Assembly: GCA_964574935.1 (NCBI GenBank)
Contig: CAZNOZ010000001.1
Coordinates: 1,227-65,226, forward strand
Direction of reading: 5' to 3'
Length of the DNA stretch: 64,000 nt
Source: an uncultured Devosiaceae bacterium
GTDB lineage: Bacteria > Pseudomonadota > Alphaproteobacteria > Rhizobiales > Devosiaceae
The notes under the pieces are model-generated. The model was not told the DNA's origin. It saw only the letters and a program-made list of their open reading frames with translations, and ran no database searches. Below, piece after piece: positions 1 to 64,000 of the stretch. The position numbers and the translations under genes were made by a program. Each line of letters starts with the position of its first letter. Position 1 is the first letter of the stretch.

Positions 1-1
1 C

Positions 2-2014
2 TATTCCGACAATGTCGCCGCCGCCCCGCATCTCAACTTCATCCGCAAATCCGCCTGTCACGGCGGCTGGGACTGGAACATCTGCCTGATGCCCACGGGC
101 ATTTACGGCGCGATGGCGCTCAGGCGGTCCCGGCTGGCGCGCATCGACAGCGTCGAAGTGGTCCAGCATCACGCCCCCGACCAGGTCGAAATCGAAATCC
201 GCACCCGCGTCTTCGCGTTCGAGGCCGGCGCGGCAGAACTCACCCATACCGTCGACGGCAGACAGTATGGCGGCACGGTCGAGGTCGTGCCGGGCGACAA
301 CATCTTCACCCACCAGGTCACCATCGCCGAGCCGAAGCTGTGGTGGCCGGCCGGGCAGGGGGAGCAGCCGCTCTACGCCATCGAAACGGAATTCGACGGC
401 GAGCTGACGCGCCGCCGCATCGGCCTCAGGACGCTCCGGGTCGATTGCGACGACGACGAGGTGGGCACCTCGTTCAAGGTCCGCGTCAATGGCCGCGACA
501 TCTTCATGAAAGGCGCCAACTGGGTGCCCGCCGACGCGCTGCCCGCCCGCGTCACCCAGGACGCCGTGCGGCCGTTGCTCGAGGCCGCGGTGGCGGCGAA
601 TTTCAACATGCTCAGGGTGTGGGGGGGCGGCCAGTACGAGCCCGACGACTTCTATGAACTGTGCGACGAACTCGGGCTCCTCGTCTGGCAGGATCTGATG
701 TTCGCGTGCATGCCCTATCCCTCCAATCCCGAGTTTCTCGCCTCGGTGCGCACCGAGGCCACCCAGCAGGTGAGGCGTCTGTCGCATCACGCCTCGATCG
801 CCCTGTGGTGCGGCGACAACGAGGTGATCGGGTCGCTGGAGTGGTACCCCCAGACCCGCCAGAACCGCGACCGCTATGTCGCCAACTACGACCGGCTGAA
901 TTCGCTGTTGATGGAAATCTGCGAGCGGGAGGATCCGGGCCGCCGCTTCTGGCCGTCCTCGCCGTCCGCCGGCTATCTCGAATTTGCCGGCGGCTGGAAG
1001 GACGACACGCGCGGGGACATGCATGTGTGGGACGTCTGGCATTCGGACAGGGATTTCACGGCCTACCGGGACGTGAAGCCCCGCTTCGCGTCCGAATTCG
1101 GCTTCCAGTCCTTTCCCTCGATGCGGCGGATCGAGGCGTTCGCGGCCGCCGAAGACCGCAACCTCTCCGCGCCGGTCATGGAGGCGCACCAGCGCAATCC
1201 GGGCGGCAACGCGCGGATCATCGCGACAATCTGCCGCCACTTCCGGTTCCCGAAGGACTTCGACCAGATGGTCTATCTCAGCCAGATCCAGCAGGGGTTG
1301 GCGCTGCAGACCGCCGTCGAATTCTGGCGCGCCGCCAAGCCGCGCTGCATGGGAGCGCTCTACTGGCAATTCAACGACACCTGGCCGGTGGCCTCCTGGT
1401 CGAGCCTCGAGCATGGCGGCGGCTGGAAGCTCGCCCACTATTTCGCCAGGCGGTTTTTCGCACCGGTCACGGTCGTCGCCATCCCGGATCCCGAGAGCGG
1501 CGAGATCGCGCTGGTGGGGGTGAGCGACCGGGCCGACCCGGCGGTCCTGTCGCTCGAAGCGAAGGCGGTGGGATTCGACGGCCGCGAGCGCCCGCTCGTC
1601 GAAACGCGTGGTGAAGTCACGCCCTATGCGGCGAGCGAGCTGACGCGACTGGCGCCGGGGGCGCTCGATGCCCACGAATTCATGACGTTTTCGTGGGCCG
1701 GGCCGGACGGCGCCGACGCCGGCGACAACGAGCATTTCCCCACACCGTTCAAACGCTACGATCTGCCCGTGCCGGAAATCGCCGCGAGCTGGGAGACGAA
1801 GAAGGGCGAGACGGCGCTGGTGCTGGAGACCGACGAGCCGGCCCTGTTCGTGACCGCCGAAGTGGCGGTGCCGGGGGTCTTTTCGGACAACGCCCTGACG
1901 CTGGTGCCCGGGGCGCCCCGCCGGCTCACCTTCACGCCGACGGGCGGTGCCGTGGACCTCGATGCGCTGCGGGCCTCGCTGGCGGTGCGCAACCTGCGCG
2001 ACAGCTTCGAATGA
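2..2014 (+). CDS. Glycoside hydrolase family 2, beta-mannosidase-like (5'-partial; gene begins upstream of the window)
   Basis: The frame is open from nt 2: YSDNVAAAPHLNFIRKSACHGGWDWNICLMPTG precedes the first Met of ORF 89..2014. GH2 mannosidase-type blocks are present: KLWWPAGQGEQPLY, VNGRDIFMKGANWVPADA, NMLRVWGGGQYEPDDFYELCDELGLLVWQD, ALWCGDNE, FASEFGFQSFP. Confidence 0.8.
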   Translation, partial: YSDNVAAAPHLNFIRKSACHGGWDWNICLMPTGIYGAMALRRSRLARIDSVEVVQHHAPDQVEIEIRTRVFAFEAGAAELTHTVDGRQYGGTVEVVPGDNIFTHQVTIAEPKLWWPAGQGEQPLYAIETEFDGELTRRRIGLRTLRVDCDDDEVGTSFKVRVNGRDIFMKGANWVPADALPARVTQDAVRPLLEAAVAANFNMLRVWGGGQYEPDDFYELCDELGLLVWQDLMFACMPYPSNPEFLASVRTEATQQVRRLSHHASIALWCGDNEVIGSLEWYPQTRQNRDRYVANYDRLNSLLMEICEREDPGRRFWPSSPSAGYLEFAGGWKDDTRGDMHVWDVWHSDRDFTAYRDVKPRFASEFGFQSFPSMRRIEAFAAAEDRNLSAPVMEAHQRNPGGNARIIATICRHFRFPKDFDQMVYLSQIQQGLALQTAVEFWRAAKPRCMGALYWQFNDTWPVASWSSLEHGGGWKLAHYFARRFFAPVTVVAIPDPESGEIALVGVSDRADPAVLSLEAKAVGFDGRERPLVETRGEVTPYAASELTRLAPGALDAHEFMTFSWAGPDGADAGDNEHFPTPFKRYDLPVPEIAASWETKKGETALVLETDEPALFVTAEVAVPGVFSDNALTLVPGAPRRLTFTPTGGAVDLDALRASLAVRNLRDSFE

Positions 2015-2030
2015 GCCGCCGGCCCCGCCC

Positions 2031-2720
2031 ATGAAGCGCTCCGAAGTCAACGAGATCCTCGCTGAGGCCGAGGCCTTCATCGGCTCCTTCGGCTACCGTC
2101 TGCCGCCGTTTGCCTTCTGGACCCCGAACGAGATGCGCCAGCGCCGCGCCGAAATCGGCGCGCTCGTCGAGGGCCGGCTCGGATGGGACGTCACCGACTA
2201 TGGTGAGGGGAAATTCGGCGAGATCGGCCTGACCCTCTTTACGGTGCGCAACGGCCGCACCGCCGATCTAGCGGCCGGCAAGGGCATGCTCTACGCCGAG
2301 AAGATCATGATTTCGCGCGCCGGCCAGGTCGCCCCGATGCACCGGCACGTCGTCAAGGCCGAGGACATCATCAACCGCGGCGGCGGCTCGCTGGCGGTCG
2401 AGCTGTTCGCCTCGACCGATGACGGCTCGATCGACCAACGCGGTCCGGTCACCGTGCCTTGCGACGGCACTTCGCGTCGGCTCGAAGCGGGCGCCACCCT
2501 CGCCCTCGATCCCGGTGCAAGCGTGACCCTGCTGCCCGGGACCTGGCACGCCTTTTGGGGCGAGGGGGCGGACGTGCTGGTCGGCGAGGTCTCGACGGTC
2601 AACGACGATCTCACCGACAACGTCTTTCGCGATCCCGTCGGGCGGTTCCCCGAGATCGTCGAAGACGAGCCGCCCCGCCGGCTGCTGGTCGCCGACTACG
2701 ACACCTGGCTCGCCGGCTGA
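2031..2720 (+). CDS. D-lyxose/D-mannose ketol-isomerase (cupin family, YdaE-like)
   Basis: ATG at 2031, in frame inside ORF 1947..2720 and 16 nt after the upstream stop. The N-terminus MKRSEVNEILAEAEAFIGSFGYRLPPFAFWTP and the cupin metal-ligand blocks APMHRH and GTWHAFWGE fit D-lyxose isomerases. Length 229 aa. Confidence 0.7.
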   Translation: MKRSEVNEILAEAEAFIGSFGYRLPPFAFWTPNEMRQRRAEIGALVEGRLGWDVTDYGEGKFGEIGLTLFTVRNGRTADLAAGKGMLYAEKIMISRAGQVAPMHRHVVKAEDIINRGGGSLAVELFASTDDGSIDQRGPVTVPCDGTSRRLEAGATLALDPGASVTLLPGTWHAFWGEGADVLVGEVSTVNDDLTDNVFRDPVGRFPEIVEDEPPRRLLVADYDTWLAG

Positions 2721-2732
2721 TCGGGAACCAAG

Positions 2733-2758
2733 AAAAAGGGCCGGCGCTTGGCCGGCCC
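2733..2758 (-). terminator. Rho-independent terminator for the minus-strand liv/dehydrogenase operon (hairpin usable from both strands)
   Basis: GGGCCGGC (2738-2745), loop GCTTG, GCCGGCCC (2751-2758). The plus-strand AAAAA at 2733-2737 precedes it, so on the minus strand the hairpin is followed by UUUUU. It lies between the convergent stops at 2720 and 2779. Confidence 0.6.
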
Positions 2759-2778
2759 CTCGGGGGAGGTGGGAGCGC

Positions 2779-5700
2779 TCAGAAGACCGGCGGGTAGTGC
2801 CGGTGGCCGCGCTCCAGGGTGATCCAGCGGGTTTCGGTGAAGGTGCTCAGCGCCCACTTGCCGCCGTGCCGGCCGGTGCCCGAGCCCTTGGCGCCGCCGA
2901 ACGGCACCATCGCCTCGTCGTTCACCGGCGAGCAGTTGATGTGGCACATGCCGGTCTCCAGTTCGCCGGCGATCTTCAGGCCGCGCTCCTCGTCGCGGGT
3001 CATCACGCCGGCGGTCAGGCCGTAGTCGGAGTCGTTGGCGATCCGCACCGCTTCCTCCTCGGTTGCGAAGGGATAGATCGACGTCACCGGCCCAAAAGTC
3101 TCCTCGCGGTAGATCTTCATGGCGTCGGTGACCCCGGTCAGGATCGTCGGCTCGACATAGAGCCCGTCGATCCGCCCACCCAACAGCACCTGCGCGCCCT
3201 TCTCGACGGCGTCGTCGAGCTGGTCCTTGATGCGCGCCACCTGCCGCTCGTTGATGATGGGGCCGATCACATGTGCCTTGTCGACCGCGGGGTCGCCCGT
3301 CTTCAGGGCGGCCGCCTTTTCGACGAACCGGCGCATGAACTCGTCGACGATCGTGTCCTGCACCAGCACCCGGTCGATCGACATGCAGATCTGTCCCTGA
3401 TGCATGAAGGCGCCGAAATTGGCCGCCTGCAGCGCCCGGTCGATGTCGGCGTCGTCGAAGATGATCAGGGCGTTCTTGCCGCCCGCCTCGATGGCGCACT
3501 CCTTGAGCAGGCCCCCCGCCTGGGCGGCGATCTTGCGGCCGACCGGGGTCGAACCGGTGAACGAGATGCCCTTGACCCTGGGATTGGAGATCATCTCGTC
3601 ACCGACCTCGGCGACGGTGTCCCGCGAGCAGCACACAACGTTCAGCACCCCCGGGGGCACGCCCGCCTCCTCGAAGAGCTCGGCGAACAGAAGTCCCCCG
3701 ATCACCGGGGTCTCCTCGGAGGGCTTGAGGACGACCGTGTTGCCTGCCGCCAGCGCGAACGCCATGCCGCGCGAGGTCAGGATCATCGGAAAGTTCCACG
3801 GCGAGATCACCGAGATCACGCCCATCGGGCGCCTGACCGCCAGCGACACCTTCAGATGCTCGGAGGGCAGGATCTCGCCAACCTCCTCGTAGCAGGCGGC
3901 GGCGGCGGCGCGCCACACCGAGTGCACATAGCCGGTCTCGAACATGCCCTTGCCGAACCAGCCGCCGCCCTCGGACGTGATGTGGCGAACGATCTCGTCC
4001 TGGCGCTTCATGTAAAGGTCGGCGATCTTGAGCATGTAGTCGGCACGCGCGGTGTGCGGCAGGTCCGACCATTCTCTGAACGCCGCGTCGGCGGCATCGA
4101 TGGCATTGGCGACGTCGATCCGGTTGGCGTCCGGCGCCTGGCAATAGACTTGCCCGGTCGAGGGATTGAGGTCCTCGAAAGTGGCCCGGGGCCGCACCCA
4201 TTCGCCGCCGATATAGTGGCCCTTGGGTTCGTACTCGATGTGCAGCTGTCCTGCGGCAACGTTCATGTCTGCCTCCCGTGTGTGCTGGGGTTGTTCGTCT
4301 TGCGCTTGTGACGCCAGGGCGGCGGTGCTGGCCAGCCCGCCCTCGGGGGCGCTCAACGGGATGTTGGCGCCGTTGATCAGGGTCGCGCTTTCGCTGAGAA
4401 GATAGGCGATGACGTGGGCGGCGTCCGGCGCCGTCGGTTCGTGACCGTTGATCAGAGGATGCGCGTCCGCCCCGTTTCCCTTGGCGAGTGCGCCGTTGGT
4501 CGGGCTGACGACATTGAGCCGCACGCCGCGGGCCTTCCAGCGGTCGCGCGCCTCGAAAGCGGTCGCCGCCATCGCCGCCTTGGAGAATTCGTAGCCGCGG
4601 CGGCCGGCGATCCCGTGCGCGGCGCAGAATTCGGCGACGCTGTCGAATTCGATGGCGCCGACTTCCTCGATCGTCATGTCGGTGTTGCGCCAGTCGGTGT
4701 CGATCGGGGCCGACAGATGGACGACCGAGGCGCCCTCGCTCAGCCGGTCGGCGATCCGTTCGGCGAAATAGCGCTGGCCGACATAGTTGACCTTGATCAC
4801 CGCGTCGGCGGGCATGTCGGCGGGCAGGTCCGCCATCGCCGCCAGCCCGTCGACCGAACCGGGCAATTCGTCGACCGCCCGGTCGATGGACTGCTTCTCG
4901 GTGAAATCGGCTTTCACGAACTGGTCGATGTGGTCGTGGCTTTCATAGAGGTCGACGCCGATCACCCTGGCGCCGGAGCGCTTGAGCGCCCGTGCCGTCA
5001 TCGCGCCGATGCCGCCGGAGACGCCGGTGACCACGATCGCCTTGCCGCGCAGCACCTTGAGCTGTTCGGTAATGTCCGCGTAGCGGCCCTCGACGGTTGC
5101 GACGGCGGCCGCGGGTGTCAGCCCGGGCGCCGGAACCGACGGCGCCGGGGCGCGAGCCGGATGCGGCGCGGCGACGCCGAGATAGGCGGCCTGCACCGCC
5201 GGGTCGGACCGCAATGCCGCCGCCGAGCTGGCCGCGCTGACGCGACCGTTCTCGATCAGATAGCCCCGGTCGGCGATTGCCAGGGATTGATTGGCGTCCT
5301 GCTCGACCAAGAGGATGCCGGTGCCGTCCTTGCGTATGCGCTTGAGGGCCCGGAACAGCTCCGTGCACAACACCGGGGCCAGCCCCAGGGTCGGCTCGTC
5401 CAGCATCAGGATCTTCGGCGCCGACATCAGGGCCCGCCCGATGGCGACCATCTGCTGTTCGCCGCCGCTCATGGTGCGCGCCATTTGCTGCTTGCGCTCC
5501 TTGAGCGCCGGGAACAGCGAATAGACATGGGCCAGGGCGGCCTTTTCGGTCGCACGGGCCCGCTGCGCGAAGGCGCCGAGGTCGAGATTCTCCTCGACCG
5601 TGAGCTCGCCGAACAGCCCGCGCCCCTCCGGAACCAGGGTCAGGCCGGCCTCGACGATTTCGTGCGGCTTGAGGGCGTGCAAACTGACGCCGTCGATTGC

Positions 5701-5877
5701 GATTTCGGCCCCCGGCGCCATCGGCACCAGTCCGGCGATGGCCTTCAGAAGCGTCGTCTTGCCGGCCCCGTTGGCGCCCAGGATGACGACGATCTCGCCC
5801 TCGCCGACGCCCAGAGAGACATCCAGCAGCGCGCGGTGATGGCCGTAGGAGACCGAGATCGACTTCGCCTCAAGCAT
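2779..5877 (-). CDS. Tri-domain fusion ORF: LivF-type ABC transporter ATPase + short-chain dehydrogenase/reductase + NAD(P)-dependent aldehyde dehydrogenase
   Basis: One uninterrupted reading frame starting at the ATG at 5877, which overlaps the livG stop by 8 nt.
- Residues ~1-234 (nt 5176..5877): LivF-like ATPase with Walker A GANGAGKTT, signature MSGGEQQM, Walker B ILMLDEPTLGLAP and the usual C-terminal AAYLG.
- Next: a Pro/Ala-rich linker.
- Next (~nt 4330..5055): an SDR domain of ~250 aa with TGVSGGIG and YEFSK.
- Last (nt 2779..4266): a complete ~495-aa ALDH with FTGSTPVG, IEAGGKN, GQICMSIDR and the C-terminus HRHYPPVF.
There is no stop codon at either junction. Confidence 0.7.
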   Translation of the reverse strand: MLEAKSISVSYGHHRALLDVSLGVGEGEIVVILGANGAGKTTLLKAIAGLVPMAPGAEIAIDGVSLHALKPHEIVEAGLTLVPEGRGLFGELTVEENLDLGAFAQRARATEKAALAHVYSLFPALKERKQQMARTMSGGEQQMVAIGRALMSAPKILMLDEPTLGLAPVLCTELFRALKRIRKDGTGILLVEQDANQSLAIADRGYLIENGRVSAASSAAALRSDPAVQAAYLGVAAPHPARAPAPSVPAPGLTPAAAVATVEGRYADITEQLKVLRGKAIVVTGVSGGIGAMTARALKRSGARVIGVDLYESHDHIDQFVKADFTEKQSIDRAVDELPGSVDGLAAMADLPADMPADAVIKVNYVGQRYFAERIADRLSEGASVVHLSAPIDTDWRNTDMTIEEVGAIEFDSVAEFCAAHGIAGRRGYEFSKAAMAATAFEARDRWKARGVRLNVVSPTNGALAKGNGADAHPLINGHEPTAPDAAHVIAYLLSESATLINGANIPLSAPEGGLASTAALASQAQDEQPQHTREADMNVAAGQLHIEYEPKGHYIGGEWVRPRATFEDLNPSTGQVYCQAPDANRIDVANAIDAADAAFREWSDLPHTARADYMLKIADLYMKRQDEIVRHITSEGGGWFGKGMFETGYVHSVWRAAAAACYEEVGEILPSEHLKVSLAVRRPMGVISVISPWNFPMILTSRGMAFALAAGNTVVLKPSEETPVIGGLLFAELFEEAGVPPGVLNVVCCSRDTVAEVGDEMISNPRVKGISFTGSTPVGRKIAAQAGGLLKECAIEAGGKNALIIFDDADIDRALQAANFGAFMHQGQICMSIDRVLVQDTIVDEFMRRFVEKAAALKTGDPAVDKAHVIGPIINERQVARIKDQLDDAVEKGAQVLLGGRIDGLYVEPTILTGVTDAMKIYREETFGPVTSIYPFATEEEAVRIANDSDYGLTAGVMTRDEERGLKIAGELETGMCHINCSPVNDEAMVPFGGAKGSGTGRHGGKWALSTFTETRWITLERGHRHYPPVF

Positions 5878-6604
5878 CGGGTTCCCCGATATACGCGCGT
5901 ACAACTTCACGGTCGGCGAGCACCGCATCCGGATCGCCATCGGCGATCTTTCGGCCCGCGTTCATCACCACGCAGCGGTCACACAGGGCGCGGATCGCTT
6001 CGATGACATGCTCCACCAGCACAATAGTGTACCCTTGGGACTTTAACCGCTTGATTAACCCCACGGCGATGTTGAGTTCCGCCGGATTGAGCCCGGCCAG
6101 CCACTCGTCGAGCAGCAAAACCTCCGGCTTGCGGGCGATGGCGCGCGCCAGCTCGATGCGTTTCTGGTCGATATAGGTCATCTGCGGCGGGTATTCGCTG
6201 CCGCGCCCGCCCAGTCCCACAAGATGCAGGAGCTCGTCGGCGCGCCGGTCGGCCGCCGCGCCCCAGAGGTGATCGGGGCCGAACGCCATGCCGGCGACGA
6301 CGTTTTCCTGCGCCGACATGCCGTGCAGCGCTCTGACGAGCTGAAAGGTGCGCCGCACACCACGATCCGAGATGCGATGGGCGGGCAGGCGGGTCAGCGG
6401 CTCGCCGTGCAGCCTGATTTCGCCGCCGGTCGGCTTGAAGACGCCCGATATCAGGTTGAGCATGGTCGTCTTGCCCGACCCGTTGGGGCCGATCAAACCC
6501 AGGATTTCGCCTTCGTAGAGCTCGAAGCTGACGTCGTTGACCGCGATCAGGCCCCCGAACGCCTTGCGCGCCTTTTCGACCGTGAGAACCGACGAGGCAC
6601 TCAT
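5870..6604 (-). CDS. livG: Branched-chain/HAAT-family ABC transporter ATP-binding protein LivG
   Basis: The ATG at 6604 overlaps the livM stop (ATGA). MSASSVLTVEKARKAFGGLIAVNDVSFELYEGEILGLIGPNGSGKTT carries the Walker A motif; LLLDEWLAGLNP is Walker B. The upstream 277 codons of ORF 5870..7435 are a shadow of livM. Confidence 0.9.
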   Translation of the reverse strand: MSASSVLTVEKARKAFGGLIAVNDVSFELYEGEILGLIGPNGSGKTTMLNLISGVFKPTGGEIRLHGEPLTRLPAHRISDRGVRRTFQLVRALHGMSAQENVVAGMAFGPDHLWGAAADRRADELLHLVGLGGRGSEYPPQMTYIDQKRIELARAIARKPEVLLLDEWLAGLNPAELNIAVGLIKRLKSQGYTIVLVEHVIEAIRALCDRCVVMNAGRKIADGDPDAVLADREVVRAYIGEPDA

Positions 6605-7569
6605 TCGGCCGGCTCCTCCCGGGCGTCGGCGCTCGGGCCGGCCCGGGCGCGCATGGCGCCGATAGCCTGTTCGATCCGCCCCAGGACCCCGTCCGGCACC
6701 AGAAAGACGATGGCGATGAAGGCCACCCCGATGACGATGTTGGTGTAGTCGGGGAACTGGGCGTTGATGAAGTCGGTCAGCACGATGAAGGGCACGACCC
6801 CCACCAGCGGGCCCCACAGGCGCCGCGTACCGCCCAGCAGCGCCATGATCACCACCTGGAAGGAGATCATGGGATTGAAGGCCGAGGGGGGCTGCACATA
6901 GGCGTAGCGCGGCGCCAGAAGGGCCCCGACAATGCCGATGAAGGCGCCGGAAATCATGAACAGGAGGACTTTGGCGCCGGCCGTGTTGATGCCGACATGG
7001 GAGGCGACGGTCTCGTCGTTGCCGATGATCCGCATCGCGAAGCCGAGCCGCGACCGGTTGATGAGCCAGCCGGTCACGAACACCGCGGCGGTCAGCGCCA
7101 GCAGCATCCAGTACACGTGCTGTTCGCGGAAATCGGTGAAGACATAGAGTCCCACCTTGGTGGTGTAGTTGGTCTGCCACCAGGTCACGACCTGACGCAC
7201 GAGTTCCGCCAGCCCAAGGGTGAAGATGACGAAATAGACCCCGGAAAGCCGGAGCGTCGCGAGCCCGACCAGCGCTGCCAGGATGGCGGCGCCGACCGCC
7301 GATAGGGCAACCAGGGCCGCGAAGGGGATCGTGTCGATGCCCAGCCCCACCATGTAGTTGCCGATGCCGAAGAAGGCGGCGGTGGCCAGCGAGATGTAGC
7401 GGGTGGGCCCGGAAAAGAGCGTCCAGGCGGTGCAAAGCGCCGCGTACTCGACAATGGTGACGGCGATGGTCAGCGTGTGGCCGCTGGCGAATTGCGGCAC
7501 CAGCGCCGCCAGTCCAAAGGCGACAATGGCCATCGCCAGCGTGCGGTACTCGTTGGCGGTGATGCTCAT
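6601..7569 (-). CDS. livM: HAAT-family ABC transporter permease LivM
   Basis: The ATG at 7569 overlaps the livH stop (ATGA). The 322-aa polytopic hydrophobic protein begins MSITANEYRTLAMAIVAFGLAALVP and contains GAKVLLFMISGAFIGIVGALLAP. The N-terminal 320 codons of ORF 6601..8529 are out-of-frame shadow over livH. Confidence 0.88.
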   Translation of the reverse strand: MSITANEYRTLAMAIVAFGLAALVPQFASGHTLTIAVTIVEYAALCTAWTLFSGPTRYISLATAAFFGIGNYMVGLGIDTIPFAALVALSAVGAAILAALVGLATLRLSGVYFVIFTLGLAELVRQVVTWWQTNYTTKVGLYVFTDFREQHVYWMLLALTAAVFVTGWLINRSRLGFAMRIIGNDETVASHVGINTAGAKVLLFMISGAFIGIVGALLAPRYAYVQPPSAFNPMISFQVVIMALLGGTRRLWGPLVGVVPFIVLTDFINAQFPDYTNIVIGVAFIAIVFLVPDGVLGRIEQAIGAMRARAGPSADAREEPAE

Positions 7570-8435
7570 GTCACCCGCCTGCCGAAGATGCCCTCGGGCC
7601 TGAAGATCAGCGTCAGCACGAACAGTGCATAGGTCGCCGCCAGCGTCAGGCCCGGATCGATGAGGCTCGACACCACCGTTTCGGCGAGCGCCAGCAGCAG
7701 CGCCGCGACCACCGCGCCGCGTACGTCGCCGACCCCGCCCATGATGACGATGATCAGCGCCTTCATGGTGAACAACACGCCCATCGAGGCGTTGAAGGTG
7801 TAAAAGGTCGACAGAAGCGATCCCGCCGCCGCCGTCAGGGCCCCGCCCAGCGCGAACGCGAATGTCGAGGCGCGTTTGACGTCGATGGCCACCAGCCCCG
7901 CCGCCACCGGATCGACCGCCACCGCTCGGATGGCGGTGCCGTAGCGGGTGCGGGCGAGGAACACGTACAGCGCCAACGCGATCACCGCCGCGCCGCCGAA
8001 GGCGATGAACCGGTTCAGCCCGTACGACCTGCCCAGGAACTCGTATGGCACGTTGAGGAACTTGTAGTTGAACAGCCCGCCGCCGAAGACCAGCAGCATC
8101 ACTCCCTGCAGGATGAACAGGAGCCCGAAGGTCGCCAGGATCGAATCCACCTCGAGCTGGCCGCGCGATTTGGCGCGATCGACAAGCGGCCGCAGCACGA
8201 TCGCGTAGATCAGCCAGTTGAGCACGAACGCCGCCGGCACGATGATCGCCAGCGCCAGGACCGGGTTGATGTTGAGCACGGTGTACAGCCAGAAGGCGCT
8301 CAGGCCCGCCACGGCGAGGTTCTCGCCGTTCGCCAGATTCATGATCCGCGCGACGCCGTACTGCAACGTCAGGCCCATTGCGATCAGCGCATAGGTCCCG
8401 CCCAGAAGCAGACCGGTGATGATGATTTCCATCAC
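7566..8435 (-). CDS. livH: HAAT-family ABC transporter permease LivH
   Basis: MMEIIITGLLLGGTYALIAMGLTLQYGVARIMNLANGE is a typical LivH N-terminus. The protein is 289 aa and polytopic. Confidence 0.9.
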   Translation of the reverse strand: MMEIIITGLLLGGTYALIAMGLTLQYGVARIMNLANGENLAVAGLSAFWLYTVLNINPVLALAIIVPAAFVLNWLIYAIVLRPLVDRAKSRGQLEVDSILATFGLLFILQGVMLLVFGGGLFNYKFLNVPYEFLGRSYGLNRFIAFGGAAVIALALYVFLARTRYGTAIRAVAVDPVAAGLVAIDVKRASTFAFALGGALTAAAGSLLSTFYTFNASMGVLFTMKALIIVIMGGVGDVRGAVVAALLLALAETVVSSLIDPGLTLAATYALFVLTLIFRPEGIFGRRVT

Positions 8436-8494
8436 TCAGCTTTCGTCGTGTCCGGCGCGGACGAACCGCGCCGGACCGCAGTGCGCGTCGTGTC

Positions 8495-9700
8495 CTACTG
8501 CCAGCCGTCCTTGGCCCGGGCCGGGACAACGCTCAGCTTGTCGGTCGTCGCGCCGACGCCGACGAACTGGCCGTCCTGCCACTGGCCGACCGTGTAGTAG
8601 TCCCGGATGATGTTGCCGTCGAAATGCCACTCGCCCATGACGGTATCGAACGTGCCGTTTGTGATCTCGTCGATCACCGCCTGCTTGTCGAGCGAGCCGG
8701 CGCGGGTGATCGCCTGCTCGAGCACTTCCATGCTCGCATAGACCACGGGATTGGCCCAGTAGTCCGGGGTCTCTCCGGTGACCGCGATATGGCGGGCGAT
8801 GTAGTCCTGCATCACCGGTGAACCGATATCGACGCCGCCGATGCCGAGCACGTTCTCGGCTGCCGGGCCGTTGGCGCCCGCGAACGCGGGGAACGCCGTG
8901 GCGACGCCGACATAGTAGGCGCCCACGTCGAGGTTCTGGACAGTGGCTTCGCCGGTCAGCCCGAAGGTGTCGGGGGGATACGAGAAGGCCACGAAGGCGT
9001 CCGGATTGGCCGCCGCCGCCGCCGAGATGATCGGTGCGAAGTCGGCCTGATCGAGCGGATAGGAGCTGTCGTAGACGATCTCGTAGCCGGCATTCTCCAG
9101 CGCCGGCTTGCCGGCGTTGGCCAGCTCGATCCCGAAGGCGTCGGCGACGTTGACGACCGCCACCCGGTTGCCGATGACGCCGCGGTCGCGCAGGTCGTTG
9201 AGAACCTTGACCAGGGACTCGGCGTTCGCGGTTGACGTGCCGAGCGTCCAGAAGCTGTTCGGCCACCGGGCCGCGAATTCGTCCACCCCGTCGGTCACCG
9301 CGGTCACCGCGATTTGCGGATACCCGTATTGCGCGATGATCGGAGCGGTGGCCAGATTGATGCCGGTGCCGTAGGGGGCGACGAGGAAGTCGACCTGATC
9401 GACGGTCGCCAGACGCTGGATATTCTGGATGGCGTTTTCGTTGACGGTGCCGTCGTCATATTCGATCAGCTCGACCTTCATTTTCGTGCCGCCGACATCG
9501 ATGCCGCCGCGTTCGTTGACGTCGTGCACCCACAGGTGCAGCGCCGGCCAGTGCGTGACCGCGGCGCCCTGAGCGAGCGGGCCGGTCTTCGGTGCGCTGG
9601 AGCCGATGGTGATGGTGTCCTGGGCGACGGCCGCGCCGCCCGTGAGTGCCGCCGCGACCGCAGCGGCCAGTAGCGATTTGAGGATTGTGCTTTGGTTCAT
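8495..9700 (-). CDS. Periplasmic substrate-binding protein of the Leu/Ile/Val-binding (type 1 PBP) family; ligand unknown, possibly an aromatic compound given the context
   Basis: ATG at 9700. Signal peptide MNQSTILKSLLAAAVAAALTGGAAVAQD, followed by ITIGSSAPKTGPLAQGA and LVAPYGTG blocks typical of LivJ/K-like binding proteins. Confidence 0.85.
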   Translation of the reverse strand: MNQSTILKSLLAAAVAAALTGGAAVAQDTITIGSSAPKTGPLAQGAAVTHWPALHLWVHDVNERGGIDVGGTKMKVELIEYDDGTVNENAIQNIQRLATVDQVDFLVAPYGTGINLATAPIIAQYGYPQIAVTAVTDGVDEFAARWPNSFWTLGTSTANAESLVKVLNDLRDRGVIGNRVAVVNVADAFGIELANAGKPALENAGYEIVYDSSYPLDQADFAPIISAAAAANPDAFVAFSYPPDTFGLTGEATVQNLDVGAYYVGVATAFPAFAGANGPAAENVLGIGGVDIGSPVMQDYIARHIAVTGETPDYWANPVVYASMEVLEQAITRAGSLDKQAVIDEITNGTFDTVMGEWHFDGNIIRDYYTVGQWQDGQFVGVGATTDKLSVVPARAKDGWQ

Positions 9701-9735
9701 GGAATTCCTCCCGTTGAAGTGAATGTTTCGGCCCG

Positions 9736-11208
9736 TCAGATGGCGTAGTTCTGTGGGCCGGATTGGACGGTGATCCATCTGAGCTCGGTGAACTCGTCGA
9801 TGGCGGCTCTGCCACCGAACCTGCCGTAGCCCGAGGCCTTGACGCCGCCGAAGGGCATTTGCGCCTCGTCGTTTATGGTCGCGCCGTTGATATGGCAGAT
9901 GCCGCTCTCGATACGCAGGGCGACCTTCCAGGCGCGGCCGACATCGCGGCTGAAGACGGCCGCGCTCAGGCCGTATTCGGTGTCGTTGGCGAACGCGATG
10001 GCCTCCTCCTCGTCGCCGACCCGGATCACCGCGGCGATCGGGCCGAAGGATTCCTCGGCGTAGATGCGCATGCTGGGCGTCACGCGATCGAGGATGGTCG
10101 CGTCCAGAAACGCACCCTCGGTTCTGCCGCCGGTCACCAGCGTCGCGCCCTTGCCCACCGCGTCGTCGATCAGTGAGCGTACGCGCTGTGCGGCGCTGAC
10201 GTCGATCATCGACCCGAGCCGGCAGGCGGGGTCGCTCGGATCGCCGGCGACGATATCCTGCGCCCTGGCGGCCAGCAATTCAACAAACTCGTCGGCGACC
10301 GCCTCGTCGACGATCAGCCGCTCGGTGGCCATGCAGATCTGGCCCTGATGGTAAAACGAACCGAACGTCGCCGCCTCGACGGCGGCCTCGATATCCGCGT
10401 CGTCGAGCACGACCAGCGGCGCCTTGCCGCCGAGTTCGAGCAGGCACCGCTTGACGTATTTGGCGGCGATCTGGGCGATCAGGCGTCCGACCCGGGTCGA
10501 GCCGGTGAAGGTGATGCGGCGGACCGCCGGATGCGCGATGATCGCCTCGACGATTTCGGTCGCGTTGTCCGGCGCGTTGGCGATGAAATTGACGGTGCCG
10601 GGCGGCAGGCCGGCATCGCGCAGTACCTCGACGACGAGCCGATGGGTGCGCGGGCACAACTCGGAGGCCTTGAGCACCACCGTGTTGCCGCACGCCAGCG
10701 GCATTGCCAGCGCCCTGACGCCGAGGACGACCGGCGCGTTCCAGGGCGCCATCGAGAACACCACCCCGCAGGGCTGACGGATCGCGAACGCCATCGCATC
10801 GGTCCGGTCGGTGGGGATCACCTCGCCGAGGACCTGGGTGGTCATCGCCGCGGCCTCGCGCAGCATGTCGGCGGCCAGGGCGCAATTGAACTCGGCCCAG
10901 CCAGCGGTGCCGCCCGTCTCCGCGATGATCGCCTCGGCGAAGTCGGCGGTGCGCTCGACCACCAAGTCGGCCGCCCGGTTCAGAAGCCGGCGGCGTTCGC
11001 CGGGTCCGCTCCGCGACCAGGCGGGAAAGGCGCCGGCCGCGGCGTCGACAGCGGCGCGCGCGTCCTCGACATCGGCCGCCGAGGCCCGGGTGGCGAGCGC
11101 CGCGGTCACCGGATTGAAGCGTTCGAAGGTCGCATTGTCCCCGGCGGCCAGATCGCCGTCGTTGATCAGCAACGGGACATCGTGCACCGGCGCCTTCTCC
11201 TTGAGCAT
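9736..11208 (-). CDS. NAD(P)-dependent aldehyde dehydrogenase, vanillin/benzaldehyde/salicylaldehyde dehydrogenase-like
   Basis: ATG at 11208 (MLKEKAPVHDVPLLINDG). ALDH motifs present: FTGSTRVG, LLELGGKAP (catalytic Glu), GQICMATER (catalytic Cys), PFGGVKASGYGRFGG. The C-terminus WITVQSGPQNYAI resembles aromatic aldehyde dehydrogenases. An alternative upstream ATG at 11277 is possible. Confidence 0.85.
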   Translation of the reverse strand: MLKEKAPVHDVPLLINDGDLAAGDNATFERFNPVTAALATRASAADVEDARAAVDAAAGAFPAWSRSGPGERRRLLNRAADLVVERTADFAEAIIAETGGTAGWAEFNCALAADMLREAAAMTTQVLGEVIPTDRTDAMAFAIRQPCGVVFSMAPWNAPVVLGVRALAMPLACGNTVVLKASELCPRTHRLVVEVLRDAGLPPGTVNFIANAPDNATEIVEAIIAHPAVRRITFTGSTRVGRLIAQIAAKYVKRCLLELGGKAPLVVLDDADIEAAVEAATFGSFYHQGQICMATERLIVDEAVADEFVELLAARAQDIVAGDPSDPACRLGSMIDVSAAQRVRSLIDDAVGKGATLVTGGRTEGAFLDATILDRVTPSMRIYAEESFGPIAAVIRVGDEEEAIAFANDTEYGLSAAVFSRDVGRAWKVALRIESGICHINGATINDEAQMPFGGVKASGYGRFGGRAAIDEFTELRWITVQSGPQNYAI

Positions 11209-11313
11209 TGCCCGGCGGATCGACCGGCGCCGCTCGGATCGCGCGATCCGGGCGCCGGGCGCGCCGCCGGCCGACATTGAAAGCCCAAAGACCGGCTGAC
11301 GGAATGCAAATTC

Positions 11314-12270
11314 TTGGCTATGATTTATAGAAATTTGGCACTTGTCCCACCGAGCCCGGACCAAATGGCGCAATTCGCAACCGGAACCTCACGACGCACC
11401 ATCGCGGCGTTGCGCCTGGACTCCGGCCTGCAGGCGCGGCGCATGGCGTTCGATCGCCTGCTGCCCGCCTCCGACTACGCCGCGGTGCTCCTGACGGGCG
11501 GCAAAGCGTCGGTCGCCTCCGGCGAGGATGAGCTGCAGCTCACCGCCCCGGCGATCGGCTGGCTGCCGATCCGTCCCGGCGCCGCCCTGACCCAAGCGCC
11601 CGGCTCACCGGGCTACCTGCTGGGCCTAAGCGAGCAGGCCATCGTCGAGGCCACGATGGACAGCGTCGACGCCCCCTTCCTGCGCCACATGGCGGGGCGC
11701 GCCTTCCGCATCGACACCGCCGGGCTCGCCGAGGAGATCGCGGCGCTGTCCGTTGCAGTGGAGGGAATCGAGCGGGAAACGCGCCATGCCGATCGCGGCT
11801 CCCGGACGCTGCTGACGGCCTATGTGCGCATCATCGTGGTGGGGCTGTGGCGGCTGTCGGGCATCGAGCCCGGTGGCGCCACCGCGGTCGGGCAGGCACG
11901 CGGCGTGCTTATCGGGTTCCGGGAACTGGTGGAGATTCACTTCCGGGACCATTGGCGCATTCGCGACTACGCGGCCGCCGTGGGCGTCAGCCACGACCGG
12001 CTGCACGCCGTATGCACCCGCGATCTGGGCCGCACGCCGCTGTCGCTCGTCCATGACCGCCTGAATTTCGAAGCGCGCCAGCACCTGACGCGCGCCGCCC
12101 TGAACGTGCAGCAAATCTCGCACGCCCTGGGATTCCGCGACCCCGCCCACTTCAGTTCCTTCTTCAAGCGCCTCAACGGCGTTGGACCGTCGTATTTCCG
12201 GCAGGCGGCGCGAACCGACGAGGCCGGCGGCGCGCTCGGCGCCAGCGCCAACTACGCCGACTGGCCGTGA
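11314..12270 (+). CDS. AraC-family transcriptional regulator (PobR/aromatic-responsive type?), divergent from the ALDH-liv operon
   Basis: The C-terminal double HTH reads IRDYAAAVGVSHDRLHAVCTRDLGRTPLSLVHDRLNFEARQHLTRAALNVQQISHALGFRDPAHFSSFFKR. The start is uncertain. The first ~25 codons from 11314 are AT-rich with atypical third positions. ATG 11365 (MAQF) or ATG 11443 (MAFDRLL) may be the true start. Confidence 0.8.
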   Translation: MAMIYRNLALVPPSPDQMAQFATGTSRRTIAALRLDSGLQARRMAFDRLLPASDYAAVLLTGGKASVASGEDELQLTAPAIGWLPIRPGAALTQAPGSPGYLLGLSEQAIVEATMDSVDAPFLRHMAGRAFRIDTAGLAEEIAALSVAVEGIERETRHADRGSRTLLTAYVRIIVVGLWRLSGIEPGGATAVGQARGVLIGFRELVEIHFRDHWRIRDYAAAVGVSHDRLHAVCTRDLGRTPLSLVHDRLNFEARQHLTRAALNVQQISHALGFRDPAHFSSFFKRLNGVGPSYFRQAARTDEAGGALGASANYADWP

Positions 12271-12396
12271 CAATTGGGGCCCGGCATGGACGAATTTTTC
12301 CGTGACGCGGCGGCGCGGCGAAAGCTATGACAGACCTCACCGGCCCGCTGGGGTGACCGGTCAACGACAAGAACCGAGTTGAACAAGGAGGCCACA

Positions 12397-13515
12397 ATGA
12401 GCACCAAGCCGCCATTTCGGGCCGATCACGTCGGCAGCTTTTTGCGCCCCGCGGCGCTCGCCGCCGAACGCGAGAAATTCGCCGCCGGTCAGATCACCGG
12501 CGAAGAGTTGCGCGCAACCGAGGACGTCCATATCCGCGAACTGGTTCGCAAGCAGGAGGACGTCGGCCTGCAGGGGATCACCGACGGTGAGTTTCGGCGC
12601 GAATTCTTCCACGTCGATTTTCTCGAAAAGCTCAAGGGCGTCACCGTCACCTACGGGGAATTCAAGGTCGCGTTTCGCCGCGACGACGGCACCGAGGTCG
12701 GGTTTCGGCCGCCCACCATGCATGTCGACGCCAAAATCGAGCGCGACAAACCCATCCAGGGCCCCGATTTCGACTTTCTGAAATCCGTCGTCACCAAGAC
12801 CCCGAAGGTTTCGATTCCGGCGCCGTCCATGCTGCATTTCCGGGGCGGCCGCAAAGCGATCTCGGAAACCGTCTATCCGGATCTCGAGAAATTCTTCGAG
12901 GATCTGACCGCCGCCTACCGCGCCGAGATCGGCGATCTGGCCGATCGCGGCTGCCGGTATCTGCAGCTTGACGACACCAATCTCGCCTATCTCTGCGACC
13001 CCGAGATCCGCGAGACCACGCGCGCCCGCGGCGACGACCCCGACGATTTGACGCGGCTGTATTCCCGCCTGGTCAACGACGCCATCCGCGACCGGCCCGC
13101 CGACATGACGATCGGGGTGCATCTGTGCCGCGGCAATTTCAAGAGCGCCTGGGTGTCGAAGGGCGGCTATGAGCCGGTCGCCGAGATCCTGTTCAACGAA
13201 ATGGCGATCGACGCCTTCTTCCTCGAGTATGACGACGAGCGCTCCGGCGATTTTGCGCCGCTTCGCTTCATGCCCAAGGACAAGATGGTGGTGCTGGGGC
13301 TGATGAGTTCGAAGAAGCCCAGGGTCGAGCCCGCGGACGAAATCAAGACGCGCATCGAGGAAGCGACGAAATACGTCGATCTCGACCAGTGCTGCCTGTC
13401 GCATCAATGCGGGTTCTCCTCGACGGCGCACGGCAACGAGCTGAGCGAGGACGACCAGTGGGTCAAGCTTGCCCGCTGCGTTGAAGTCGCAAACGACGTC
13501 TGGGGCCAGGGCTAA
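12397..13515 (+). CDS. Cobalamin-independent methionine synthase C-terminal-domain-like protein (MetE-like, single-domain ~372 aa)
   Basis: AAGGAG lies 6 nt upstream of the ATG at 12397. MSTKPPFRADHVGSFLRPAAL, ITDGEFRREFFH, YLQLDDTNLAYLCD and a C-terminal CLSHQCGF (Zn-ligand region) fit the Meth_synt_2 fold. Confidence 0.75.
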   Translation: MSTKPPFRADHVGSFLRPAALAAEREKFAAGQITGEELRATEDVHIRELVRKQEDVGLQGITDGEFRREFFHVDFLEKLKGVTVTYGEFKVAFRRDDGTEVGFRPPTMHVDAKIERDKPIQGPDFDFLKSVVTKTPKVSIPAPSMLHFRGGRKAISETVYPDLEKFFEDLTAAYRAEIGDLADRGCRYLQLDDTNLAYLCDPEIRETTRARGDDPDDLTRLYSRLVNDAIRDRPADMTIGVHLCRGNFKSAWVSKGGYEPVAEILFNEMAIDAFFLEYDDERSGDFAPLRFMPKDKMVVLGLMSSKKPRVEPADEIKTRIEEATKYVDLDQCCLSHQCGFSSTAHGNELSEDDQWVKLARCVEVANDVWGQG

Positions 13516-13585
13516 GGCCAAAGGCCAGCCTGGCCCGAGGCGCGGGCGAGGTCGATGCGCTTCGTTCGCGGGCGGTGCGCGAGTT

Positions 13586-14575
13586 CTACTGGCCGCCGGC
13601 GCGGGCCGGGGTAGCGCGGTCGGGACGCGCCGTCTCCGGGTGCGGGACCGCGGAGCGGATTTCAGCAACCAGCACGTCGGCCGCCACGCTGGGAAGTCCC
13701 TCTGGACGGGTCGTCAGGCCCACCGGTCCGGAAGCGATGCCGGCTTCGAACGGCAGCTCGACCAAACCCCCCTCTCCGATCTCGGCGGCAACCACCGACC
13801 GCGAGATGATCCAGATCGCGTCGGAGGATTTCAGCAGGCTGATCGAAAAGACGGGAGAAGCCGACTCGACGACGTCACGCAGTTCGCCAATGCCATTGGC
13901 GATCAGCGCCCGGTCGACCTCTGGACGGATGGCCGACCCGGCCGGCGGCAGCACGACCGGGAACTCCACGATGCTGGCGAGCGTGCCGCTGCCGGCAAGG
14001 GCGAGGGGATGGCCGGTGCGCACCACGAAGACGACGCGCTCCGAGTACAGCCGCTCGAACTGCAGCCCGGCCATTTCGGCGGCCTCCGCCATTCGTCCCA
14101 CAACGAAATCGAGTTGGCCGGCGCGCAGCTCCGCCAGCAGATAGACCGCAGGTCCGACCGCGACGCGAATTCTGGCCCGAAGCCCGTTGCCTCTGGCGGC
14201 GAGCACGGCTGCCGGCACCACTTGCCCGGCCACCGTCGGCAGCGCGCCCACCGAGACCGTGGCCAGGCTTTGTCGGTCGCTGGGATCGACGCTGGCGATC
14301 GCCCGGCGCAATTCGGAGACGGCGGGTCCGGCGTGGCGGCGGAACGCTTCTCCTTCCGCCGTCAGCCGCACCCCGGCCCGACTGCGCTCGAACAGCTGCA
14401 CCCGCAGGGTCGCTTCGAGCTCGCCGATCGTCTTGGAGACCGCGGGCTGCGTGACCCCCAGTGCCCGCGCCGCGCCGACGAAGCTGCTGCGGCCGGCGAC
14501 CTCGAGAAAGCAGTTCAGATGCCGGAACCGGATCCGGCTGCCGAGGGTGGCGGGAGGCTGCAACGCCATATCCAT
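13586..14575 (-). CDS. pcaQ: LysR-family regulator of protocatechuate catabolism, PcaQ-like
   Basis: GSRIRFRHLNCFLEVAGRSSFVGAARALGVTQPAVSKTIGELEATLRVQLFERSRAGVRLTAEGEAF closely resembles the PcaQ N-terminal HTH. The gene is divergent from pcaD. The start is ATG 14575 or 14569. Confidence 0.88.
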   Translation of the reverse strand: MDMALQPPATLGSRIRFRHLNCFLEVAGRSSFVGAARALGVTQPAVSKTIGELEATLRVQLFERSRAGVRLTAEGEAFRRHAGPAVSELRRAIASVDPSDRQSLATVSVGALPTVAGQVVPAAVLAARGNGLRARIRVAVGPAVYLLAELRAGQLDFVVGRMAEAAEMAGLQFERLYSERVVFVVRTGHPLALAGSGTLASIVEFPVVLPPAGSAIRPEVDRALIANGIGELRDVVESASPVFSISLLKSSDAIWIISRSVVAAEIGEGGLVELPFEAGIASGPVGLTTRPEGLPSVAADVLVAEIRSAVPHPETARPDRATPARAGGQ

Positions 14576-14583
14576 TTGGTTAT
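14568..14583. promoter_or_regulatory. Candidate PcaQ/LysR operator (imperfect inverted repeat ATATCC-N4-GGTTAT)
   Basis: ATATCCATTTGGTTAT at the pcaQ 5' end, facing pcaD. The right half, GGTTAT, is the reverse complement of the ATAACC half-site reported for PcaQ boxes (ATAACC-N4-GGTTAA). The left half matches 4 of 6 positions. Confidence 0.3.
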
Positions 14584-14653
14584 GGAAACATGCCACAATT
14601 TCACTTTTCATTCGAAAATGGAATACCTATTCTGACATACCAAGAGGGGCCAA

Positions 14654-15443
14654 TTGCAATTTGCACGCGTCAATTCAACCACCTTGTGCCACTCCGTCGT
14701 GCGGGCCGGGGGCGATCGGGGGTGGCTGGTTTTCGTCAATTCCCTGGGCACGGACCACCGCATCTGGGAGCCGGTGGCGGCGGCGCTCACACCGGGCTGG
14801 AACGTCTTGACCTACGACAAGCGGGGGCACGGACTGTCGGACACCGGGAGCGCGCCCTATGCCATGGACGACCATGTCGACGACCTCGCCGGGCTGCTGG
14901 CGCATCTGGACATATCGCGCGCCGCGGTTTGCGGGCTATCGGTCGGCGGAATGGTGGCGCTTGGCCTGGCGGCGCGCCATCCGGACCGCGTCAGCGCATT
15001 GATCCTGTGCGATACCGGCGCGCGGATCGGCGACGTCGAGTTGTGGAACGCCCGCATCGAGGCGATCCGGACCCGGGGCATGGCGGCGGTTGCCGACGCG
15101 GTGCTCGAGCGCTGGTTCACCGAGCCGTTCCGGGTCCCCGACAATCCCGTCTTCGCCGGCTACCGCAACATGCTCATGCGGACCGACCCGCAGGGATATG
15201 CCGGCACCATCGCCGCCATTCGCGACACCGACCTGACCGATCTCGCCGGCACGCTGACGGTGCCGACGCTGTGCGTGGTCGGCGAGCACGACCTCGTCAC
15301 GACGCCCGCCGCCATGGGCGAGTTGGCGGCGCTGATCGGGGGAGCGCGGCTCGAGATCATCGCCGACGCCGCTCACCAGCCGCAGATCGAACAGCCACGG
15401 GCGCTCGCGCGCCTCATTTCGAGTTTTCTGGAGGATGCCGCCC

Positions 15444-15454
<11 letters not shown>
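14654..15454 (+). CDS. pcaD: 3-oxoadipate enol-lactonase
   Basis: TTG start preceded by GAGGGG. MQFARVNSTTLCHSVV, LVFVNSLGTDHRIW, nucleophile elbow GLSVGG, alpha/beta hydrolase of 266 aa, first gene of the pca operon. Confidence 0.88.
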
Positions 15455-16584
<1,130 letters not shown>

Positions 16585-16585
<1 letters not shown>

Positions 16586-17199
16586 TGGTCCAGGATCTGG
16601 GTCGCCTCAAGGAATCGCCCTCGCAGACCGCCGGCCCTTACGTCCATATCGGGCTGACGCCGAACCATGCCGACATCAACGGGATCTATGGGGAGGATCT
16701 CGGCAAGGCGATGGTCAGCGACGAGACCAAGGGCGAGCGCATCACCATCACCGGACGGATCTTCGACGGGTCCGGATCGGTGCTCCGCGACGGCGTGGTG
16801 GAGATCTGGCAGGCCGACGCCGCGGGGCTCTACAACAGCCCCTCCGAGTTGCGCGGCGACGCCGACCCCAATTTCACCGGCTGGGGCCGGACCGGCGTCG
16901 ACTGGGAGACCGGCCAGTACCGCTTCGAGACGATCAAGCCCGGCCGCGTGCCGTTTCCCGACGGCCGGATGCAGGCCCCCCACGTCACCTTCTGGATCGT
17001 GGCCAGGGGAATCAATATCGGCTTGCAGACGCGAATGTATCTCGGCGACGAGGCAACGGCCAACGCCGAGGACCCGGTGCTGACCCGCATCGAATTGCAG
17101 GTGCGCGTGCCCACGCTGATCGCGGCGCGGGACGGCGATACCTACACGTTCGACATCCACCTGCAGGGCGAGAACGAAACCGTCTTCTTCGACATCTGA
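16585..17199 (+). CDS. pcaG: Protocatechuate 3,4-dioxygenase alpha subunit
   Basis: The ATG overlaps the pcaH stop (TGATG). MVQDLGRLKESPSQTAGPYVHIGL, VEIWQADAAGLY, APHVTFWIVARGI. Length 204 aa. Confidence 0.92.
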
Positions 17200-17207
17200 G
17201 GTGCGCG

Positions 17208-18068
17208 ATGGCCGCTTTCGTGCCGCTAGCCGAGGCCCTCGGGTCCTATCTGCACGATGGTGACAGCGTCGCCTTCGAGGGCTTCACGCATCTGATCCCG
17301 CACGCCGCCGCCCACGAGGCGATCCGCCAGGGGCGCCGGGACCTGACCCTCATCCGCATGACCCCCGACATCATTTACGATCAGATGATCGGCATGGGCT
17401 GCGCGAGGAAGCTGGTGTTCTCCTACGCGGGCAATCCCGGTGTCGGGCTCCTGCGCCGGCTGCGCGACGCCGTCGAGAAGGACTGGCCGCGCGCCATCGA
17501 GATCGAGGAACACTCCCACGCGGCGATGGCCAACGCCTATGAGGCCGGCGCCGCGGGGCTGCCCTCGGCGTTCTTTCGCGGCTACCGCGGCGTCGAGCTC
17601 GCAACCGTCAATCCCAACATCAAGTCCGTCACCTGCCCATTCACCGGCGAGGAGCTGGCGGCGGTGCCCGCCGTCAGGCCCGACGTGGCGATCATCCACG
17701 CCCAGCGGGCGGACCGGCGCGGTAACGTGCTGGTCGAGGGGATCGTCGGGGTCCAGAAGGAAGCGGTGCTCGCCGCTGGCCGGGCCGTGGTCACGGTCGA
17801 GGAGGTCGTCGACGACGTCACCGACGTCCATCCCAATGCCTGCGTGTTGCCGCACTGGACAATCACCGCGATTTGCGAGGTGCCTGGCGGCGCCCATCCG
17901 AGCTACGCCCACGGCTACTACGACCGCGACAACGCGGCCTATCTGGAATGGGACGGGATTTCCGCCGACCGCGAGGAATTCCAGACCTGGATGGAGCGCC
18001 ATGTGCTCGGCGCGACCCCGGACGTGTTCGCCGGGCGCGTCGCGCACCTGCGGCGGAGGGCGGCGTGA
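17208..18068 (+). CDS. pcaI: 3-oxoadipate:succinyl-CoA transferase subunit A (GctA-like CoA-transferase family)
   Basis: MAAFVPLAEALGSYLHDGDSVAFEGFTHLIPHAAAHEAIRQGRRDLTLIRMTP. Length 286 aa. The assignment rests on its position between pcaG and pcaJ/pcaF. Confidence 0.82.
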   Translation: MAAFVPLAEALGSYLHDGDSVAFEGFTHLIPHAAAHEAIRQGRRDLTLIRMTPDIIYDQMIGMGCARKLVFSYAGNPGVGLLRRLRDAVEKDWPRAIEIEEHSHAAMANAYEAGAAGLPSAFFRGYRGVELATVNPNIKSVTCPFTGEELAAVPAVRPDVAIIHAQRADRRGNVLVEGIVGVQKEAVLAAGRAVVTVEEVVDDVTDVHPNACVLPHWTITAICEVPGGAHPSYAHGYYDRDNAAYLEWDGISADREEFQTWMERHVLGATPDVFAGRVAHLRRRAA

Positions 18069-18841
18069 GCGATTTCACCCCCGACGAGATGATGACAATT
18101 GCCGCCGCGCGGGCGCTCAAGACCGACGATGTCGTCTTCGTGGGCATCGGGGCGCCGTCGGCGGCCTGCAATGTGGCGCGCCTCACCCATGCCCCCGACA
18201 TCACGCTGATCTACGAGAGCGGTACGATCGGGACGGCGCCGTCGGTGCTGCCCCTGAGTATCGGCGACGGCGAGCTGTGTGAAACCGCCGTGACCACGGT
18301 GGCGGTGCCGGAGATGTTCCGCTACTGGCTGATGGGCGGCCGGATCACGGTCGGCTTCCTGGGGGCCGCTCAGCTCGACCGGTTCGGCAACATCAACACG
18401 ACCGTCATCGGCGAGTACGCACACCCCAAGGTGCGCCTGCCGGGCGGTGGCGGGGCGCCCGAAATCGCCGCGTCATGCGGTGAGGTCTTCATCACCATGA
18501 AGCAGTCGACGCGCGGGATGGTCGAGAAGATCGATTTCATGACCTCCTTCGGCCACGGCGCGGGGGGCGACGCGCGGCGGAAACTCGGCCTGACGACCGC
18601 CGGGCCGACGCTGCTGATCACGGATCTGGCGATCTGGAAACCGGACCCGGAAACCAAGGAATTCACGGTCACCAGCCTGCATCCGGGCGTCACGCGGGGC
18701 GAGGTCGAGGCGGCTTGTGCCTGGCCGGCGCAATTCGCCTCCGAGCTGGACGAAACGCCGCCGCCGACGGCACTCGAGATCGACACCCTGCGCGACCTGC
18801 AGGCGCGGTCGAAAGCGGCGCACGAGGGAAGGGCGGCCTGA
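18065..18841 (+). CDS. pcaJ: 3-oxoadipate:succinyl-CoA transferase subunit B
   Basis: The GTG start overlaps the pcaI stop (GTGA). [39 protein letters not shown] and IYESGTIG contain the catalytic Glu region of the CoA-transferase beta subunit. Confidence 0.82.
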
Positions 18842-18842
18842 G

Positions 18843-20051
18843 ATGGCCGAAGCCTACATCTGCGACTACATCCGCACACCGATCGGGCGCTACGGCGGCG
18901 CGCTGGCGCCGGTTCGCACCGACGATCTGGCGACGGTCCCGATCAAGGCGCTGATGGCGCGGCATCCCGGGCTCGACTGGGCGGGTGTCGACGAGGTGAT
19001 CCTGGGTTGTGCCAACCAGGCCGGCGAGGACAATCGAAACGTCGCCCGCATGGCGCTTCTGCTGGCCGGGCTGCCGGCAGAGGTGCCGGGCATCACCCTC
19101 AACCGCCTCTGCGCCTCCGGAATGGACGCGGTGATCGCGGCCGCCCGGGGGATCCGCGCCGGAGAGATCGAGCTGGCGATCGCCGGCGGCGTCGAATCGA
19201 TGTCGCGCGCGCCGTTTGTCAGCCCCAAGGCCGAGACGGCGTTTGCCCGCCAGGCCGAAGTCTACGACACCACGATCGGCTGGCGGTTCGTCAATCCGGT
19301 TCTGAAAGCCCAGTACGGCATCGATTCGATGCCCGAGACCGGCGAAAACGTCGCCGAGGAATTCGGCATCGGCCGCGCCGACCAGGATGCATTTGCCCTC
19401 AGGTCGCAGCAGCGGGCCGCCGTCGCGCAAGAAAGCGGCCGCATGGGTGCCGAGATCATACCGGTGAGCGTGCCGCAGCGCCGGGGCGATCCGATCACGG
19501 TGGACCTCGACGAACATCCGCGCGCCGACACGAGCCTCGAAAAGCTGGCCGCGCTGCCGACCCCGTTCCGCGAAGGTGGGTCCGTCACCGCGGGCAATGC
19601 GTCCGGCGTCAACGATGGCGCGGCGGCGCTGATCGTGGCCTCGGAGGCGGCCATGCAAGCGCACGCGCTCAGCCCCCTGGCGCGCGTCGTCGGCGCCGCC
19701 AGCGCCGGCGTGCCGCCCCGGATCATGGGGCTGGGACCGCTCCCCGCGACCAAGAAGCTGTGCGCCCGGCTCGGACTGACGCCCGCCGACTTCGACATCG
19801 TCGAGCTCAACGAGGCCTTCGCCTCCCAGGCGATCGCGGTGCTCAGGGAGCTCGGTCTTCCCGAGGCCGCCGAGCATGTCAATCCGAACGGCGGGGCCAT
19901 CGCGCTCGGCCATCCGCTGGGCATGTCGGGGGCGCGGATTGCCGGCACCGCGGCCTTTGAACTCAACGCAAAGGGCGCGCGGCGGGCCCTGGCGACGATG
20001 TGCGTCGGGGTGGGGCAGGGCGTCGCGATCGCTCTGGAGGCGGCGCGATGA
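18843..20051 (+). CDS. pcaF: 3-oxoadipyl-CoA thiolase
   Basis: [41 protein letters not shown] (active-site Cys), [27 protein letters not shown]. Length 402 aa. Confidence 0.92.
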
Positions 20052-21115
20052 CCGTCTCGGCGTTCGACCATCCGTGGCTTGGAGCGCTGCTCGGCGATGC
20101 GGAAGGCGCGGCGGTCTTTTCGGCCGACAGAGAACTCAAGGCCATGCTCGCTGTCGAGGCGGCCCTGGCCGCGGCCGAAGCCGAGATCGGCCTTATCCCC
20201 GCGACGGCGGGCGCGGCCATCGAGGCGGCATGCGCGCGCTTTTCGCCCGACAGGGCTGCACTGGCGGCCGCAACGGCCCGCGACGGTGTGGTTGTCCCGG
20301 AACTGGTGCGCCAGTTGCGCGCCGCCGTCGCCAGCCCGCACGGCGAGCAGGTGCATTTCGGCGCCACCTCCCAGGACATCGTCGATACCGCCCTGGTGAC
20401 GCGCGTGAAGGAATTGGTGCCGGTCTACGCGACACGGCTGACCGCCGTGCAAAACGCGCTGGGCGCCCTGCGCGCCCAACAGGGCGACACGACGATCCAG
20501 GCCGTCACCCGCATGCAGCCGGCCCGTCCGATGAAGGCGGCGACACGAATTGCGGCCTGGCAGGCCCCGGTGGCACGCGCCGATGAGACGCTCCGCGCCC
20601 AGGCCGAACGGAGCCTGGTTCTGCAACTTGGCGGGCCGACCGGCGACCGGTCGAGCTTCGGCGGCAAGGGCGACGAACTCGCGGCCAATCTGGCGGCCCG
20701 CCTCTCCCTTGCCGATCCCGGCGCGGCCTGGCACGCCGAACGCAGCCGGCTGGTCGAATTCGGCGACTGGGCGGCGCGGCTCACCGGCGGGCTGGGCAAG
20801 ATGGGGGCGGATATCGCCCTGATGGCGCTGACGGGAGCCGTCCGGCTGAAGGCCGGGGGAGGCTCTTCCTCGATGCCGCACAAGAACAACCCCGTCGCCG
20901 CCGAAACCCTGGTGGCGCTCGGCCGCTTTGCCGCCACCCAGGTCGCGGGACTGCATCAGGCCATGGTGCACCACACCGAGCGCTCCGGCGCGGCCTGGAC
21001 GCTCGAATGGATGGTGCTGCCGCCGTTGCTGGTGGCGAGCCTTGCAGCGCTCCGCCACGCCGAATCCGTGGCGGCGGACATCGAATTCGTGCCGATGGAG
21101 GAAACCCATGGCTGA
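20048..21115 (+). CDS. pcaB: 3-carboxy-cis,cis-muconate cycloisomerase (short, ~355-aa type)
   Basis: The ATG overlaps the pcaF stop (ATGA). [15 protein letters not shown] and [13 protein letters not shown] are fumarase/aspartase-superfamily signatures. Confidence 0.88.
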
Positions 21116-22292
21116 CCACAAGACCGACGTTGTCATCATCGGCGCGGGCCCCTCGGGGCTGTTGCTCGCGCACCTTCTCGACCTCAGCGGCGTCCGTTCG
21201 ATCATCGTCGAGCGCCAGAGCGAGGAACACGTGAGGGGACGCATTCGCGCCGGCGTCATCGAAGCCGAATCGGTTCAAACGCTGATCGATGCCGGGGTGG
21301 GGGAACGGCTGCAGCGCGAAGGGCTGGCCCACGATGGATTCGACATCGTCTTCGGCGACCGCCACCACCGCATCGATCTCAAGGGCCTCACCGGCAAACA
21401 GGTGACCATCTACGGCCAGACCGAGATCACCCACGATCTGATCGAAGCCAGCAACACCGCCGGCCGCACCATCGTCTGGGAGGCCGACAACGCCACCCTC
21501 CACGACATGGCGTCCGACTCGCCGTCTGTCACGTTCGAAAAGGAAGGCGAGTCGCACCGGGTTTCGGCCCGCCTCATCGCCGGCTGCGATGGCTATCACG
21601 GCGTCTGCCGCCACACGATCCCCTCCGACATGCTGAAGTCGTACGAGCGGGTCTATCCATTCGGCTGGCTGGGCATCATGGCGGAGGTCAAGCCCGCCTC
21701 CGACGAACTCATCTACGCCAGCCACGAGCGCGGTTTTGCGCTGTGCTCGATGCGCACGCCTACGCGTTCGCGCTACTATGTGCAGGTCTCGACCGAGGAT
21801 CACATCGACAACTGGCCCGACGAGAAATTCTGGGAGGAGTTCTCGATCCGGATCGGGCCGGAAGCCTCAAAAACCCTGACCACCGGGCCCTCGTTCGAGA
21901 AGTCGATCGCACCCTTGCGCTCCTTCGTCGCCGAGCCGATGAGCTACGGGTCGCTGTTGCTGGCCGGCGACGCCGCCCACATCGTGCCGCCGACCGGCGC
22001 CAAGGGGCTCAACCTCGCCCTCGCCGACGTGCAAATCCTGCACCGGGCAATCGAGCGCTTCTTCAAGAGCAACGACACCGAGGGCATCGAACACTATTCG
22101 GAAGTCTGCCTGAGGCGGGTTTGGAAGGCGGAGCGATTCTCCTGGTGGATGACGATGCTCTTGCACGTGTTTCCCGATCACTCACCCTTCGAGCGCAAGC
22201 TTCAGATCGCCGAATTCGACTATCTGGCGAGCTCGGAAGTCGCCTCGCGCTCGCTGGCCGAGAACTATGTCGGGTTGCCGGTGATCGCCTGA
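21108..22292 (+). CDS. pobA: 4-hydroxybenzoate 3-monooxygenase
   Basis: [24 protein letters not shown] (FAD GxGxxG), LLAGDAAHIVPPTGAKGLNLALADV. Length 394 aa. The gene overlaps the pcaB stop by 8 nt. Confidence 0.92.
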   Translation: MADHKTDVVIIGAGPSGLLLAHLLDLSGVRSIIVERQSEEHVRGRIRAGVIEAESVQTLIDAGVGERLQREGLAHDGFDIVFGDRHHRIDLKGLTGKQVTIYGQTEITHDLIEASNTAGRTIVWEADNATLHDMASDSPSVTFEKEGESHRVSARLIAGCDGYHGVCRHTIPSDMLKSYERVYPFGWLGIMAEVKPASDELIYASHERGFALCSMRTPTRSRYYVQVSTEDHIDNWPDEKFWEEFSIRIGPEASKTLTTGPSFEKSIAPLRSFVAEPMSYGSLLLAGDAAHIVPPTGAKGLNLALADVQILHRAIERFFKSNDTEGIEHYSEVCLRRVWKAERFSWWMTMLLHVFPDHSPFERKLQIAEFDYLASSEVASRSLAENYVGLPVIA

Positions 22293-23822
22293 CTACATGA
22301 CCGCGGCGACCTGCCACGGCACGAATTCGCTGTCTCCGTAGCCCAGCGCCTCGGACTTGGTGTGCTCACCGGAGGCGACGCGGAGGATGGTCTTGAAGAT
22401 CTCCTGACCCTTGTCCTGCAGGCTGACGCCGTCGAGCACGTCGCCGCAGTTGATGTCCATGTCCTCTTGCATGCGGGTGTAGAGATCGGTTGTGGTGGCG
22501 AGCTTGATCGACGGCACCGGCTTGTTGCCGTAGGCCGATCCGCGGCCGGTCGTGAAACAGAGCATGTTGGCGCCGCCGGCGACCTGCCCGGTCGCCGAAA
22601 CCGGGTCGTAGCCCGGGGTATCCATGAACACGAAGCCGCGTGAGGCGACCGGCTCGGCGTATTCGTAGACCTCGGCCATCGGCGCGTGACCACCCTTGGC
22701 GACCGCGCCGAGGGATTTCTCCAGAATCGTCGTCAGTCCGCCGAGCTTGTTGCCCGGGGTGGGGTTGTTGTTCATGTTGCCGCCGAACTTGCCGGTGTAC
22801 TCGTCCCACCATTTGAGCCGCGTGCGCAATTTGTCGGCGACCTCGTCGCTGACCGCGCGCGTCAGCAGCAAATGCTCGGCGCCATAGATTTCGGGGGTTT
22901 CGGCAAGGATCGATGTGCCCCCGTGACGCACGAGCAGGTCGGAGGCGACCCCGAGCGCCGGGTTCGCGGTGATCCCCGAATGACCGTCCGAGCCGCCGCA
23001 TTGCAGCGCCAGCACCAGCTCCGAGGCCGGGATCGTCTGGCGCTCAAAGGCGTTGACCGCCGGCAGCATCTCGGCAATCCGTTTGAGCCCTTCGGCGACC
23101 GCCGCGCGGGTGCCCCCGGTGTCCTGAATGGTGTGCGTGTTGAAGGTCGGCCCTTCCTCGATCGCGTGCTCCTTCTTGAAGCGGCCGATCTGGAAGACCT
23201 CGCAGCCCAGCCCCACGACCATCACGCCGCCGAGATTGGGATTGGCGGCATAGCCCCACTGGGTGCGGTTGAGAACGTCGTAGCCTTCGCCCTGGTCCGC
23301 CATGCCGCAGCCGGTGCCGTGCACGAACGCCACCACGCCGTCGACATTGGGATAGTCGTCCAGCATCCCGGACTGCTCGGCCTCCCGGGCGATGAACCGC
23401 GCCACCGACGCCGAGCAGTTCACGCTTGTCAGAATCCCCACATAGTTGCGCGTGCCCGTGCGCCCCGACGGGCGCTTGTATCCTTCGAAAGTGGCCCGCT
23501 CGCTCTCCGGCAGGGGCGCAAAGCTCTCCATGTCCGGTTCCCGGACGACCTGGTGCTCGGACGGTGTCATGGCGGTGTTGTGCTCGTGCACCCAGCTTCC
23601 GCGCCCGATCGCATCCCTGGCGAGCCCGATCACCTGGCCGAATTTCACGATCGGCTCGCCCGCCGCGATGTCCCGTGCCGCCACCTTGTGGCCGCGCGGA
23701 ATGCGGTCGACGCTGACCACGCCTTCCGCCAGCGTCACCCCGTCGCCAACCCGATCGATGCACACCAGAACGTTGTCCGACTTGTGCAGTCGCAGCGTGC
23801 GCGGAGTGGCGGTGTCGGGCAT
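22293..23822 (-). CDS. UxaA-family sugar-acid dehydratase (altronate/galactarate dehydratase-like)
   Basis: N-terminal SAF domain (LRLHKSDNVLVCIDRV ... IPRGHKVAARDIAAGEPIVKFGQVIG), followed by GTRNYVGILTSVNCS, VVAFVHGTGCG and VVGLGCE blocks typical of UxaA/GarD. Length 509 aa. Confidence 0.82.
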   Translation of the reverse strand: MPDTATPRTLRLHKSDNVLVCIDRVGDGVTLAEGVVSVDRIPRGHKVAARDIAAGEPIVKFGQVIGLARDAIGRGSWVHEHNTAMTPSEHQVVREPDMESFAPLPESERATFEGYKRPSGRTGTRNYVGILTSVNCSASVARFIAREAEQSGMLDDYPNVDGVVAFVHGTGCGMADQGEGYDVLNRTQWGYAANPNLGGVMVVGLGCEVFQIGRFKKEHAIEEGPTFNTHTIQDTGGTRAAVAEGLKRIAEMLPAVNAFERQTIPASELVLALQCGGSDGHSGITANPALGVASDLLVRHGGTSILAETPEIYGAEHLLLTRAVSDEVADKLRTRLKWWDEYTGKFGGNMNNNPTPGNKLGGLTTILEKSLGAVAKGGHAPMAEVYEYAEPVASRGFVFMDTPGYDPVSATGQVAGGANMLCFTTGRGSAYGNKPVPSIKLATTTDLYTRMQEDMDINCGDVLDGVSLQDKGQEIFKTILRVASGEHTKSEALGYGDSEFVPWQVAAVM

Positions 23823-24039
23823 TTTGGCGACCTCGAGGTTTCAGGCGGCGTGCCGAGCCGGAGCGGTTGTAGTCCCGAGCGGCCGGCTGCGGCAAGGGCA
23901 AGCACGCGCGGCACGGGCCTCTCGGGCGCCCCCGAACCGGCCGGACGTTCCGCAATCGATCCCCGCAACCGACTGGTCGGGCGGCGATCGGGCCACTATG
24001 TTCAGATCAGCGGCTTTGCGGCGGCGAGGAGGAACACGG

Positions 24040-24681
24040 ATGAGGATTGGCGTATTGGGCACCGGCATCGTCGGGCGGACGCTGGCGACCAAGCTGGCCG
24101 CACTTGGCCACGATGTCATGATGGGGGCGCGCAAGAAGGACAACGAGACGGCCCTCGGCTGGGCGGAGGAGACAGGCGGCAAGGCGGGTGACTTTGCGGA
24201 CGCCGCCGCGCATGGCGAGTTGGTCATCAACTGCACAAAGGGCTCGGTTTCGGTCGAGGCGCTGCGCCAGGCCGGTGCCGGCAACCTGGCCGGCAAGGTG
24301 CTGATGGACGTCTCCAATCCGTTGGTGTTCACCGAAGGCGAGCTGTCCCTGTCGATCGTCAACACCGATTCCCTGGCGGAGAGCATTCAGCGGCGGTTCC
24401 ACTCCGCGAAGGTCGTCAAGACCCTCAACGGCATGAACTGTGCGGTGATGGTCGAGCCCGGCCGCGCGCCGGGCACGCATTCGGTGTTCTTGTGCGGCAA
24501 TGACCGCGATGCCAAGGCCGATGTCCGGGCGCTTCTGGAATCGTTCGGCTGGCAGGACATCATCGATCTGGGGGATCTGACCGCGGCGCGCGGAATGGAA
24601 ATGATCCTGCCCCTGTGGCTCAAGCTCACCAATTCGTTGGGCACGTCGGACTTCAACTTCGCGGTGATGCGCGAAGACTAG
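24040..24681 (+). CDS. NAD(P)-binding oxidoreductase of the F420-dependent NADP reductase (NPD/F420_oxidored) fold
   Basis: GGAGGA lies upstream of ATG 24040. MRIGVLGTGIVGRTLATKLAALGHDVMMGAR is a Rossmann motif. Length 213 aa. The preceding ~198 codons of ORF 23446..24681 are antisense shadow of the uxaA-like gene. Confidence 0.7.
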   Translation: MRIGVLGTGIVGRTLATKLAALGHDVMMGARKKDNETALGWAEETGGKAGDFADAAAHGELVINCTKGSVSVEALRQAGAGNLAGKVLMDVSNPLVFTEGELSLSIVNTDSLAESIQRRFHSAKVVKTLNGMNCAVMVEPGRAPGTHSVFLCGNDRDAKADVRALLESFGWQDIIDLGDLTAARGMEMILPLWLKLTNSLGTSDFNFAVMRED

Positions 24682-24745
24682 GCCCGGGCGGCCCCGCTCT
24701 CGTCGCCCTTGCATTGCACCCGGCGGCCGTGCGATCAGGCGCGCC

Positions 24746-25756
24746 ATGCAGGAGCCGACCGCCATTGCAAGCGCCCGCCGGTTTGCGGTGGCGCCGATGA
24801 TGAACGTCACCGACCGTCACTGCCGGTATTTCTTCCGGCTGCTGACGCGGCGCGCCCTGTTGTTCACCGAGATGATCGTCAGCACCGCACTGGTGCGCGG
24901 CCGGGCGACCCACCTGCTTGAGTTCGACGCGATCGAGCACCCTGTCGCCGCCCAGCTCGGCGGCGCCGAGCCGGACGAACTGGCCGCCGCCGCTTCGCTG
25001 TGCGAGCGCTACGGATATGACGAGGTCAACCTCAATGTCGGCTGCCCCTCCGATCGGGTGCATTCAGGGCGCTTCGGGGCGTGCCTGATGGCCGAGCCGG
25101 AAGCCGTGGCGGCGTCGGTCGCCGCGATGAAGGCGGCGACGGCGCTGCCGGTGACGGTCAAGTGTCGCATCGGCATCGATGATCAGGACACCGACCGCGA
25201 TCTCGACGCGTTCGCCGACCGGCTCGTCGCCGCCGGCATCGACGCGCTCTATGTGCACGCCCGCAAGGCCTGGCTGCAGGGCCTGTCGCCGGCCGAAAAC
25301 CGCCATGTGCCGCCGCTCGATCCTGAGCGCGTGTACCGGCTTCGGGAGCGCCTCGCGCCGCTGCCGGTGATCGTCAATGGCGGCGTCGAGACGCTGGCGG
25401 ACGCCGAGACCCATCTCGGGCACGTCGATGGGGTGATGGTGGGGCGTGCCGCCTACCACCGCCCGGCGATGCTGGCCCGGGTCGACCGCGACATCTTCGG
25501 CGCGCTCACGCCGCCGCCCGCCATGCAGGAGGTGGCTTCGGGCGTGGTCGCTTACGCCGAAAGGCTGGTCAGCGCCGACCTCCCGCTGCGCCGCATCACC
25601 CGGCATCTTCTGGGCCTCGCCCATGGGCGGCCCGGGGCCAGGGAATTCCGGCGCCTCCTCAGCGTTGAGGCGGGCCGCGACGGCGCCGGGCCGGAGCTTG
25701 TCGAGCGCGCGTTTTCGCTGCTCGGTCCAGCCCGGCGGGAACGCGAGGCGGCCTGA
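24746..25756 (+). CDS. dusA: tRNA-dihydrouridine(20/20a) synthase
   Basis: FAVAPMMNVTDRHCRYFFRLLTRRALLFTEMIV, DEVNLNVGCP, VTVKCRIG. Confidence 0.9.
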   Translation: MQEPTAIASARRFAVAPMMNVTDRHCRYFFRLLTRRALLFTEMIVSTALVRGRATHLLEFDAIEHPVAAQLGGAEPDELAAAASLCERYGYDEVNLNVGCPSDRVHSGRFGACLMAEPEAVAASVAAMKAATALPVTVKCRIGIDDQDTDRDLDAFADRLVAAGIDALYVHARKAWLQGLSPAENRHVPPLDPERVYRLRERLAPLPVIVNGGVETLADAETHLGHVDGVMVGRAAYHRPAMLARVDRDIFGALTPPPAMQEVASGVVAYAERLVSADLPLRRITRHLLGLAHGRPGAREFRRLLSVEAGRDGAGPELVERAFSLLGPARREREAA

Positions 25757-25799
25757 AGGCGCCCCCGGCGGGACGCGCACCGGCCCGCAAAGCGGCGTC

Positions 25800-26483
25800 T
25801 CAGCCGTTGAGCTCCAGCCGGTCCCGCGCCACCCCATACGATTGCAGCGTTTCCAGGAAAGTCATTCCGAGAAGCGATTCGTCGAGCGAACCGGGTTCGG
25901 CGACGAACCCCTGAATGCGCCGCCTGACGATGCCGCCCACGGCAATCTCGTCGAGCACCACCAGGGCCGCTTTGCTGGTGCCGTTGGCGGTCTGCACCGG
26001 CACCGTGAAGCGCAGCGACTTGACGTCGATTCCGGCCTCGCTCGCGTCCTCGGCGCTCAACACGACCGCGCTCGCGCCGGTGTCGAAGATGAACCTCACT
26101 TCGGCGCCGTTGATCTCGCCCGCGAGATGGAAAGACCCATCGCGGGAGCGGCGAACCCCGACCGTCGTGCCGTCCACGGACTGCGCAAGGCCGGGCGTCA
26201 GCTCGCCCAGCATCCGCGCCCCGATCTGCTGGAACTCGAAGCGATACGAATAGGCGAGGATCGCCACCGCGAAAACCGCCACCCACATGGCGATCCCCGT
26301 CAGCATCTGTCTGAACGGGACGCGCCGGCCGAACACGCCGCCGGCGACCACCACCAGCACCATCAGCAGAAACACGAGCTGGCCGAACTGCGTCTGATCG
26401 AGCCCGACCAGGGTGCCGGCATCGCTCGCGATCAGCAGCGCCAGCAACCCGGCGATGATGATCGCCAGCCCGATGAAAACCAT
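25800..26483 (-). CDS. Membrane-anchored retropepsin-like (clan AA) aspartic protease, TIGR02281-like
   Basis: Three N-terminal hydrophobic helices, then HLAGEINGAEVRFIFDTGASAVVLS with the DTGA active-site signature. Length 227 aa. The gene starts 14 nt after the cobS stop. Confidence 0.75.
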   Translation of the reverse strand: MVFIGLAIIIAGLLALLIASDAGTLVGLDQTQFGQLVFLLMVLVVVAGGVFGRRVPFRQMLTGIAMWVAVFAVAILAYSYRFEFQQIGARMLGELTPGLAQSVDGTTVGVRRSRDGSFHLAGEINGAEVRFIFDTGASAVVLSAEDASEAGIDVKSLRFTVPVQTANGTSKAALVVLDEIAVGGIVRRRIQGFVAEPGSLDESLLGMTFLETLQSYGVARDRLELNG

Positions 26484-26496
26484 GGGCGGCCCCTTC

Positions 26497-27297
26497 CTAG
26501 CTCACCCAGAGCATAAAGAGGCCCAGCGCGGCGATTTCAAGAATGAGCTGTCCCGCCCCGATCAGATCGCCGGTGTAGCCGCCCACCAGAACGTGGCAGA
26601 CGGCCCGCCAGCCCAGAATCGCGGCGCCCATGATCGCCAGGCCCAGGAGCGCGCCGACCAGGCCGGCAAGCGGCGCGACGGCGCCGCCGCCGAGGATCGC
26701 CGCGATCGCCGCCCCGGTGGCGAACCGGGTCAGTGTGACGCCGCCGGCGCTCGCTGCCGCGCCGTCGGGCCGCGCCGCGCTCATCGTCGCCGGCAGCCAC
26801 AGCGCCAACGACCGGGCGGCGATGCCGATTCCCAGCCAGGCCAATGCGCCGCTGACGGGATGGGTGAAAGCCAAACTCGCCAGCGCCGAAACCCGCATGA
26901 TGAAGCTCAGCACCAGGGCCGAGACGCCATAGGTGCCGTGACGGGGATCTTTCAGAATGTCCAGGCGCCGCTGCCGGTCGGCCCCCCCGAACAACCCGTC
27001 CATGGCGTCGGCCAGCCCGTCCTCGGCCATCGCCCCGGTCGCGATGACCCATGCCGCGACCGCCACCGCCGCCGCGAACAAGGCCGGCACGCCCAGGAGC
27101 ACCAGGGTTGCCAGCATCAGGGCCGGGAGGATGCCGATCGCGATACCGGCAACCGGGACCCAGGGGGCGATGCGGTCGAGGTCCGGCCGGTCCATGCCAC
27201 CGATGGGCAGTCGCGAAAAGAACCGAAGCGCCATTCTCACCGACTCGATCGGATCGGCGGGCGGCGCCGGACGGTGCTCGGAATGGTCCTCGTTCAC
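26497..27297 (-). CDS. cobS: Adenosylcobinamide-GDP ribazoletransferase (cobalamin synthase)
   Basis: ALRFFSRLPIGG and PWVPVAGIAIG in a polytopic membrane protein. The start is either GTG 27297 or ATG 27234 (MALRFFSRLP). Confidence 0.85.
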   Translation of the reverse strand: MNEDHSEHRPAPPADPIESVRMALRFFSRLPIGGMDRPDLDRIAPWVPVAGIAIGILPALMLATLVLLGVPALFAAAVAVAAWVIATGAMAEDGLADAMDGLFGGADRQRRLDILKDPRHGTYGVSALVLSFIMRVSALASLAFTHPVSGALAWLGIGIAARSLALWLPATMSAARPDGAAASAGGVTLTRFATGAAIAAILGGGAVAPLAGLVGALLGLAIMGAAILGWRAVCHVLVGGYTGDLIGAGQLILEIAALGLFMLWVS

Positions 27298-27380
27298 GTG
27301 CGTTTCACCGGCGGTTTGCGATTCGACAGGGCTTGGGGCTAGAAGTGCCGGTCTTTTATCGCCGCGCCGCGGTTCGTGTC

Positions 27381-28409
27381 ATGCCCCATTCCCCGGCTCC
27401 GGACGCTTTCGCCGATTTCGAGCGCCTGCTCGCCGACCTGCCGACCGGCAGTGCCGAAGCGGAAAGCGCGGTCAGATCGCGCGATCTGACCCTCACCAAA
27501 CCGGCCGGCTCGCTCGGTCGGCTCGAGGAGTTGGTGCGGTTCGTCGCCCGCTGGCAGGAAAACCCCGAGCCCGAACTCGTCAATCCCATGGTGGCGATCT
27601 TCGCGGGCAATCACGGCGTCACCCGACAGGGGGTCTCCGCCTATCCGCCGGAGGTGACCGCGCAAATGGTCGCCAACTTCACCGCCGGCGGGGCCGCGAT
27701 CGCGCAAATCTGCAAGCTCCATGAGTTCAATCTGAGAGTGTTCGAACTGGCGCTCGACTTGCCGACCGGCGACATCACCGAAGAGCCGGCGATGGACGAG
27801 CGCACCTGCGCCGCGACCATCGCCTACGGCATGGAGGCGATCGCCGGCAGGCCGGATCTTCTGGCGGTCGGCGAGATGGGCATCGGCAACACCACCGTCG
27901 CTGCCGCGGTGTGTGCGGCGCTGTTCGGCGGGACGGGTGCCGACTGGGTCGGGCGCGGCACCGGCGTCGACGATGCGGGGCTGACCCGCAAGGCCGACGC
28001 CGTCGATCGCGCGCTGACAAGGCACCGAGACGGGCTCGCCTCGCCCTTCGAAGCCCTTGCCGCGGTGGGCGGCCGCGAGCTGGCGGCCATGGCCGGCGCC
28101 ATCATCGCGGCCCGGCACAACAAGGTGCCGGTGATCGTCGACGGGTTTGTGGCCACCGCCGCTTCCGCGGTCCTTTATGCGCTCAATCCCGCCGCCCTCG
28201 ACCATTGCCTGTTCGGGCATGTCTCGGCCGAGAACGCCCACGCCAAGGCGCTCGCCGCCATGGGAAAGACGCCGCTCATGGACCTCGGCATGCGGCTGGG
28301 GGAGGGGACCGGTGCGGCGTTGGCGATGGTGATGGTCAAGACGGCGCTGCACCTGCACGCCAACATGGCGACCTTCGAAGCCGCGGCGGTGGCGACCCGC
28401 GCCGGGTGA
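27381..28409 (+). CDS. cobT: Nicotinate-nucleotide--dimethylbenzimidazole phosphoribosyltransferase
   Basis: LTKPAGSLGRLEELV, FAGNHGV, GEMGIGNTT, LGEGTGAALA. Length 342 aa. Divergent from cobS. Confidence 0.92.
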   Translation: MPHSPAPDAFADFERLLADLPTGSAEAESAVRSRDLTLTKPAGSLGRLEELVRFVARWQENPEPELVNPMVAIFAGNHGVTRQGVSAYPPEVTAQMVANFTAGGAAIAQICKLHEFNLRVFELALDLPTGDITEEPAMDERTCAATIAYGMEAIAGRPDLLAVGEMGIGNTTVAAAVCAALFGGTGADWVGRGTGVDDAGLTRKADAVDRALTRHRDGLASPFEALAAVGGRELAAMAGAIIAARHNKVPVIVDGFVATAASAVLYALNPAALDHCLFGHVSAENAHAKALAAMGKTPLMDLGMRLGEGTGAALAMVMVKTALHLHANMATFEAAAVATRAG

Positions 28410-28413
28410 ACGC

Positions 28414-29238
28414 TCACTGGTAGGCGATGTCGACGATCCGCAGTTCGATATAAGCGAAATCCCCGCTGTCGAGCTTCCACACGCCCTGGCCGGCGACGGG
28501 AACCGCGACGCCGTCGAATTCCCCATGGGCGGAGATGGGGGTTTCCCAGGTCTCGATGTTGCCGGTCTCGGTGTTGTAGCGCCCGCCCCGGAAATTGATC
28601 AGCCGGCCCTCGTCGTCGAAGAACACCGTTCCGGTCGCGCTGTGGCCGCGGTCGGAGATGGTCACCTCGGCGGATCGTGCGTCGACCGCCCGCCAGGTGA
28701 CGTTGTCGCCGACATAGGCCTGCGGGAACCACATGATCTCGTTGAGGTAGCGCATCAGCCCCGCTTCGATGAGCGCGTCGCCGGACTCGCTGGCCACGGG
28801 AAACGCACCAAGCATCCTCATCTCGATGCTGCTGGCACCCTTGAGATAGGCATCGCGGCCCATGACGATCGGCATCGACCGCGAGGCAAACCACGCCCGC
28901 CACAAAAAGGCCGGCGGGTTGGTCGAATAAACCTGCTCGGCCTCGAAGGACATCCAGTCCGCGTCCGGCGCACCCCGCAGCCGTCCGACCTGCTTGAGGC
29001 GCACGATCGACGGCACCGGCCGCCCGACGACGCCGCTGGCCCTGAGATAGCGGCTGACGGGCGCCGGAAGGCGCGCCAGATCGGCCTGGGTGATCGTATC
29101 CGGGCTCGCCCCGGCGGCCGCGACGAGGGCGGCCACTTCGGCATCGATTGAGTGCCTGAACGACCAGTAAGACCAGCCGATGAACCCGCCGGCGGCGACG
29201 AGCACGACAACAAGCGACAAAACGATGAGCCGTAGCAT
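28414..29238 (-). CDS. Uncharacterised membrane-anchored protein (possibly DUF6544-like; family not verifiable here)
   Basis: A single N-terminal TM helix (MLRLIVLSLVVVLVAAGGFIGW), then a ~245-aa soluble domain with LMRYLNEIMWFPQAYV. Coding-like codon usage. Same strand as the histidine kinase and immediately downstream of it. Confidence 0.6.
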   Translation of the reverse strand: MLRLIVLSLVVVLVAAGGFIGWSYWSFRHSIDAEVAALVAAAGASPDTITQADLARLPAPVSRYLRASGVVGRPVPSIVRLKQVGRLRGAPDADWMSFEAEQVYSTNPPAFLWRAWFASRSMPIVMGRDAYLKGASSIEMRMLGAFPVASESGDALIEAGLMRYLNEIMWFPQAYVGDNVTWRAVDARSAEVTISDRGHSATGTVFFDDEGRLINFRGGRYNTETGNIETWETPISAHGEFDGVAVPVAGQGVWKLDSGDFAYIELRIVDIAYQ

Positions 29239-29342
29239 GGGCGCCCCGAAGACCGCGTTCGGGCCAACAGCTTACTCAACGCCAGGCGGCCGTCAAACGC
29301 GTGGCGGTCGACCGGACGGGCGGTTCGGGCGGCGCTGCTCGC

Positions 29343-30878
29343 CTAGCTTGCGCTCGGAAAGATGTCCGGTCCGTTGGCAGGCTTGTCGTAGGCGACCGGG
29401 CGCAGCGCGTCCATCACCCGCGCCCGCGGGAAGGTCGCGATCGCCTCGGTGCCGAAGCGGGGCTTGGAAAACAGGTCGAAGCGGCCCTGGTGCAGTTCCA
29501 TGATTTTCTGAACGATCGGCAGTCCGAGCCCGGCGCCCTGCTCGGCGGTCTTCTGCGCCAGCGAGCCCTGCCCGAACGACGACAGAACCGTCTCGATTTC
29601 CTCTTCCGGAATCCCCGGTCCGTTGTCCCGCACGGAAATCAACTGCCCCCCGTCCGCGCTGCGCTGGATCGAGAACAGGACCTTGCCCGATTGCGGCGTG
29701 AACTTGATGGCGTTCGTCAGAAGGTTCAGCGCCACCTGGCGGATGGCCCGCTCGTCGCCCCAGATGCGCGGCAGCGAGCGATCGAGGTCGGTGATCAGCT
29801 CCACCGACTTGGACTTGGCGCGAATTTCCAGCATCCGGCGGCAGTCCTCGGCGATGTCGACCAGGCTCACCGCCTCTTCGTTGAGCTCGTACCGGCCGGC
29901 CTCGATGCGCGAGAGGTCGAGAAGCTCGTTGATGAGATTGAGAAGGTGCTCGCCGGAGGCGTGAATGTCGTTGGCGTAGTCGCGGTATTGCGGCGTTGTG
30001 TGCGCGCCGAGCAACTCCGAACGCATCACTTCGGAAAACCCGATGATCGCGTTCAGCGGCGTGCGCAGTTCATGGCTCATGGTGGCCAGGAACCGCGACT
30101 TGGCGATGTTCGCCTGCTCGGCGTGCCGCCGCGCTGCGTCGGAGATGGCCTTCGCTTCGCCGAGCTCGTAGATCAACGCGTCCTTTTCCGCCTGGTGCTC
30201 GAGCCCCTTGATTTCCGATCGTTGCAGGGTTCGGGCCAGAAAGTAGAAGAAGAGCTCCGCCCCGATCGCCAGCGAGGCCAGCGACCAGTTCAGCGAGCCG
30301 CCGGTGGACAACAGCTTGATCGCGACCGTGAAGGTCGGAAGCATCGTGCTCATCAGCGTCGCGATCGGCAGGGCGCGGGTCGAGATGGCGTTGACCGCAA
30401 TCCCGACCAGCAGCATGGCCGACAGGATGACGAGAACCTCCGGATCGCCGGTGGTCAGCGTCAGCAGCACCATTCCCGACCACGCCACGCCATTGGCCGC
30501 CTCGGCGACGACGAAAGTGCTCGTCCAGCGTTGAGCGTCGAACTTGGCGGGATCCGCGGTGCGGAATTGCCGGCACACCATGATCACGCCCAGATGCGCC
30601 AGAACGGCGATGACCGCCCACATGACCGCCGCCACCAGTGGCACCCACAGGCTGACCACCAGCGACAGGATGACAAGCAGGACCGGCGCCGCCATCGATG
30701 CGGACATCCGGGCATTCACGTATTCGCTCAACAGCGCGAAGTCGTATGACGCGCGGGTGCCGGTGCTGGAAGTGAGCCGCTGCCGGGCGTCGAGGACGGT
30801 TCGCTGCGTGTTGCGCGCGCGATCGTGCGGGTGCCACGCGCCGATCCAGTCTGGCGTTTGATGGGAACCAGGCGGCAT
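29343..30878 (-). CDS. Membrane-bound sensor histidine kinase (HisKA + HATPase_c), no cognate response regulator adjacent
   Basis: About 6 predicted TM segments. H-box FLATMSHELRTPLNAIIGFSEVM, N-box LLTNAIKFTP, G-boxes DNGPGIP and GAGLGLPIV. Confidence 0.88.
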   Translation of the reverse strand: MPPGSHQTPDWIGAWHPHDRARNTQRTVLDARQRLTSSTGTRASYDFALLSEYVNARMSASMAAPVLLVILSLVVSLWVPLVAAVMWAVIAVLAHLGVIMVCRQFRTADPAKFDAQRWTSTFVVAEAANGVAWSGMVLLTLTTGDPEVLVILSAMLLVGIAVNAISTRALPIATLMSTMLPTFTVAIKLLSTGGSLNWSLASLAIGAELFFYFLARTLQRSEIKGLEHQAEKDALIYELGEAKAISDAARRHAEQANIAKSRFLATMSHELRTPLNAIIGFSEVMRSELLGAHTTPQYRDYANDIHASGEHLLNLINELLDLSRIEAGRYELNEEAVSLVDIAEDCRRMLEIRAKSKSVELITDLDRSLPRIWGDERAIRQVALNLLTNAIKFTPQSGKVLFSIQRSADGGQLISVRDNGPGIPEEEIETVLSSFGQGSLAQKTAEQGAGLGLPIVQKIMELHQGRFDLFSKPRFGTEAIATFPRARVMDALRPVAYDKPANGPDIFPSAS

Positions 30879-31205
30879 CCAGGTACTCGATACTGATCGT
30901 CGACGCCGTGCAGCAGCACGCGATAGGCCCCGGAATCTAGCAAGCGGACGGTTAATTACTCGTTAGGAAATGCGCGAGGTGACCGCCCGCCAGGGCCTCC
31001 CGCCACCCCCGATCGACGCCCTGTCGCCGCAGCGGCGCCCGCCCCCGGAATCCGAAATCGCGCCGCGCCGCATGCGCATCCCTGAGTGGTGGTTGCGGTT
31101 TCCGGACGCATGAAAAAGCCCTTGATTGCCGCCACCGTTCGGATATTTTTCCAAAAGCGGGTAGATATCCCGACGATTTTAAAATTCATTTGCGCGGAGG
31201 CCACG

Positions 31206-31685
31206 ATGGCTCTGGACAAGATAGACCGCAAGATCCTGGCCATCCTGCAGCGGGACGCCACCATGCCGGTCGCCGAGATCGGCCGCAAAGTGGGACTGTC
31301 GACCACCCCATGCTGGCGCCGCATCCAGAAAATGGAGGAGGAGGGCATCATCAGGCGCCGGGTCGCGGTGCTCGAGCCCACCAAGGTCAACGCCGGGGTC
31401 ACCGTGTTCGTCGCCGTGCGAACCTCCGAGCACAACGAGGCCTGGCTGAAGAAGTTCGCCGCCTCGGTGAAGGAGTTTCCCGAGGTGGTCGAGTTCTACC
31501 GCATGAGCGGAGAGGTGGACTATCTGCTGCGCGTCGTGGTGCCTTCGATCGCAGAGTATGACAAGTTCTATCAGGCGCTTATCGCGAAAATCTCACTTTC
31601 AGATGTGAGTTCGTCCTTCGCCATGGAACAGATCAAATACACCACCGCCCTGCCGCTCGACTATCTCGACGTCGGCGAGGACTGA
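31206..31685 (+). CDS. Lrp/AsnC-family transcriptional regulator
   Basis: MALDKIDRKILAILQRDATMPVAEIGRKVGLSTTPCWRRIQKMEEEGII, with FYRMSGEVDYLLRVV in the RAM domain. Length 159 aa. Confidence 0.9.
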   Translation: MALDKIDRKILAILQRDATMPVAEIGRKVGLSTTPCWRRIQKMEEEGIIRRRVAVLEPTKVNAGVTVFVAVRTSEHNEAWLKKFAASVKEFPEVVEFYRMSGEVDYLLRVVVPSIAEYDKFYQALIAKISLSDVSSSFAMEQIKYTTALPLDYLDVGED

Positions 31686-31713
31686 TTAGGGCCTTTGTGA
31701 GTAAAGGCCCTAA
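31686..31713. terminator. Perfect 11-bp hairpin filling the lrp/moaA convergent gap (terminator-like, no U-tract)
   Basis: TTAGGGCCTTT - GTGAGT - AAAGGCCCTAA. The moaA stop codon (31710-31712) lies inside the right arm, and the lrp stop ends at 31685. Confidence 0.45.
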
Positions 31714-32720
31714 CCGCCGGTCACCGACATGTGCCGCGCCACCGCCGGCGCGGCCCGCGCCCGGTCGATGATGAAATCGTGGCCCTTCGGCTTGATGGCC
31801 ATCGCCTCGTCGAGTGCCGCGTCGAGCGCCACCGGGCCGTCGGCCCGCAGGACATCCCGCAGATTGAGCCGGTCGTTCTGCCCCAGGCACAGATAGAGCT
31901 CCCCGGTGCAGGTCAGCCGCACCCGATTGCAGGATTCGCAGAAATTGTGGGTGAGGGGGGTGATGAACCCCAGCCGCCCACCTGTCTGACGCACCCGAAC
32001 ATAGCGGGCCGGGCCGCCGGTTCGGAACTCGATGGCGTCGAGCGTGAATCGGCGGGCGAGGGCCGCCTCGACCTCGGCGAGCGGCAGATACTGATCGGAC
32101 CGCTCGACGTCCACCGCGCCCATGGGCATGGTCTCGATCAGGGTGAGATCCATGCCCCGGGAGTGCGTCCACTCGATCATGGGCACGATCTCGCGGTCGT
32201 TGAGCCCCTTGAGCGCCACCATGTTGATCTTGACCCGAAGGCCGGCCGAGCGGGCCGCCGCGATACCGGCCAGGACCTGCTCAAGGTGCCCCCGGCGGGT
32301 GATTTCGGCGAACCGGGCCGCATCGAGCGTGTCGAGCGAGACATTGACGCGTTTGATGCCCGCCGCCGCCAGGGCGTCCGCGTGGCGGTCGAGCTGGCTG
32401 CCGTTGGTGGTCAGCGTCAATTCGCGCAGGGCGCCCGAGCTCAGGTGGCGCGACAGCCTCGTCACCAGCGACAGGACGCCCTTTCGCACCAGTGGTTCGC
32501 CGCCGGTCAGCCGGATCTTGGAAACCCCGCGGGCGACAAAGGCGCTGGCGACGACGTCGAGCTCTTCGAGGCTCAGCAATTCCCGCTTCGGCAGGAACGT
32601 CATCGATTCGGCCATGCAGTACTGGCAGCGGAAATCGCACCGGTCGGTCACCGACACCCTGAGATAGGTGATCGTGCGGCCGAATCGGTCGACGAGTGGT
32701 CTGGGATCGCTGCCTGCCAT
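31710..32720 (-). CDS. moaA: GTP 3',8-cyclase (molybdenum cofactor biosynthesis protein A)
   Basis: ATG at 32720. [36 protein letters not shown] is the radical-SAM CxxxCxxC region. The C-terminal [22 protein letters not shown] is the second cluster region. Confidence 0.93.
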
Positions 32721-32843
32721 TGGGTGCCCCGATGCAATCCGCCGCACACTAGGGGTCGCGCAGTTCAACCGCAAATCACGCCAACGCGCTCGGCCGATGG
32801 TTCGGCCGAGCGCCAGGATGACGTGTTCGATTGCGCGCCGGAG

Positions 32844-33467
32844 CTAGAGCCTGATGACCACCAGGGTGCCGACATTCACCCGATCGTAGAGGTCGATGAT
32901 GTCCTCGTTGGTCAGCCGGATGCAGCCCGAGGACACGTTGTGTCCGATCGTGCGCGGATCCGATGTCCCGTGCAGGCGGTAGAGCGTCGCGCCGATGTAG
33001 AGGGCCCGCGCGCCGAGCGGATTGCCGGGTCCGCCGGGCATGTAGGCCGGCAACTCCGGCTGCCGCTTGCGCATTGCCGGCGGCGGCGTCCACCCGGGCC
33101 ACTCCGCCTTGCGGGAGATGTGGTGTGTGCCGGACCAACGGAAACCGTCGCGGCCGACGCCGATCCCGTAGGAAATCGCCGTATCGCCGTCCAGAATGAA
33201 ATAGAGGCGGAATTTCGATTGCTCGACCACGATGGTGCCCGGCCGGTAGTTGGAGGAATACTCCACGACCTGGCGCTTGATGGCGGTGGCGCCGCCCCTG
33301 CGGGTCGACTGGCGCAGGCTGGCGTTGATCGGCCTGCCGCCCTCGTCGATGGTCACCCACTGGTCGGCGACCGGATCGTAGTAGCGCTCCGCCAGGACCT
33401 GGCCTATTGGCAGCACGGCGATTGCCGCCGCAACGACTGCCACAACTGCGTGCTTGAGAAGTCTCAT
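32844..33467 (-). CDS. L,D-transpeptidase (YkuD domain)
   Basis: ATG at 33467. Signal peptide MRLLKHAVVAVVAAAIAVLPIGQVLA. The catalytic block is LHGTSDPRTIGHNVSSGCIRLTNEDI. Confidence 0.88.
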   Translation of the reverse strand: MRLLKHAVVAVVAAAIAVLPIGQVLAERYYDPVADQWVTIDEGGRPINASLRQSTRRGGATAIKRQVVEYSSNYRPGTIVVEQSKFRLYFILDGDTAISYGIGVGRDGFRWSGTHHISRKAEWPGWTPPPAMRKRQPELPAYMPGGPGNPLGARALYIGATLYRLHGTSDPRTIGHNVSSGCIRLTNEDIIDLYDRVNVGTLVVIRL

Positions 33468-33742
33468 CGCGCGTCCCTGTTTTATTGCCGGCGCGGATAC
33501 TGCCGATTCCACGCCGAAGTTGTACTCGCCAGTCTCGCTGTTTAGCGGCTCGCCGGGATGCTGAAAACCGACGAGCTTGCGTGACCGTTCACTTTTCTGC
33601 CGTGATGTTGCCCGAATGCCGCCAACGATTGCTGAATGCGACTTCACCATTTCGTGAGCGGGGGAGTTGACACCGGGGCGTGGATTCGCCGAATCCATGC
33701 GGCAGCGGGTTAGGCCGCGCAATCCTGCCGCGAAGGTGGCCC

Positions 33743-34462
33743 TTGAAAGACGATCTGAAGCGCGAAGCGGCCGAGGCCGCGCTGGCCGAATTGCGGCCGG
33801 GCATGACGATTGGACTGGGTTCGGGAAGCACCGCGCACCATTTCATTACCATGTTGGGCAAAAAGGTCGCCGAAGGCTTCCAATGCGTGGGCGTGCCGAC
33901 CTCCGAGGCGACCGCGAGGCTGGCGCGGGAGGTGGGTGTGCCGCTGACCGGCCTGGATGAGCACCCCGCCCTCGATCTGGTGGTGGACGGGATCGACGAG
34001 ATCGATCCGGCGATGGACCTCATCAAGGGCGGCGGCGGCGCCCTGTTGCGGGAGAAGATCGTCGCCGCCGCGGCGGCCCGGATGGTGGTGATCGGCGACG
34101 CCTCCAAGCGGGTCGGGACGCTTGGCGCTTTTCCGCTGCCCATCGAGGTCGACGCGTTCGGGATGGGATATGTGCGCGGGGCGATCGCCGCGATCATGCG
34201 GGCAAACGGCGCCGGCGATGAAATACGCTTGCGCCGGGACGCGTCCGGTGCGCCGTTCACCAGCGACGGCGGCCACCCGCTTCTCGACGCTTTTTTTGGC
34301 CGCATTTCCGATTCAAAAGCCGTCGCGGCCGCGCTCGACGCGGTTCCGGGCGTGCTCGAGCACGGTTTGTTCGTCGGATTGTGCGACGCCGCCTACATCG
34401 CCGCCGAAAACGGCGTTGAATTCATAACGGCTGACCGGGTGAAGGTCGGCCAGCAAAACTGA
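33743..34462 (+). CDS. rpiA: Ribose-5-phosphate isomerase A
   Basis: GLGSGSTAHHFI, VVDGIDEID, KGGGGALLREKIV. There is no in-frame ATG. The TTG at 33743 gives (M)KDDLKREAAEAAL, a typical RpiA N-terminus. Codons between the GTG at 33680 and 33743 have atypical third positions. Confidence 0.85.
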   Translation: MKDDLKREAAEAALAELRPGMTIGLGSGSTAHHFITMLGKKVAEGFQCVGVPTSEATARLAREVGVPLTGLDEHPALDLVVDGIDEIDPAMDLIKGGGGALLREKIVAAAAARMVVIGDASKRVGTLGAFPLPIEVDAFGMGYVRGAIAAIMRANGAGDEIRLRRDASGAPFTSDGGHPLLDAFFGRISDSKAVAAALDAVPGVLEHGLFVGLCDAAYIAAENGVEFITADRVKVGQQN

Positions 34463-34481
34463 AGCCGGGAGGGGTTCAACC

Positions 34482-35012
34482 ATGTCTACCCGTTGTCGTA
34501 TGCGCGCCTTGTTTGTGGCGGGCTTCGCCGCCCTCGCCATGGGTTCGGCCGCCGTCGCCCAGGACGCCGCGAGCGAGCAACCGGCGCTTGAGATTGCCCC
34601 GGACCACCTGGCACTGGCCCGCAAGTATGTCGACCTGACCGATACCGCGAAGGTCTTCGAGGAAGCGGTGGTCCGCACAGCGGTGCAGGCCACGCGTACC
34701 CTTGTCGCTCAGTCGCCGGACCTGTCCGATCAGGTCGCCGAGGCCGCCGTTGGCGTCATGCAGGAGTACGAAGGTCGCAAGGACGAGCTCTTCGACCAGT
34801 TTGCGCGCATCTACGCGATCCACTTCTCACCCGAGGAACTCGACCAGATCATCGCTTTTTACGAGACCGATGTCGGCAAGCGCCTGCTTTCGCAACTCAC
34901 GGATGTCAATCAGGAATTGCAGCTCGCCCTGCAGGTCTACGAGACCAATCTGTCGAACGAGTTCATGACCAAGCTGAAGGACAGCCTCGCCGGCGAGGGG
35001 TATGAGTTCTAG
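34482..35012 (+). CDS. DUF2059-domain periplasmic protein
   Basis: Signal peptide MSTRCRMRALFVAGFAALAMGSAAVAQ. FSPEELDQIIAFYETDVGKRLL is the characteristic DUF2059 block. Confidence 0.75.
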   Translation: MSTRCRMRALFVAGFAALAMGSAAVAQDAASEQPALEIAPDHLALARKYVDLTDTAKVFEEAVVRTAVQATRTLVAQSPDLSDQVAEAAVGVMQEYEGRKDELFDQFARIYAIHFSPEELDQIIAFYETDVGKRLLSQLTDVNQELQLALQVYETNLSNEFMTKLKDSLAGEGYEF

Positions 35013-35038
35013 GCATCGAACTTCGAACAGCGGCTCCG

Positions 35039-35066
35039 GCCCCCGCCTTGTGCGGGGGCTTTTTTT
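35039..35066 (+). terminator. Rho-independent terminator after the DUF2059 gene
   Basis: GCCCCCGC - CTTGT - GCGGGGGC followed by TTTTTTT (35060-35066). Confidence 0.8.
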
Positions 35067-35109
35067 GTGCGACGTGGCCGCAACTTCATCCGGCCCGGAA
35101 AACTCGGCA

Positions 35110-36486
35110 TTGTCCAACCGGTACGACCTGATCGTGATTGGCGGCGGTTCCGGCGGTGTGCGGGCCGCCCGTCTGTCGTCCCTCTACGGCGCACGGGTGG
35201 CGCTGGTTGAGGAATCCCGGCTCGGCGGCACCTGCGTCAATCGCGGTTGCGTGCCCAAGAAGCTGTTCGCCCTGGCCAGCCGCTTCGATTCGCTGTTCGA
35301 GATCGCGGCCGACTATGGCTGGGCGGTCGAGGCCAGTTTCGACTGGCCGACGCTGGTGGCCAACAAGGATGCGGAGATCGCCCGTCTGGAGGCCGCCTAT
35401 GAATCCGCCCTGCTCGATGCGGGCGTGGAGATCTTCAGGGACCACGCGACGTTCACCGACCGCAACACGGTGAGCCTCAGCGACGCCGGCACGCACCTGA
35501 GCGCCGGCCGCATCCTGATCGCCACCGGCGGGCATCCCGTCGTGCCTCAGATCGAAGGGGCGGAACTGGCGATCACCTCCAACGAGGCGTTTGGTCTGGA
35601 GGCGCTTCCCGGCTCCATCCTGGTCGTCGGGGGCGGCTACGTCGCGGCTGAGTTCGCCAGCATATTCAATGGCCTGGGAGTGGAAACTGCGATCAGCTAT
35701 CGCCGGGACATGATCCTGCGCGGCTTCGACCAGGATTTGCGCGAGGGGCTCAGTGAGGCGATGCGCGCCTCCGGGATCGAAATCCTGGTCAATTCCCAGC
35801 CCCGCCGCCTGATCAAGGTGCCCGGGGGAATCGACGTCGAATTCGAGCACGGCGCCTCGGCAACCTACGGGGCGGTGATGTTCGCCACCGGCCGTGCCCC
35901 CAACACCCGGGAACTCGGACTGGATGCCATCGGTGTGGTGTGCAACGCCCGCGCCGCCGTCCAGGTTGACGAGTGGTCGCGGTCCTCGGTGGATTCGATC
36001 TTCGCGGTTGGCGACGTCACCGATCGTTCGGCGTTGACGCCGGTGGCCGTTCGCGAGGGCGCGGCGTTCGCCGAGACCGAATTCAGGGGCACTCCGACCG
36101 CCGTCGACCACCGCATCATTCCCACCGCCATCTTTTCGGAGCCCGAGGTCGGATCGGTCGGTCTGTCGGAGGAGGACGCCGTCATGCATCACCTCGAATT
36201 CGAGGTCTACATGGCGCGCTTTCGCCCCATGATCGCCACCCTGTCCGACCGCGAGGAGCGCACGATGTTCAAGTTGATTGCGCAAGCCGGCTCCGGCCGG
36301 GTTTTGGGGGTGCATGTTCTCGGGCGCGACGCCGCCGAGATCGTTCAGCTGGCGGCGATCCCCGTCACCATGGGCGCCACCAAGGCCGACTTCGACCGCA
36401 CGATCGCGGTCCATCCCACGGCCTCCGAAGAACTGGTGACGATGAGCAAGCCGGCCTATCGGGTCGTCCAGGGAGAACGGGTCTAG
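35110..36486 (+). CDS. gor: Glutathione-disulfide reductase
   Basis: YDLIVIGGGSGGVRAARL and GGTCVNRGCVPKKL (redox-active CxxxxC), with C-terminal HPTASEE. The start is TTG 35110 or GTG 35074; both lie downstream of the terminator at 35039-35066, and there is no in-frame ATG. Confidence 0.88.
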   Translation: MSNRYDLIVIGGGSGGVRAARLSSLYGARVALVEESRLGGTCVNRGCVPKKLFALASRFDSLFEIAADYGWAVEASFDWPTLVANKDAEIARLEAAYESALLDAGVEIFRDHATFTDRNTVSLSDAGTHLSAGRILIATGGHPVVPQIEGAELAITSNEAFGLEALPGSILVVGGGYVAAEFASIFNGLGVETAISYRRDMILRGFDQDLREGLSEAMRASGIEILVNSQPRRLIKVPGGIDVEFEHGASATYGAVMFATGRAPNTRELGLDAIGVVCNARAAVQVDEWSRSSVDSIFAVGDVTDRSALTPVAVREGAAFAETEFRGTPTAVDHRIIPTAIFSEPEVGSVGLSEEDAVMHHLEFEVYMARFRPMIATLSDREERTMFKLIAQAGSGRVLGVHVLGRDAAEIVQLAAIPVTMGATKADFDRTIAVHPTASEELVTMSKPAYRVVQGERV

Positions 36487-36511
36487 GGTCAATCGCCACT
36501 TTGAGTGGGCG

Positions 36512-36554
36512 GACGCCCGAACCGCAAAAGTGGTGTCCACTTTTGCTGGGCGTC
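36512..36554. terminator. Nested stem-loop between convergent gor and VIT genes (bidirectional terminator-like)
   Basis: The outer stem GACGCCC (36512-18) / GGGCGTC (36548-54) encloses a perfect 10-bp hairpin GCAAAAGTGG-TGT-CCACTTTTGC (36524-36546). Confidence 0.45.
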
Positions 36555-36726
36555 TCGCCGGGACGCGGCGGATTTCGGCCCTGACTGCGTTGCCACCCGC
36601 TTGAGGTGTTCGGCACCGCGGCGCGGTTGGCGCCTGTCCAGGACCAACATCCGGCTCGCGCAAAGCCTGTCCTCGAGCTGGCCTTCGGCCAGACCCGGGG
36701 GCCCGAAACCTGAATGTCGATTGGCC

Positions 36727-37464
36727 CTAGAGCCCGACGCCGCCCACGAGCGCTCTCAGTCCCGCGCCCACCGCGAAGGCGAGGGCGGCCGCGACCATCC
36801 CGATGACGAAGGTCTCCAGCCCGCTGATGTACCAGCGTTGCGTCGACCATCGGGACTTGGCCGTGCCGATGGCGAAAAACACGGCCCCCGTCATCGCCGT
36901 CGCCAGCGGCGCACTCGCGTTCCAGCCGAACACGAAAGGCACCAGCGGCACGCTGCCGCAGACAAGGAACGCCGCGAAGGTCGCCAGCGCCGCCATTTGC
37001 GGCGACCGCCGGATCGCGGTCAGCCCGTATTCCTCGCTCAGCATCGTGTCGAGCAGCACGTCTTCGTGTTCGGAGATCAGCGCCACCAGGGCATCCAGCT
37101 CCTCGCCTTCGAACCCCTTGGCGGAATAGATCTGGCGCAGCTCCTCCCGCTCGCCCTCGGGATGGGTGCGAATGTGGCGCCGCTCGATTTGCTTGAGCCG
37201 TTCATAGTCGTCGAGATCGGCCTTGGTCCCGGAGTAGTTCGACGCCGCCATCGAAAACCCGTCGGCGATCAGGTTCGCAAATCCCAGGATCAGCACGACC
37301 GCGGCGCTCAACTCGGCGCCGACCACGCCGGCGACGACCGCGAAGGTGGTTACCGCGCCGTCGATGCCCCCGTAAATCCAGTCGCGCAGATAGTTCACGC
37401 CGGGTCCGGAGCGAAGCCGGGCCGCGATGTCGGCGGGATCGTGGGAATGGTCGGGATTGATCAC
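36727..37464 (-). CDS. VIT1/CCC1-family iron/manganese transporter
   Basis: YLRDWIYGGIDGAVTTFAVVAGVVGA and ANLIADGFSMAASNY, with C-terminal TM helices. Length 245 aa. Confidence 0.85.
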   Translation of the reverse strand: MINPDHSHDPADIAARLRSGPGVNYLRDWIYGGIDGAVTTFAVVAGVVGAELSAAVVLILGFANLIADGFSMAASNYSGTKADLDDYERLKQIERRHIRTHPEGEREELRQIYSAKGFEGEELDALVALISEHEDVLLDTMLSEEYGLTAIRRSPQMAALATFAAFLVCGSVPLVPFVFGWNASAPLATAMTGAVFFAIGTAKSRWSTQRWYISGLETFVIGMVAAALAFAVGAGLRALVGGVGL

Positions 37465-37610
37465 GTTGTGCCCTCGCCGGTTGGTCCCGTGCCGCCTATA
37501 GCGTTTCGAGGTGCCGGCGGAAACCTCCAGGCCCCCTTGGCTGTCAATAGAGTGTCGCCTTGTGGCGCGCCACGCACTATTCTGCTAGACGGCTGCGGTT
37601 TGAGTGCCCG

Positions 37611-38999
37611 ATGAGCGATCCGATGAGTGAGTGGAGCCCCAATAGCTGGCGCGCCAAGCCGATCAAGCAGGTGCCCGACTATCCCGACGACGCGGCCCTT
37701 TCGGTCGTCGAGAAGCGTCTGGCGAGCTTTCCGCCGCTGGTTTTCGCGGGTGAGGCGCGGGCGCTGAAGGCGCAGCTCGCCGAGGTCGCCGCGGGCCGTG
37801 CCTTCCTGCTCCAGGGCGGCGACTGCGCCGAGAGCTTCGCCGAGCACAGCGCCGACCATATCCGCGATTTCTTCCGGGTGTTTCTGCAGATGGCGGTCGT
37901 GCTCACCCACGGCGCCTCGTTGCCGGTGGTCAAGGTCGGCCGCATCGCCGGCCAGTTCGCCAAGCCCCGGTCCTCGGAAACCGAGACCGTCGATGGGGTG
38001 ACGCTGCCCAGCTATCGCGGCGACATCGTGAACGACATCGCCTTCGACGCGACGGCGCGGGTGCCCGATCCCGAGCGGATGATCATGGCCTACCGCCAAT
38101 CGGCGGCGACGCTCAATCTGCTGCGGGCGTTCGCGACCGGCGGCTTCGCCAATCTCGAGCGGGTCCACGAGTGGACCATGGGTTTCGTCAAGGACACCAA
38201 GGCCGCTGCCCGCTACGAGGAGGTCGCCCGCAAGATCGACGACGCCATCGAGTTCATGCGGGCCCTTGGCCTGACCGCCGAAAACACGCCGTCCCTGTCG
38301 GAGACCAAGTTCTTCACCAGCCACGACGGGCTTTTGTTGATCTACGAGGAGGCGCTCACGCGCCGCGATTCGATCACCGGCGACTGGTATGGAACGTCCG
38401 GCCACATGATGTGGATCGGCGATCGCACCCGCGATCCGGACGGCGCCCATGTCGAGTATTTCCGCGGCATCAACAACCCGGTTCAGATCAAGTGCGGACC
38501 CTCCCTCGAAATCGATGATCTGCGCCGGCTCATGGACATCCTCAACCCGGACGACGAGCCCGGCCGGCTGACCCTGATCACCCGCTTCGGCGCCAAGAAG
38601 ATCGCCGATGACCTGCCGCGGCTCGTCGAAGCCGTCAAATCCGAGGGGCGGACGGTGGTGTGGTGCTGCGATCCGATGCACGCCAACACCATCAAGGCGG
38701 CCAACGGCTACAAGACCCGCCCGTTCGAGCTGGTGCTTGAAGAAGTGCGGCGCTTTTTCGAATTGCACCGCGAGCTGGGCACCTTCGCCGGCGGCGTGCA
38801 TGTCGAGATGACCGGCCGGGAGGTGACCGAATGTGTGGGCGGGGTCTCGGCGGTGACCGAGGCCGATCTCGAGGACCGGTATCACACCCATTGCGATCCC
38901 CGCCTCAACGCCTCGCAGGCTTTGGAGCTCGCCTTCCTCGTGGCCGAGGAGATGAGAGATCAGCGGCCGCGGCGCGAGCGGGTACGCGCGGCCATCTAG
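37611..38999 (+). CDS. Class II (plant-type) 3-deoxy-7-phosphoheptulonate (DAHP) synthase
   Basis: [59 protein letters not shown]. Length 462 aa. Confidence 0.92.
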
Positions 39000-39156
39000 C
39001 CGGGCACATTCATTTCCCGCGGCCGCACGGCGTGCCCACAGCGGGCGCGCGCCGTTCGTTAACTCATCATTACCGGCGCTTTAGCTTTGCCTTAACCCTA
39101 ATCAATTATGAATGACCTCCGACGACGAATGAGTTGCGTAAGTGCGGAGGTGCGTA

Positions 39157-40209
39157 ATGCAACGCCTTGTTGCTCTTCTGGCGGTTTCGGTCGCCTCGCT
39201 GGCAGGTGTGACCTGTCAGGCCAATGCCGCCGATTACAACCTGCGCGGCACGGTTCCCGGATGGGGCTTTGATGGTGACACGGATCCGGTCGGCTTCGAA
39301 GCCGGCATGCGGTACTGGTTTTCGCTCGGCACGCAGGCGATCGAATTCAACGGCGATACGTTCGACAGCTCGGACACCTCTCAGATCATCGAGAAGTATC
39401 TGAGGATCGACGATTACTCGACCGACACCTATGTAAAGACCTACGCCGGCTTTGCCCCGATCATCAGCGGCAGCTACTCGACGCCCGAGGAATCGGGCTC
39501 GCTGACCGACGGCCACGTCTACTATTATGTCGGCGACTTCGGCTGGATGCCGTTCACTTTCGGAGACGCCGGCGACGGCGACGGCATCGCGGTCGGCGCT
39601 CTGTTCGGCTACATGTACTGGAACGACTCGCCGAGCACCGGCTACACCAACTTCCTCGAGCCCGACAGCGTGAGCTGGACGACCTCCGGGCCCGATCCGG
39701 TCTTCAATCTCGACAGCGACACGCAGAATCTGACCATCCACGCGTTGCGCCTGGGCAAGACCGCCAGCGGCACGCTCGGCCCGTTTGCGATCACCGCGGA
39801 GGCGGCCGCCATCCCCTATGCGTGGATCAACGGAACGCTCGGCGCCGACACCGACATCAGCGGCGATCCGTGCATCATCAATCCGGATCCGACCTGCGAG
39901 CTCTATCGTTCTTCGGCCACCACAATTGACGGGCATGGCTTTGGCGCCACCGCCGAAATCATGGCCGGCATGAACGTGCTCAACGACTGGAATCTGAGGT
40001 TCGGCGCTCGCGCCTGGTACCTGATGGGCGTCGGCAAGGCGACCATTTCGACCGCCGAGATCACCGACGCCAGCGAAGCCGATCCCGTCGGCAATCCCGG
40101 TGTGTACGACGTTCCGGGCACGATCACGATCCAGAACTACTTCTTCCAGACCGACGTGTTCTCGATCACCCGTGTCGGCCTGCTCGCCGAGTTGTCAAAG
40201 AGCTTCTAG
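39157..40209 (+). CDS. Predicted outer-membrane beta-barrel protein, family unknown
   Basis: GGAGG upstream of ATG 39157. Signal peptide MQRLVALLAVSVASLAGVTCQANA. Alternating aromatic/Gly-rich strands and a C-terminal ...VGLLAELSKSF with terminal Phe, typical of OMP beta-signals. Confidence 0.6.
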   Translation: MQRLVALLAVSVASLAGVTCQANAADYNLRGTVPGWGFDGDTDPVGFEAGMRYWFSLGTQAIEFNGDTFDSSDTSQIIEKYLRIDDYSTDTYVKTYAGFAPIISGSYSTPEESGSLTDGHVYYYVGDFGWMPFTFGDAGDGDGIAVGALFGYMYWNDSPSTGYTNFLEPDSVSWTTSGPDPVFNLDSDTQNLTIHALRLGKTASGTLGPFAITAEAAAIPYAWINGTLGADTDISGDPCIINPDPTCELYRSSATTIDGHGFGATAEIMAGMNVLNDWNLRFGARAWYLMGVGKATISTAEITDASEADPVGNPGVYDVPGTITIQNYFFQTDVFSITRVGLLAELSKSF

Positions 40210-40237
40210 GGCGCGACTACTCCACGCCACTCCGCCC

Positions 40238-40272
40238 GGACGCCGGACCGAAAGGTCCGGCGTCCTCTTTTT
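40238..40272 (+). terminator. Rho-independent terminator after the OMP gene
   Basis: GGACGCCGGACC - GAAA - GGTCCGGCGTCC followed by TCTTTTT. Confidence 0.85.
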
Positions 40273-40353
40273 GCGCGCCGCCGCCTGCTTGCTCTGGCCG
40301 GGGCCCCGCGATAAGTCTTGCCCGCCCTTTTCGACCCCGGGGACGAGCTTGCA

Positions 40354-42021
40354 TTGACGGACCGTCTGCGTATCGCCCTCGCCCAGCTCAACCCAACCGT
40401 CGGTGCGCTGGAGGCGAACCTTGCGCTCGCCCTGTCGGCCCTCGCCAAGGCCGAGCAGGAGGGGGCGGACATCCTCATGCTCACCGAGCTGTTCCTGACC
40501 GGGTATTTTCCCGAGGATTTGCTCCTCAAGCCCCGATTCATAGAGGAATCGATGCTTTTGGCGCGCCGGTTGGCCGCCGCGACCCAGGGCAAACGCCCGG
40601 CGCTGCTGCTGCCGACCCCGTGGCGGGAGGGATCGGACGTCTTCAATTCCGTCGTCCTGGCCGTGGACGGCGAAATCGTCGCCCGCCGCGACAAGCACGA
40701 GTTGCCCGAATACGACATTTTCTACGAGAAGCGGTACTTTGCGCCAGGGCCGCTGCCCGAACCGGTCACGGTGCGCGAGGTCCGGATCGGGGTCCCCATT
40801 TGCGAGGATATCTGGTTCCCCGAAGCGTGCGCCGCCCTGAGCGCCGCCGGCGCCGAGATTCTGCTGTGTCCCAACGGCTCGCCCTATTGGCGCGACAAAC
40901 ACGCGCTGCGATCTCAGGTCGTGGGCGCGCGGGTCAGGGAGACCGGCCTGCCGCTTTTGTACCTCAACCAGGTCGGCGGCCAGGACGAGCTGGTTTTCGA
41001 CGGCGCCAGTTTCGGACTGAATGCCGACGGCAGCACCGCCTTTGGCGCTGCTTCCTTCGAGCCGGACCTGATGGTCTCCGACTGGCAGCGCTCGGCGAGC
41101 GGCTGGACGTGCACAAGCGGCGACCGGAAGCCGCTGGTCTCGGTCGAGGAGGCCCCTTGGCGGGCCTGCGTGCTGGGGCTGAGAGATTACATTGAAAAAA
41201 ACGGTTTTCGCTCTGTTGTTCTTGGTCTTTCCGGCGGTATCGACTCGGCCGTGACGGCGGCCATCGCGGTCGATGCGCTGGGCGCCGAGAATGTGCATTG
41301 CCTGATGCTGCCCTATCGGCACACCTCCGAGCAGAGCCTTGCCGACGCGCAGGCGGTCGCCGCCCGGCTTGGCGTGCGCTACGACGTCACCCCGATCGGC
41401 GAACCGGTGGAGGCGGTGGGTCGCGAGCTGGCGCCGCTGTTCGACGCCCTGCCGCCCGACATCACCGAGGAAAACGTCCAGTCGCGGATGCGCGGGCTGA
41501 TGCTGATGGCGGTCTCCAACAAGCTCGGCTCGATGCTGATCACGACCGGCAACAAGTCCGAACTGGCGGTCGGTTACGCCACCATTTACGGCGACATGAA
41601 CGGCGGCTTCAATCCGGTCAAGGACATGTACAAGACCCAGCTCTACGAGCTCGGCCGCTGGCGCAACGCCAACATGCCCGGCGACTGCAGGGGGCCTGAA
41701 GGGGAAGTGATCCCGGAGGCGATCTTCACCAAGGCGCCGAGCGCCGAACTCAAGCCCGAGCAGACCGACCAGGATACCCTGCCGCCCTACGACGAACTCG
41801 ACGCCATCCTGCAGGGTCTGGTCGAGGAGGACGTCTCGGTCGCCGACGTCGCCGCCCGCGGCTATCCCCTCGAAACGGTCCGCCGGGTCGAAGCCATGCT
41901 CTACCGGGCAGAGTACAAGCGGCGGCAGGCCCCGCCGGGCGTCAAGCTCACCCCGCGTGCCTTCGGATTGGGGCGGAAATATCCGATGACATCCGGCTAT
42001 CGCGACTCGAGCGGCAAATGA
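40354..42021 (+). CDS. nadE: Glutamine-dependent NAD+ synthetase
   Basis: N-terminal nitrilase domain ([18 protein letters not shown] ... ICEDIWFPE) and C-terminal synthetase domain ([13 protein letters not shown]). The start is TTG 40354 ([11 protein letters not shown]) or TTG 40318; there is no in-frame ATG upstream. Confidence 0.9.
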
Positions 42022-43349
42022 CGAGTGTTGTCCGCTTTGCGCCGTCGCCGACCGGCGACATTCACCTGGGCAACGCGCGCCCGGCGTTGCTCAATTGGCT
42101 GTTCGCCCTGCAAACCGGCGGCGAGTTCATCCTGCGCTTCGACGACACCGACGTCGACCGCTCCAGCGCCGCGTTCAACGACCGTATCGAGGAGGATTTG
42201 CGCTGGCTGGGCATCGCCCCGCACCGCATCGAGCTGCAGTCGCGCCGTGTTGCCGCCTACGATCGCGCCCGCGACCGGCTGGTCGGGGCAGGCCGGCTCT
42301 ACCCCTGCTACGAAACCCCCGACGAGCTGGACCGCCGCCGCAGGCGCGCCCGCGCGGGGGGGCTGCCGCCGATTTACGACCGCGCGGCGCTCGAACTCAC
42401 CGATGCCGACCGGACCCGGCTGGAAGCTCAGGGACGTCGGCCCCACTGGCGCTTCAGGCTCGACGGCCGCGAGGTCAGGTTCGGCGATCTGATCCGGGGC
42501 GAGCAGACCGTGCACACCGACACCATGTCCGATCCGGTGTTGGTGCGCGAGGACGGCAGTTATCTCTACACCTTGCCCTCGGTCGTCGACGACATCGAGA
42601 TGGGCGTCACCCATATCATTCGCGGCGAGGACCACGTCTCCAACACCGGACCCCAGATCGAGCTCATCGAGGCGCTGGGGGGCGAGGTGCCCCGCTTTGC
42701 CCATCACAACCTGCTGGTCGATCCCGGCGGGCGGGGCCTGTCCAAGCGCCTCGGGTCGCTGTCGATCGGGGCATTGCGCGACGCCGGCTACGAGCCTCTG
42801 GCCGTGGCGCTCACCGCGGTCCTGACCGGAACCAGCGAGCCGATCGCGCCGCATTCGTCGCTGGCCGAACTCGCCGGGCACTTCGAGCTGACGATGATCT
42901 CGCGCGCCCCGGCGCGTTTCGATTTCGCCGAACTCGACCACCTCAACGCCACGATGGTGCACGGCTATGCCTACGCCGAGGTCGCCGGCCGGCTCGCCGA
43001 GATGGGGGTTTCGGACGCCGAGCCCTTGTGGAATGCGGTGCGCGAGAACCTCGCGAAGTTTGCCGACATCGCCGAATGGGACGCGGTGGCGAAGGGGCCG
43101 GTTGCGCCCGTGATTGCCGACCAGGATCGCGAGTTTATCGCCGCCGCCCGATCGGCATTGCCCGACGAGCCCTGGGACGAGACGACATGGTCGGGCTGGA
43201 CCGAAGCCCTGAAATCGAAGACCGGGCGCAAGGGCGCCGCGCTCTACCGTCCGCTCAGGCTGGCGCTCACCGGGCGCCAGGACGGTCCCGGGCTCAAGAC
43301 CCTTCTGCCGGTTTTGGGACGTAAGGCGTGTCTGGACCGACTATCCTGA
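42018..43349 (+). CDS. gltX: Glutamate--tRNA ligase (short ~443-aa alphaproteobacterial type)
   Basis: The ATG overlaps the nadE stop (ATGA). [26 protein letters not shown] is the HIGH-like region, followed by ILRFDDTD and [10 protein letters not shown] (KMSKS-like). Confidence 0.88.
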
Positions 43350-44466
43350 CCGTCTTGCCGCCGAATTCGACGAGCCGCAGCTCGGCGGGTGCCGCCACCG
43401 GCACGGCCAGCAGTGGTTCGCCGTCACGCGGCGGCCGCGGGCGGGGAAGGGGAACGTAGACAGCCTGCATCAAGGCGAGATCGGCGTAACCGCGCGGGTC
43501 GCGACGCGGCAGCGGGAAGGTCACTTCGCCGAATTCGATGACCGGTTGCTCGGCGGTCCCGGCGCTTTCCTCGCTGCCGGCCTCGCCCCCTCCGCCGAAC
43601 TGGATCGTACCGTAGTTGATGCGTTCGCGGCAGGCGCAGTCCGGATTGTACTCGCGCCGGTAGTTGAAGGCATAGGATTGGTCGGCGTAGCGCTCCCCGC
43701 TCAGATTGATCATGTCCTCGGCCTCTTCGCCGGGGTTGCGGTAGTAGAAAAGCTGCACCTCCGCCGTCGGGCATTGCGACGAGCATACAGCTGCGTCATT
43801 CGGCAGATAGTCCGACAGCGTCGCGTAGCTTACCGGCCAGTAGTAGCCGTCACAGGCGCGCACACACACAGTGCGGATCGTCGGCCGCCCGGTGTAGCCC
43901 CACTCGTCGCCGATGAAGTCGTTGCCGCTGAGCCCCAGGCGCCCGAAAAGGCGCTGCAAGAGCCCCCCGCGATTGGCGTCTGGCGCCGGAGCCGCGTTGC
44001 CGAAGGTCACCGTGCTGGCGTTGTTGCACGCGAACCGCGCGATCTGCCGCAGCACGTCCTCGCGCAAATCGGCGATCTGGGTACCGCGGTTGGCGTGCTC
44101 GACCAGCGTCGCATAGTCGGACCTCGATCGGTTGATCTGGTTGGCGAGCTGCCGACACTGGCGATTCAGCCGCTGCCCGGCGTTCATCGCCCGCTGGCAG
44201 CCGCCGCGCACGAAGGCGCTTTCGAGCCGCTGGATATTCTCCGACATCGACCGCGCGCTTTGCGAATAGTTGGCGAGATTCTGGAAGTCGCGGTCGCGCT
44301 CCAGCGCGCTGAGCTGCGAGTTGAGCTGGTCGCAGGAATTGGTCTGGGCGGTCGCGGGCATCGCGACGCCGAGGGCCATTGCCGCGGCCAATAGCGCCGC
44401 CAGAACCCGGCCTCTCGGAGGGGGGCGCCCCGCGCCTGTCGCCGCTGCGTCGTGCCGGTGGGTCAT
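43294..44466 (-). CDS. DUF2865-domain secreted protein
   Basis: ATG at 44466. Signal-like [20 protein letters not shown]. The Cys-rich block [16 protein letters not shown]...[15 protein letters not shown] is the DUF2865 hallmark. The 3' end overlaps gltX by 56 nt. Confidence 0.75.
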
Positions 44467-44571
44467 CGCCGCCAAACTATCGCACTGGCATCCGCACCGC
44501 CAAGCCATCTCTTTTCGACCCCCGCTCCGGCGGCTGCCGGCCCCGAACCGGAACCCCGCCAGAGCGTCGGA

Positions 44572-44587
44572 TTCACACCATTGTGAA
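44572..44587. promoter_or_regulatory. Perfect 6-N4-6 palindrome TTCACA-CCAT-TGTGAA in the divergent DUF2865 / cytochrome c' intergenic region
   Basis: Read directly: TTCACACCATTGTGAA. It lies ~105 nt upstream of the DUF2865 ATG and ~173 nt upstream of the cytochrome c' ATG. Confidence 0.3.
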
Positions 44588-44759
44588 CGTCTCGTCGGGA
44601 TGAATTCGGCCGTTGCGGCAATACAGTTACGTGAGCGCGAGATTCAGTGGAGTGCCCGCCGGCACCGCAATTGCCTGCATGTCGCAAGGACGAAATGAAA
44701 TCGACGCCGGTGCCCCCAGGGACGCCGGCAAATCTTCGCGAGCAGAAAAGGAAACGCCC

Positions 44760-45236
44760 ATGCCGCGCGGAAGAACCTCGATGGTGATCGTCTGCGGACT
44801 TGTCGCGGGGCTGGCCCTGGTGCCGGCGGTTGCCGACGACGCGATGACGGGGCCACCGGACGTCGCTTCGATGACGGTGGACGAGATCATCGCGTTGCGG
44901 GTTCAGACAATGCGCTCGAACGGCCGCACATTGCGCGGCGCCAACGCCCTTTCGGGAGCCGAGGCGATCGCCGCCGCCGAACAGGTCAGGAACAACGCGC
45001 AAACCCTGCATTTGTTGTTTCCGGAAGGCTCCAATACCGGTGACTCGCACGCCCTGGATCTGATCTGGCAGGACTGGGACAGCTTCGTTGCCATTCTCGA
45101 CAGCCTGGAGGCCGACGCCAGCGCAATGATCGAGGCGGCCGAGGCCGGAGACCCGGATGCCTATGTGGCCGCGCTCCGGAAGGTCGGCATGAACTGCGGC
45201 ACCTGCCACGACACCTATCGCGCCGAAATGCAGTGA
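44760..45236 (+). CDS. Class II c-type cytochrome (cytochrome c'/c-556 family), paralogue 1
   Basis: ATG 44760. Signal peptide MPRGRTSMVIVCGLVAGLALVPAVA, four-helix-bundle length, C-terminal haem site CGTCHDTYR. Confidence 0.8.
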   Translation: MPRGRTSMVIVCGLVAGLALVPAVADDAMTGPPDVASMTVDEIIALRVQTMRSNGRTLRGANALSGAEAIAAAEQVRNNAQTLHLLFPEGSNTGDSHALDLIWQDWDSFVAILDSLEADASAMIEAAEAGDPDAYVAALRKVGMNCGTCHDTYRAEMQ

Positions 45237-45331
45237 GCGCATTGCGCCCGGAGCGGCCCGGCGGGCGCGCCGGCCGCTTCCAGCCGGTCCCCGATGCCTC
45301 GCCGTCCGCACCGAACCGAGGAGACTGCCCG

Positions 45332-45757
45332 ATGAAATTTCCCGCCCTCGTGCCGCTCGCCGTCGCCGGCGCGGTCTCGCTTGCCGTCACCTTGCCGATC
45401 GTCGCCCAGTCCGACCCGATTGCGGCGCGCCAGGCGCTGATGAAGGAAATCGGCCGGACCGCCTTCGGTATCTTCCGCGGCAACGTCGACCCGCTGGACG
45501 GTGCCGAGATCATCGCCGACAACTTCATCGACGTCGAAACCCTGTTCCCCGAAGGCTCCGAAGGCGGCAACGCCCTGAGCGGTGTGTGGGAGGATCGCGA
45601 GGCGTTCCTGGACCGTCTGGGCGACGCGCAGGACGCCTCCGCCGCGCTTCTGGCGACCGCCGAAGCCGGCGACATGGCCGCCTTCGACGAGCAGTTCAGG
45701 GGGCTCGATCGCGTCTGCAACGCCTGTCACGAGACATACCGAAAGCCGCTCGATTGA
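45332..45757 (+). CDS. Class II c-type cytochrome (cytochrome c' family), paralogue 2
   Basis: GAGGAG upstream of ATG 45332. Signal peptide MKFPALVPLAVAGAVSLAVTLPIVAQ, ARQALMKEIG, C-terminal CNACHETYR. Confidence 0.82.
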   Translation: MKFPALVPLAVAGAVSLAVTLPIVAQSDPIAARQALMKEIGRTAFGIFRGNVDPLDGAEIIADNFIDVETLFPEGSEGGNALSGVWEDREAFLDRLGDAQDASAALLATAEAGDMAAFDEQFRGLDRVCNACHETYRKPLD

Positions 45758-45970
45758 CCGGCCGCGCGACGCCCGCAGATCCTTTGGCGCTTGATTTTGC
45801 CGCCGGCGGGCGGCATGGTGCCCGCCATGATGACAACCGTTAACCCGATCTGCATTACCGGGTGCATTATTATTCGCTGACCATCGTCGGCGGCGCGGTT
45901 TCGTTCATCCCCCTCAACTGAGATCCAAACCTCGCTGCCGTCGCCGGTTCGCGCATGCGCGTGAGGCACG

Positions 45971-47386
45971 ATGACCGAGCTCAGGCTCTACAATACGCTA
46001 ACGCGGCACAAAGCGCCGTTCGCTCCGCTCGATCCGGCGAACGTGCGCATGTATGTGTGCGGGCCCACGGTCTACGACTACGCCCACATCGGCAATGCGC
46101 GCCCGGCCATCGTCTTCGACGTCCTGTTCCGGCTGCTCCGGCATGTGTATGGCGACGACCACGTCACCTACGTGCGCAACATCACCGATGTCGACGACAA
46201 GATCATCGCCCGGGCCCGCGCGGAATTCGCCGACCGGCCGCTGAACGAGGCGATCCGCGAGATCACCGAGACGACCAACGCCCAGTACCAGACGGACATC
46301 GCCGCGCTCGGGTGCCTGGAGCCGACGGTGCAGCCGCGCGCCACCGAGACGATCGGCGAGATGGTCGCGATGATCGACACGCTGGTCGCCAAGCGACACG
46401 CCTATGAAGCCGACGGGCATGTGCTTTTCGACGTCAAGAGCTGGAAATCCGGCAATCGCCTCGAATACGGCAAGCTCTCCAACCGCTCCCTCGACGACAT
46501 GATCGCCGGCGCCCGGGTGGAGGTCGCCCCTTATAAGCGCGACCCGATGGATTTCGTCCTGTGGAAGCCGTCCTCGGACGAGGAGCCGGGCTGGGATTCG
46601 CCCTGGGGCCGCGGGCGGCCGGGCTGGCACATCGAGTGCTCGGCGATGGCGGAGAAGTATCTCGGCGCCACCTTCGACATCCATGGCGGCGGCATCGATC
46701 TCAGCTTCCCACACCACGAGAACGAACTGGCGCAGTCGCGCTGCGCCCACGGCACCCAGATCATGGCGCAGGTGTGGATGCACAACGGCTTCCTGCAGGT
46801 CGAGGGACAGAAAATGTCCAAGAGCCTGGGGAACTTCGTCACCATCCACGAGCTACTTGCCACCGACAAGTTCGGCGGTCGCGCGTGGCCCGGCGAAGTG
46901 CTGCGGCTGGCGATGCTGATGACCCACTATCGCGAGCCGATCGATTTCACCGTGGCGCGGCTCGAGGAGGCCGAGGAGAAGCTCCGCGACTGGCAGCGCG
47001 CGACCGCCGGCGTCGGGGCGGGCGGGGAAGCGGTCGACGCCTCGGCGGTCAGGGAACTGGCCGACGACCTCAACTTCCATCGCACCTCGGTGGTCATCGA
47101 CGCCATCGCCCGCAAGGCCAACCGCGGCACCAAAACCGCATCGGCCTGCCTAGCCGCCACCCTCGAGTTTCTCGGGTTCGGCGCCGACACGCTGTTGCGC
47201 GGCCAAGCCCAGTCCGAAATCGACGTCGCCGCGATCATCGACGATCGGCTCGCCTTGCTGCGCGACAAGAACTTCGCCGAGGCCGACCGCCTCCGCGAGG
47301 AACTGGCTGCCGAGGGCATCCAGCTCATGGACTACAAGGATCCCGACACCGGTGAGCGCAAGACGCGCTGGGAGCTGAGGCGATGA
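45971..47386 (+). CDS. cysS: Cysteine--tRNA ligase
   Basis: [19 protein letters not shown] (HIGH), [17 protein letters not shown]. Confidence 0.95.
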
Positions 47387-47877
47387 GCGCCCCATTGACC
47401 GGCGGCTGCCAATGCGGTGCGATCCGCTATGTGCTCGATCAGGAACCGGTCGACGTGCATGTGTGTCACTGTCGCATGTGCCAGAAGGCATCCGGCGGCC
47501 CGTTCGCCGTCATTGTCCCGGTGCCGAAAACCGCCTTCCGGGTGACCCGGGGTGAATTCAGCTACTTCAGGAGCTCGGACATAGCGCGCCGCGGCTTCTG
47601 CAGAGACTGTGGCACTCCACTCAGCCACGATTTTCCCGACGGACCCAATATCGGCGTTCTGGTCGGCACGCTCGACGAGCCGGACAGGGCACCGCCGGTC
47701 AGCCAGTACGGCAACGAAAGCCGAGTCGCCTGGTATCCCGAATTCGTCAATGTGCCCGGCACACATCCGACCTTCGCCGGCAATCCCGTGTTGCGGGACC
47801 GGATCGCCGGTTCCAGTCACCAGCACCCCGACCACGACACCGATGCCTGGCCGCCGGCGGGAGGCGACGATGGCTGA
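47383..47877 (+). CDS. GFA-family (glutathione-dependent formaldehyde-activating/CENP-V-like) zinc protein, copy 1
   Basis: The ATG overlaps the cysS stop (ATGA). [35 protein letters not shown]. Confidence 0.85.
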
Positions 47878-48370
47878 GACCTTCTCGGGCGGCTGCCAAT
47901 GCGGTGCCGTTCGCTACCGCTTCGCCGAAAAGCCGGGCGGCGCGCATATCTGCCATTGCCGCATGTGCCAGAAGGCCTTCGGAAATTTCTACGCGCCCTT
48001 CGTCGGCGGGCCGAAATCGGCCTTCGAAGTGACGCGCGGCGAGATCGCCGCCTTTCGCTCCTCGGACATGACCGACCGCGGGTTCTGCGCCAAATGCGGC
48101 ACCCCGCTGATGATCGTCGATGTCGATAGCGATCGCGTCTCGGTGTCGATCGGCTCGCTCGACCATCCCGAGGATTTCCCGCCCCTCGACCAGCACGGGG
48201 TCGAGAGCCGGCTGCCTTACGTCAACGCGCTTGGGCACTTGCCCGATCGACCGCCGACCGAAGTGGAAGATCCGGAGATGGCCAGCCGCGTCGCCGCCAC
48301 GAACCGCCAGCATCCCGACCACGACACCGAAACCTGGCCGCCGCAAGGTGGCTGGCCCGCGGAGGGCTGA
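47870..48370 (+). CDS. GFA-family zinc protein, copy 2
   Basis: ATG 47870 overlaps the copy 1 stop by 8 nt. [32 protein letters not shown]. Confidence 0.85.
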   Translation: MAETFSGGCQCGAVRYRFAEKPGGAHICHCRMCQKAFGNFYAPFVGGPKSAFEVTRGEIAAFRSSDMTDRGFCAKCGTPLMIVDVDSDRVSVSIGSLDHPEDFPPLDQHGVESRLPYVNALGHLPDRPPTEVEDPEMASRVAATNRQHPDHDTETWPPQGGWPAEG

Positions 48371-48374
48371 ACCG

Positions 48375-49991
48375 ATGGCCAAGGACCGCCTCTATCTCTT
48401 CGACACCACGCTTCGCGACGGCGCCCAGACCGCCGGCATCGAATTCTCGATCGAGGAGAAAATCACCATCGCCCGGCTGCTCGACCAGCTCGGCGTCGAC
48501 TATGTCGAGGGCGGCTACCCGGGCGCCAATCCCCTCGACACGGAGTTTTTTGGCCAGCCGCGCACCAAGTCGGCGACCTTCACGGCCTTCGGCATGACCA
48601 AACGCCCCGGGCGTTCGGCCGGCAACGATCCGGGCATCCAGGCGTTGCTGAATTCGGCGGCGAGCGCGGTGTGCTACGTCGCCAAGGCCTGGGATCACCA
48701 GGTCGAGCTGGCGGTCGGCATCAAGCCGGAGGAAAATCTCGACGCCATTCGCGAGAGCATCGCGGCGGCCGCCGAGGCGGGCAAGGAGCCGCTGCTCGAT
48801 TGCGAGCACTTCTTCGACGGCTACCACGCCAATCCCGCCTATGCGCTCGAATGCGTGCAAACGGCGCTCGAAGCCGGTGCCCGCTGGGTCGTCTTGTGCG
48901 ACACCAACGGCGGCACCCTGCCGCACGAAATCGAGACCGTCGTCAAGGCGGTAATGGACGTGGCGCCCGGCGACCGGTTGGGCATCCACACCCACGACGA
49001 CACGGGAAACGCGGTCGCCAACTCACTGGTCGCCATCGAAGCCGGGGTCCGGCAGGTGCAGGGCACCCTCAACGGCATCGGCGAGCGGTGCGGCAACGCC
49101 AACCTGATCTCGCTGATCCCGACCCTGGCCCTGAAGTCCCCGTTCAAGGACACGCTGGAAATCGGGATCACCTCCGATGCGCTCAAGACCCTCACCCAGG
49201 TCTCGCACGCCTTCGACGAGCTCTTGAACCGCGCCCCCGAGCGCCAGGCGCCCTATGTCGGTGCCACCGCCTTCTCGACCAAGGCCGGCATCCACGCCTC
49301 GGCGCTTTCCAAGGACACGGCGACCTACGAGCACATCGATCCCGGGCTCGTCGGCAATTCCCGCAACGTCATGGTCTCGCAGCAGGCCGGCCGGTCAAAT
49401 CTCGTCACGGTCCTCGGCCGGATGGGGCTTCAGATCGAAAAATCCGACGCCCGGCTCGACCGGTTGCTGGGCATCGTCAAGGAGCGCGAGGCGCGCGGCT
49501 ACTCCTACGACAATGCCGACGCCTCGTTCGCGCTGCTGGCCTACCGCACCTTCAACCTCCTGCCGGAGTTTTTCCGGGTCGAATCCTACCGCACGGCCGT
49601 CGAGCGTCGTCACAATGCAAGGGGCGAGCTGGTCACGGTCTCCGAGGCGGTGGTCAGGATCGAGATCGACGGCGAGACGTTCATGTCCGTCGCCGAGGGC
49701 AACGGGCCGGTCAATGCCCTCGATCTGGCCATGCGCAAGGATCTCGGCAAATACTCGAGCCGCATCGACGATCTCGAGCTTGTCGATTTCAAGGTGCGGA
49801 TTCTCGACGGCGGCACCGGCGCCGTCACCCGCGTCCTGGTCGAAAGCCGCGACGGCACCGGCGAACGCTGGTTCACCGTCGGCGTCTCTCCCAACATCAT
49901 CGACGCCTCCTTCGAGGCGCTCTTCGACTCGGTGACCTACAAGCTGCTCAAGACCGAGGCCGTCTCGTCCGGGGCGCGGCAGTCCGCCTGA
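48375..49991 (+). CDS. cimA: Citramalate synthase / LeuA-related 2-alkylmalate synthase (LeuA_rel type)
   Basis: MAKDRLYLFDTTLRDGAQTAGIEFS, HTHDDTGNAVANSL, and a C-terminal LeuA-dimer-like regulatory domain. Length 538 aa. Confidence 0.82.
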   Translation: MAKDRLYLFDTTLRDGAQTAGIEFSIEEKITIARLLDQLGVDYVEGGYPGANPLDTEFFGQPRTKSATFTAFGMTKRPGRSAGNDPGIQALLNSAASAVCYVAKAWDHQVELAVGIKPEENLDAIRESIAAAAEAGKEPLLDCEHFFDGYHANPAYALECVQTALEAGARWVVLCDTNGGTLPHEIETVVKAVMDVAPGDRLGIHTHDDTGNAVANSLVAIEAGVRQVQGTLNGIGERCGNANLISLIPTLALKSPFKDTLEIGITSDALKTLTQVSHAFDELLNRAPERQAPYVGATAFSTKAGIHASALSKDTATYEHIDPGLVGNSRNVMVSQQAGRSNLVTVLGRMGLQIEKSDARLDRLLGIVKEREARGYSYDNADASFALLAYRTFNLLPEFFRVESYRTAVERRHNARGELVTVSEAVVRIEIDGETFMSVAEGNGPVNALDLAMRKDLGKYSSRIDDLELVDFKVRILDGGTGAVTRVLVESRDGTGERWFTVGVSPNIIDASFEALFDSVTYKLLKTEAVSSGARQSA

Positions 49992-50113
49992 CCGAACGAC
50001 GATCCGGCCACTCGGGTGAGGCGCGTCCCGCGGCGATTGCCGACGCTACACTTCTGCCGGCGGGGCGGCAGGGGGTTGCGGCCGGGCCCCGGGCATACTA
50101 TCGTCAATCGACG

Positions 50114-50455
50114 ATGAACGATGAATCCGTATGGGACGTCGATCTGGCGGTCGCCCTCAGGGCGCTGTCGCATCCCGCCCGACTGTCGATACTGAAATAC
50201 CTGGCCGAGCATCAGGGCCAGTGTTGCTGCGACGTGGCGGGCTGTCTGCCTCTCGCGCAGTCGACGGTTTCGCAGCATCTGAAGATCCTGCTCGAAGCCG
50301 GCCTGGTCACCCGACATGCCCAGGGCACGCGCAACCGCTACGCCCTCAGCGCCGAGCGGCTGGCGGTGGTCCAGGGGGCGTTGGCCGATGTCCTCGGCGA
50401 GCTGGTGCCGGGCACGGCGGTGAGCGCCCGGCGCGCCCGGAAGGTGGCCTCATGA
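50114..50455 (+). CDS. ArsR/SmtB-family metalloregulator
   Basis: LRALSHPARLSILKYLAEHQGQCCCDVAGCLPLAQSTVSQHLKILLEAGLV is a winged HTH with a Cys cluster at the alpha3 position. Length 113 aa. The rest of ORF 48671..50455 is shadow of cimA. Confidence 0.85.
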   Translation: MNDESVWDVDLAVALRALSHPARLSILKYLAEHQGQCCCDVAGCLPLAQSTVSQHLKILLEAGLVTRHAQGTRNRYALSAERLAVVQGALADVLGELVPGTAVSARRARKVAS

Positions 50456-52371
50456 GACGGGCGCCGATGCTCCGCGATCCGATTCCGACCGGCCAGACCG
50501 TCAGCGCCGACCAGGGCGCGACGTTTTCGACAATCCGGAATCTGTGGCCCTTCATGTGGCCGGCCGACCGCCCGGATCTCAAGCTCAGAGTGCTTATGGC
50601 GATTGCGGCGTTGCTCGCCGCCAAGGCCGCCTCGACTTTCGTCCCGTTCGCCTACAAGGGCATCGTGGACGCCCTTGGCGTCAGCGCGACGGCCGAGACC
50701 GCGATCGTGCTCGGCCTGTCGCTGCCCTTCGTGCTGGCCATCGCATACGGCATCGGCTCCATGCTCGACTCCGGCTTCCAGCAACTCCGCGACGTCGCCT
50801 TCGCCTCGGTCGGCCAGCACGCCGTGCGCCGGCTTGCCTATCGTACATTCCGCCATCTGCACGCCCTGTCGCTGCGCTACCACCTGCAGCGCCGCACCGG
50901 CGGGCTCAGCCGGGTGATCGAGCGCGGCACCAAGGGCATCGAGACAATCGTCCGGTTCACGATGCTCAACACCGCCCCGACGATCGTCGAATTCGCCATC
51001 ATCGCGGTGGTCTTTGGATGGATGTTCGGGGTGAGTTTCGTGGCGGTGTTGGTGGCGATGATCGCGGCCTATATCTGGTTCACGGTCCGCGCGTCGAACT
51101 GGCGGATCGGCATCCGCCGGGTGATGAACGAGTCAGACACCGACGCCCATTCCAAGGCGATCGACAGCCTTTTGAACTACGAAACAGTCAAGTATTTCGG
51201 CAACGAGCGCATGGAGGCCGAGCGCTTCGACGCGGCCATGGGCACTTACGAACACGCCGCGGTGCGCATGTGGTCGTCGTTGGGGGCGCTGAATTTCGGT
51301 CAGGCGGCGATCTTCTGGACGGGCATGATCGTAATCGGACTGATGGCCATCGCCGGTGTGGTCGCCGGGCGCCTCACAGTCGGCGATTTCGTGCTCGTCA
51401 ACGCCTTCATGATGCAAATCTACCGGCCCCTGAACATGATCGGCTTCGTCTATCGCGAAATCCGTCAGTCGCTCGCCGACATCGAGGCGATGTTCCTGCT
51501 TCTCGACCAGCAGCCCGAGATCGAGGACCGCCCGGACGCCAGGCCCATCGCCATCAAAGGGCCCGTGCTTCGCTTCGAGGACGTGCGCTTTCACTACGAT
51601 CCGGATCGCTCGATCCTCAAAGGGGTGAGCTTCGAGGTGCCGGCCGGCAGGACGATCGCGGTGGTGGGGCCGTCCGGCGCCGGCAAATCGACGATCTCGC
51701 GGCTGATCTATCGCTTCTACGACGTCATCGGCGGTCGCATCACCATCGACGGACAGGATTTGCGCGACGTCAGCCAGGACTCCCTACGCGCCGCCATCGG
51801 CATGGTCCCGCAGGACACGGTCCTGTTCAACGACACGATCGAATACAACATCCGCTACGGTCGTCCCGACGCCACCGACGAAGAGGTGCGCGAGGCGGCG
51901 CGCCTGGCACAGATCGCCGAGTTCGTGGAGAGTTTGCCGGACGGGTATCGGACCCATGTCGGCGAGCGCGGTCTGAAACTGAGCGGCGGCGAAAAGCAGC
52001 GGGTCGCGATCGCCCGCACCATCCTCAAGGGCCCGCCGATGCTGATCCTGGACGAGGCCACCTCGGCCCTCGACACGCACACCGAACGCGACATCCAGGC
52101 GGCGCTCGACGCGGTGGCCAGGGACCGGACGACGCTGGTCATCGCGCATCGTCTGTCGACGGTGATCCATGCCGATGAAATCGTGGTCCTGAGAGCCGGC
52201 GAGATCGTCGAGCGCGGCAACCACGACGACCTGCTGGCGCTCGACGGGCTCTACGCCCAGATGTGGGAGCGCCAGCGCGAGGCCGCCGAAGCCTCCGAGC
52301 GACTACGGCAGACCCGGGAGAGCGACACCGAGGGGTTCCTGGAGGAGATCGCCGCCCCCGCCGCCGAATAG
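50452..52371 (+). CDS. Atm1/HMT1-type ABC exporter (fused permease + ATPase)
   Basis: The ATG overlaps the arsR stop (ATGA). N-terminal LWPFMWPADRPDLKLRVLMAIAALLAAKAASTFVPFAYKGIVDAL, six TM helices, Walker A GPSGAGKST, signature LSGGEKQRVAIAR, Walker B MLILDEATSALD. Confidence 0.88.
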   Translation: MRRAPMLRDPIPTGQTVSADQGATFSTIRNLWPFMWPADRPDLKLRVLMAIAALLAAKAASTFVPFAYKGIVDALGVSATAETAIVLGLSLPFVLAIAYGIGSMLDSGFQQLRDVAFASVGQHAVRRLAYRTFRHLHALSLRYHLQRRTGGLSRVIERGTKGIETIVRFTMLNTAPTIVEFAIIAVVFGWMFGVSFVAVLVAMIAAYIWFTVRASNWRIGIRRVMNESDTDAHSKAIDSLLNYETVKYFGNERMEAERFDAAMGTYEHAAVRMWSSLGALNFGQAAIFWTGMIVIGLMAIAGVVAGRLTVGDFVLVNAFMMQIYRPLNMIGFVYREIRQSLADIEAMFLLLDQQPEIEDRPDARPIAIKGPVLRFEDVRFHYDPDRSILKGVSFEVPAGRTIAVVGPSGAGKSTISRLIYRFYDVIGGRITIDGQDLRDVSQDSLRAAIGMVPQDTVLFNDTIEYNIRYGRPDATDEEVREAARLAQIAEFVESLPDGYRTHVGERGLKLSGGEKQRVAIARTILKGPPMLILDEATSALDTHTERDIQAALDAVARDRTTLVIAHRLSTVIHADEIVVLRAGEIVERGNHDDLLALDGLYAQMWERQREAAEASERLRQTRESDTEGFLEEIAAPAAE

Positions 52372-52421
52372 CGGGCCCGCGCCGGGCGACTGCGCCGCGT
52401 CCGCGCGGCAGGGGGATCGGG

Positions 52422-53087
52422 CTACTTCTCTGCGAAAAACATCTGGCGGCTGCGCAAAACCGCCGCTTCGCCGACAATGCGGGCGGCCAGGCCCCGCGCC
52501 ATACCCTTGAGGTTGTCGCGCGTGTGTTCGCGCACTTCGTCGAATCCCTCGATGGCGGAAAAATCGCCGCTCGCCGCGTTATCACTGGCCTCGCGGTGAT
52601 GGCGCGCGAATTCCTCGCGCAATTCGCCAACCAGGGAATTGGCGTTTGCCAGGTGCTGCGCATCGGCGACCCCGGGGTGCCGGGGCAGTTCGAGGGCGAG
52701 CGCGCCCTCTTCGTCGATGGGCAACAGAAGGGTGTTCCAGGCATCCATCGGGAACATCTCGAGGTCCGCGAGCAGGAAGTCGGCGTGCTCGCCCTGCCAG
52801 CAGGCGTAGGGGACCATGGCCCACGGCGCGACCTCGCGCGGCAGTCTCGCATTCCACCTCGCCACGAACTGCTTCGACAGCTCGGCGAGGTGATCGGCCT
52901 GGGCCTGAACTTCGGACTGCGACTGGACGACATTCGTGGGGCCGTCCGGCGACGCGCCAAGACTGCGCAGGAAGTCGCCCACCGCCGAATCCTCCCAAAG
53001 CGACTTCGGGATGGCGCGCGTGACGCTGTCGGCGTCGGGGGTGGGTGCCGCCGCGGCCGCGGCCCGCTTTCCAAAAACGACCTTCAT
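52422..53087 (-). CDS. Hypothetical cytoplasmic protein, no family recognised
   Basis: GAGGAA lies 5 nt upstream of ATG 53087. The 221-aa product has coding-like GC3 bias, no signal peptide or TM helix, and an Ala-rich N-terminus (KRAAAAAAPTPD). Confidence 0.55.
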   Translation of the reverse strand: MKVVFGKRAAAAAAPTPDADSVTRAIPKSLWEDSAVGDFLRSLGASPDGPTNVVQSQSEVQAQADHLAELSKQFVARWNARLPREVAPWAMVPYACWQGEHADFLLADLEMFPMDAWNTLLLPIDEEGALALELPRHPGVADAQHLANANSLVGELREEFARHHREASDNAASGDFSAIEGFDEVREHTRDNLKGMARGLAARIVGEAAVLRSRQMFFAEK

Positions 53088-53287
53088 AGTATTCCTCACC
53101 GTCTGGTCCTTTGTGGCTGAGGAAGCCTCGCACCGGGTTAACGCCACCGCCCTGTCGCGTTTTCGGTTAACGCGCGATGTCGCAAGCGGCGCGGATTTTC
53201 GGCATCGGGGGTTGCCTTCGGGCGCGCGCCGGGAAAAGCCTTCGCCGAGGCGTGGGCGCTAGCGGAAATCGGGGAACGTCGAGACGG

Positions 53288-56200
53288 CTATTCGGCGGCC
53301 TGCCGGGTCACCACGACCACGCCGTCTTCTTCCTCGACCTCGACAAGGCCGGTTCCGTTGATCTTGACGTAATTGCCGGCGCTGTCGACCTCCGCCGGGA
53401 TCGCCGCGGTGGGGGCGCTCTCCTCGGCCTGCGGCCGGACCACCAACCAGGCCAGAGCGCGGGCCGGGGCGCTGATGACCGTGCCGGCCATCGCCGGCAG
53501 CCCAGCCACTCCGGACCAGAGTGATTTGATGTTCTGCCAGATTACCGTCGGCGCCGTGATCATGACCGGCACCATGATCAGGGTCAGTGCGGTCGAGAAG
53601 AACAGGCCGGAGACCAGCGCCGAAGACAGATGCACGAACCAGGTGCCGGCAAGGCCGCCGACCACGATCTCGCGGCGGATGAAGTCGAACTCGACATTGA
53701 GCGCCATCGGGATGACGCCCAGCGCCGTCAGCGAGGCGGTCAGCAACACCGGCCTGATGCGCTGGGAAATCGTAATCAGCATCGCCTTGATCGGCTCGAC
53801 ACCGTCGTCACGAGTGTAGTGATTGTAGGTGTCGATCAGGACGATGCCGTTCTTGACCACGATACCCGCCAGCGCCACGATCCCGAGCCCGGTCATGATC
53901 GCCGAAAAACTCATGCCGGTGATCAGCATCCCCAGCAGCACGCCCGCGGTCGACATGATCACCGTCGACAGCGTCACCAGCACCTGCCAGAAGCTGTTGT
54001 ATTCAAGCAGCAGCACCAGGAAGATGATGAACATCGCGGCCATCATGGCCTGGACGATGAAGGCGTTGGCGTCCCCGATCTGCTCTTCGGCGCCGCCGTA
54101 GACGATGCTCAACCCCTCGGGCCATTGCTGGGTGTTCTGCCACTCCTTCAATTGCTTGACCTTGTCGTCGGCCAACAGTCCCGGCTCGAGATTGGCGGCC
54201 ACGGCCATCACGTAGGTGCCGTTGCGGTGCGTGATCGATGCGACCTTGGGCTGCGCGGTGCGCTCGATGAAATTGGACACCGGCACCAGGCCGCCGGCGG
54301 TCGCGATGCGCATTGAATCGAGCGCCGAGAATGTGCGCTCGTCCTTGGGCAGCCGAACCCGGATATCGAGCTCGTCCGAGGCGTCGCTCGGCCGGTAGGT
54401 GCCGATCTTCACGCCGCTGGTGATGAGCTGCACGTAGGGGCTGAGTTCCCTCACCCCGATGCCGAACTTCGCCGCCGAGGCGCGGTCGATGGTGATTTTC
54501 CAGTCGATGCCGGGGGAGGGGCGCCCGTCTTCCACGTCCACGGCGCCGCCGAGATCGTTCTCGATGTAGTTCCGCAGGTTCGCGACGGCGGGCGCCAGAT
54601 CCTCGTAGGTGTCGCTTTCGACCCTGAGATTGATGTCCTTGCCCGCCGGCGGGCCGTTTTCGACCTCGGCGAGCTGCACCTCCAGGCCGGGAATGTCGCT
54701 CACCCGCTCGCGGATATCGGTGAAGATCTGGGCTGCCGGCACCCGGTTCTCCCAGGGATCGAGCTGCAATTGCAAGGTGCCGATGGTGTCCGGCGGACCA
54801 CCGCCGAACCCGAAGCCGCTGCCGCCGCCGAAGGTCATGATCACGTCCTGCAGCCCGTCGACCTGCAAGATTCGACTTTCGACCTCTTCCATGAAGCCGA
54901 GGATTTCCGCCGGCGAGTAGTTGCCGCGCGCGACCACCGAGGCGGTGCCGTATTCCGGTTCCGACGCCGGGAACGCCTCGGTGCCGGTGGGATTGAGAGA
55001 GTAGGCGTAGAACACCGAGCCGATGATGGCGAAACCGAAGATCAGGGTGATGATCGGCCGGCGGATCAGCCGCGTCATCATCCGCACATACACGCCGGTC
55101 AGCCCGCGCACCTTGGCGGTGTCGAACTTGTCCGGATACATCACCACCTCGGCGGCCTCTTTTTCCTTCTCGTCCACCCGCCTGTGGGCGATCAGGGACC
55201 CGATCACCGGCATGAAGACGAGCGCCGAAAGCAACGACGCGGTCATCACTACGATGACGATGGTGGGCAGATAGCTCATGAACTTGCCGACAATGCCGGG
55301 CCAGAACAGGAGCGGAACGAAGGCGCCCAGCGTGGTCGCGGTCGCCGACACCACCGGCACGAACATCTTCTTGGCGGCGATGATGAATGCGTCGCGCCTG
55401 GAGATGCCCTCGGAGAGTTTTCGCTCGGCGTATTCGACGACAACGATCGGGTCGTCGACCAGCACGCCCACCGCCAGCACCAGACCGAACATGATCATCA
55501 TGTTGATGGTCATGCCGAGCATCTGCGTGACCAGGAACGCGATCATGAACGAAATCGGGATCGACGCGCCGATCATCAGGGCCGGCCGCACACCGAGGAT
55601 GGCCACACAGGTGATCATCACCAGCGCGATGGCGGTAAGCACCGCCGCCTCGAGCGATCGGTAGAGGGTTCGGGTGCTCTCGGACTGATCGAGCAGGAAA
55701 CTGCGCTGGATGCCCGGCGGCCACGCGGCCGTGACCTCTTCGGTCACCTGCCGCACCTGCTCGGAGACCTCGATGATGTTGGTGCCGAGGTTCTTGGTCA
55801 CACCCAGTGTGATCGCGGGCTGGCCGTTGACGTGCGAGTACTGGGTCGCGTCCTTGAAGGTCCGGGTGATGGTCGCCACGTCGCCGAATGTGACGACCGT
55901 GTCGCCGTCGGTCTTCAGGGGCAGGTTGAACACCTCTTCGGCGGTCGTGATCAGCCCCGGAACTTCGACGTTGAACGAGCCCTGGCCGGTGTCGAGCGTG
56001 CCCCCGGCGACCACCAGGTTGTTCTTGGCGACCGCGTCGAACAGCTGCGCGGCGGTGAGTCCGTAGGCTTCCAGCCGGGCCAGATCGATGCGCACCACGA
56101 GCATCTCGTCGCGGGAGCCGGAGATCGTTACGTCGTGGACGTCGTCGATGTCCTTGAGTGCGTCGCGCAGTTCCTTGGCACGCGTCACCAGCGTCCGTTC

Positions 56201-56647
56201 CGGCACGTCGCCATAAACGGCCACCGACAGGATCGGAAAGTCGTCGAATGAGATTTCGGTGACGGTCGCGTCACTGGCGTCCGCCGGCAGTTCACCGGAT
56301 ACCCCGTCGAGCTTTCCCCTGATGTCGGCGAGCGCCACATCCTTGTTGGTGTTGACGTCGAATTCGAGGAACACCGACACGTGCCCCGTGGTCGACACTG
56401 CGCTCAGGTTGTTGAGCCCGGTCAGGCCCGTGAGCCGATCTTCGATCGGCTTGGCGAGCAACCGCTCGGCGTCGCGCGGCGAGATGCCGGTCTGGCTGAC
56501 CGAGACGTAGAAATACGGGATGTCGATCGAAGGGAAGCTCTCCTTCGGAAGCGAGACGTAGGCCCCGGCGCCCGCCAGCAGCAAAAGCGCCATGGCGGTC
56601 AGGACCAGGCGCGGACGCCGCAGCACGCGCTCGAGGAAACCCATCAT
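53288..56647 (-). CDS. RND-family efflux transporter permease (AcrB/HAE1-like) with a C-terminal extension
   Basis: MMGFLERVLRRPRLVLTAMALLLLAGAGAYVSLPKESFPSIDIPYFYV. There are 12 TM helices, two large periplasmic loops and VDDPIVVVE (proton-relay Asp region). At 1,119 aa it is ~60 aa longer at the C-terminus than typical AcrB. Confidence 0.92.
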   Translation of the reverse strand: MMGFLERVLRRPRLVLTAMALLLLAGAGAYVSLPKESFPSIDIPYFYVSVSQTGISPRDAERLLAKPIEDRLTGLTGLNNLSAVSTTGHVSVFLEFDVNTNKDVALADIRGKLDGVSGELPADASDATVTEISFDDFPILSVAVYGDVPERTLVTRAKELRDALKDIDDVHDVTISGSRDEMLVVRIDLARLEAYGLTAAQLFDAVAKNNLVVAGGTLDTGQGSFNVEVPGLITTAEEVFNLPLKTDGDTVVTFGDVATITRTFKDATQYSHVNGQPAITLGVTKNLGTNIIEVSEQVRQVTEEVTAAWPPGIQRSFLLDQSESTRTLYRSLEAAVLTAIALVMITCVAILGVRPALMIGASIPISFMIAFLVTQMLGMTINMMIMFGLVLAVGVLVDDPIVVVEYAERKLSEGISRRDAFIIAAKKMFVPVVSATATTLGAFVPLLFWPGIVGKFMSYLPTIVIVVMTASLLSALVFMPVIGSLIAHRRVDEKEKEAAEVVMYPDKFDTAKVRGLTGVYVRMMTRLIRRPIITLIFGFAIIGSVFYAYSLNPTGTEAFPASEPEYGTASVVARGNYSPAEILGFMEEVESRILQVDGLQDVIMTFGGGSGFGFGGGPPDTIGTLQLQLDPWENRVPAAQIFTDIRERVSDIPGLEVQLAEVENGPPAGKDINLRVESDTYEDLAPAVANLRNYIENDLGGAVDVEDGRPSPGIDWKITIDRASAAKFGIGVRELSPYVQLITSGVKIGTYRPSDASDELDIRVRLPKDERTFSALDSMRIATAGGLVPVSNFIERTAQPKVASITHRNGTYVMAVAANLEPGLLADDKVKQLKEWQNTQQWPEGLSIVYGGAEEQIGDANAFIVQAMMAAMFIIFLVLLLEYNSFWQVLVTLSTVIMSTAGVLLGMLITGMSFSAIMTGLGIVALAGIVVKNGIVLIDTYNHYTRDDGVEPIKAMLITISQRIRPVLLTASLTALGVIPMALNVEFDFIRREIVVGGLAGTWFVHLSSALVSGLFFSTALTLIMVPVMITAPTVIWQNIKSLWSGVAGLPAMAGTVISAPARALAWLVVRPQAEESAPTAAIPAEVDSAGNYVKINGTGLVEVEEEDGVVVVTRQAAE

Positions 56648-57852
56648 GATGTCGCGTCCCCGTCGGCGGCGCGGGCGTCGACCATCTGCCCCGCCTTGAC
56701 GTATTCCTGTCCGAGCGTGATCACGTCCACCCTCGCCGGCAGTCCGAGCACCCAGACCCCTTGGCGCGTGTCCTGGGCGATCGTGACCGGATGGAACTGA
56801 ACCTCTCCGTCGGCGACCGTTCGCACCCCGAGCGTGCCGTCGTCGTCCAGGGTGAGGACCGATTGCGGCACCAGATGCGCCATGGCAGTGCCCAGCCGCA
56901 CCGTTGCCGAGGCGGTCAACCCGTCGCGGACGGTGCTGTTCGGATTGGCGAACTCGATTTCGAACGGGAAGGAACGGGTGCCGGGATCGGCGACCGCTGA
57001 AATGAAGGACACGGTCCCGTCGACGGTGTCGCCGGCGATGGTCGTGACGGAAGCGGGAAGCCCCGTGCGCGCCAGCCCGATCCGGGCCTCCGGAATGGCG
57101 CCGACAAACAGCATGGGATCGAGCGCGACCACGGTCGCGCAGGTTCCGCCGACACCGATGACGTCCCCGACATCGGCGATCGGATCCTGGACGATGCCGG
57201 CTGTCTCGGCCCGGATTTCGGTGCGGGCGAGCTCGTTCTGGGCTTCCTCAAGCGCCGCCTTGGCGGCCGCGAGCGCCACCGCAAAGGCGCGGCCCGAATT
57301 AGCGGCGGCGACCCCCCGCTCACGCAGCGTCTGGTTGGAGTCGAAATCCTGCTGGGCCTGGGCGAGGGCCGCTTCGGCCTGCGCCACGCGCAGCTGCCGG
57401 GAGCCCTGGTCGAGCGCGCACAACAGGTCGCCGGGCTCAACCCGGTCGCCCTTGTTCACCGGCCGGCTTTCGAGGGTGCCGGCGGTCTGGGCGCGGGCGG
57501 TGATCGAGGCGCTGGACTTGGTGCGCCCGCGAAGGGTGACCTCGAGCGGCATCGCTTCGGCGACGAAGGTGTGAATGCGCACCGAGCGCAGTTCTTCAGG
57601 TTGCGCCGTCGCGGCCGCTTCCGCCGGTGCCGTCCCGGCGACTTCGGCGGTTTCCTGGTCGGGGGACGCCAGGCCGAACTCGACCATCAAATCCTGCAAT
57701 CGCTCGTTGTCGCCCAGCCCCAGGGCTTCGAGCACCGTCTTTTCGCCTTCGCCTTCGCCCTGGCCGCCCTGGACCAGGATGCCGGAGGCCATCCACAGGC
57801 CGATCACGACGATGATCAGCAGGGCTATTGCGTATGAAAGGAACGCGCGCAT
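56644..57852 (-). CDS. RND efflux periplasmic adaptor (membrane fusion protein)
   Basis: N-terminal TM anchor, a coiled-coil hairpin (QAEAALAQAQQDFDSNQ ... ALEEAQNELARTEI) and beta-barrel domains. The stop overlaps the RND start (ATGA). Confidence 0.88.
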   Translation of the reverse strand: MRAFLSYAIALLIIVVIGLWMASGILVQGGQGEGEGEKTVLEALGLGDNERLQDLMVEFGLASPDQETAEVAGTAPAEAAATAQPEELRSVRIHTFVAEAMPLEVTLRGRTKSSASITARAQTAGTLESRPVNKGDRVEPGDLLCALDQGSRQLRVAQAEAALAQAQQDFDSNQTLRERGVAAANSGRAFAVALAAAKAALEEAQNELARTEIRAETAGIVQDPIADVGDVIGVGGTCATVVALDPMLFVGAIPEARIGLARTGLPASVTTIAGDTVDGTVSFISAVADPGTRSFPFEIEFANPNSTVRDGLTASATVRLGTAMAHLVPQSVLTLDDDGTLGVRTVADGEVQFHPVTIAQDTRQGVWVLGLPARVDVITLGQEYVKAGQMVDARAADGDATS

Positions 57853-57869
57853 TGAGGTTTCGGTCTCTG

Positions 57870-58412
57870 CTACTGGGCGGCCTGCGCCGCTTCCGGCTGC
57901 GCCAGGGCGACGAGTTCGTCTTTGTGTTCAATGAGATACTTGCGGTGTTGCCGAAGCGAGGCCAGGCCGTAGTCCAAAATCCAGCGCTCGGTGGGCTTCA
58001 GGTCCCGCTCTTCGAGCTCCTCCAAATTCGAGACATGCGCCTCGACCGCGCAGATGCGCTCTGCGATGCGTTTTTCAACCAGCGCCGCAGGCAATTCGGA
58101 CGCGAAACGCGCGAACAACAGGAATTCGCAGCGATAGCTGTCATCCACCAGGGGCTCGAACAGCGAGTCCAGAAGCACCCGGCGGCCCGTTTCGGTGATC
58201 GAATAGACCTTGCGCGCAGGCCGCCCCTTCTGCTCCTCGACGCGACTGGTGACGAGCCCGTCCTGCTCCAGCTTGGCGAGCGCCGGATAGATCGAGCCGT
58301 AGCTCGCCTCGACGAAATAGGCGTACTCGCCTTCCGTCGACTGCTTGCGAATGTCGTATCCGGTGGTCTCGCCATCGAACAGAATGGCGAGGCAAATGGT
58401 GCGCACGTTCAA
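57870..58412 (-). CDS. PadR-family transcriptional regulator
   Basis: ICLAILFDGETTGYDIRKQSTEG...YGSIYPALAKLEQDGLVTSRVEEQKGRPARKVYSITETG is a PadR winged helix. The TTG start at 58412 lies 8 nt after GGGAGGG; the GTG at 58406 is an alternative. Confidence 0.82.
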   Translation of the reverse strand: MNVRTICLAILFDGETTGYDIRKQSTEGEYAYFVEASYGSIYPALAKLEQDGLVTSRVEEQKGRPARKVYSITETGRRVLLDSLFEPLVDDSYRCEFLLFARFASELPAALVEKRIAERICAVEAHVSNLEELEERDLKPTERWILDYGLASLRQHRKYLIEHKDELVALAQPEAAQAAQ

Positions 58413-58443
58413 GGGGCGACCCTCCCTCAGGATATATCGGGCG

Positions 58444-58471
58444 TATATATATAGCGCGGATACGTTTGCAA
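58444..58471 (-). promoter_or_regulatory. Candidate sigma70-type promoter of the padR-MFP-RND operon
   Basis: The minus strand reads TTGCAA (58471-58466), a 16-nt spacer, then TATATA (58449-58444). The -35 element is embedded in the palindrome at 58465-58486. Confidence 0.4.
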
Positions 58472-58486
58472 GCACGTGCCTGCAAA
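58465..58486. promoter_or_regulatory. Candidate PadR operator: 22-bp near-perfect palindrome
   Basis: TTTGCAAGCACGTGCCTGCAAA compared with its reverse complement TTTGCAGGCACGTGCTTGCAAA has 2 symmetric mismatches. It lies 53-74 nt upstream of the padR start. Confidence 0.5.
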
Positions 58487-58531
58487 TGAGTTATGCGCGG
58501 CATGCATATCGGCGCGGGCGGTTAAGGGGAG

Positions 58532-59335
58532 CTAAATCAGGTCGCGCATCCGTGTCGCGCAGCGGGCGGCGAGGTCTGCATCGGAGGCGGCGACGAACAT
58601 CGGATTGAGGAAGGACCGCTCCGGCCGACCGTAGCGCATGGGGGCGCCGTCGATGTCGATCACCGTTCCGCCGGCGGCCTCCAGGACCGCCTGGCCGGCG
58701 GCCGTGTCCCATTCGCAGGTCGGCCCGAATCTCGGATAGAGGCGCGCCCGACCCGAGGCGAGCAAACAGAACTTGAGCGACGAACCGACCGAGACGTCTT
58801 CGGCGATCCCGAGATCCTCGATGAGCGTCTTGAGGGCCGCGTGACCGTGCGACCGGCTGGCGACCACGTTGACGGGGCCCGAGGTGGCGACCTGGATACG
58901 CCGCCGCTCGCCCGCCGACATGTCGGCTATCTCTTGCGTGAAGGCGCCGGCCGCGTCGCCGGCATAAAGAGTGCCCAGGGCCGGCGCCAGCACCACGCCG
59001 GAAACCGGTTTTCCCGCCTCCACCAGCGCGATGTTGACCGTGAATTCGCCGTTTCGGTGCACGAACTCCTTGGTGCCGTCCAATGGATCGACGAGGAAGA
59101 ACCGGTCCCCGAGCTCCGGCACGACGCCCGACTGCACGGCCTCTTCGGCCACGATCGGCACTCCGAGCGGCGCCAGCGCGTCCACGATGATCGCCTCGGA
59201 CCGCTTGTCGGCTTCGGTGACCGGGGAGCCGTCGGCCTTTTGGGTGGCCGTGAATTCGGTGGCGTAGACCTCAGAGACGGCTTCACCCGCCGTCAGCGCC
59301 GCGGCCACCATGGCTTCGAGGATTTCGCCCGACAT
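58532..59335 (-). CDS. cysQ: 3'(2'),5'-bisphosphate nucleotidase
   Basis: GAGGGG lies 4 nt upstream of ATG 59335. KADGSPVTEADKRSE, LVDPLDGTKEF, WDTAAGQAVLEAAGG. Confidence 0.85.
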   Translation of the reverse strand: MSGEILEAMVAAALTAGEAVSEVYATEFTATQKADGSPVTEADKRSEAIIVDALAPLGVPIVAEEAVQSGVVPELGDRFFLVDPLDGTKEFVHRNGEFTVNIALVEAGKPVSGVVLAPALGTLYAGDAAGAFTQEIADMSAGERRRIQVATSGPVNVVASRSHGHAALKTLIEDLGIAEDVSVGSSLKFCLLASGRARLYPRFGPTCEWDTAAGQAVLEAAGGTVIDIDGAPMRYGRPERSFLNPMFVAASDADLAARCATRMRDLI

Positions 59336-59343
59336 CTGTCCCC

Positions 59344-60216
59344 TCAACCGCCGATCTCGATGTCGAGGCCGATATCGAGCGGCGGCGCGCCCAGCGTGAT
59401 GGCCGACGTGGAGATGAACTCGACCCCGGTTTCGGCGACCGCCCGCACCGTTTCGAGGGTCACCCCGCCCGACGCTTCGAGCCTCGCCGCCCCGCCGGCG
59501 TGCTTGACCGCGGCGCGCAATTCGTCGGGCGACATGTTGTCGAGCAGCACGGCAGTGGCGCCGGCCCCCAGCGCCGCGTCGAGCTCGTCGAGGCTGGTGA
59601 CCTCGACCTCGATCGCGGTCAGATGCCCCGCGAAGGCTCTCGCGGCCTCGACGGCCGCCGCCACGCCGCCGGCCACCGCGATATGGTTGTCCTTGATCAA
59701 AATGGCGTCGTCGAGCCCGTAGCGATGATTGACGCCGCCACCGACGCGGACGGCGTATTTCTCGAAGGCCCTGAGCCCCGGCGTCGTCTTGCGGGTGCAG
59801 GTGATGCGCGCCCCGGTGCCCTCGACAGCCTCAACGAACCTGTGCGTCGCCGTCGCGATCCCACTGAGATGGTTGAGGAAATTGAGGGCGGTGCGTTCCG
59901 CGCCGAGGATCAGGCGGGCGTTGCCGGCGACCGCCGCGATCGTCTGGCCCGGGGTCACCGCCTCGCCGTCGGCAATCGAGGCGCGGAACTCCAAACCCGG
60001 CCCGATCAATCGGAACGCCGCCGCCGCGAGCTCGAGACCGCACACGACCCCCGGCTCGCGGGCCCTGAAGACGGCTCGCGCGGTCGCGTCCGCAGGCAGG
60101 GTGGCCTGGCTGGTGATGTCCCCGGCGAGCCCCAGGTCCTCCTCCAGGGCGCCGCGCACCGCCCGGTCGACGAGCGGCCGGCTGAGTTCGGCCTTGTGAG
60201 GCGCGGACGCGCGCAT
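59344..60216 (-). CDS. nadC: Nicotinate-nucleotide diphosphorylase (carboxylating) / quinolinate phosphoribosyltransferase
   Basis: ATG 60216. LEEDLGLAGDITS, ERTALNFLNHLSGIAT, TRKTTPGLR, LIKDNHI, LLDNMSP. Confidence 0.92.
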   Translation of the reverse strand: MRASAPHKAELSRPLVDRAVRGALEEDLGLAGDITSQATLPADATARAVFRAREPGVVCGLELAAAAFRLIGPGLEFRASIADGEAVTPGQTIAAVAGNARLILGAERTALNFLNHLSGIATATHRFVEAVEGTGARITCTRKTTPGLRAFEKYAVRVGGGVNHRYGLDDAILIKDNHIAVAGGVAAAVEAARAFAGHLTAIEVEVTSLDELDAALGAGATAVLLDNMSPDELRAAVKHAGGAARLEASGGVTLETVRAVAETGVEFISTSAITLGAPPLDIGLDIEIGG

Positions 60217-60388
60217 GGACGGCCCTTGATCGGAAGAGGGTGGAAATCCGGCGCCCGGTTTACGCGCCGGCGCCGGGGCGCGCAACCGCGGCTCACATGC
60301 GCGCTCACCTGCTGTTGACCGCAGGTGATTTTGCAGCCGGTTAAGTGCCTGACAGGTTCGTCTCCTATTTGATGTGGAGGAGGACGAA

Positions 60389-60952
60389 ATGCAGCGAAGT
60401 GGATTTCTGACAGTGGCTGCCGGCGCGGTGGCCGTTTCGATGATGGTGGCTTCGGCGGGGCTGAGCCAGTCGCCGCCCTTTGGCAATCCCGAGGATGTCG
60501 CCTACGCCGGCAAGGTCTGGGCCGCCATGCAGGACCGCGGCGTCGCCGGCGTCGAGGGCGAAAACGTGGTGCGGGGCTTTCCCCACGCGGGCACCGAACC
60601 GCACGGATTTGTCCTGGACACGCTCTATGTGAAGGCGACCATCGACGGACACACCGGCGACCTCGTGGTCAAGCGCAACTACGGTCCGGAAGGCGTCACC
60701 GTCGAAGACGTCCAGAACGCCGCCGCCGACCATCTCGCGGCCATCACCATCATGTTCAAGCGCGAGGCCGGATACGACGCGGACAACGCCGACTGGTTCT
60801 GGGCCAAGTACCTGCCGGACGGCACTCTGGACCAGAACCCCGCTGGCCTGCCGCTGGCGGGACGCGTCGCCAAGGGCATGGATGCGGGGTGCATCGCGTG
60901 TCATACCGGCGCCGGAGACGATCGGCTGTTCACCACCGACCACATTCAGTGA
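60389..60952 (+). CDS. Periplasmic mono-haem protein, cytochrome P460-family-like
   Basis: GGAGGAGG upstream of ATG 60389. Signal peptide MQRSGFLTVAAGAVAVSMMVASAGLSQ, ADWFWAKYLPDG, single C-terminal haem motif CIACH. Confidence 0.55.
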   Translation: MQRSGFLTVAAGAVAVSMMVASAGLSQSPPFGNPEDVAYAGKVWAAMQDRGVAGVEGENVVRGFPHAGTEPHGFVLDTLYVKATIDGHTGDLVVKRNYGPEGVTVEDVQNAAADHLAAITIMFKREAGYDADNADWFWAKYLPDGTLDQNPAGLPLAGRVAKGMDAGCIACHTGAGDDRLFTTDHIQ

Positions 60953-60968
60953 TCGGCTGGCCTGTGGC

Positions 60969-62390
60969 TCACACCGCGATTTCATTGCCGTAGGCGGCGC
61001 GCATTTCCGCGATCTCGGCGAGCGCCGCGTTCAGGGGCGCCCAATTGTCGTCTTCGGCGATGGGCGCCCACAGCGCTTCCATCTCGTCGATCAGCATGGT
61101 GCGCGGCGTCCGCCGGGCAAAGTAGGGGTGGCCGAGCACCTCGGATGCGGCCGGCAGGTAGTCGGCCAAGCCCTGGCGCACGGCATCGAAATGCTCTGAA
61201 TTGTAGTGATCGGCCGCCGGACTATCGGCTGCGCGGGCGCCGCTCAACGTGCCGCCCCGCCAGTCGAACAGCACCTGCTCGTAGGGTGCCTCGGATTGGG
61301 CGAGGAACGTGAACAGCGAAGTCACCAACGCGGAATCGGGCTCGGCGCCGCGTGCCTTCAGCCCCAGCCGGTCGAGCATCGCCGTCACCACCTCCATGCG
61401 ATAGGCAGGCGCGAAGGCGGCCAGCGCCTCGTTCAGCGCCTCCGCCGAGGCGAACGGCAGCAGGCACTCGCCGAGCCGCGTCAGGTTCCAGGCCAGCGCC
61501 TCGGCCTGCCGTCCGAAGCTGTAGAGCCCGGTCTGGTCGAAATAGGCGGCGGTGAAATCGGGGTCGAAGTGCGGCAGGAACCGCCAGGGGCCGTAGTCGA
61601 AGCTCTCCCCGGTGATGTTGATGTTGTCGGAGTTGAGCACCCCGTGCACGAAGCCGGCCGCCGTCCACCGAGCGCCGGTCCGCGCGACGTTTTCGCAAAC
61701 CTGGCGTAGGAAGGCGGCCGCCGATTGCGCGATGTCGGCGCCGGCGACCTCCGGCAGGTAGGTGGCGATCGAATAGTCCAGCAGCCGCCTGAGATTGTCG
61801 GTGTCGCTCAAAAAGGCGAGCCGCTGGAACGAGCCGATCCGGATATGCGAGTGGCTGAGCCTGACCAGCACCGACGAGCGGGTCGGGGAGGGCTCGTCGT
61901 GACGCACGAGGCTCTCGCCGGTCTCGATGAGGGAGAACGTGCGCGAGGTGTCGACCCCCAGCGCCTCCAGCATCTCGCTGGCCAGGAGCTCCCGCACGCC
62001 CCCTTTGAGGGTCAGCCGTCCGTCGGCGCCGCGCGACCACGGCGTCTGGCCGCTGCCCTTGGTGCCCAGATCCATCAGCCGCCCGTCCTCGAGGTCATGG
62101 AGCTGGGCGAAGAGAAAGCCGCGCCCGTCGCCGAGCTCGGGGTTGTAGACCCGAAACTGGTGGCCGTGATAGCGCAGCGCCAGCGGCGCTTCGTAGCTGC
62201 CCGGCAGCGGCTCGAAGCGGCCGAAATGCGCGGTCCATTCGGCGTCGTCGAGCCCGTCGAGCCCCACGCGCCGCGCCCAGCGCTGGTTGCGGTAGCGCAC
62301 GATGAGCTTGGGAAATTGCGCCGCCTCGACGACGTCGTAGAATTCGTCGCCGAGGTCGGCATGGCGGGTCGAGGGGCGCGTGCGTGGCAT
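60969..62390 (-). CDS. selO: Protein adenylyltransferase SelO (YdiU/UPF0061)
   Basis: ATG 62390. ALRYHGHQFRVYNPELGDGRGFLF, LKGGVRELLASEMLEALGV, RIGSFQ and HGVLNSDNINITGESFDYGPW form the kinase-like fold. Confidence 0.9.
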   Translation of the reverse strand: MPRTRPSTRHADLGDEFYDVVEAAQFPKLIVRYRNQRWARRVGLDGLDDAEWTAHFGRFEPLPGSYEAPLALRYHGHQFRVYNPELGDGRGFLFAQLHDLEDGRLMDLGTKGSGQTPWSRGADGRLTLKGGVRELLASEMLEALGVDTSRTFSLIETGESLVRHDEPSPTRSSVLVRLSHSHIRIGSFQRLAFLSDTDNLRRLLDYSIATYLPEVAGADIAQSAAAFLRQVCENVARTGARWTAAGFVHGVLNSDNINITGESFDYGPWRFLPHFDPDFTAAYFDQTGLYSFGRQAEALAWNLTRLGECLLPFASAEALNEALAAFAPAYRMEVVTAMLDRLGLKARGAEPDSALVTSLFTFLAQSEAPYEQVLFDWRGGTLSGARAADSPAADHYNSEHFDAVRQGLADYLPAASEVLGHPYFARRTPRTMLIDEMEALWAPIAEDDNWAPLNAALAEIAEMRAAYGNEIAV

Positions 62391-62458
62391 CGAGACCAAG
62401 GTAGGCGCGCGGGCACGGCGGCGCCAGATGGGGGGGCGAAGGGGCCGATACTGGCGCG

Positions 62459-63043
62459 CTAGGGGCTCACCACGACGATGGCCGAAGACGAAGCGCGGCC
62501 CTTGCAACGGTAGCTGTGGGGAACGCTCGAGTCGAAATAGACGGCATCGCCCTCCTCGAGCACCGTCTCCGCGCCGTCGATATCGAGCACGAGCTGCCCG
62601 CCCAACACGTAGATGAACTCGGCGCCGTCATGCTGGTGGGGCTCCGAGGCGTTTGTTCGCGCGGGGAATTCGGCCAGGAACGCCTCCATCTTCCGATCGG
62701 TCGCCGGGTAGTCGAGACTCTCGAAAATGTAGGACGGTTGTGGATCGCCGGCGGGATTGGGCAGGCGGATGCGGTCGGTCTTGCGGACCACAGCAACCAT
62801 CGGCCGGTCGCTGTCGTCGGTGAAGAAGTGCTCCAGACCGACCCCGAACACCAGGGCGATGCGCAACAGCGTCGGCAATGTCGGAAACAGCTTGCCCCGC
62901 TCGATTTTCGACAACATCGCCGGCGAGAGCCCCGTGTGCTCCCCCAATTGCACCAGACCGAGCTTCTTCTTCTGGCGAAGCGCCCGGATTTGCGGGCCGA
63001 TCGCGTAGCGCTCCAGACCTGTCGTCAGCGTTTCCGAGAGCAT
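62459..63043 (-). CDS. XRE-family HTH + cupin transcriptional regulator
   Basis: IRALRQKKKLGLVQLGEHTGLSPAMLSKIERGK is the HTH_3 domain. HQHDGAEFIYVLGGQLVL...GDAVYFDSSVPHSY is the cupin domain. The ATG at 63043 is preferred; the GTG at 63064 is an alternative. Confidence 0.85.
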   Translation of the reverse strand: MLSETLTTGLERYAIGPQIRALRQKKKLGLVQLGEHTGLSPAMLSKIERGKLFPTLPTLLRIALVFGVGLEHFFTDDSDRPMVAVVRKTDRIRLPNPAGDPQPSYIFESLDYPATDRKMEAFLAEFPARTNASEPHQHDGAEFIYVLGGQLVLDIDGAETVLEEGDAVYFDSSVPHSYRCKGRASSSAIVVVSP

Positions 63044-63256
63044 CACGCCGCCCTTCGATTTCACTCTTGTTCAAAACCGCCGAACACTATTCTACCTAAA
63101 AGAAAATGGCAATTCCTATCACGAAAACTTGTAGTGGAAGTAAAATTAGATTGAACTATGTGAAAGGGCAAGGGCGCCACCGAGCCGGGTCGGTTTGGCG
63201 GGCGATCCCGAAGAGAGGCGTCCGGGTTCGAGCCCGGCAAACACGGAGAAAATGCA

Positions 63257-63748
63257 ATGAAGTCCATTCCGAAATTCGCAGTCGCCGCGGTCGCTGCCGT
63301 CGGCATTGTGGCGGCAAGTGCCAGCGCGCGCGCCGCCGACATTGTCGACACCGCTGTGGCGGCCGGTCAGTTCAACACCCTGGCGACGGCGCTTGGCGCG
63401 GCCGGGCTGGTCGAAACGCTGAAAGGGCCGGGGCCGTTCACCGTCTTCGCGCCGACCGACGAGGCGTTCGCCAAGCTTCCGGCCGGCACCGTCGAATCGC
63501 TTCTGATGCCGGAGAACAAGGATCAGCTTGTCGCGATCCTGACCTACCACGTGGTTCCCGGCACGGTGATGGCCGCTGATGTGGTCAAGCTCACCGAGGC
63601 GACGACCGTCAACGGCAAGATGATCGAAATCGCCGTCGACGGCGGCATGGTGAAGATCAACGATGCCACGGTCACAGTCGTCGACATCGCGGCGACCAAC
63701 GGCGTCATCCACGTCATCGACAGCGTGATCCTCCCCCCGAGCGACTGA
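63257..63748 (+). CDS. Secreted fasciclin (FAS1) domain protein
   Basis: Signal peptide [56 protein letters not shown]. Confidence 0.9.
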
Positions 63749-63757
63749 CGGTGACGA

Positions 63758-63784
63758 CCGGGTCGCCGGCCGTCGGCGACCCGG
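63758..63784 (+). terminator. Intercistronic GC-rich hairpin after the fasciclin gene (no U-tract)
   Basis: CCGGGTCGCC - GGCCGTC - GGCGACCCGG, 10 nt after the stop at 63748 and 28 nt before the next ATG. Confidence 0.35.
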
Positions 63785-63811
63785 CCCCCCAACACAGAAC
63801 GGAGAAAGCAA

Positions 63812-64000
63812 ATGAAATCCCTCAATCTGGCCACCCTCGCGCTGGTCATCGTGGGCGGCGTGAACTGGGGCCTGGTCGGTCTGTTTGGATTCGACCTGGT
63901 CGCGACCATCTTCGGCGCCGGGTCGATTCTGTCGCGCCTGGTCTACGTCGTGGTCGGCCTGTCGGCGCTGTGGCAGCTCGTTCCGCTCGTCGCTTCATTC
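63812..64000 (+). CDS. DUF378-domain small membrane protein (3'-partial, runs off the window)
   Basis: GGAGAA upstream of ATG 63812. My translation is MKSLNLATLALVIVGGVNWGLVGLFGFDLVATIFGAGSILSRLVYVVVGLSALWQLVPLVASF. GGxNWGLVGxFxFDLV is the DUF378 signature. There is no stop before nt 64000. Confidence 0.7.
   Translation, partial: MKSLNLATLALVIVGGVNWGLVGLFGFDLVATIFGAGSILSRLVYVVVGLSALWQLVPLVASF

Follow-up and report, generated by a model that had tools for sequence, protein, structure and literature searches.

A gene joining LivF, a diverged short-chain dehydrogenase and an aldehyde dehydrogenase is a rare elaboration of a widespread importer-ALDH fusion

As shown in Table 1, the 64,000-nt stretch of DNA analysed here (the window) carries on its minus strand an AraC-controlled operon in the order aromatic aldehyde dehydrogenase (ALDH), binding protein, LivH, LivM and LivG, with a fusion of livF, an SDR gene and an ALDH gene as its last gene. 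The start of the free-standing ALDH at the operon head is uncertain, either the ATG at 11208 or the GTG at 11187. Its PDB matches were 6qhn (E 2.6e-176) and vanillin dehydrogenase 9ihb (E 7.8e-168), closer than those of the fused ALDH. Comparison of the binding protein with the PDB gave distant relatives only, and no close characterised one. The arrangement of AraC regulator and transporter recurs in loci L091 and L095, and at a distance of 3-10 kb from the operon there is a pcaDCHGIJF cluster accompanied by a LysR regulator. The vanillin/salicylaldehyde dehydrogenase-like ALDH, the AraC regulator and the adjoining pca cluster suggest that this module takes up and oxidises aromatic alcohols or aldehydes. 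Lignin-derived aromatics are known to be imported by ABC transporters (PMC3610893).

Table 1. Genes, domains and motifs of the importer operon and its fused terminal gene (positions in the window).
Feature	Position	Strand	Remarks
Fused gene livF::sdr::aldh	2779..5877	-	1,032 codons + TGA stop
LivF-type ABC ATPase domain	5176..5877	-	res 1-234; Pfam ABC_tran E 4e-29
LivF Walker A (GANGAGKTT)	5752-5778	-	
LivF ABC signature MSGGEQQ	5452-5472	-	
LivF Walker B (ILMLDEP)	5392-5412	-	
LivF C-terminal end AAYLG	5176-5190	-	res 230-234
Linker 1	5068..5175	-	res 235-270; Pro/Ala-rich, predicted disordered
Divergent CalA-type SDR domain	4342..5067	-	res 271-512; omega 0.12
SDR TGVSGGIG	5005-5028	-	res 284-291
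SDR MAD	4825-4842	-	
SDR VNY	4777-4794	-	
SDR HLSAP	4705-4722	-	
SDR YEFSK	4579-4593	-	res 429-433
SDR SPTNG	4492-4512	-	
Linker 2	4267..4341	-	res 513-537; poorly conserved save 3' end
Internal Shine-Dalgarno-like GGGAGG	4272..4277	-	5 nt upstream of ATG-538
ATG codon 538	4264..4266	-	ancestral ALDH start, probable internal initiation site
Aromatic-type ALDH domain	2779..4266	-	res 538-1032; Aldedh E 8.5e-161
ALDH Asn in SPWNFP	3787-3804	-	
ALDH KPSEETP	3706-3726	-	
ALDH Glu in IEAGGKN	3472-3492	-	res 796-802
ALDH Cys in GQICMS	3379-3396	-	res 828-833
livG ATPase	5870..6604	-	244 aa; stop overlaps livF start by 8 nt
livM permease	6601..7569	-	322 aa
livH permease	7566..8432	-	288 aa
Periplasmic binding protein, Peripla_BP_6	8495..9700	-	401 aa
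Free-standing ALDH, operon head, vanillin/salicylaldehyde-DH-like	9736..11208	-	Pfam Aldedh E 9e-153
Divergent AraC-family regulator (HpaA-like)	11314..12270	+	

A stop-free minus-strand ORF runs from 5940 to 2779 and encodes 1,053 aa when counted from its first ATG. The ATG at 5877, which shares 8 nt with the livG stop, was taken as the start in a preliminary description of this DNA and was also chosen by independent gene calls. Along this ORF the Pfam scan gave, in order, ABC_tran, weak SDR models (adh_short, adh_short_C2 and Epimerase, ∼34 bits each) and full-length Aldedh. The ORF scan, the Pfam scan and six assemblies thus confirmed the single 1,032-codon LivF-SDR-ALDH frame of that description, and the motifs quoted in it (AAYLG, TGVSGGIG, YEFSK, IEAGGKN and GQICMS) were all found in their places.

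A missed stop, a frameshift or a chimeric assembly could in principle make three genes look fused; in favour of this, the genome evidently derives from a metagenome, and long ORFs are common at 67 % G+C. Against this, the same fused protein was present on contigs of six separate assemblies, which stem from different runs and projects; the copies differ by 0-2 substitutions, carry no indels and leave both domain junctions unchanged. The preliminary description had proposed a comparison of orthologous loci, and a 90 %-identical orthologue from other samples (P0002, loci L007 and L008) has the same three domains and holds the frame through both linkers, which differ by in-frame indels of 6 codons (linker 1) and 2 codons (linker 2). 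GC3 was 0.89 in the frame of the fused gene. Compared with this orthologue, omega was 0.124 for the whole gene and 0.11, 0.12 and 0.11 for LivF, SDR and ALDH, respectively, at dS ∼0.43, indicating purifying selection on every domain. With six concordant assemblies, the orthologue, GC3 and selection in frame, an artefact is effectively refuted and its probability negligible. The fused gene is genuine and selectively maintained.

The N-terminal domain contains the Walker A, signature and Walker B motifs and the AYLG end of LivF proteins, and is encoded alongside LivG, two BPD_transp_2 permeases and a Peripla_BP_6 binding protein. It differs from a free-standing LivF of ∼235 aa in that no stop follows AAYLG and 798 further codons are read. 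Its motif residues were invariant among 59 fused relatives, and the predicted structure of the domain had pLDDT >90. In linker 1, pLDDT fell below 50 at residues 237-266.

The SDR domain scored 178.5 bits on NF009092, the NCBIfam model for coniferyl-alcohol dehydrogenase, and the SDR of L007 scored 182 bits; both lie under the curated cutoff of 242, and nine free-standing SDR relatives scored 279-347 bits. These family matches indicate that the fused SDR descends from CalA-type coniferyl-alcohol dehydrogenases. Its divergence is strong, with 36-40 % identity where relatives share 68-76 %. The AF2 model (pLDDT 87.9) is a Rossmann fold with TGxxxGxG, and its best Foldseek match was the 3alpha-HSD 2dkn (TM 0.75). 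According to the preliminary description, the catalytic motifs are intact in each of the three domains; this is correct for LivF and ALDH, whereas several canonical features of the SDR are changed. TGxxxGxG is kept and so, from the Asn-Ser-Tyr-Lys tetrad, are the Asn of VNY and the Tyr and Lys of YxxxK (YEFSK). Ala occupies the column of the canonical catalytic Ser, although the residue just before it is a Ser (HLSAP, compared with NLASL or VSSN), and MAD stands where NxAG is expected. The PG motif after beta-6 is gone, SPGPVxTP having been cut to SPTNG by a 3-residue deletion, and the substrate loop behind it is shortened and predicted to be disordered. Because canonical features are lost and the score lies below the family cutoff, SDR activity is uncertain, and the fused SDR may not catalyse the alcohol-to-aldehyde step. 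The alcohol-aldehyde-acid pair of the preliminary description is therefore a good account of where the module came from (CalA-type SDR, aromatic-type ALDH), with SDR activity in doubt; the characterised MolA/MolB and CalA/CalB pairs are its counterparts (PMC11393088).

In the ALDH domain the Pfam Aldedh match covers positions 1-461 of the 461-position model (536 bits). The catalytic Cys (GQICMS), general-base Glu (IEAGGKN), oxyanion Asn (PWNFP) and cofactor-binding GxxxxG (FTGSTPVG) are all present and invariant in the fused relatives compared. The best PDB match was salicylaldehyde dehydrogenase 6qhn (E 4.9e-120), followed by 4-hydroxybenzaldehyde, benzaldehyde and vanillin dehydrogenases. 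Every NCBIfam ALDH equivalog scored the fused ALDH under its cutoff.

These domain features bear on the idea that SDR and ALDH act chiefly as sensors that bind NAD(H), aldehyde or product and control ATP hydrolysis, keeping uptake from running ahead of oxidation, with no channelling. Several other ABC importer ATPases, such as MalK, MetN, ModC and OpuA, have C-terminal regulatory domains, and the appendage sits likewise C-terminal to the nucleotide-binding domain. Loss of catalytic and substrate-loop features from an SDR that keeps its dinucleotide motif and fold is the pattern of a ligand-binding pseudoenzyme. The ALDH, however, has every catalytic residue and is under constraint equal to that of free ALDHs, ordinary enzymes hold the same operon position in unfused relatives, and the Pfam scan found no effector-binding, ATPase-inhibiting C-terminal domain of the MalK or MetN type, nor any other regulatory-domain homology. 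We consider a mainly regulatory role of the appendage improbable.

Linker 2, with low pLDDT, is weakly conserved (omega 0.55 and 60 % amino acid identity to L007), yet the Shine-Dalgarno (SD) sequence within it is preserved in L007 despite changed flanking residues. Its anti-SD dG of -10.3 kcal/mol is the strongest of all in-frame ATGs and equals that of the binding-protein and livG starts. ATG-538, just downstream, is homologous to the start of separately encoded ALDHs. Of 118 two-domain LivF-ALDH fusions, 114 have Met in the corresponding column and 2 have Val, and a low-entropy Q/G/E-E (AGGAG) stands at -4/-3 inside otherwise hypervariable linkers of 9-120 aa. Over 11 independent fused lineages the mean anti-SD dG was -7.7 against -2.9 ± 0.7 (0 of 200,000 resamples, P<5e-6). 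Since the ALDH has kept its own SD and ATG inside fused ORFs, free ALDH is probably made from ATG-538 as well as the fusion. One stop codon decides between fused and split genes, and fusion has happened more than once; this retention could for that reason partly be inheritance from recent unfused ancestors and not selection in the fused state. The simple three-domain metabolon that the preliminary description envisaged is not borne out, as the ALDH retains its own ribosome-binding site and start codon and is probably made free as well.

Two-domain LivF-ALDH fusions form at least 118 protein clusters at 90 % identity, whereas the three-domain form was seen in only two clusters, P0001 and P0002, among the matches examined. 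Of the three-domain architecture set out in the preliminary description, the LivF-ALDH part is thus common and the SDR insertion is rare. The two-domain proteins are uncharacterised and annotated as 'aldehyde dehydrogenase family protein' or 'ALDH / ABC-type branched-chain amino acid transport ATPase'. They resemble the window gene in combining LivF with an aromatic-type ALDH, in being encoded last after SBP-LivH-LivM-LivG with an AraC regulator, and in retaining Met and SD at the ALDH boundary. In the window gene, too, LivF is N-terminal, ALDH is C-terminal and the ancestral Met and SD are kept, but in place of a short disordered linker of 9-120 aa there is a 240-aa SDR domain, so that LivF and ALDH are set 303 residues apart, folded SDR included.

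Among 29 species-representative genomes with adjacent livF and aldh, the genes were fused in 6 and separate in 23, showing that tethering is not required for function. Fused genes occupy at least 5-6 separate places in the ALDH tree, which indicates that the LivF-ALDH fusion arose repeatedly, and fused and unfused sister loci differ by essentially one in-frame stop codon. A permease-ALDH fusion (P0173) was also present, and unfused loci carry long LivF tails beside aldh. Three observations support a functional link between this ALDH clade and the importer: the conserved livF-aldh adjacency, the repeated LivF-ALDH fusion and the permease-ALDH fusion.

The closest unfused relatives, loci L011, L012, L014 and L035 with the gene order livF(+tail), aldh, sdr, come from MAGs of Rhizobiaceae, Paracoccaceae and Chromatiales. 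Their operon is like that of the window, the second upstream ALDH included, with LivF 60-64 % and ALDH 57-68 % identical. They differ in having three separate genes, with the SDR downstream of aldh and not between livF and aldh, and in a disordered tail of 144-173 aa on LivF. The SDRs of these loci are canonical (68-76 % mutual identity, 279-300 bits on NF009092).

The single stop codon between sister loci, the polyphyly and minority status of the fusion (6 of 29) and the ALDH SD and ATG kept in every fused lineage would all fit neutral read-through. Here, loss of the livF stop, in this lineage together with relocation of the SDR gene, would have joined adjacent, translationally coupled frames; the working ALDH would be the free protein from the internal start and the link to LivF tolerated but functionless. 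We regard this as unlikely. No usable start codon or SD was found at linker 1 or the SDR start (GTG-275, anti-SD dG +0.1), so the SDR can be produced only as part of the LivF polypeptide, and it is nonetheless under purifying selection; it follows that the LivF-SDR polypeptide has to be produced and has to matter. The frame is also held across the linker indels of the orthologue and, in a diverse fused clade, across linkers of 9-120 aa whose other positions are randomised. The independent permease-ALDH fusion and the long LivF tails beside aldh further suggest that the proteins act together.

Among known systems, MolA/MolB (molRKAB operon, Xanthomonas citri) and CalA/CalB (Pseudomonas sp. HR199) pair an NAD-dependent aryl-alcohol dehydrogenase with an aryl-aldehyde dehydrogenase that acts next, and convert monolignols to hydroxycinnamic acids; MolA/MolB is a characterised pair, and >50 % identity was the threshold used for MolA/CalA and MolB (PMC11393088). 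The likeness of the window SDR to MolA/CalA lies in the NCBI name of its family, coniferyl-alcohol dehydrogenase, through NF009092 only, with the fused SDR under the cutoff. MolA and MolB, unlike the window gene, are separate soluble proteins partnered by the outer-membrane channel MolK and not by an ABC importer (PMC11393088). CouPSTU of Rhodopseudomonas palustris is a binding-protein-dependent ABC importer for lignin-derived aromatics (phenylpropenoids) clustered with catabolic genes, but its ATPase bears no enzyme, and what it imports are acids (coumarate, ferulate) rather than alcohols or aldehydes (PMC3610893). In SulP anion transporter-carbonic anhydrase fusions, as outlined in PMC6458275 (citing Felce & Saier 2004), a transporter is likewise covalently joined to an enzyme acting on its substrate, and fusion plus conserved synteny of the unfused genes is taken there as evidence of functional coupling. 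As presented in that outline, they differ from the window gene in being secondary transporters with another enzyme, fused to a membrane protein and not to an ABC ATPase.

On balance, we favour as the probable explanation a real fusion that serves importer-tethered oxidation of lignin-derived aromatics and also yields free ALDH from the internal start. The LivF of a liv-type (HAAT-family) importer leads through the disordered Pro/Ala linker to the diverged SDR and through linker 2 to a catalytically intact ALDH. A lignin-derived aromatic alcohol or aldehyde would be brought in by the importer and oxidised to the acid by the tethered enzymes beside the transporter, and the acid would pass to protocatechuate and then to the adjacent beta-ketoadipate (pca) genes. 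A complete route from coniferyl alcohol would also be expected to involve feruloyl-CoA genes. Initiation at ATG-538 would provide free ALDH protomers, which with one tethered ALDH per transporter would assemble the dimeric or tetrameric form required by ALDHs. For the SDR there are two options: it would still oxidise the alcohol, with altered specificity, or its main part would now be to bind NAD(H) or to act as a spacer. Physical substrate channelling at the transporter exit is plausible on this inference.

A wider proposal is possible but speculative. A widespread, unrecognised class of importers may dock the first catabolic enzyme on the ATPase subunit, covalently (LivF-ALDH, permease-ALDH) or by long LivF tails, and one gene may, through a conserved internal start, give both the tethered enzyme and free protomers that complete the oligomer on the transporter. 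In the window gene, a former aryl-alcohol dehydrogenase captured between LivF and ALDH would have been reshaped into a non-canonical domain, perhaps one that senses NAD(H), linking transport to redox state.

The importer-ALDH fusion that the window gene elaborates in a rare way is widespread and unstudied, and it probably oxidises plant-derived aromatics as they enter the cell. Transport metabolons, in which an importer hands its substrate straight to an enzyme, are much discussed and seldom testable in bacteria. Here a natural experiment is at hand: the importer-ALDH pair occurs fused (Hyphomicrobium sp. CS1BSMeth3), split (Bradyrhizobium jicamae, Shinella, Comamonas testosteroni) and tail-bearing in related, partly culturable bacteria, the states often one stop codon apart. 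The conserved internal start would make it a clean bacterial case of one gene supplying tethered as well as free subunits of one enzyme. Toxic lignin-derived aromatic aldehydes or alcohols are the probable substrates; oxidation right at entry would clearly benefit the cell, and the system would help in engineering lignin-valorising strains.

One reading frame on the minus strand of the window is free of stop codons from 5940 to 2779. The ATG at 5877, which was also picked as the start by independent gene callers, gives a protein of 1,032 residues (P0001) and an overlap of 8 nt with the stop codon of livG. Pfam models matched this protein in the order ABC_tran (E 4e-29), weak SDR models (about 34 bits each) and a complete Aldedh domain (E 8.5e-161). 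The single ORF of 1,032 codons with LivF, SDR and ALDH domains, as reported in the preliminary description, was borne out by the translation and the Pfam search, and the motifs quoted there were all found in their places. In the full-length AlphaFold model, residues 237-266 and about 512-545 form disordered linkers (pLDDT <50). Its pTM of 0.50 is uninformative on inter-domain packing, and, with coverage of only two sequences in this region, its SDR is under-predicted, so that a separate SDR model was relied on. Neither the Rfam nor the tRNA scan of the window gave a hit.

Contigs encoding the identical protein occur in six separate assemblies, from four sequencing runs and two JGI metagenomes; they show 0-2 substitutions and no indels within the gene and leave both junctions unchanged. 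P0002, a 90% identical orthologue from other samples (loci L007 and L008), also has the three domains, and its linker indels of 6 and 2 codons are both in frame. At dS of ∼0.43, omega was 0.11 for LivF, 0.13 for linker 1, 0.12 for the SDR, 0.55 for linker 2 and 0.11 for the ALDH. The in-frame indels and the omega values indicate that the frame is conserved and that the three domains are constrained in it. A sequencing or assembly artefact, such as a stop codon or indel missed at the junctions, is extremely improbable and was rejected on the agreement of the six assemblies, the frame kept by the orthologue and the omega of the domains. Where free-standing SDRs have their N-terminus, the aligned codon is GTG-275, which has no Shine-Dalgarno (SD) sequence (+0.1 kcal/mol), or a non-start codon. 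Purifying selection on a domain that lacks a start of its own implies a LivF-SDR polypeptide that is both produced and important. A neutral read-through fusion is unlikely, since the SDR is start-less yet constrained and the frame has been maintained long-term.

The best SDR matches overall are free-standing SDRs of ∼261 aa with 29-37% identity, and the nearest solved structures are 3alpha-hydroxysteroid dehydrogenase/carbonyl reductases. The separate model shows a confident SDR fold (pLDDT 87.9) except at residues 204-216 of the modelled segment. The NCBIfam family for this domain is NF009092, coniferyl-alcohol dehydrogenase (cutoff 242 bits); the domains of the window and of L007 reach 178-182 bits, whereas nine free-standing relatives score 279-347 bits and all pass. 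In a multiple alignment TGxxxGxG, Asn and YxxxK are kept. The canonical Ser column holds Ala, with a Ser one residue earlier, NxAG is replaced by 'MAD' and 'VDGG' by 'LSAPEGG', the PG motif is deleted and the loop after it is shortened, which accounts for the score below the cutoff. The initial statement that all three domains keep their catalytic motifs thus holds for LivF and for the ALDH, the latter with every catalytic residue kept, but only in part for the SDR. An SDR/ALDH portion acting as a regulatory or sensor appendage would agree with the degenerate SDR; the fully catalytic ALDH disagrees with it, and we consider this quite unlikely.

Among the four closest loci (L011, L012, L014 and L035), mutual identity is 64-74% for LivF, 62-71% for ALDH and 68-76% for SDR. 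The window is 60-64%, 57-68% and 36-40% identical to them, respectively, and in all four the SDR has a gene of its own, located downstream of aldh rather than between this gene and livF. From this low SDR identity and the gene position we conclude that the window SDR was relocated and fused, then changed rapidly, and is now held constant.

Only P0001 and P0002 had the three-domain architecture among the best 120 matches of a word-index protein search, and the 150 best representatives out of 1.8 billion clusters (50% clustering), where members inside clusters can stay hidden, included no further example. Scanning metagenome contigs with the SDR domain gave no match, the collection evidently being without these contigs. 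A word-index search with the isolated SDR missed P0001 and P0002 despite an exact or 90% identical segment; domain queries can therefore overlook a segment that lies within a long multidomain protein, and little weight attaches to the failure of this search to find other fused SDRs. The preliminary description presented LivF proteins as free-standing ATPases, with no characterised example known for the three-domain architecture. Judged by these protein searches LivF-SDR-ALDH appears rare (P0001 and P0002 only among the matches examined), but LivF and ALDH in one polypeptide is common: direct fusions with the same ALDH type form at least 118 clusters at 90% identity, with generic annotation as aldehyde dehydrogenase. 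No described fusion of LivF or another ABC ATPase to an ALDH was found in the literature searched.

In 29 species-representative genomes livF is directly followed by this ALDH type, as one ORF in 6 and as separate genes in 23. Naturally split strains include Bradyrhizobium jicamae (L046) and Shinella (L020). When the ALDH domains were placed in a rough neighbour-joining tree, which has no support values, the fused genes were scattered over at least five or six separate positions between unfused genes. Between fused and unfused sister loci the difference is essentially a single in-frame stop codon. In L026 and L023 LivF ends with '...AAATA*' and the ALDH starts 15 nt on at 'aaggag...ATG SDLSMLINGL', whereas L037 and L039 read through without a stop to the same 'M SDLSMLINGL'. 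When one pair of proteins is fused repeatedly and independently, this is classic evidence of joint function.

The ALDH domain of the window gene opens with ATG-538, preceded by GGGAGG. Its anti-SD pairing of -10.3 kcal/mol is the strongest of the in-frame ATGs of the gene and equals that of the genuine starts of livG and the binding protein (SBP); GGGAGG is kept in L007 though the residues encoded around it changed. In the aligned ALDH-start column of 118 two-domain fusions, Met occurs in 114 and Val in 2. Their linkers are 9 to 120 aa long and of near-random composition (about 3.3-3.5 bits per site), except at positions -4/-3 (about 2 bits), mostly Q/G/E then E; this corresponds to CAG-GAG, containing AGGAG 6-12 nt before the ATG. 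The mean anti-SD energy of 11 independent fused lineages was -7.7 kcal/mol, versus -2.9 ± 0.7 for random codons in the same genes, and none of 200,000 resamples reached the observed mean. The simplest reading of these sequences is that fused genes still initiate internally and would yield free ALDH besides the fusion. Part of the signal could be inherited from unfused ancestors, because fusion is recurrent and toggled by one stop codon.

ALDH is an obligate oligomer. The explanation we favour, and hold to be rather probable, is a selected fusion in which disordered linkers would tether the oxidation enzymes to the ATPase of the importer, while internal initiation would supply free ALDH. On general ALDH and ABC stoichiometry, we infer that free protomers would complete the oligomer around a single tethered copy.

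The fused ALDH is nearest to salicylaldehyde, 4-hydroxybenzaldehyde, benzaldehyde and vanillin dehydrogenases. At the operon head there is a second, free-standing ALDH, closer still to salicylaldehyde/vanillin dehydrogenases (E 2.6e-176), and an AraC/HpaA-like regulator is divergent from the operon. A complete protocatechuate/beta-ketoadipate cluster, pcaD-pcaC-pcaH-pcaG-pcaI-pcaJ-pcaF with a LysR regulator, adjoins it at three to ten kb. The module of AraC, ALDH, SBP and LivHMGF, with or without SDR, was found at other loci too. Against PDB and NCBIfam, the binding protein matched only distant amino-acid/urea binders and weak aromatic-acid binders. Entry into monolignol catabolism by an aryl-alcohol and then an aryl-aldehyde dehydrogenase has been characterised for MolA/MolB (XAC0353 and XAC0354) and CalA/CalB (CalA is CAB69495.1; PMC11393088), and ABC importers take up lignin-derived aromatics (PMC3610893). 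Given these precedents together with the ALDH relatives, the operon ALDH, the regulators and the pca cluster, a candidate role of the module is to import an aromatic alcohol or aldehyde and oxidise it to the acid.

Features of the window and of related loci
Feature	Sequence	Position	Strand
GH2 beta-mannosidase-like gene and D-lyxose isomerase	window	89-2720	+
ATG-538	window	4264-4266	
GGGAGG	window	4272-4277	
MetE-like methyltransferase	window	12379-13515	+
Complete pca cluster	window	13586-20051	
LysR regulator	window	13586-14611	-
pcaD	window	14654-15454	
pcaC	window	15435-15833	
pcaH	window	15830-16585	
pcaG	window	about 16590-17199	
pcaIJ CoA-transferase	window	about 17200-18841	
pcaF thiolase	window	about 18850-20051	
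Tail-bearing LivF	L011	9416-9859	
Tail-bearing LivF	L012	9415-9846	
Tail-bearing LivF	L013	3681-4181	
Tail-bearing LivF	L014	9416-9877	
Tail-bearing LivF	L035	2986-3498	
Tail-bearing LivF	L040	9415-9933	
LivM-LivG fusion	L093, L094	8335-10008	
LivF split over two frames	L017	8644-9476	
Fragmented LivF and ALDH	L095	5334-6057 and 9523-10265	

The AraC regulator and the pca cluster flank a short MetE-like methyltransferase (Meth_synt_2; it matches NF005085 with 470 bits and passes the cutoff), for which demethylation of methoxylated aromatics such as vanillate is conceivable. The GH2 and D-lyxose isomerase genes converge with the fused gene at its 3′ end, an arrangement that L007 shares, and are probably unrelated to the aromatic module.

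A LivF subfamily 58-66% identical to the window LivF (loci in the table; proteins P0219-P0316) carries low-complexity C-terminal tails of 130-450 aa, in which a Pfam search found no domain. Motifs recurring in them are '(V/I)E(V/I)YR(R/K)', often duplicated, 'L..IE.AA..AR' and 'DLVxRA...AHVA..RK', and many tails end in a Lys-rich stretch. In L011-L040 aldh immediately follows the tail-bearing livF. They could act as docking peptides, equivalent to the fusion but non-covalent.

In P0173 (823 aa) a BPD_transp_2 permease is joined to an ALDH that shares 52% identity with that of the window, which makes it a second, independent kind of transporter-ALDH fusion. P0209 and P0184 were rejected as transporter fusions, being tandem ALDHs. 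P0175 from the representative library is a giant protein of 5,578 aa with four stretches matching the query, including an ALDH domain at residues 1362-1806. In the Pseudorhodoplanes MAG loci L093 and L094, a single protein of 557 aa combines the LivM permease with the LivG ATPase and is encoded immediately upstream of LivF-ALDH; thus the transporter is reduced to SBP, LivH, LivM::LivG and LivF::ALDH. The broken genes of L017 (Microvirga tunisiensis Lmie10) and L095, in otherwise similar modules, could be frameshifts, pseudogenes or assembly errors.

The gene livF::sdr::aldh belongs to both the LivF and the ALDH families and is an elaborated member of the uncharacterised LivF-ALDH fusion family; its SDR is related to CalA-type SDRs but is non-canonical and scores below their threshold. 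The fusion would work like transporter-enzyme fusions such as SulP-carbonic anhydrase, and its sequence suggests the same chemistry as MolA/MolB. The broader LivF-ALDH family, in which the internal start is conserved, is a more significant finding than the three-domain form; its fused and split pairs, which occur naturally in culturable bacteria, lend themselves to tests of how transport and metabolism are coupled.
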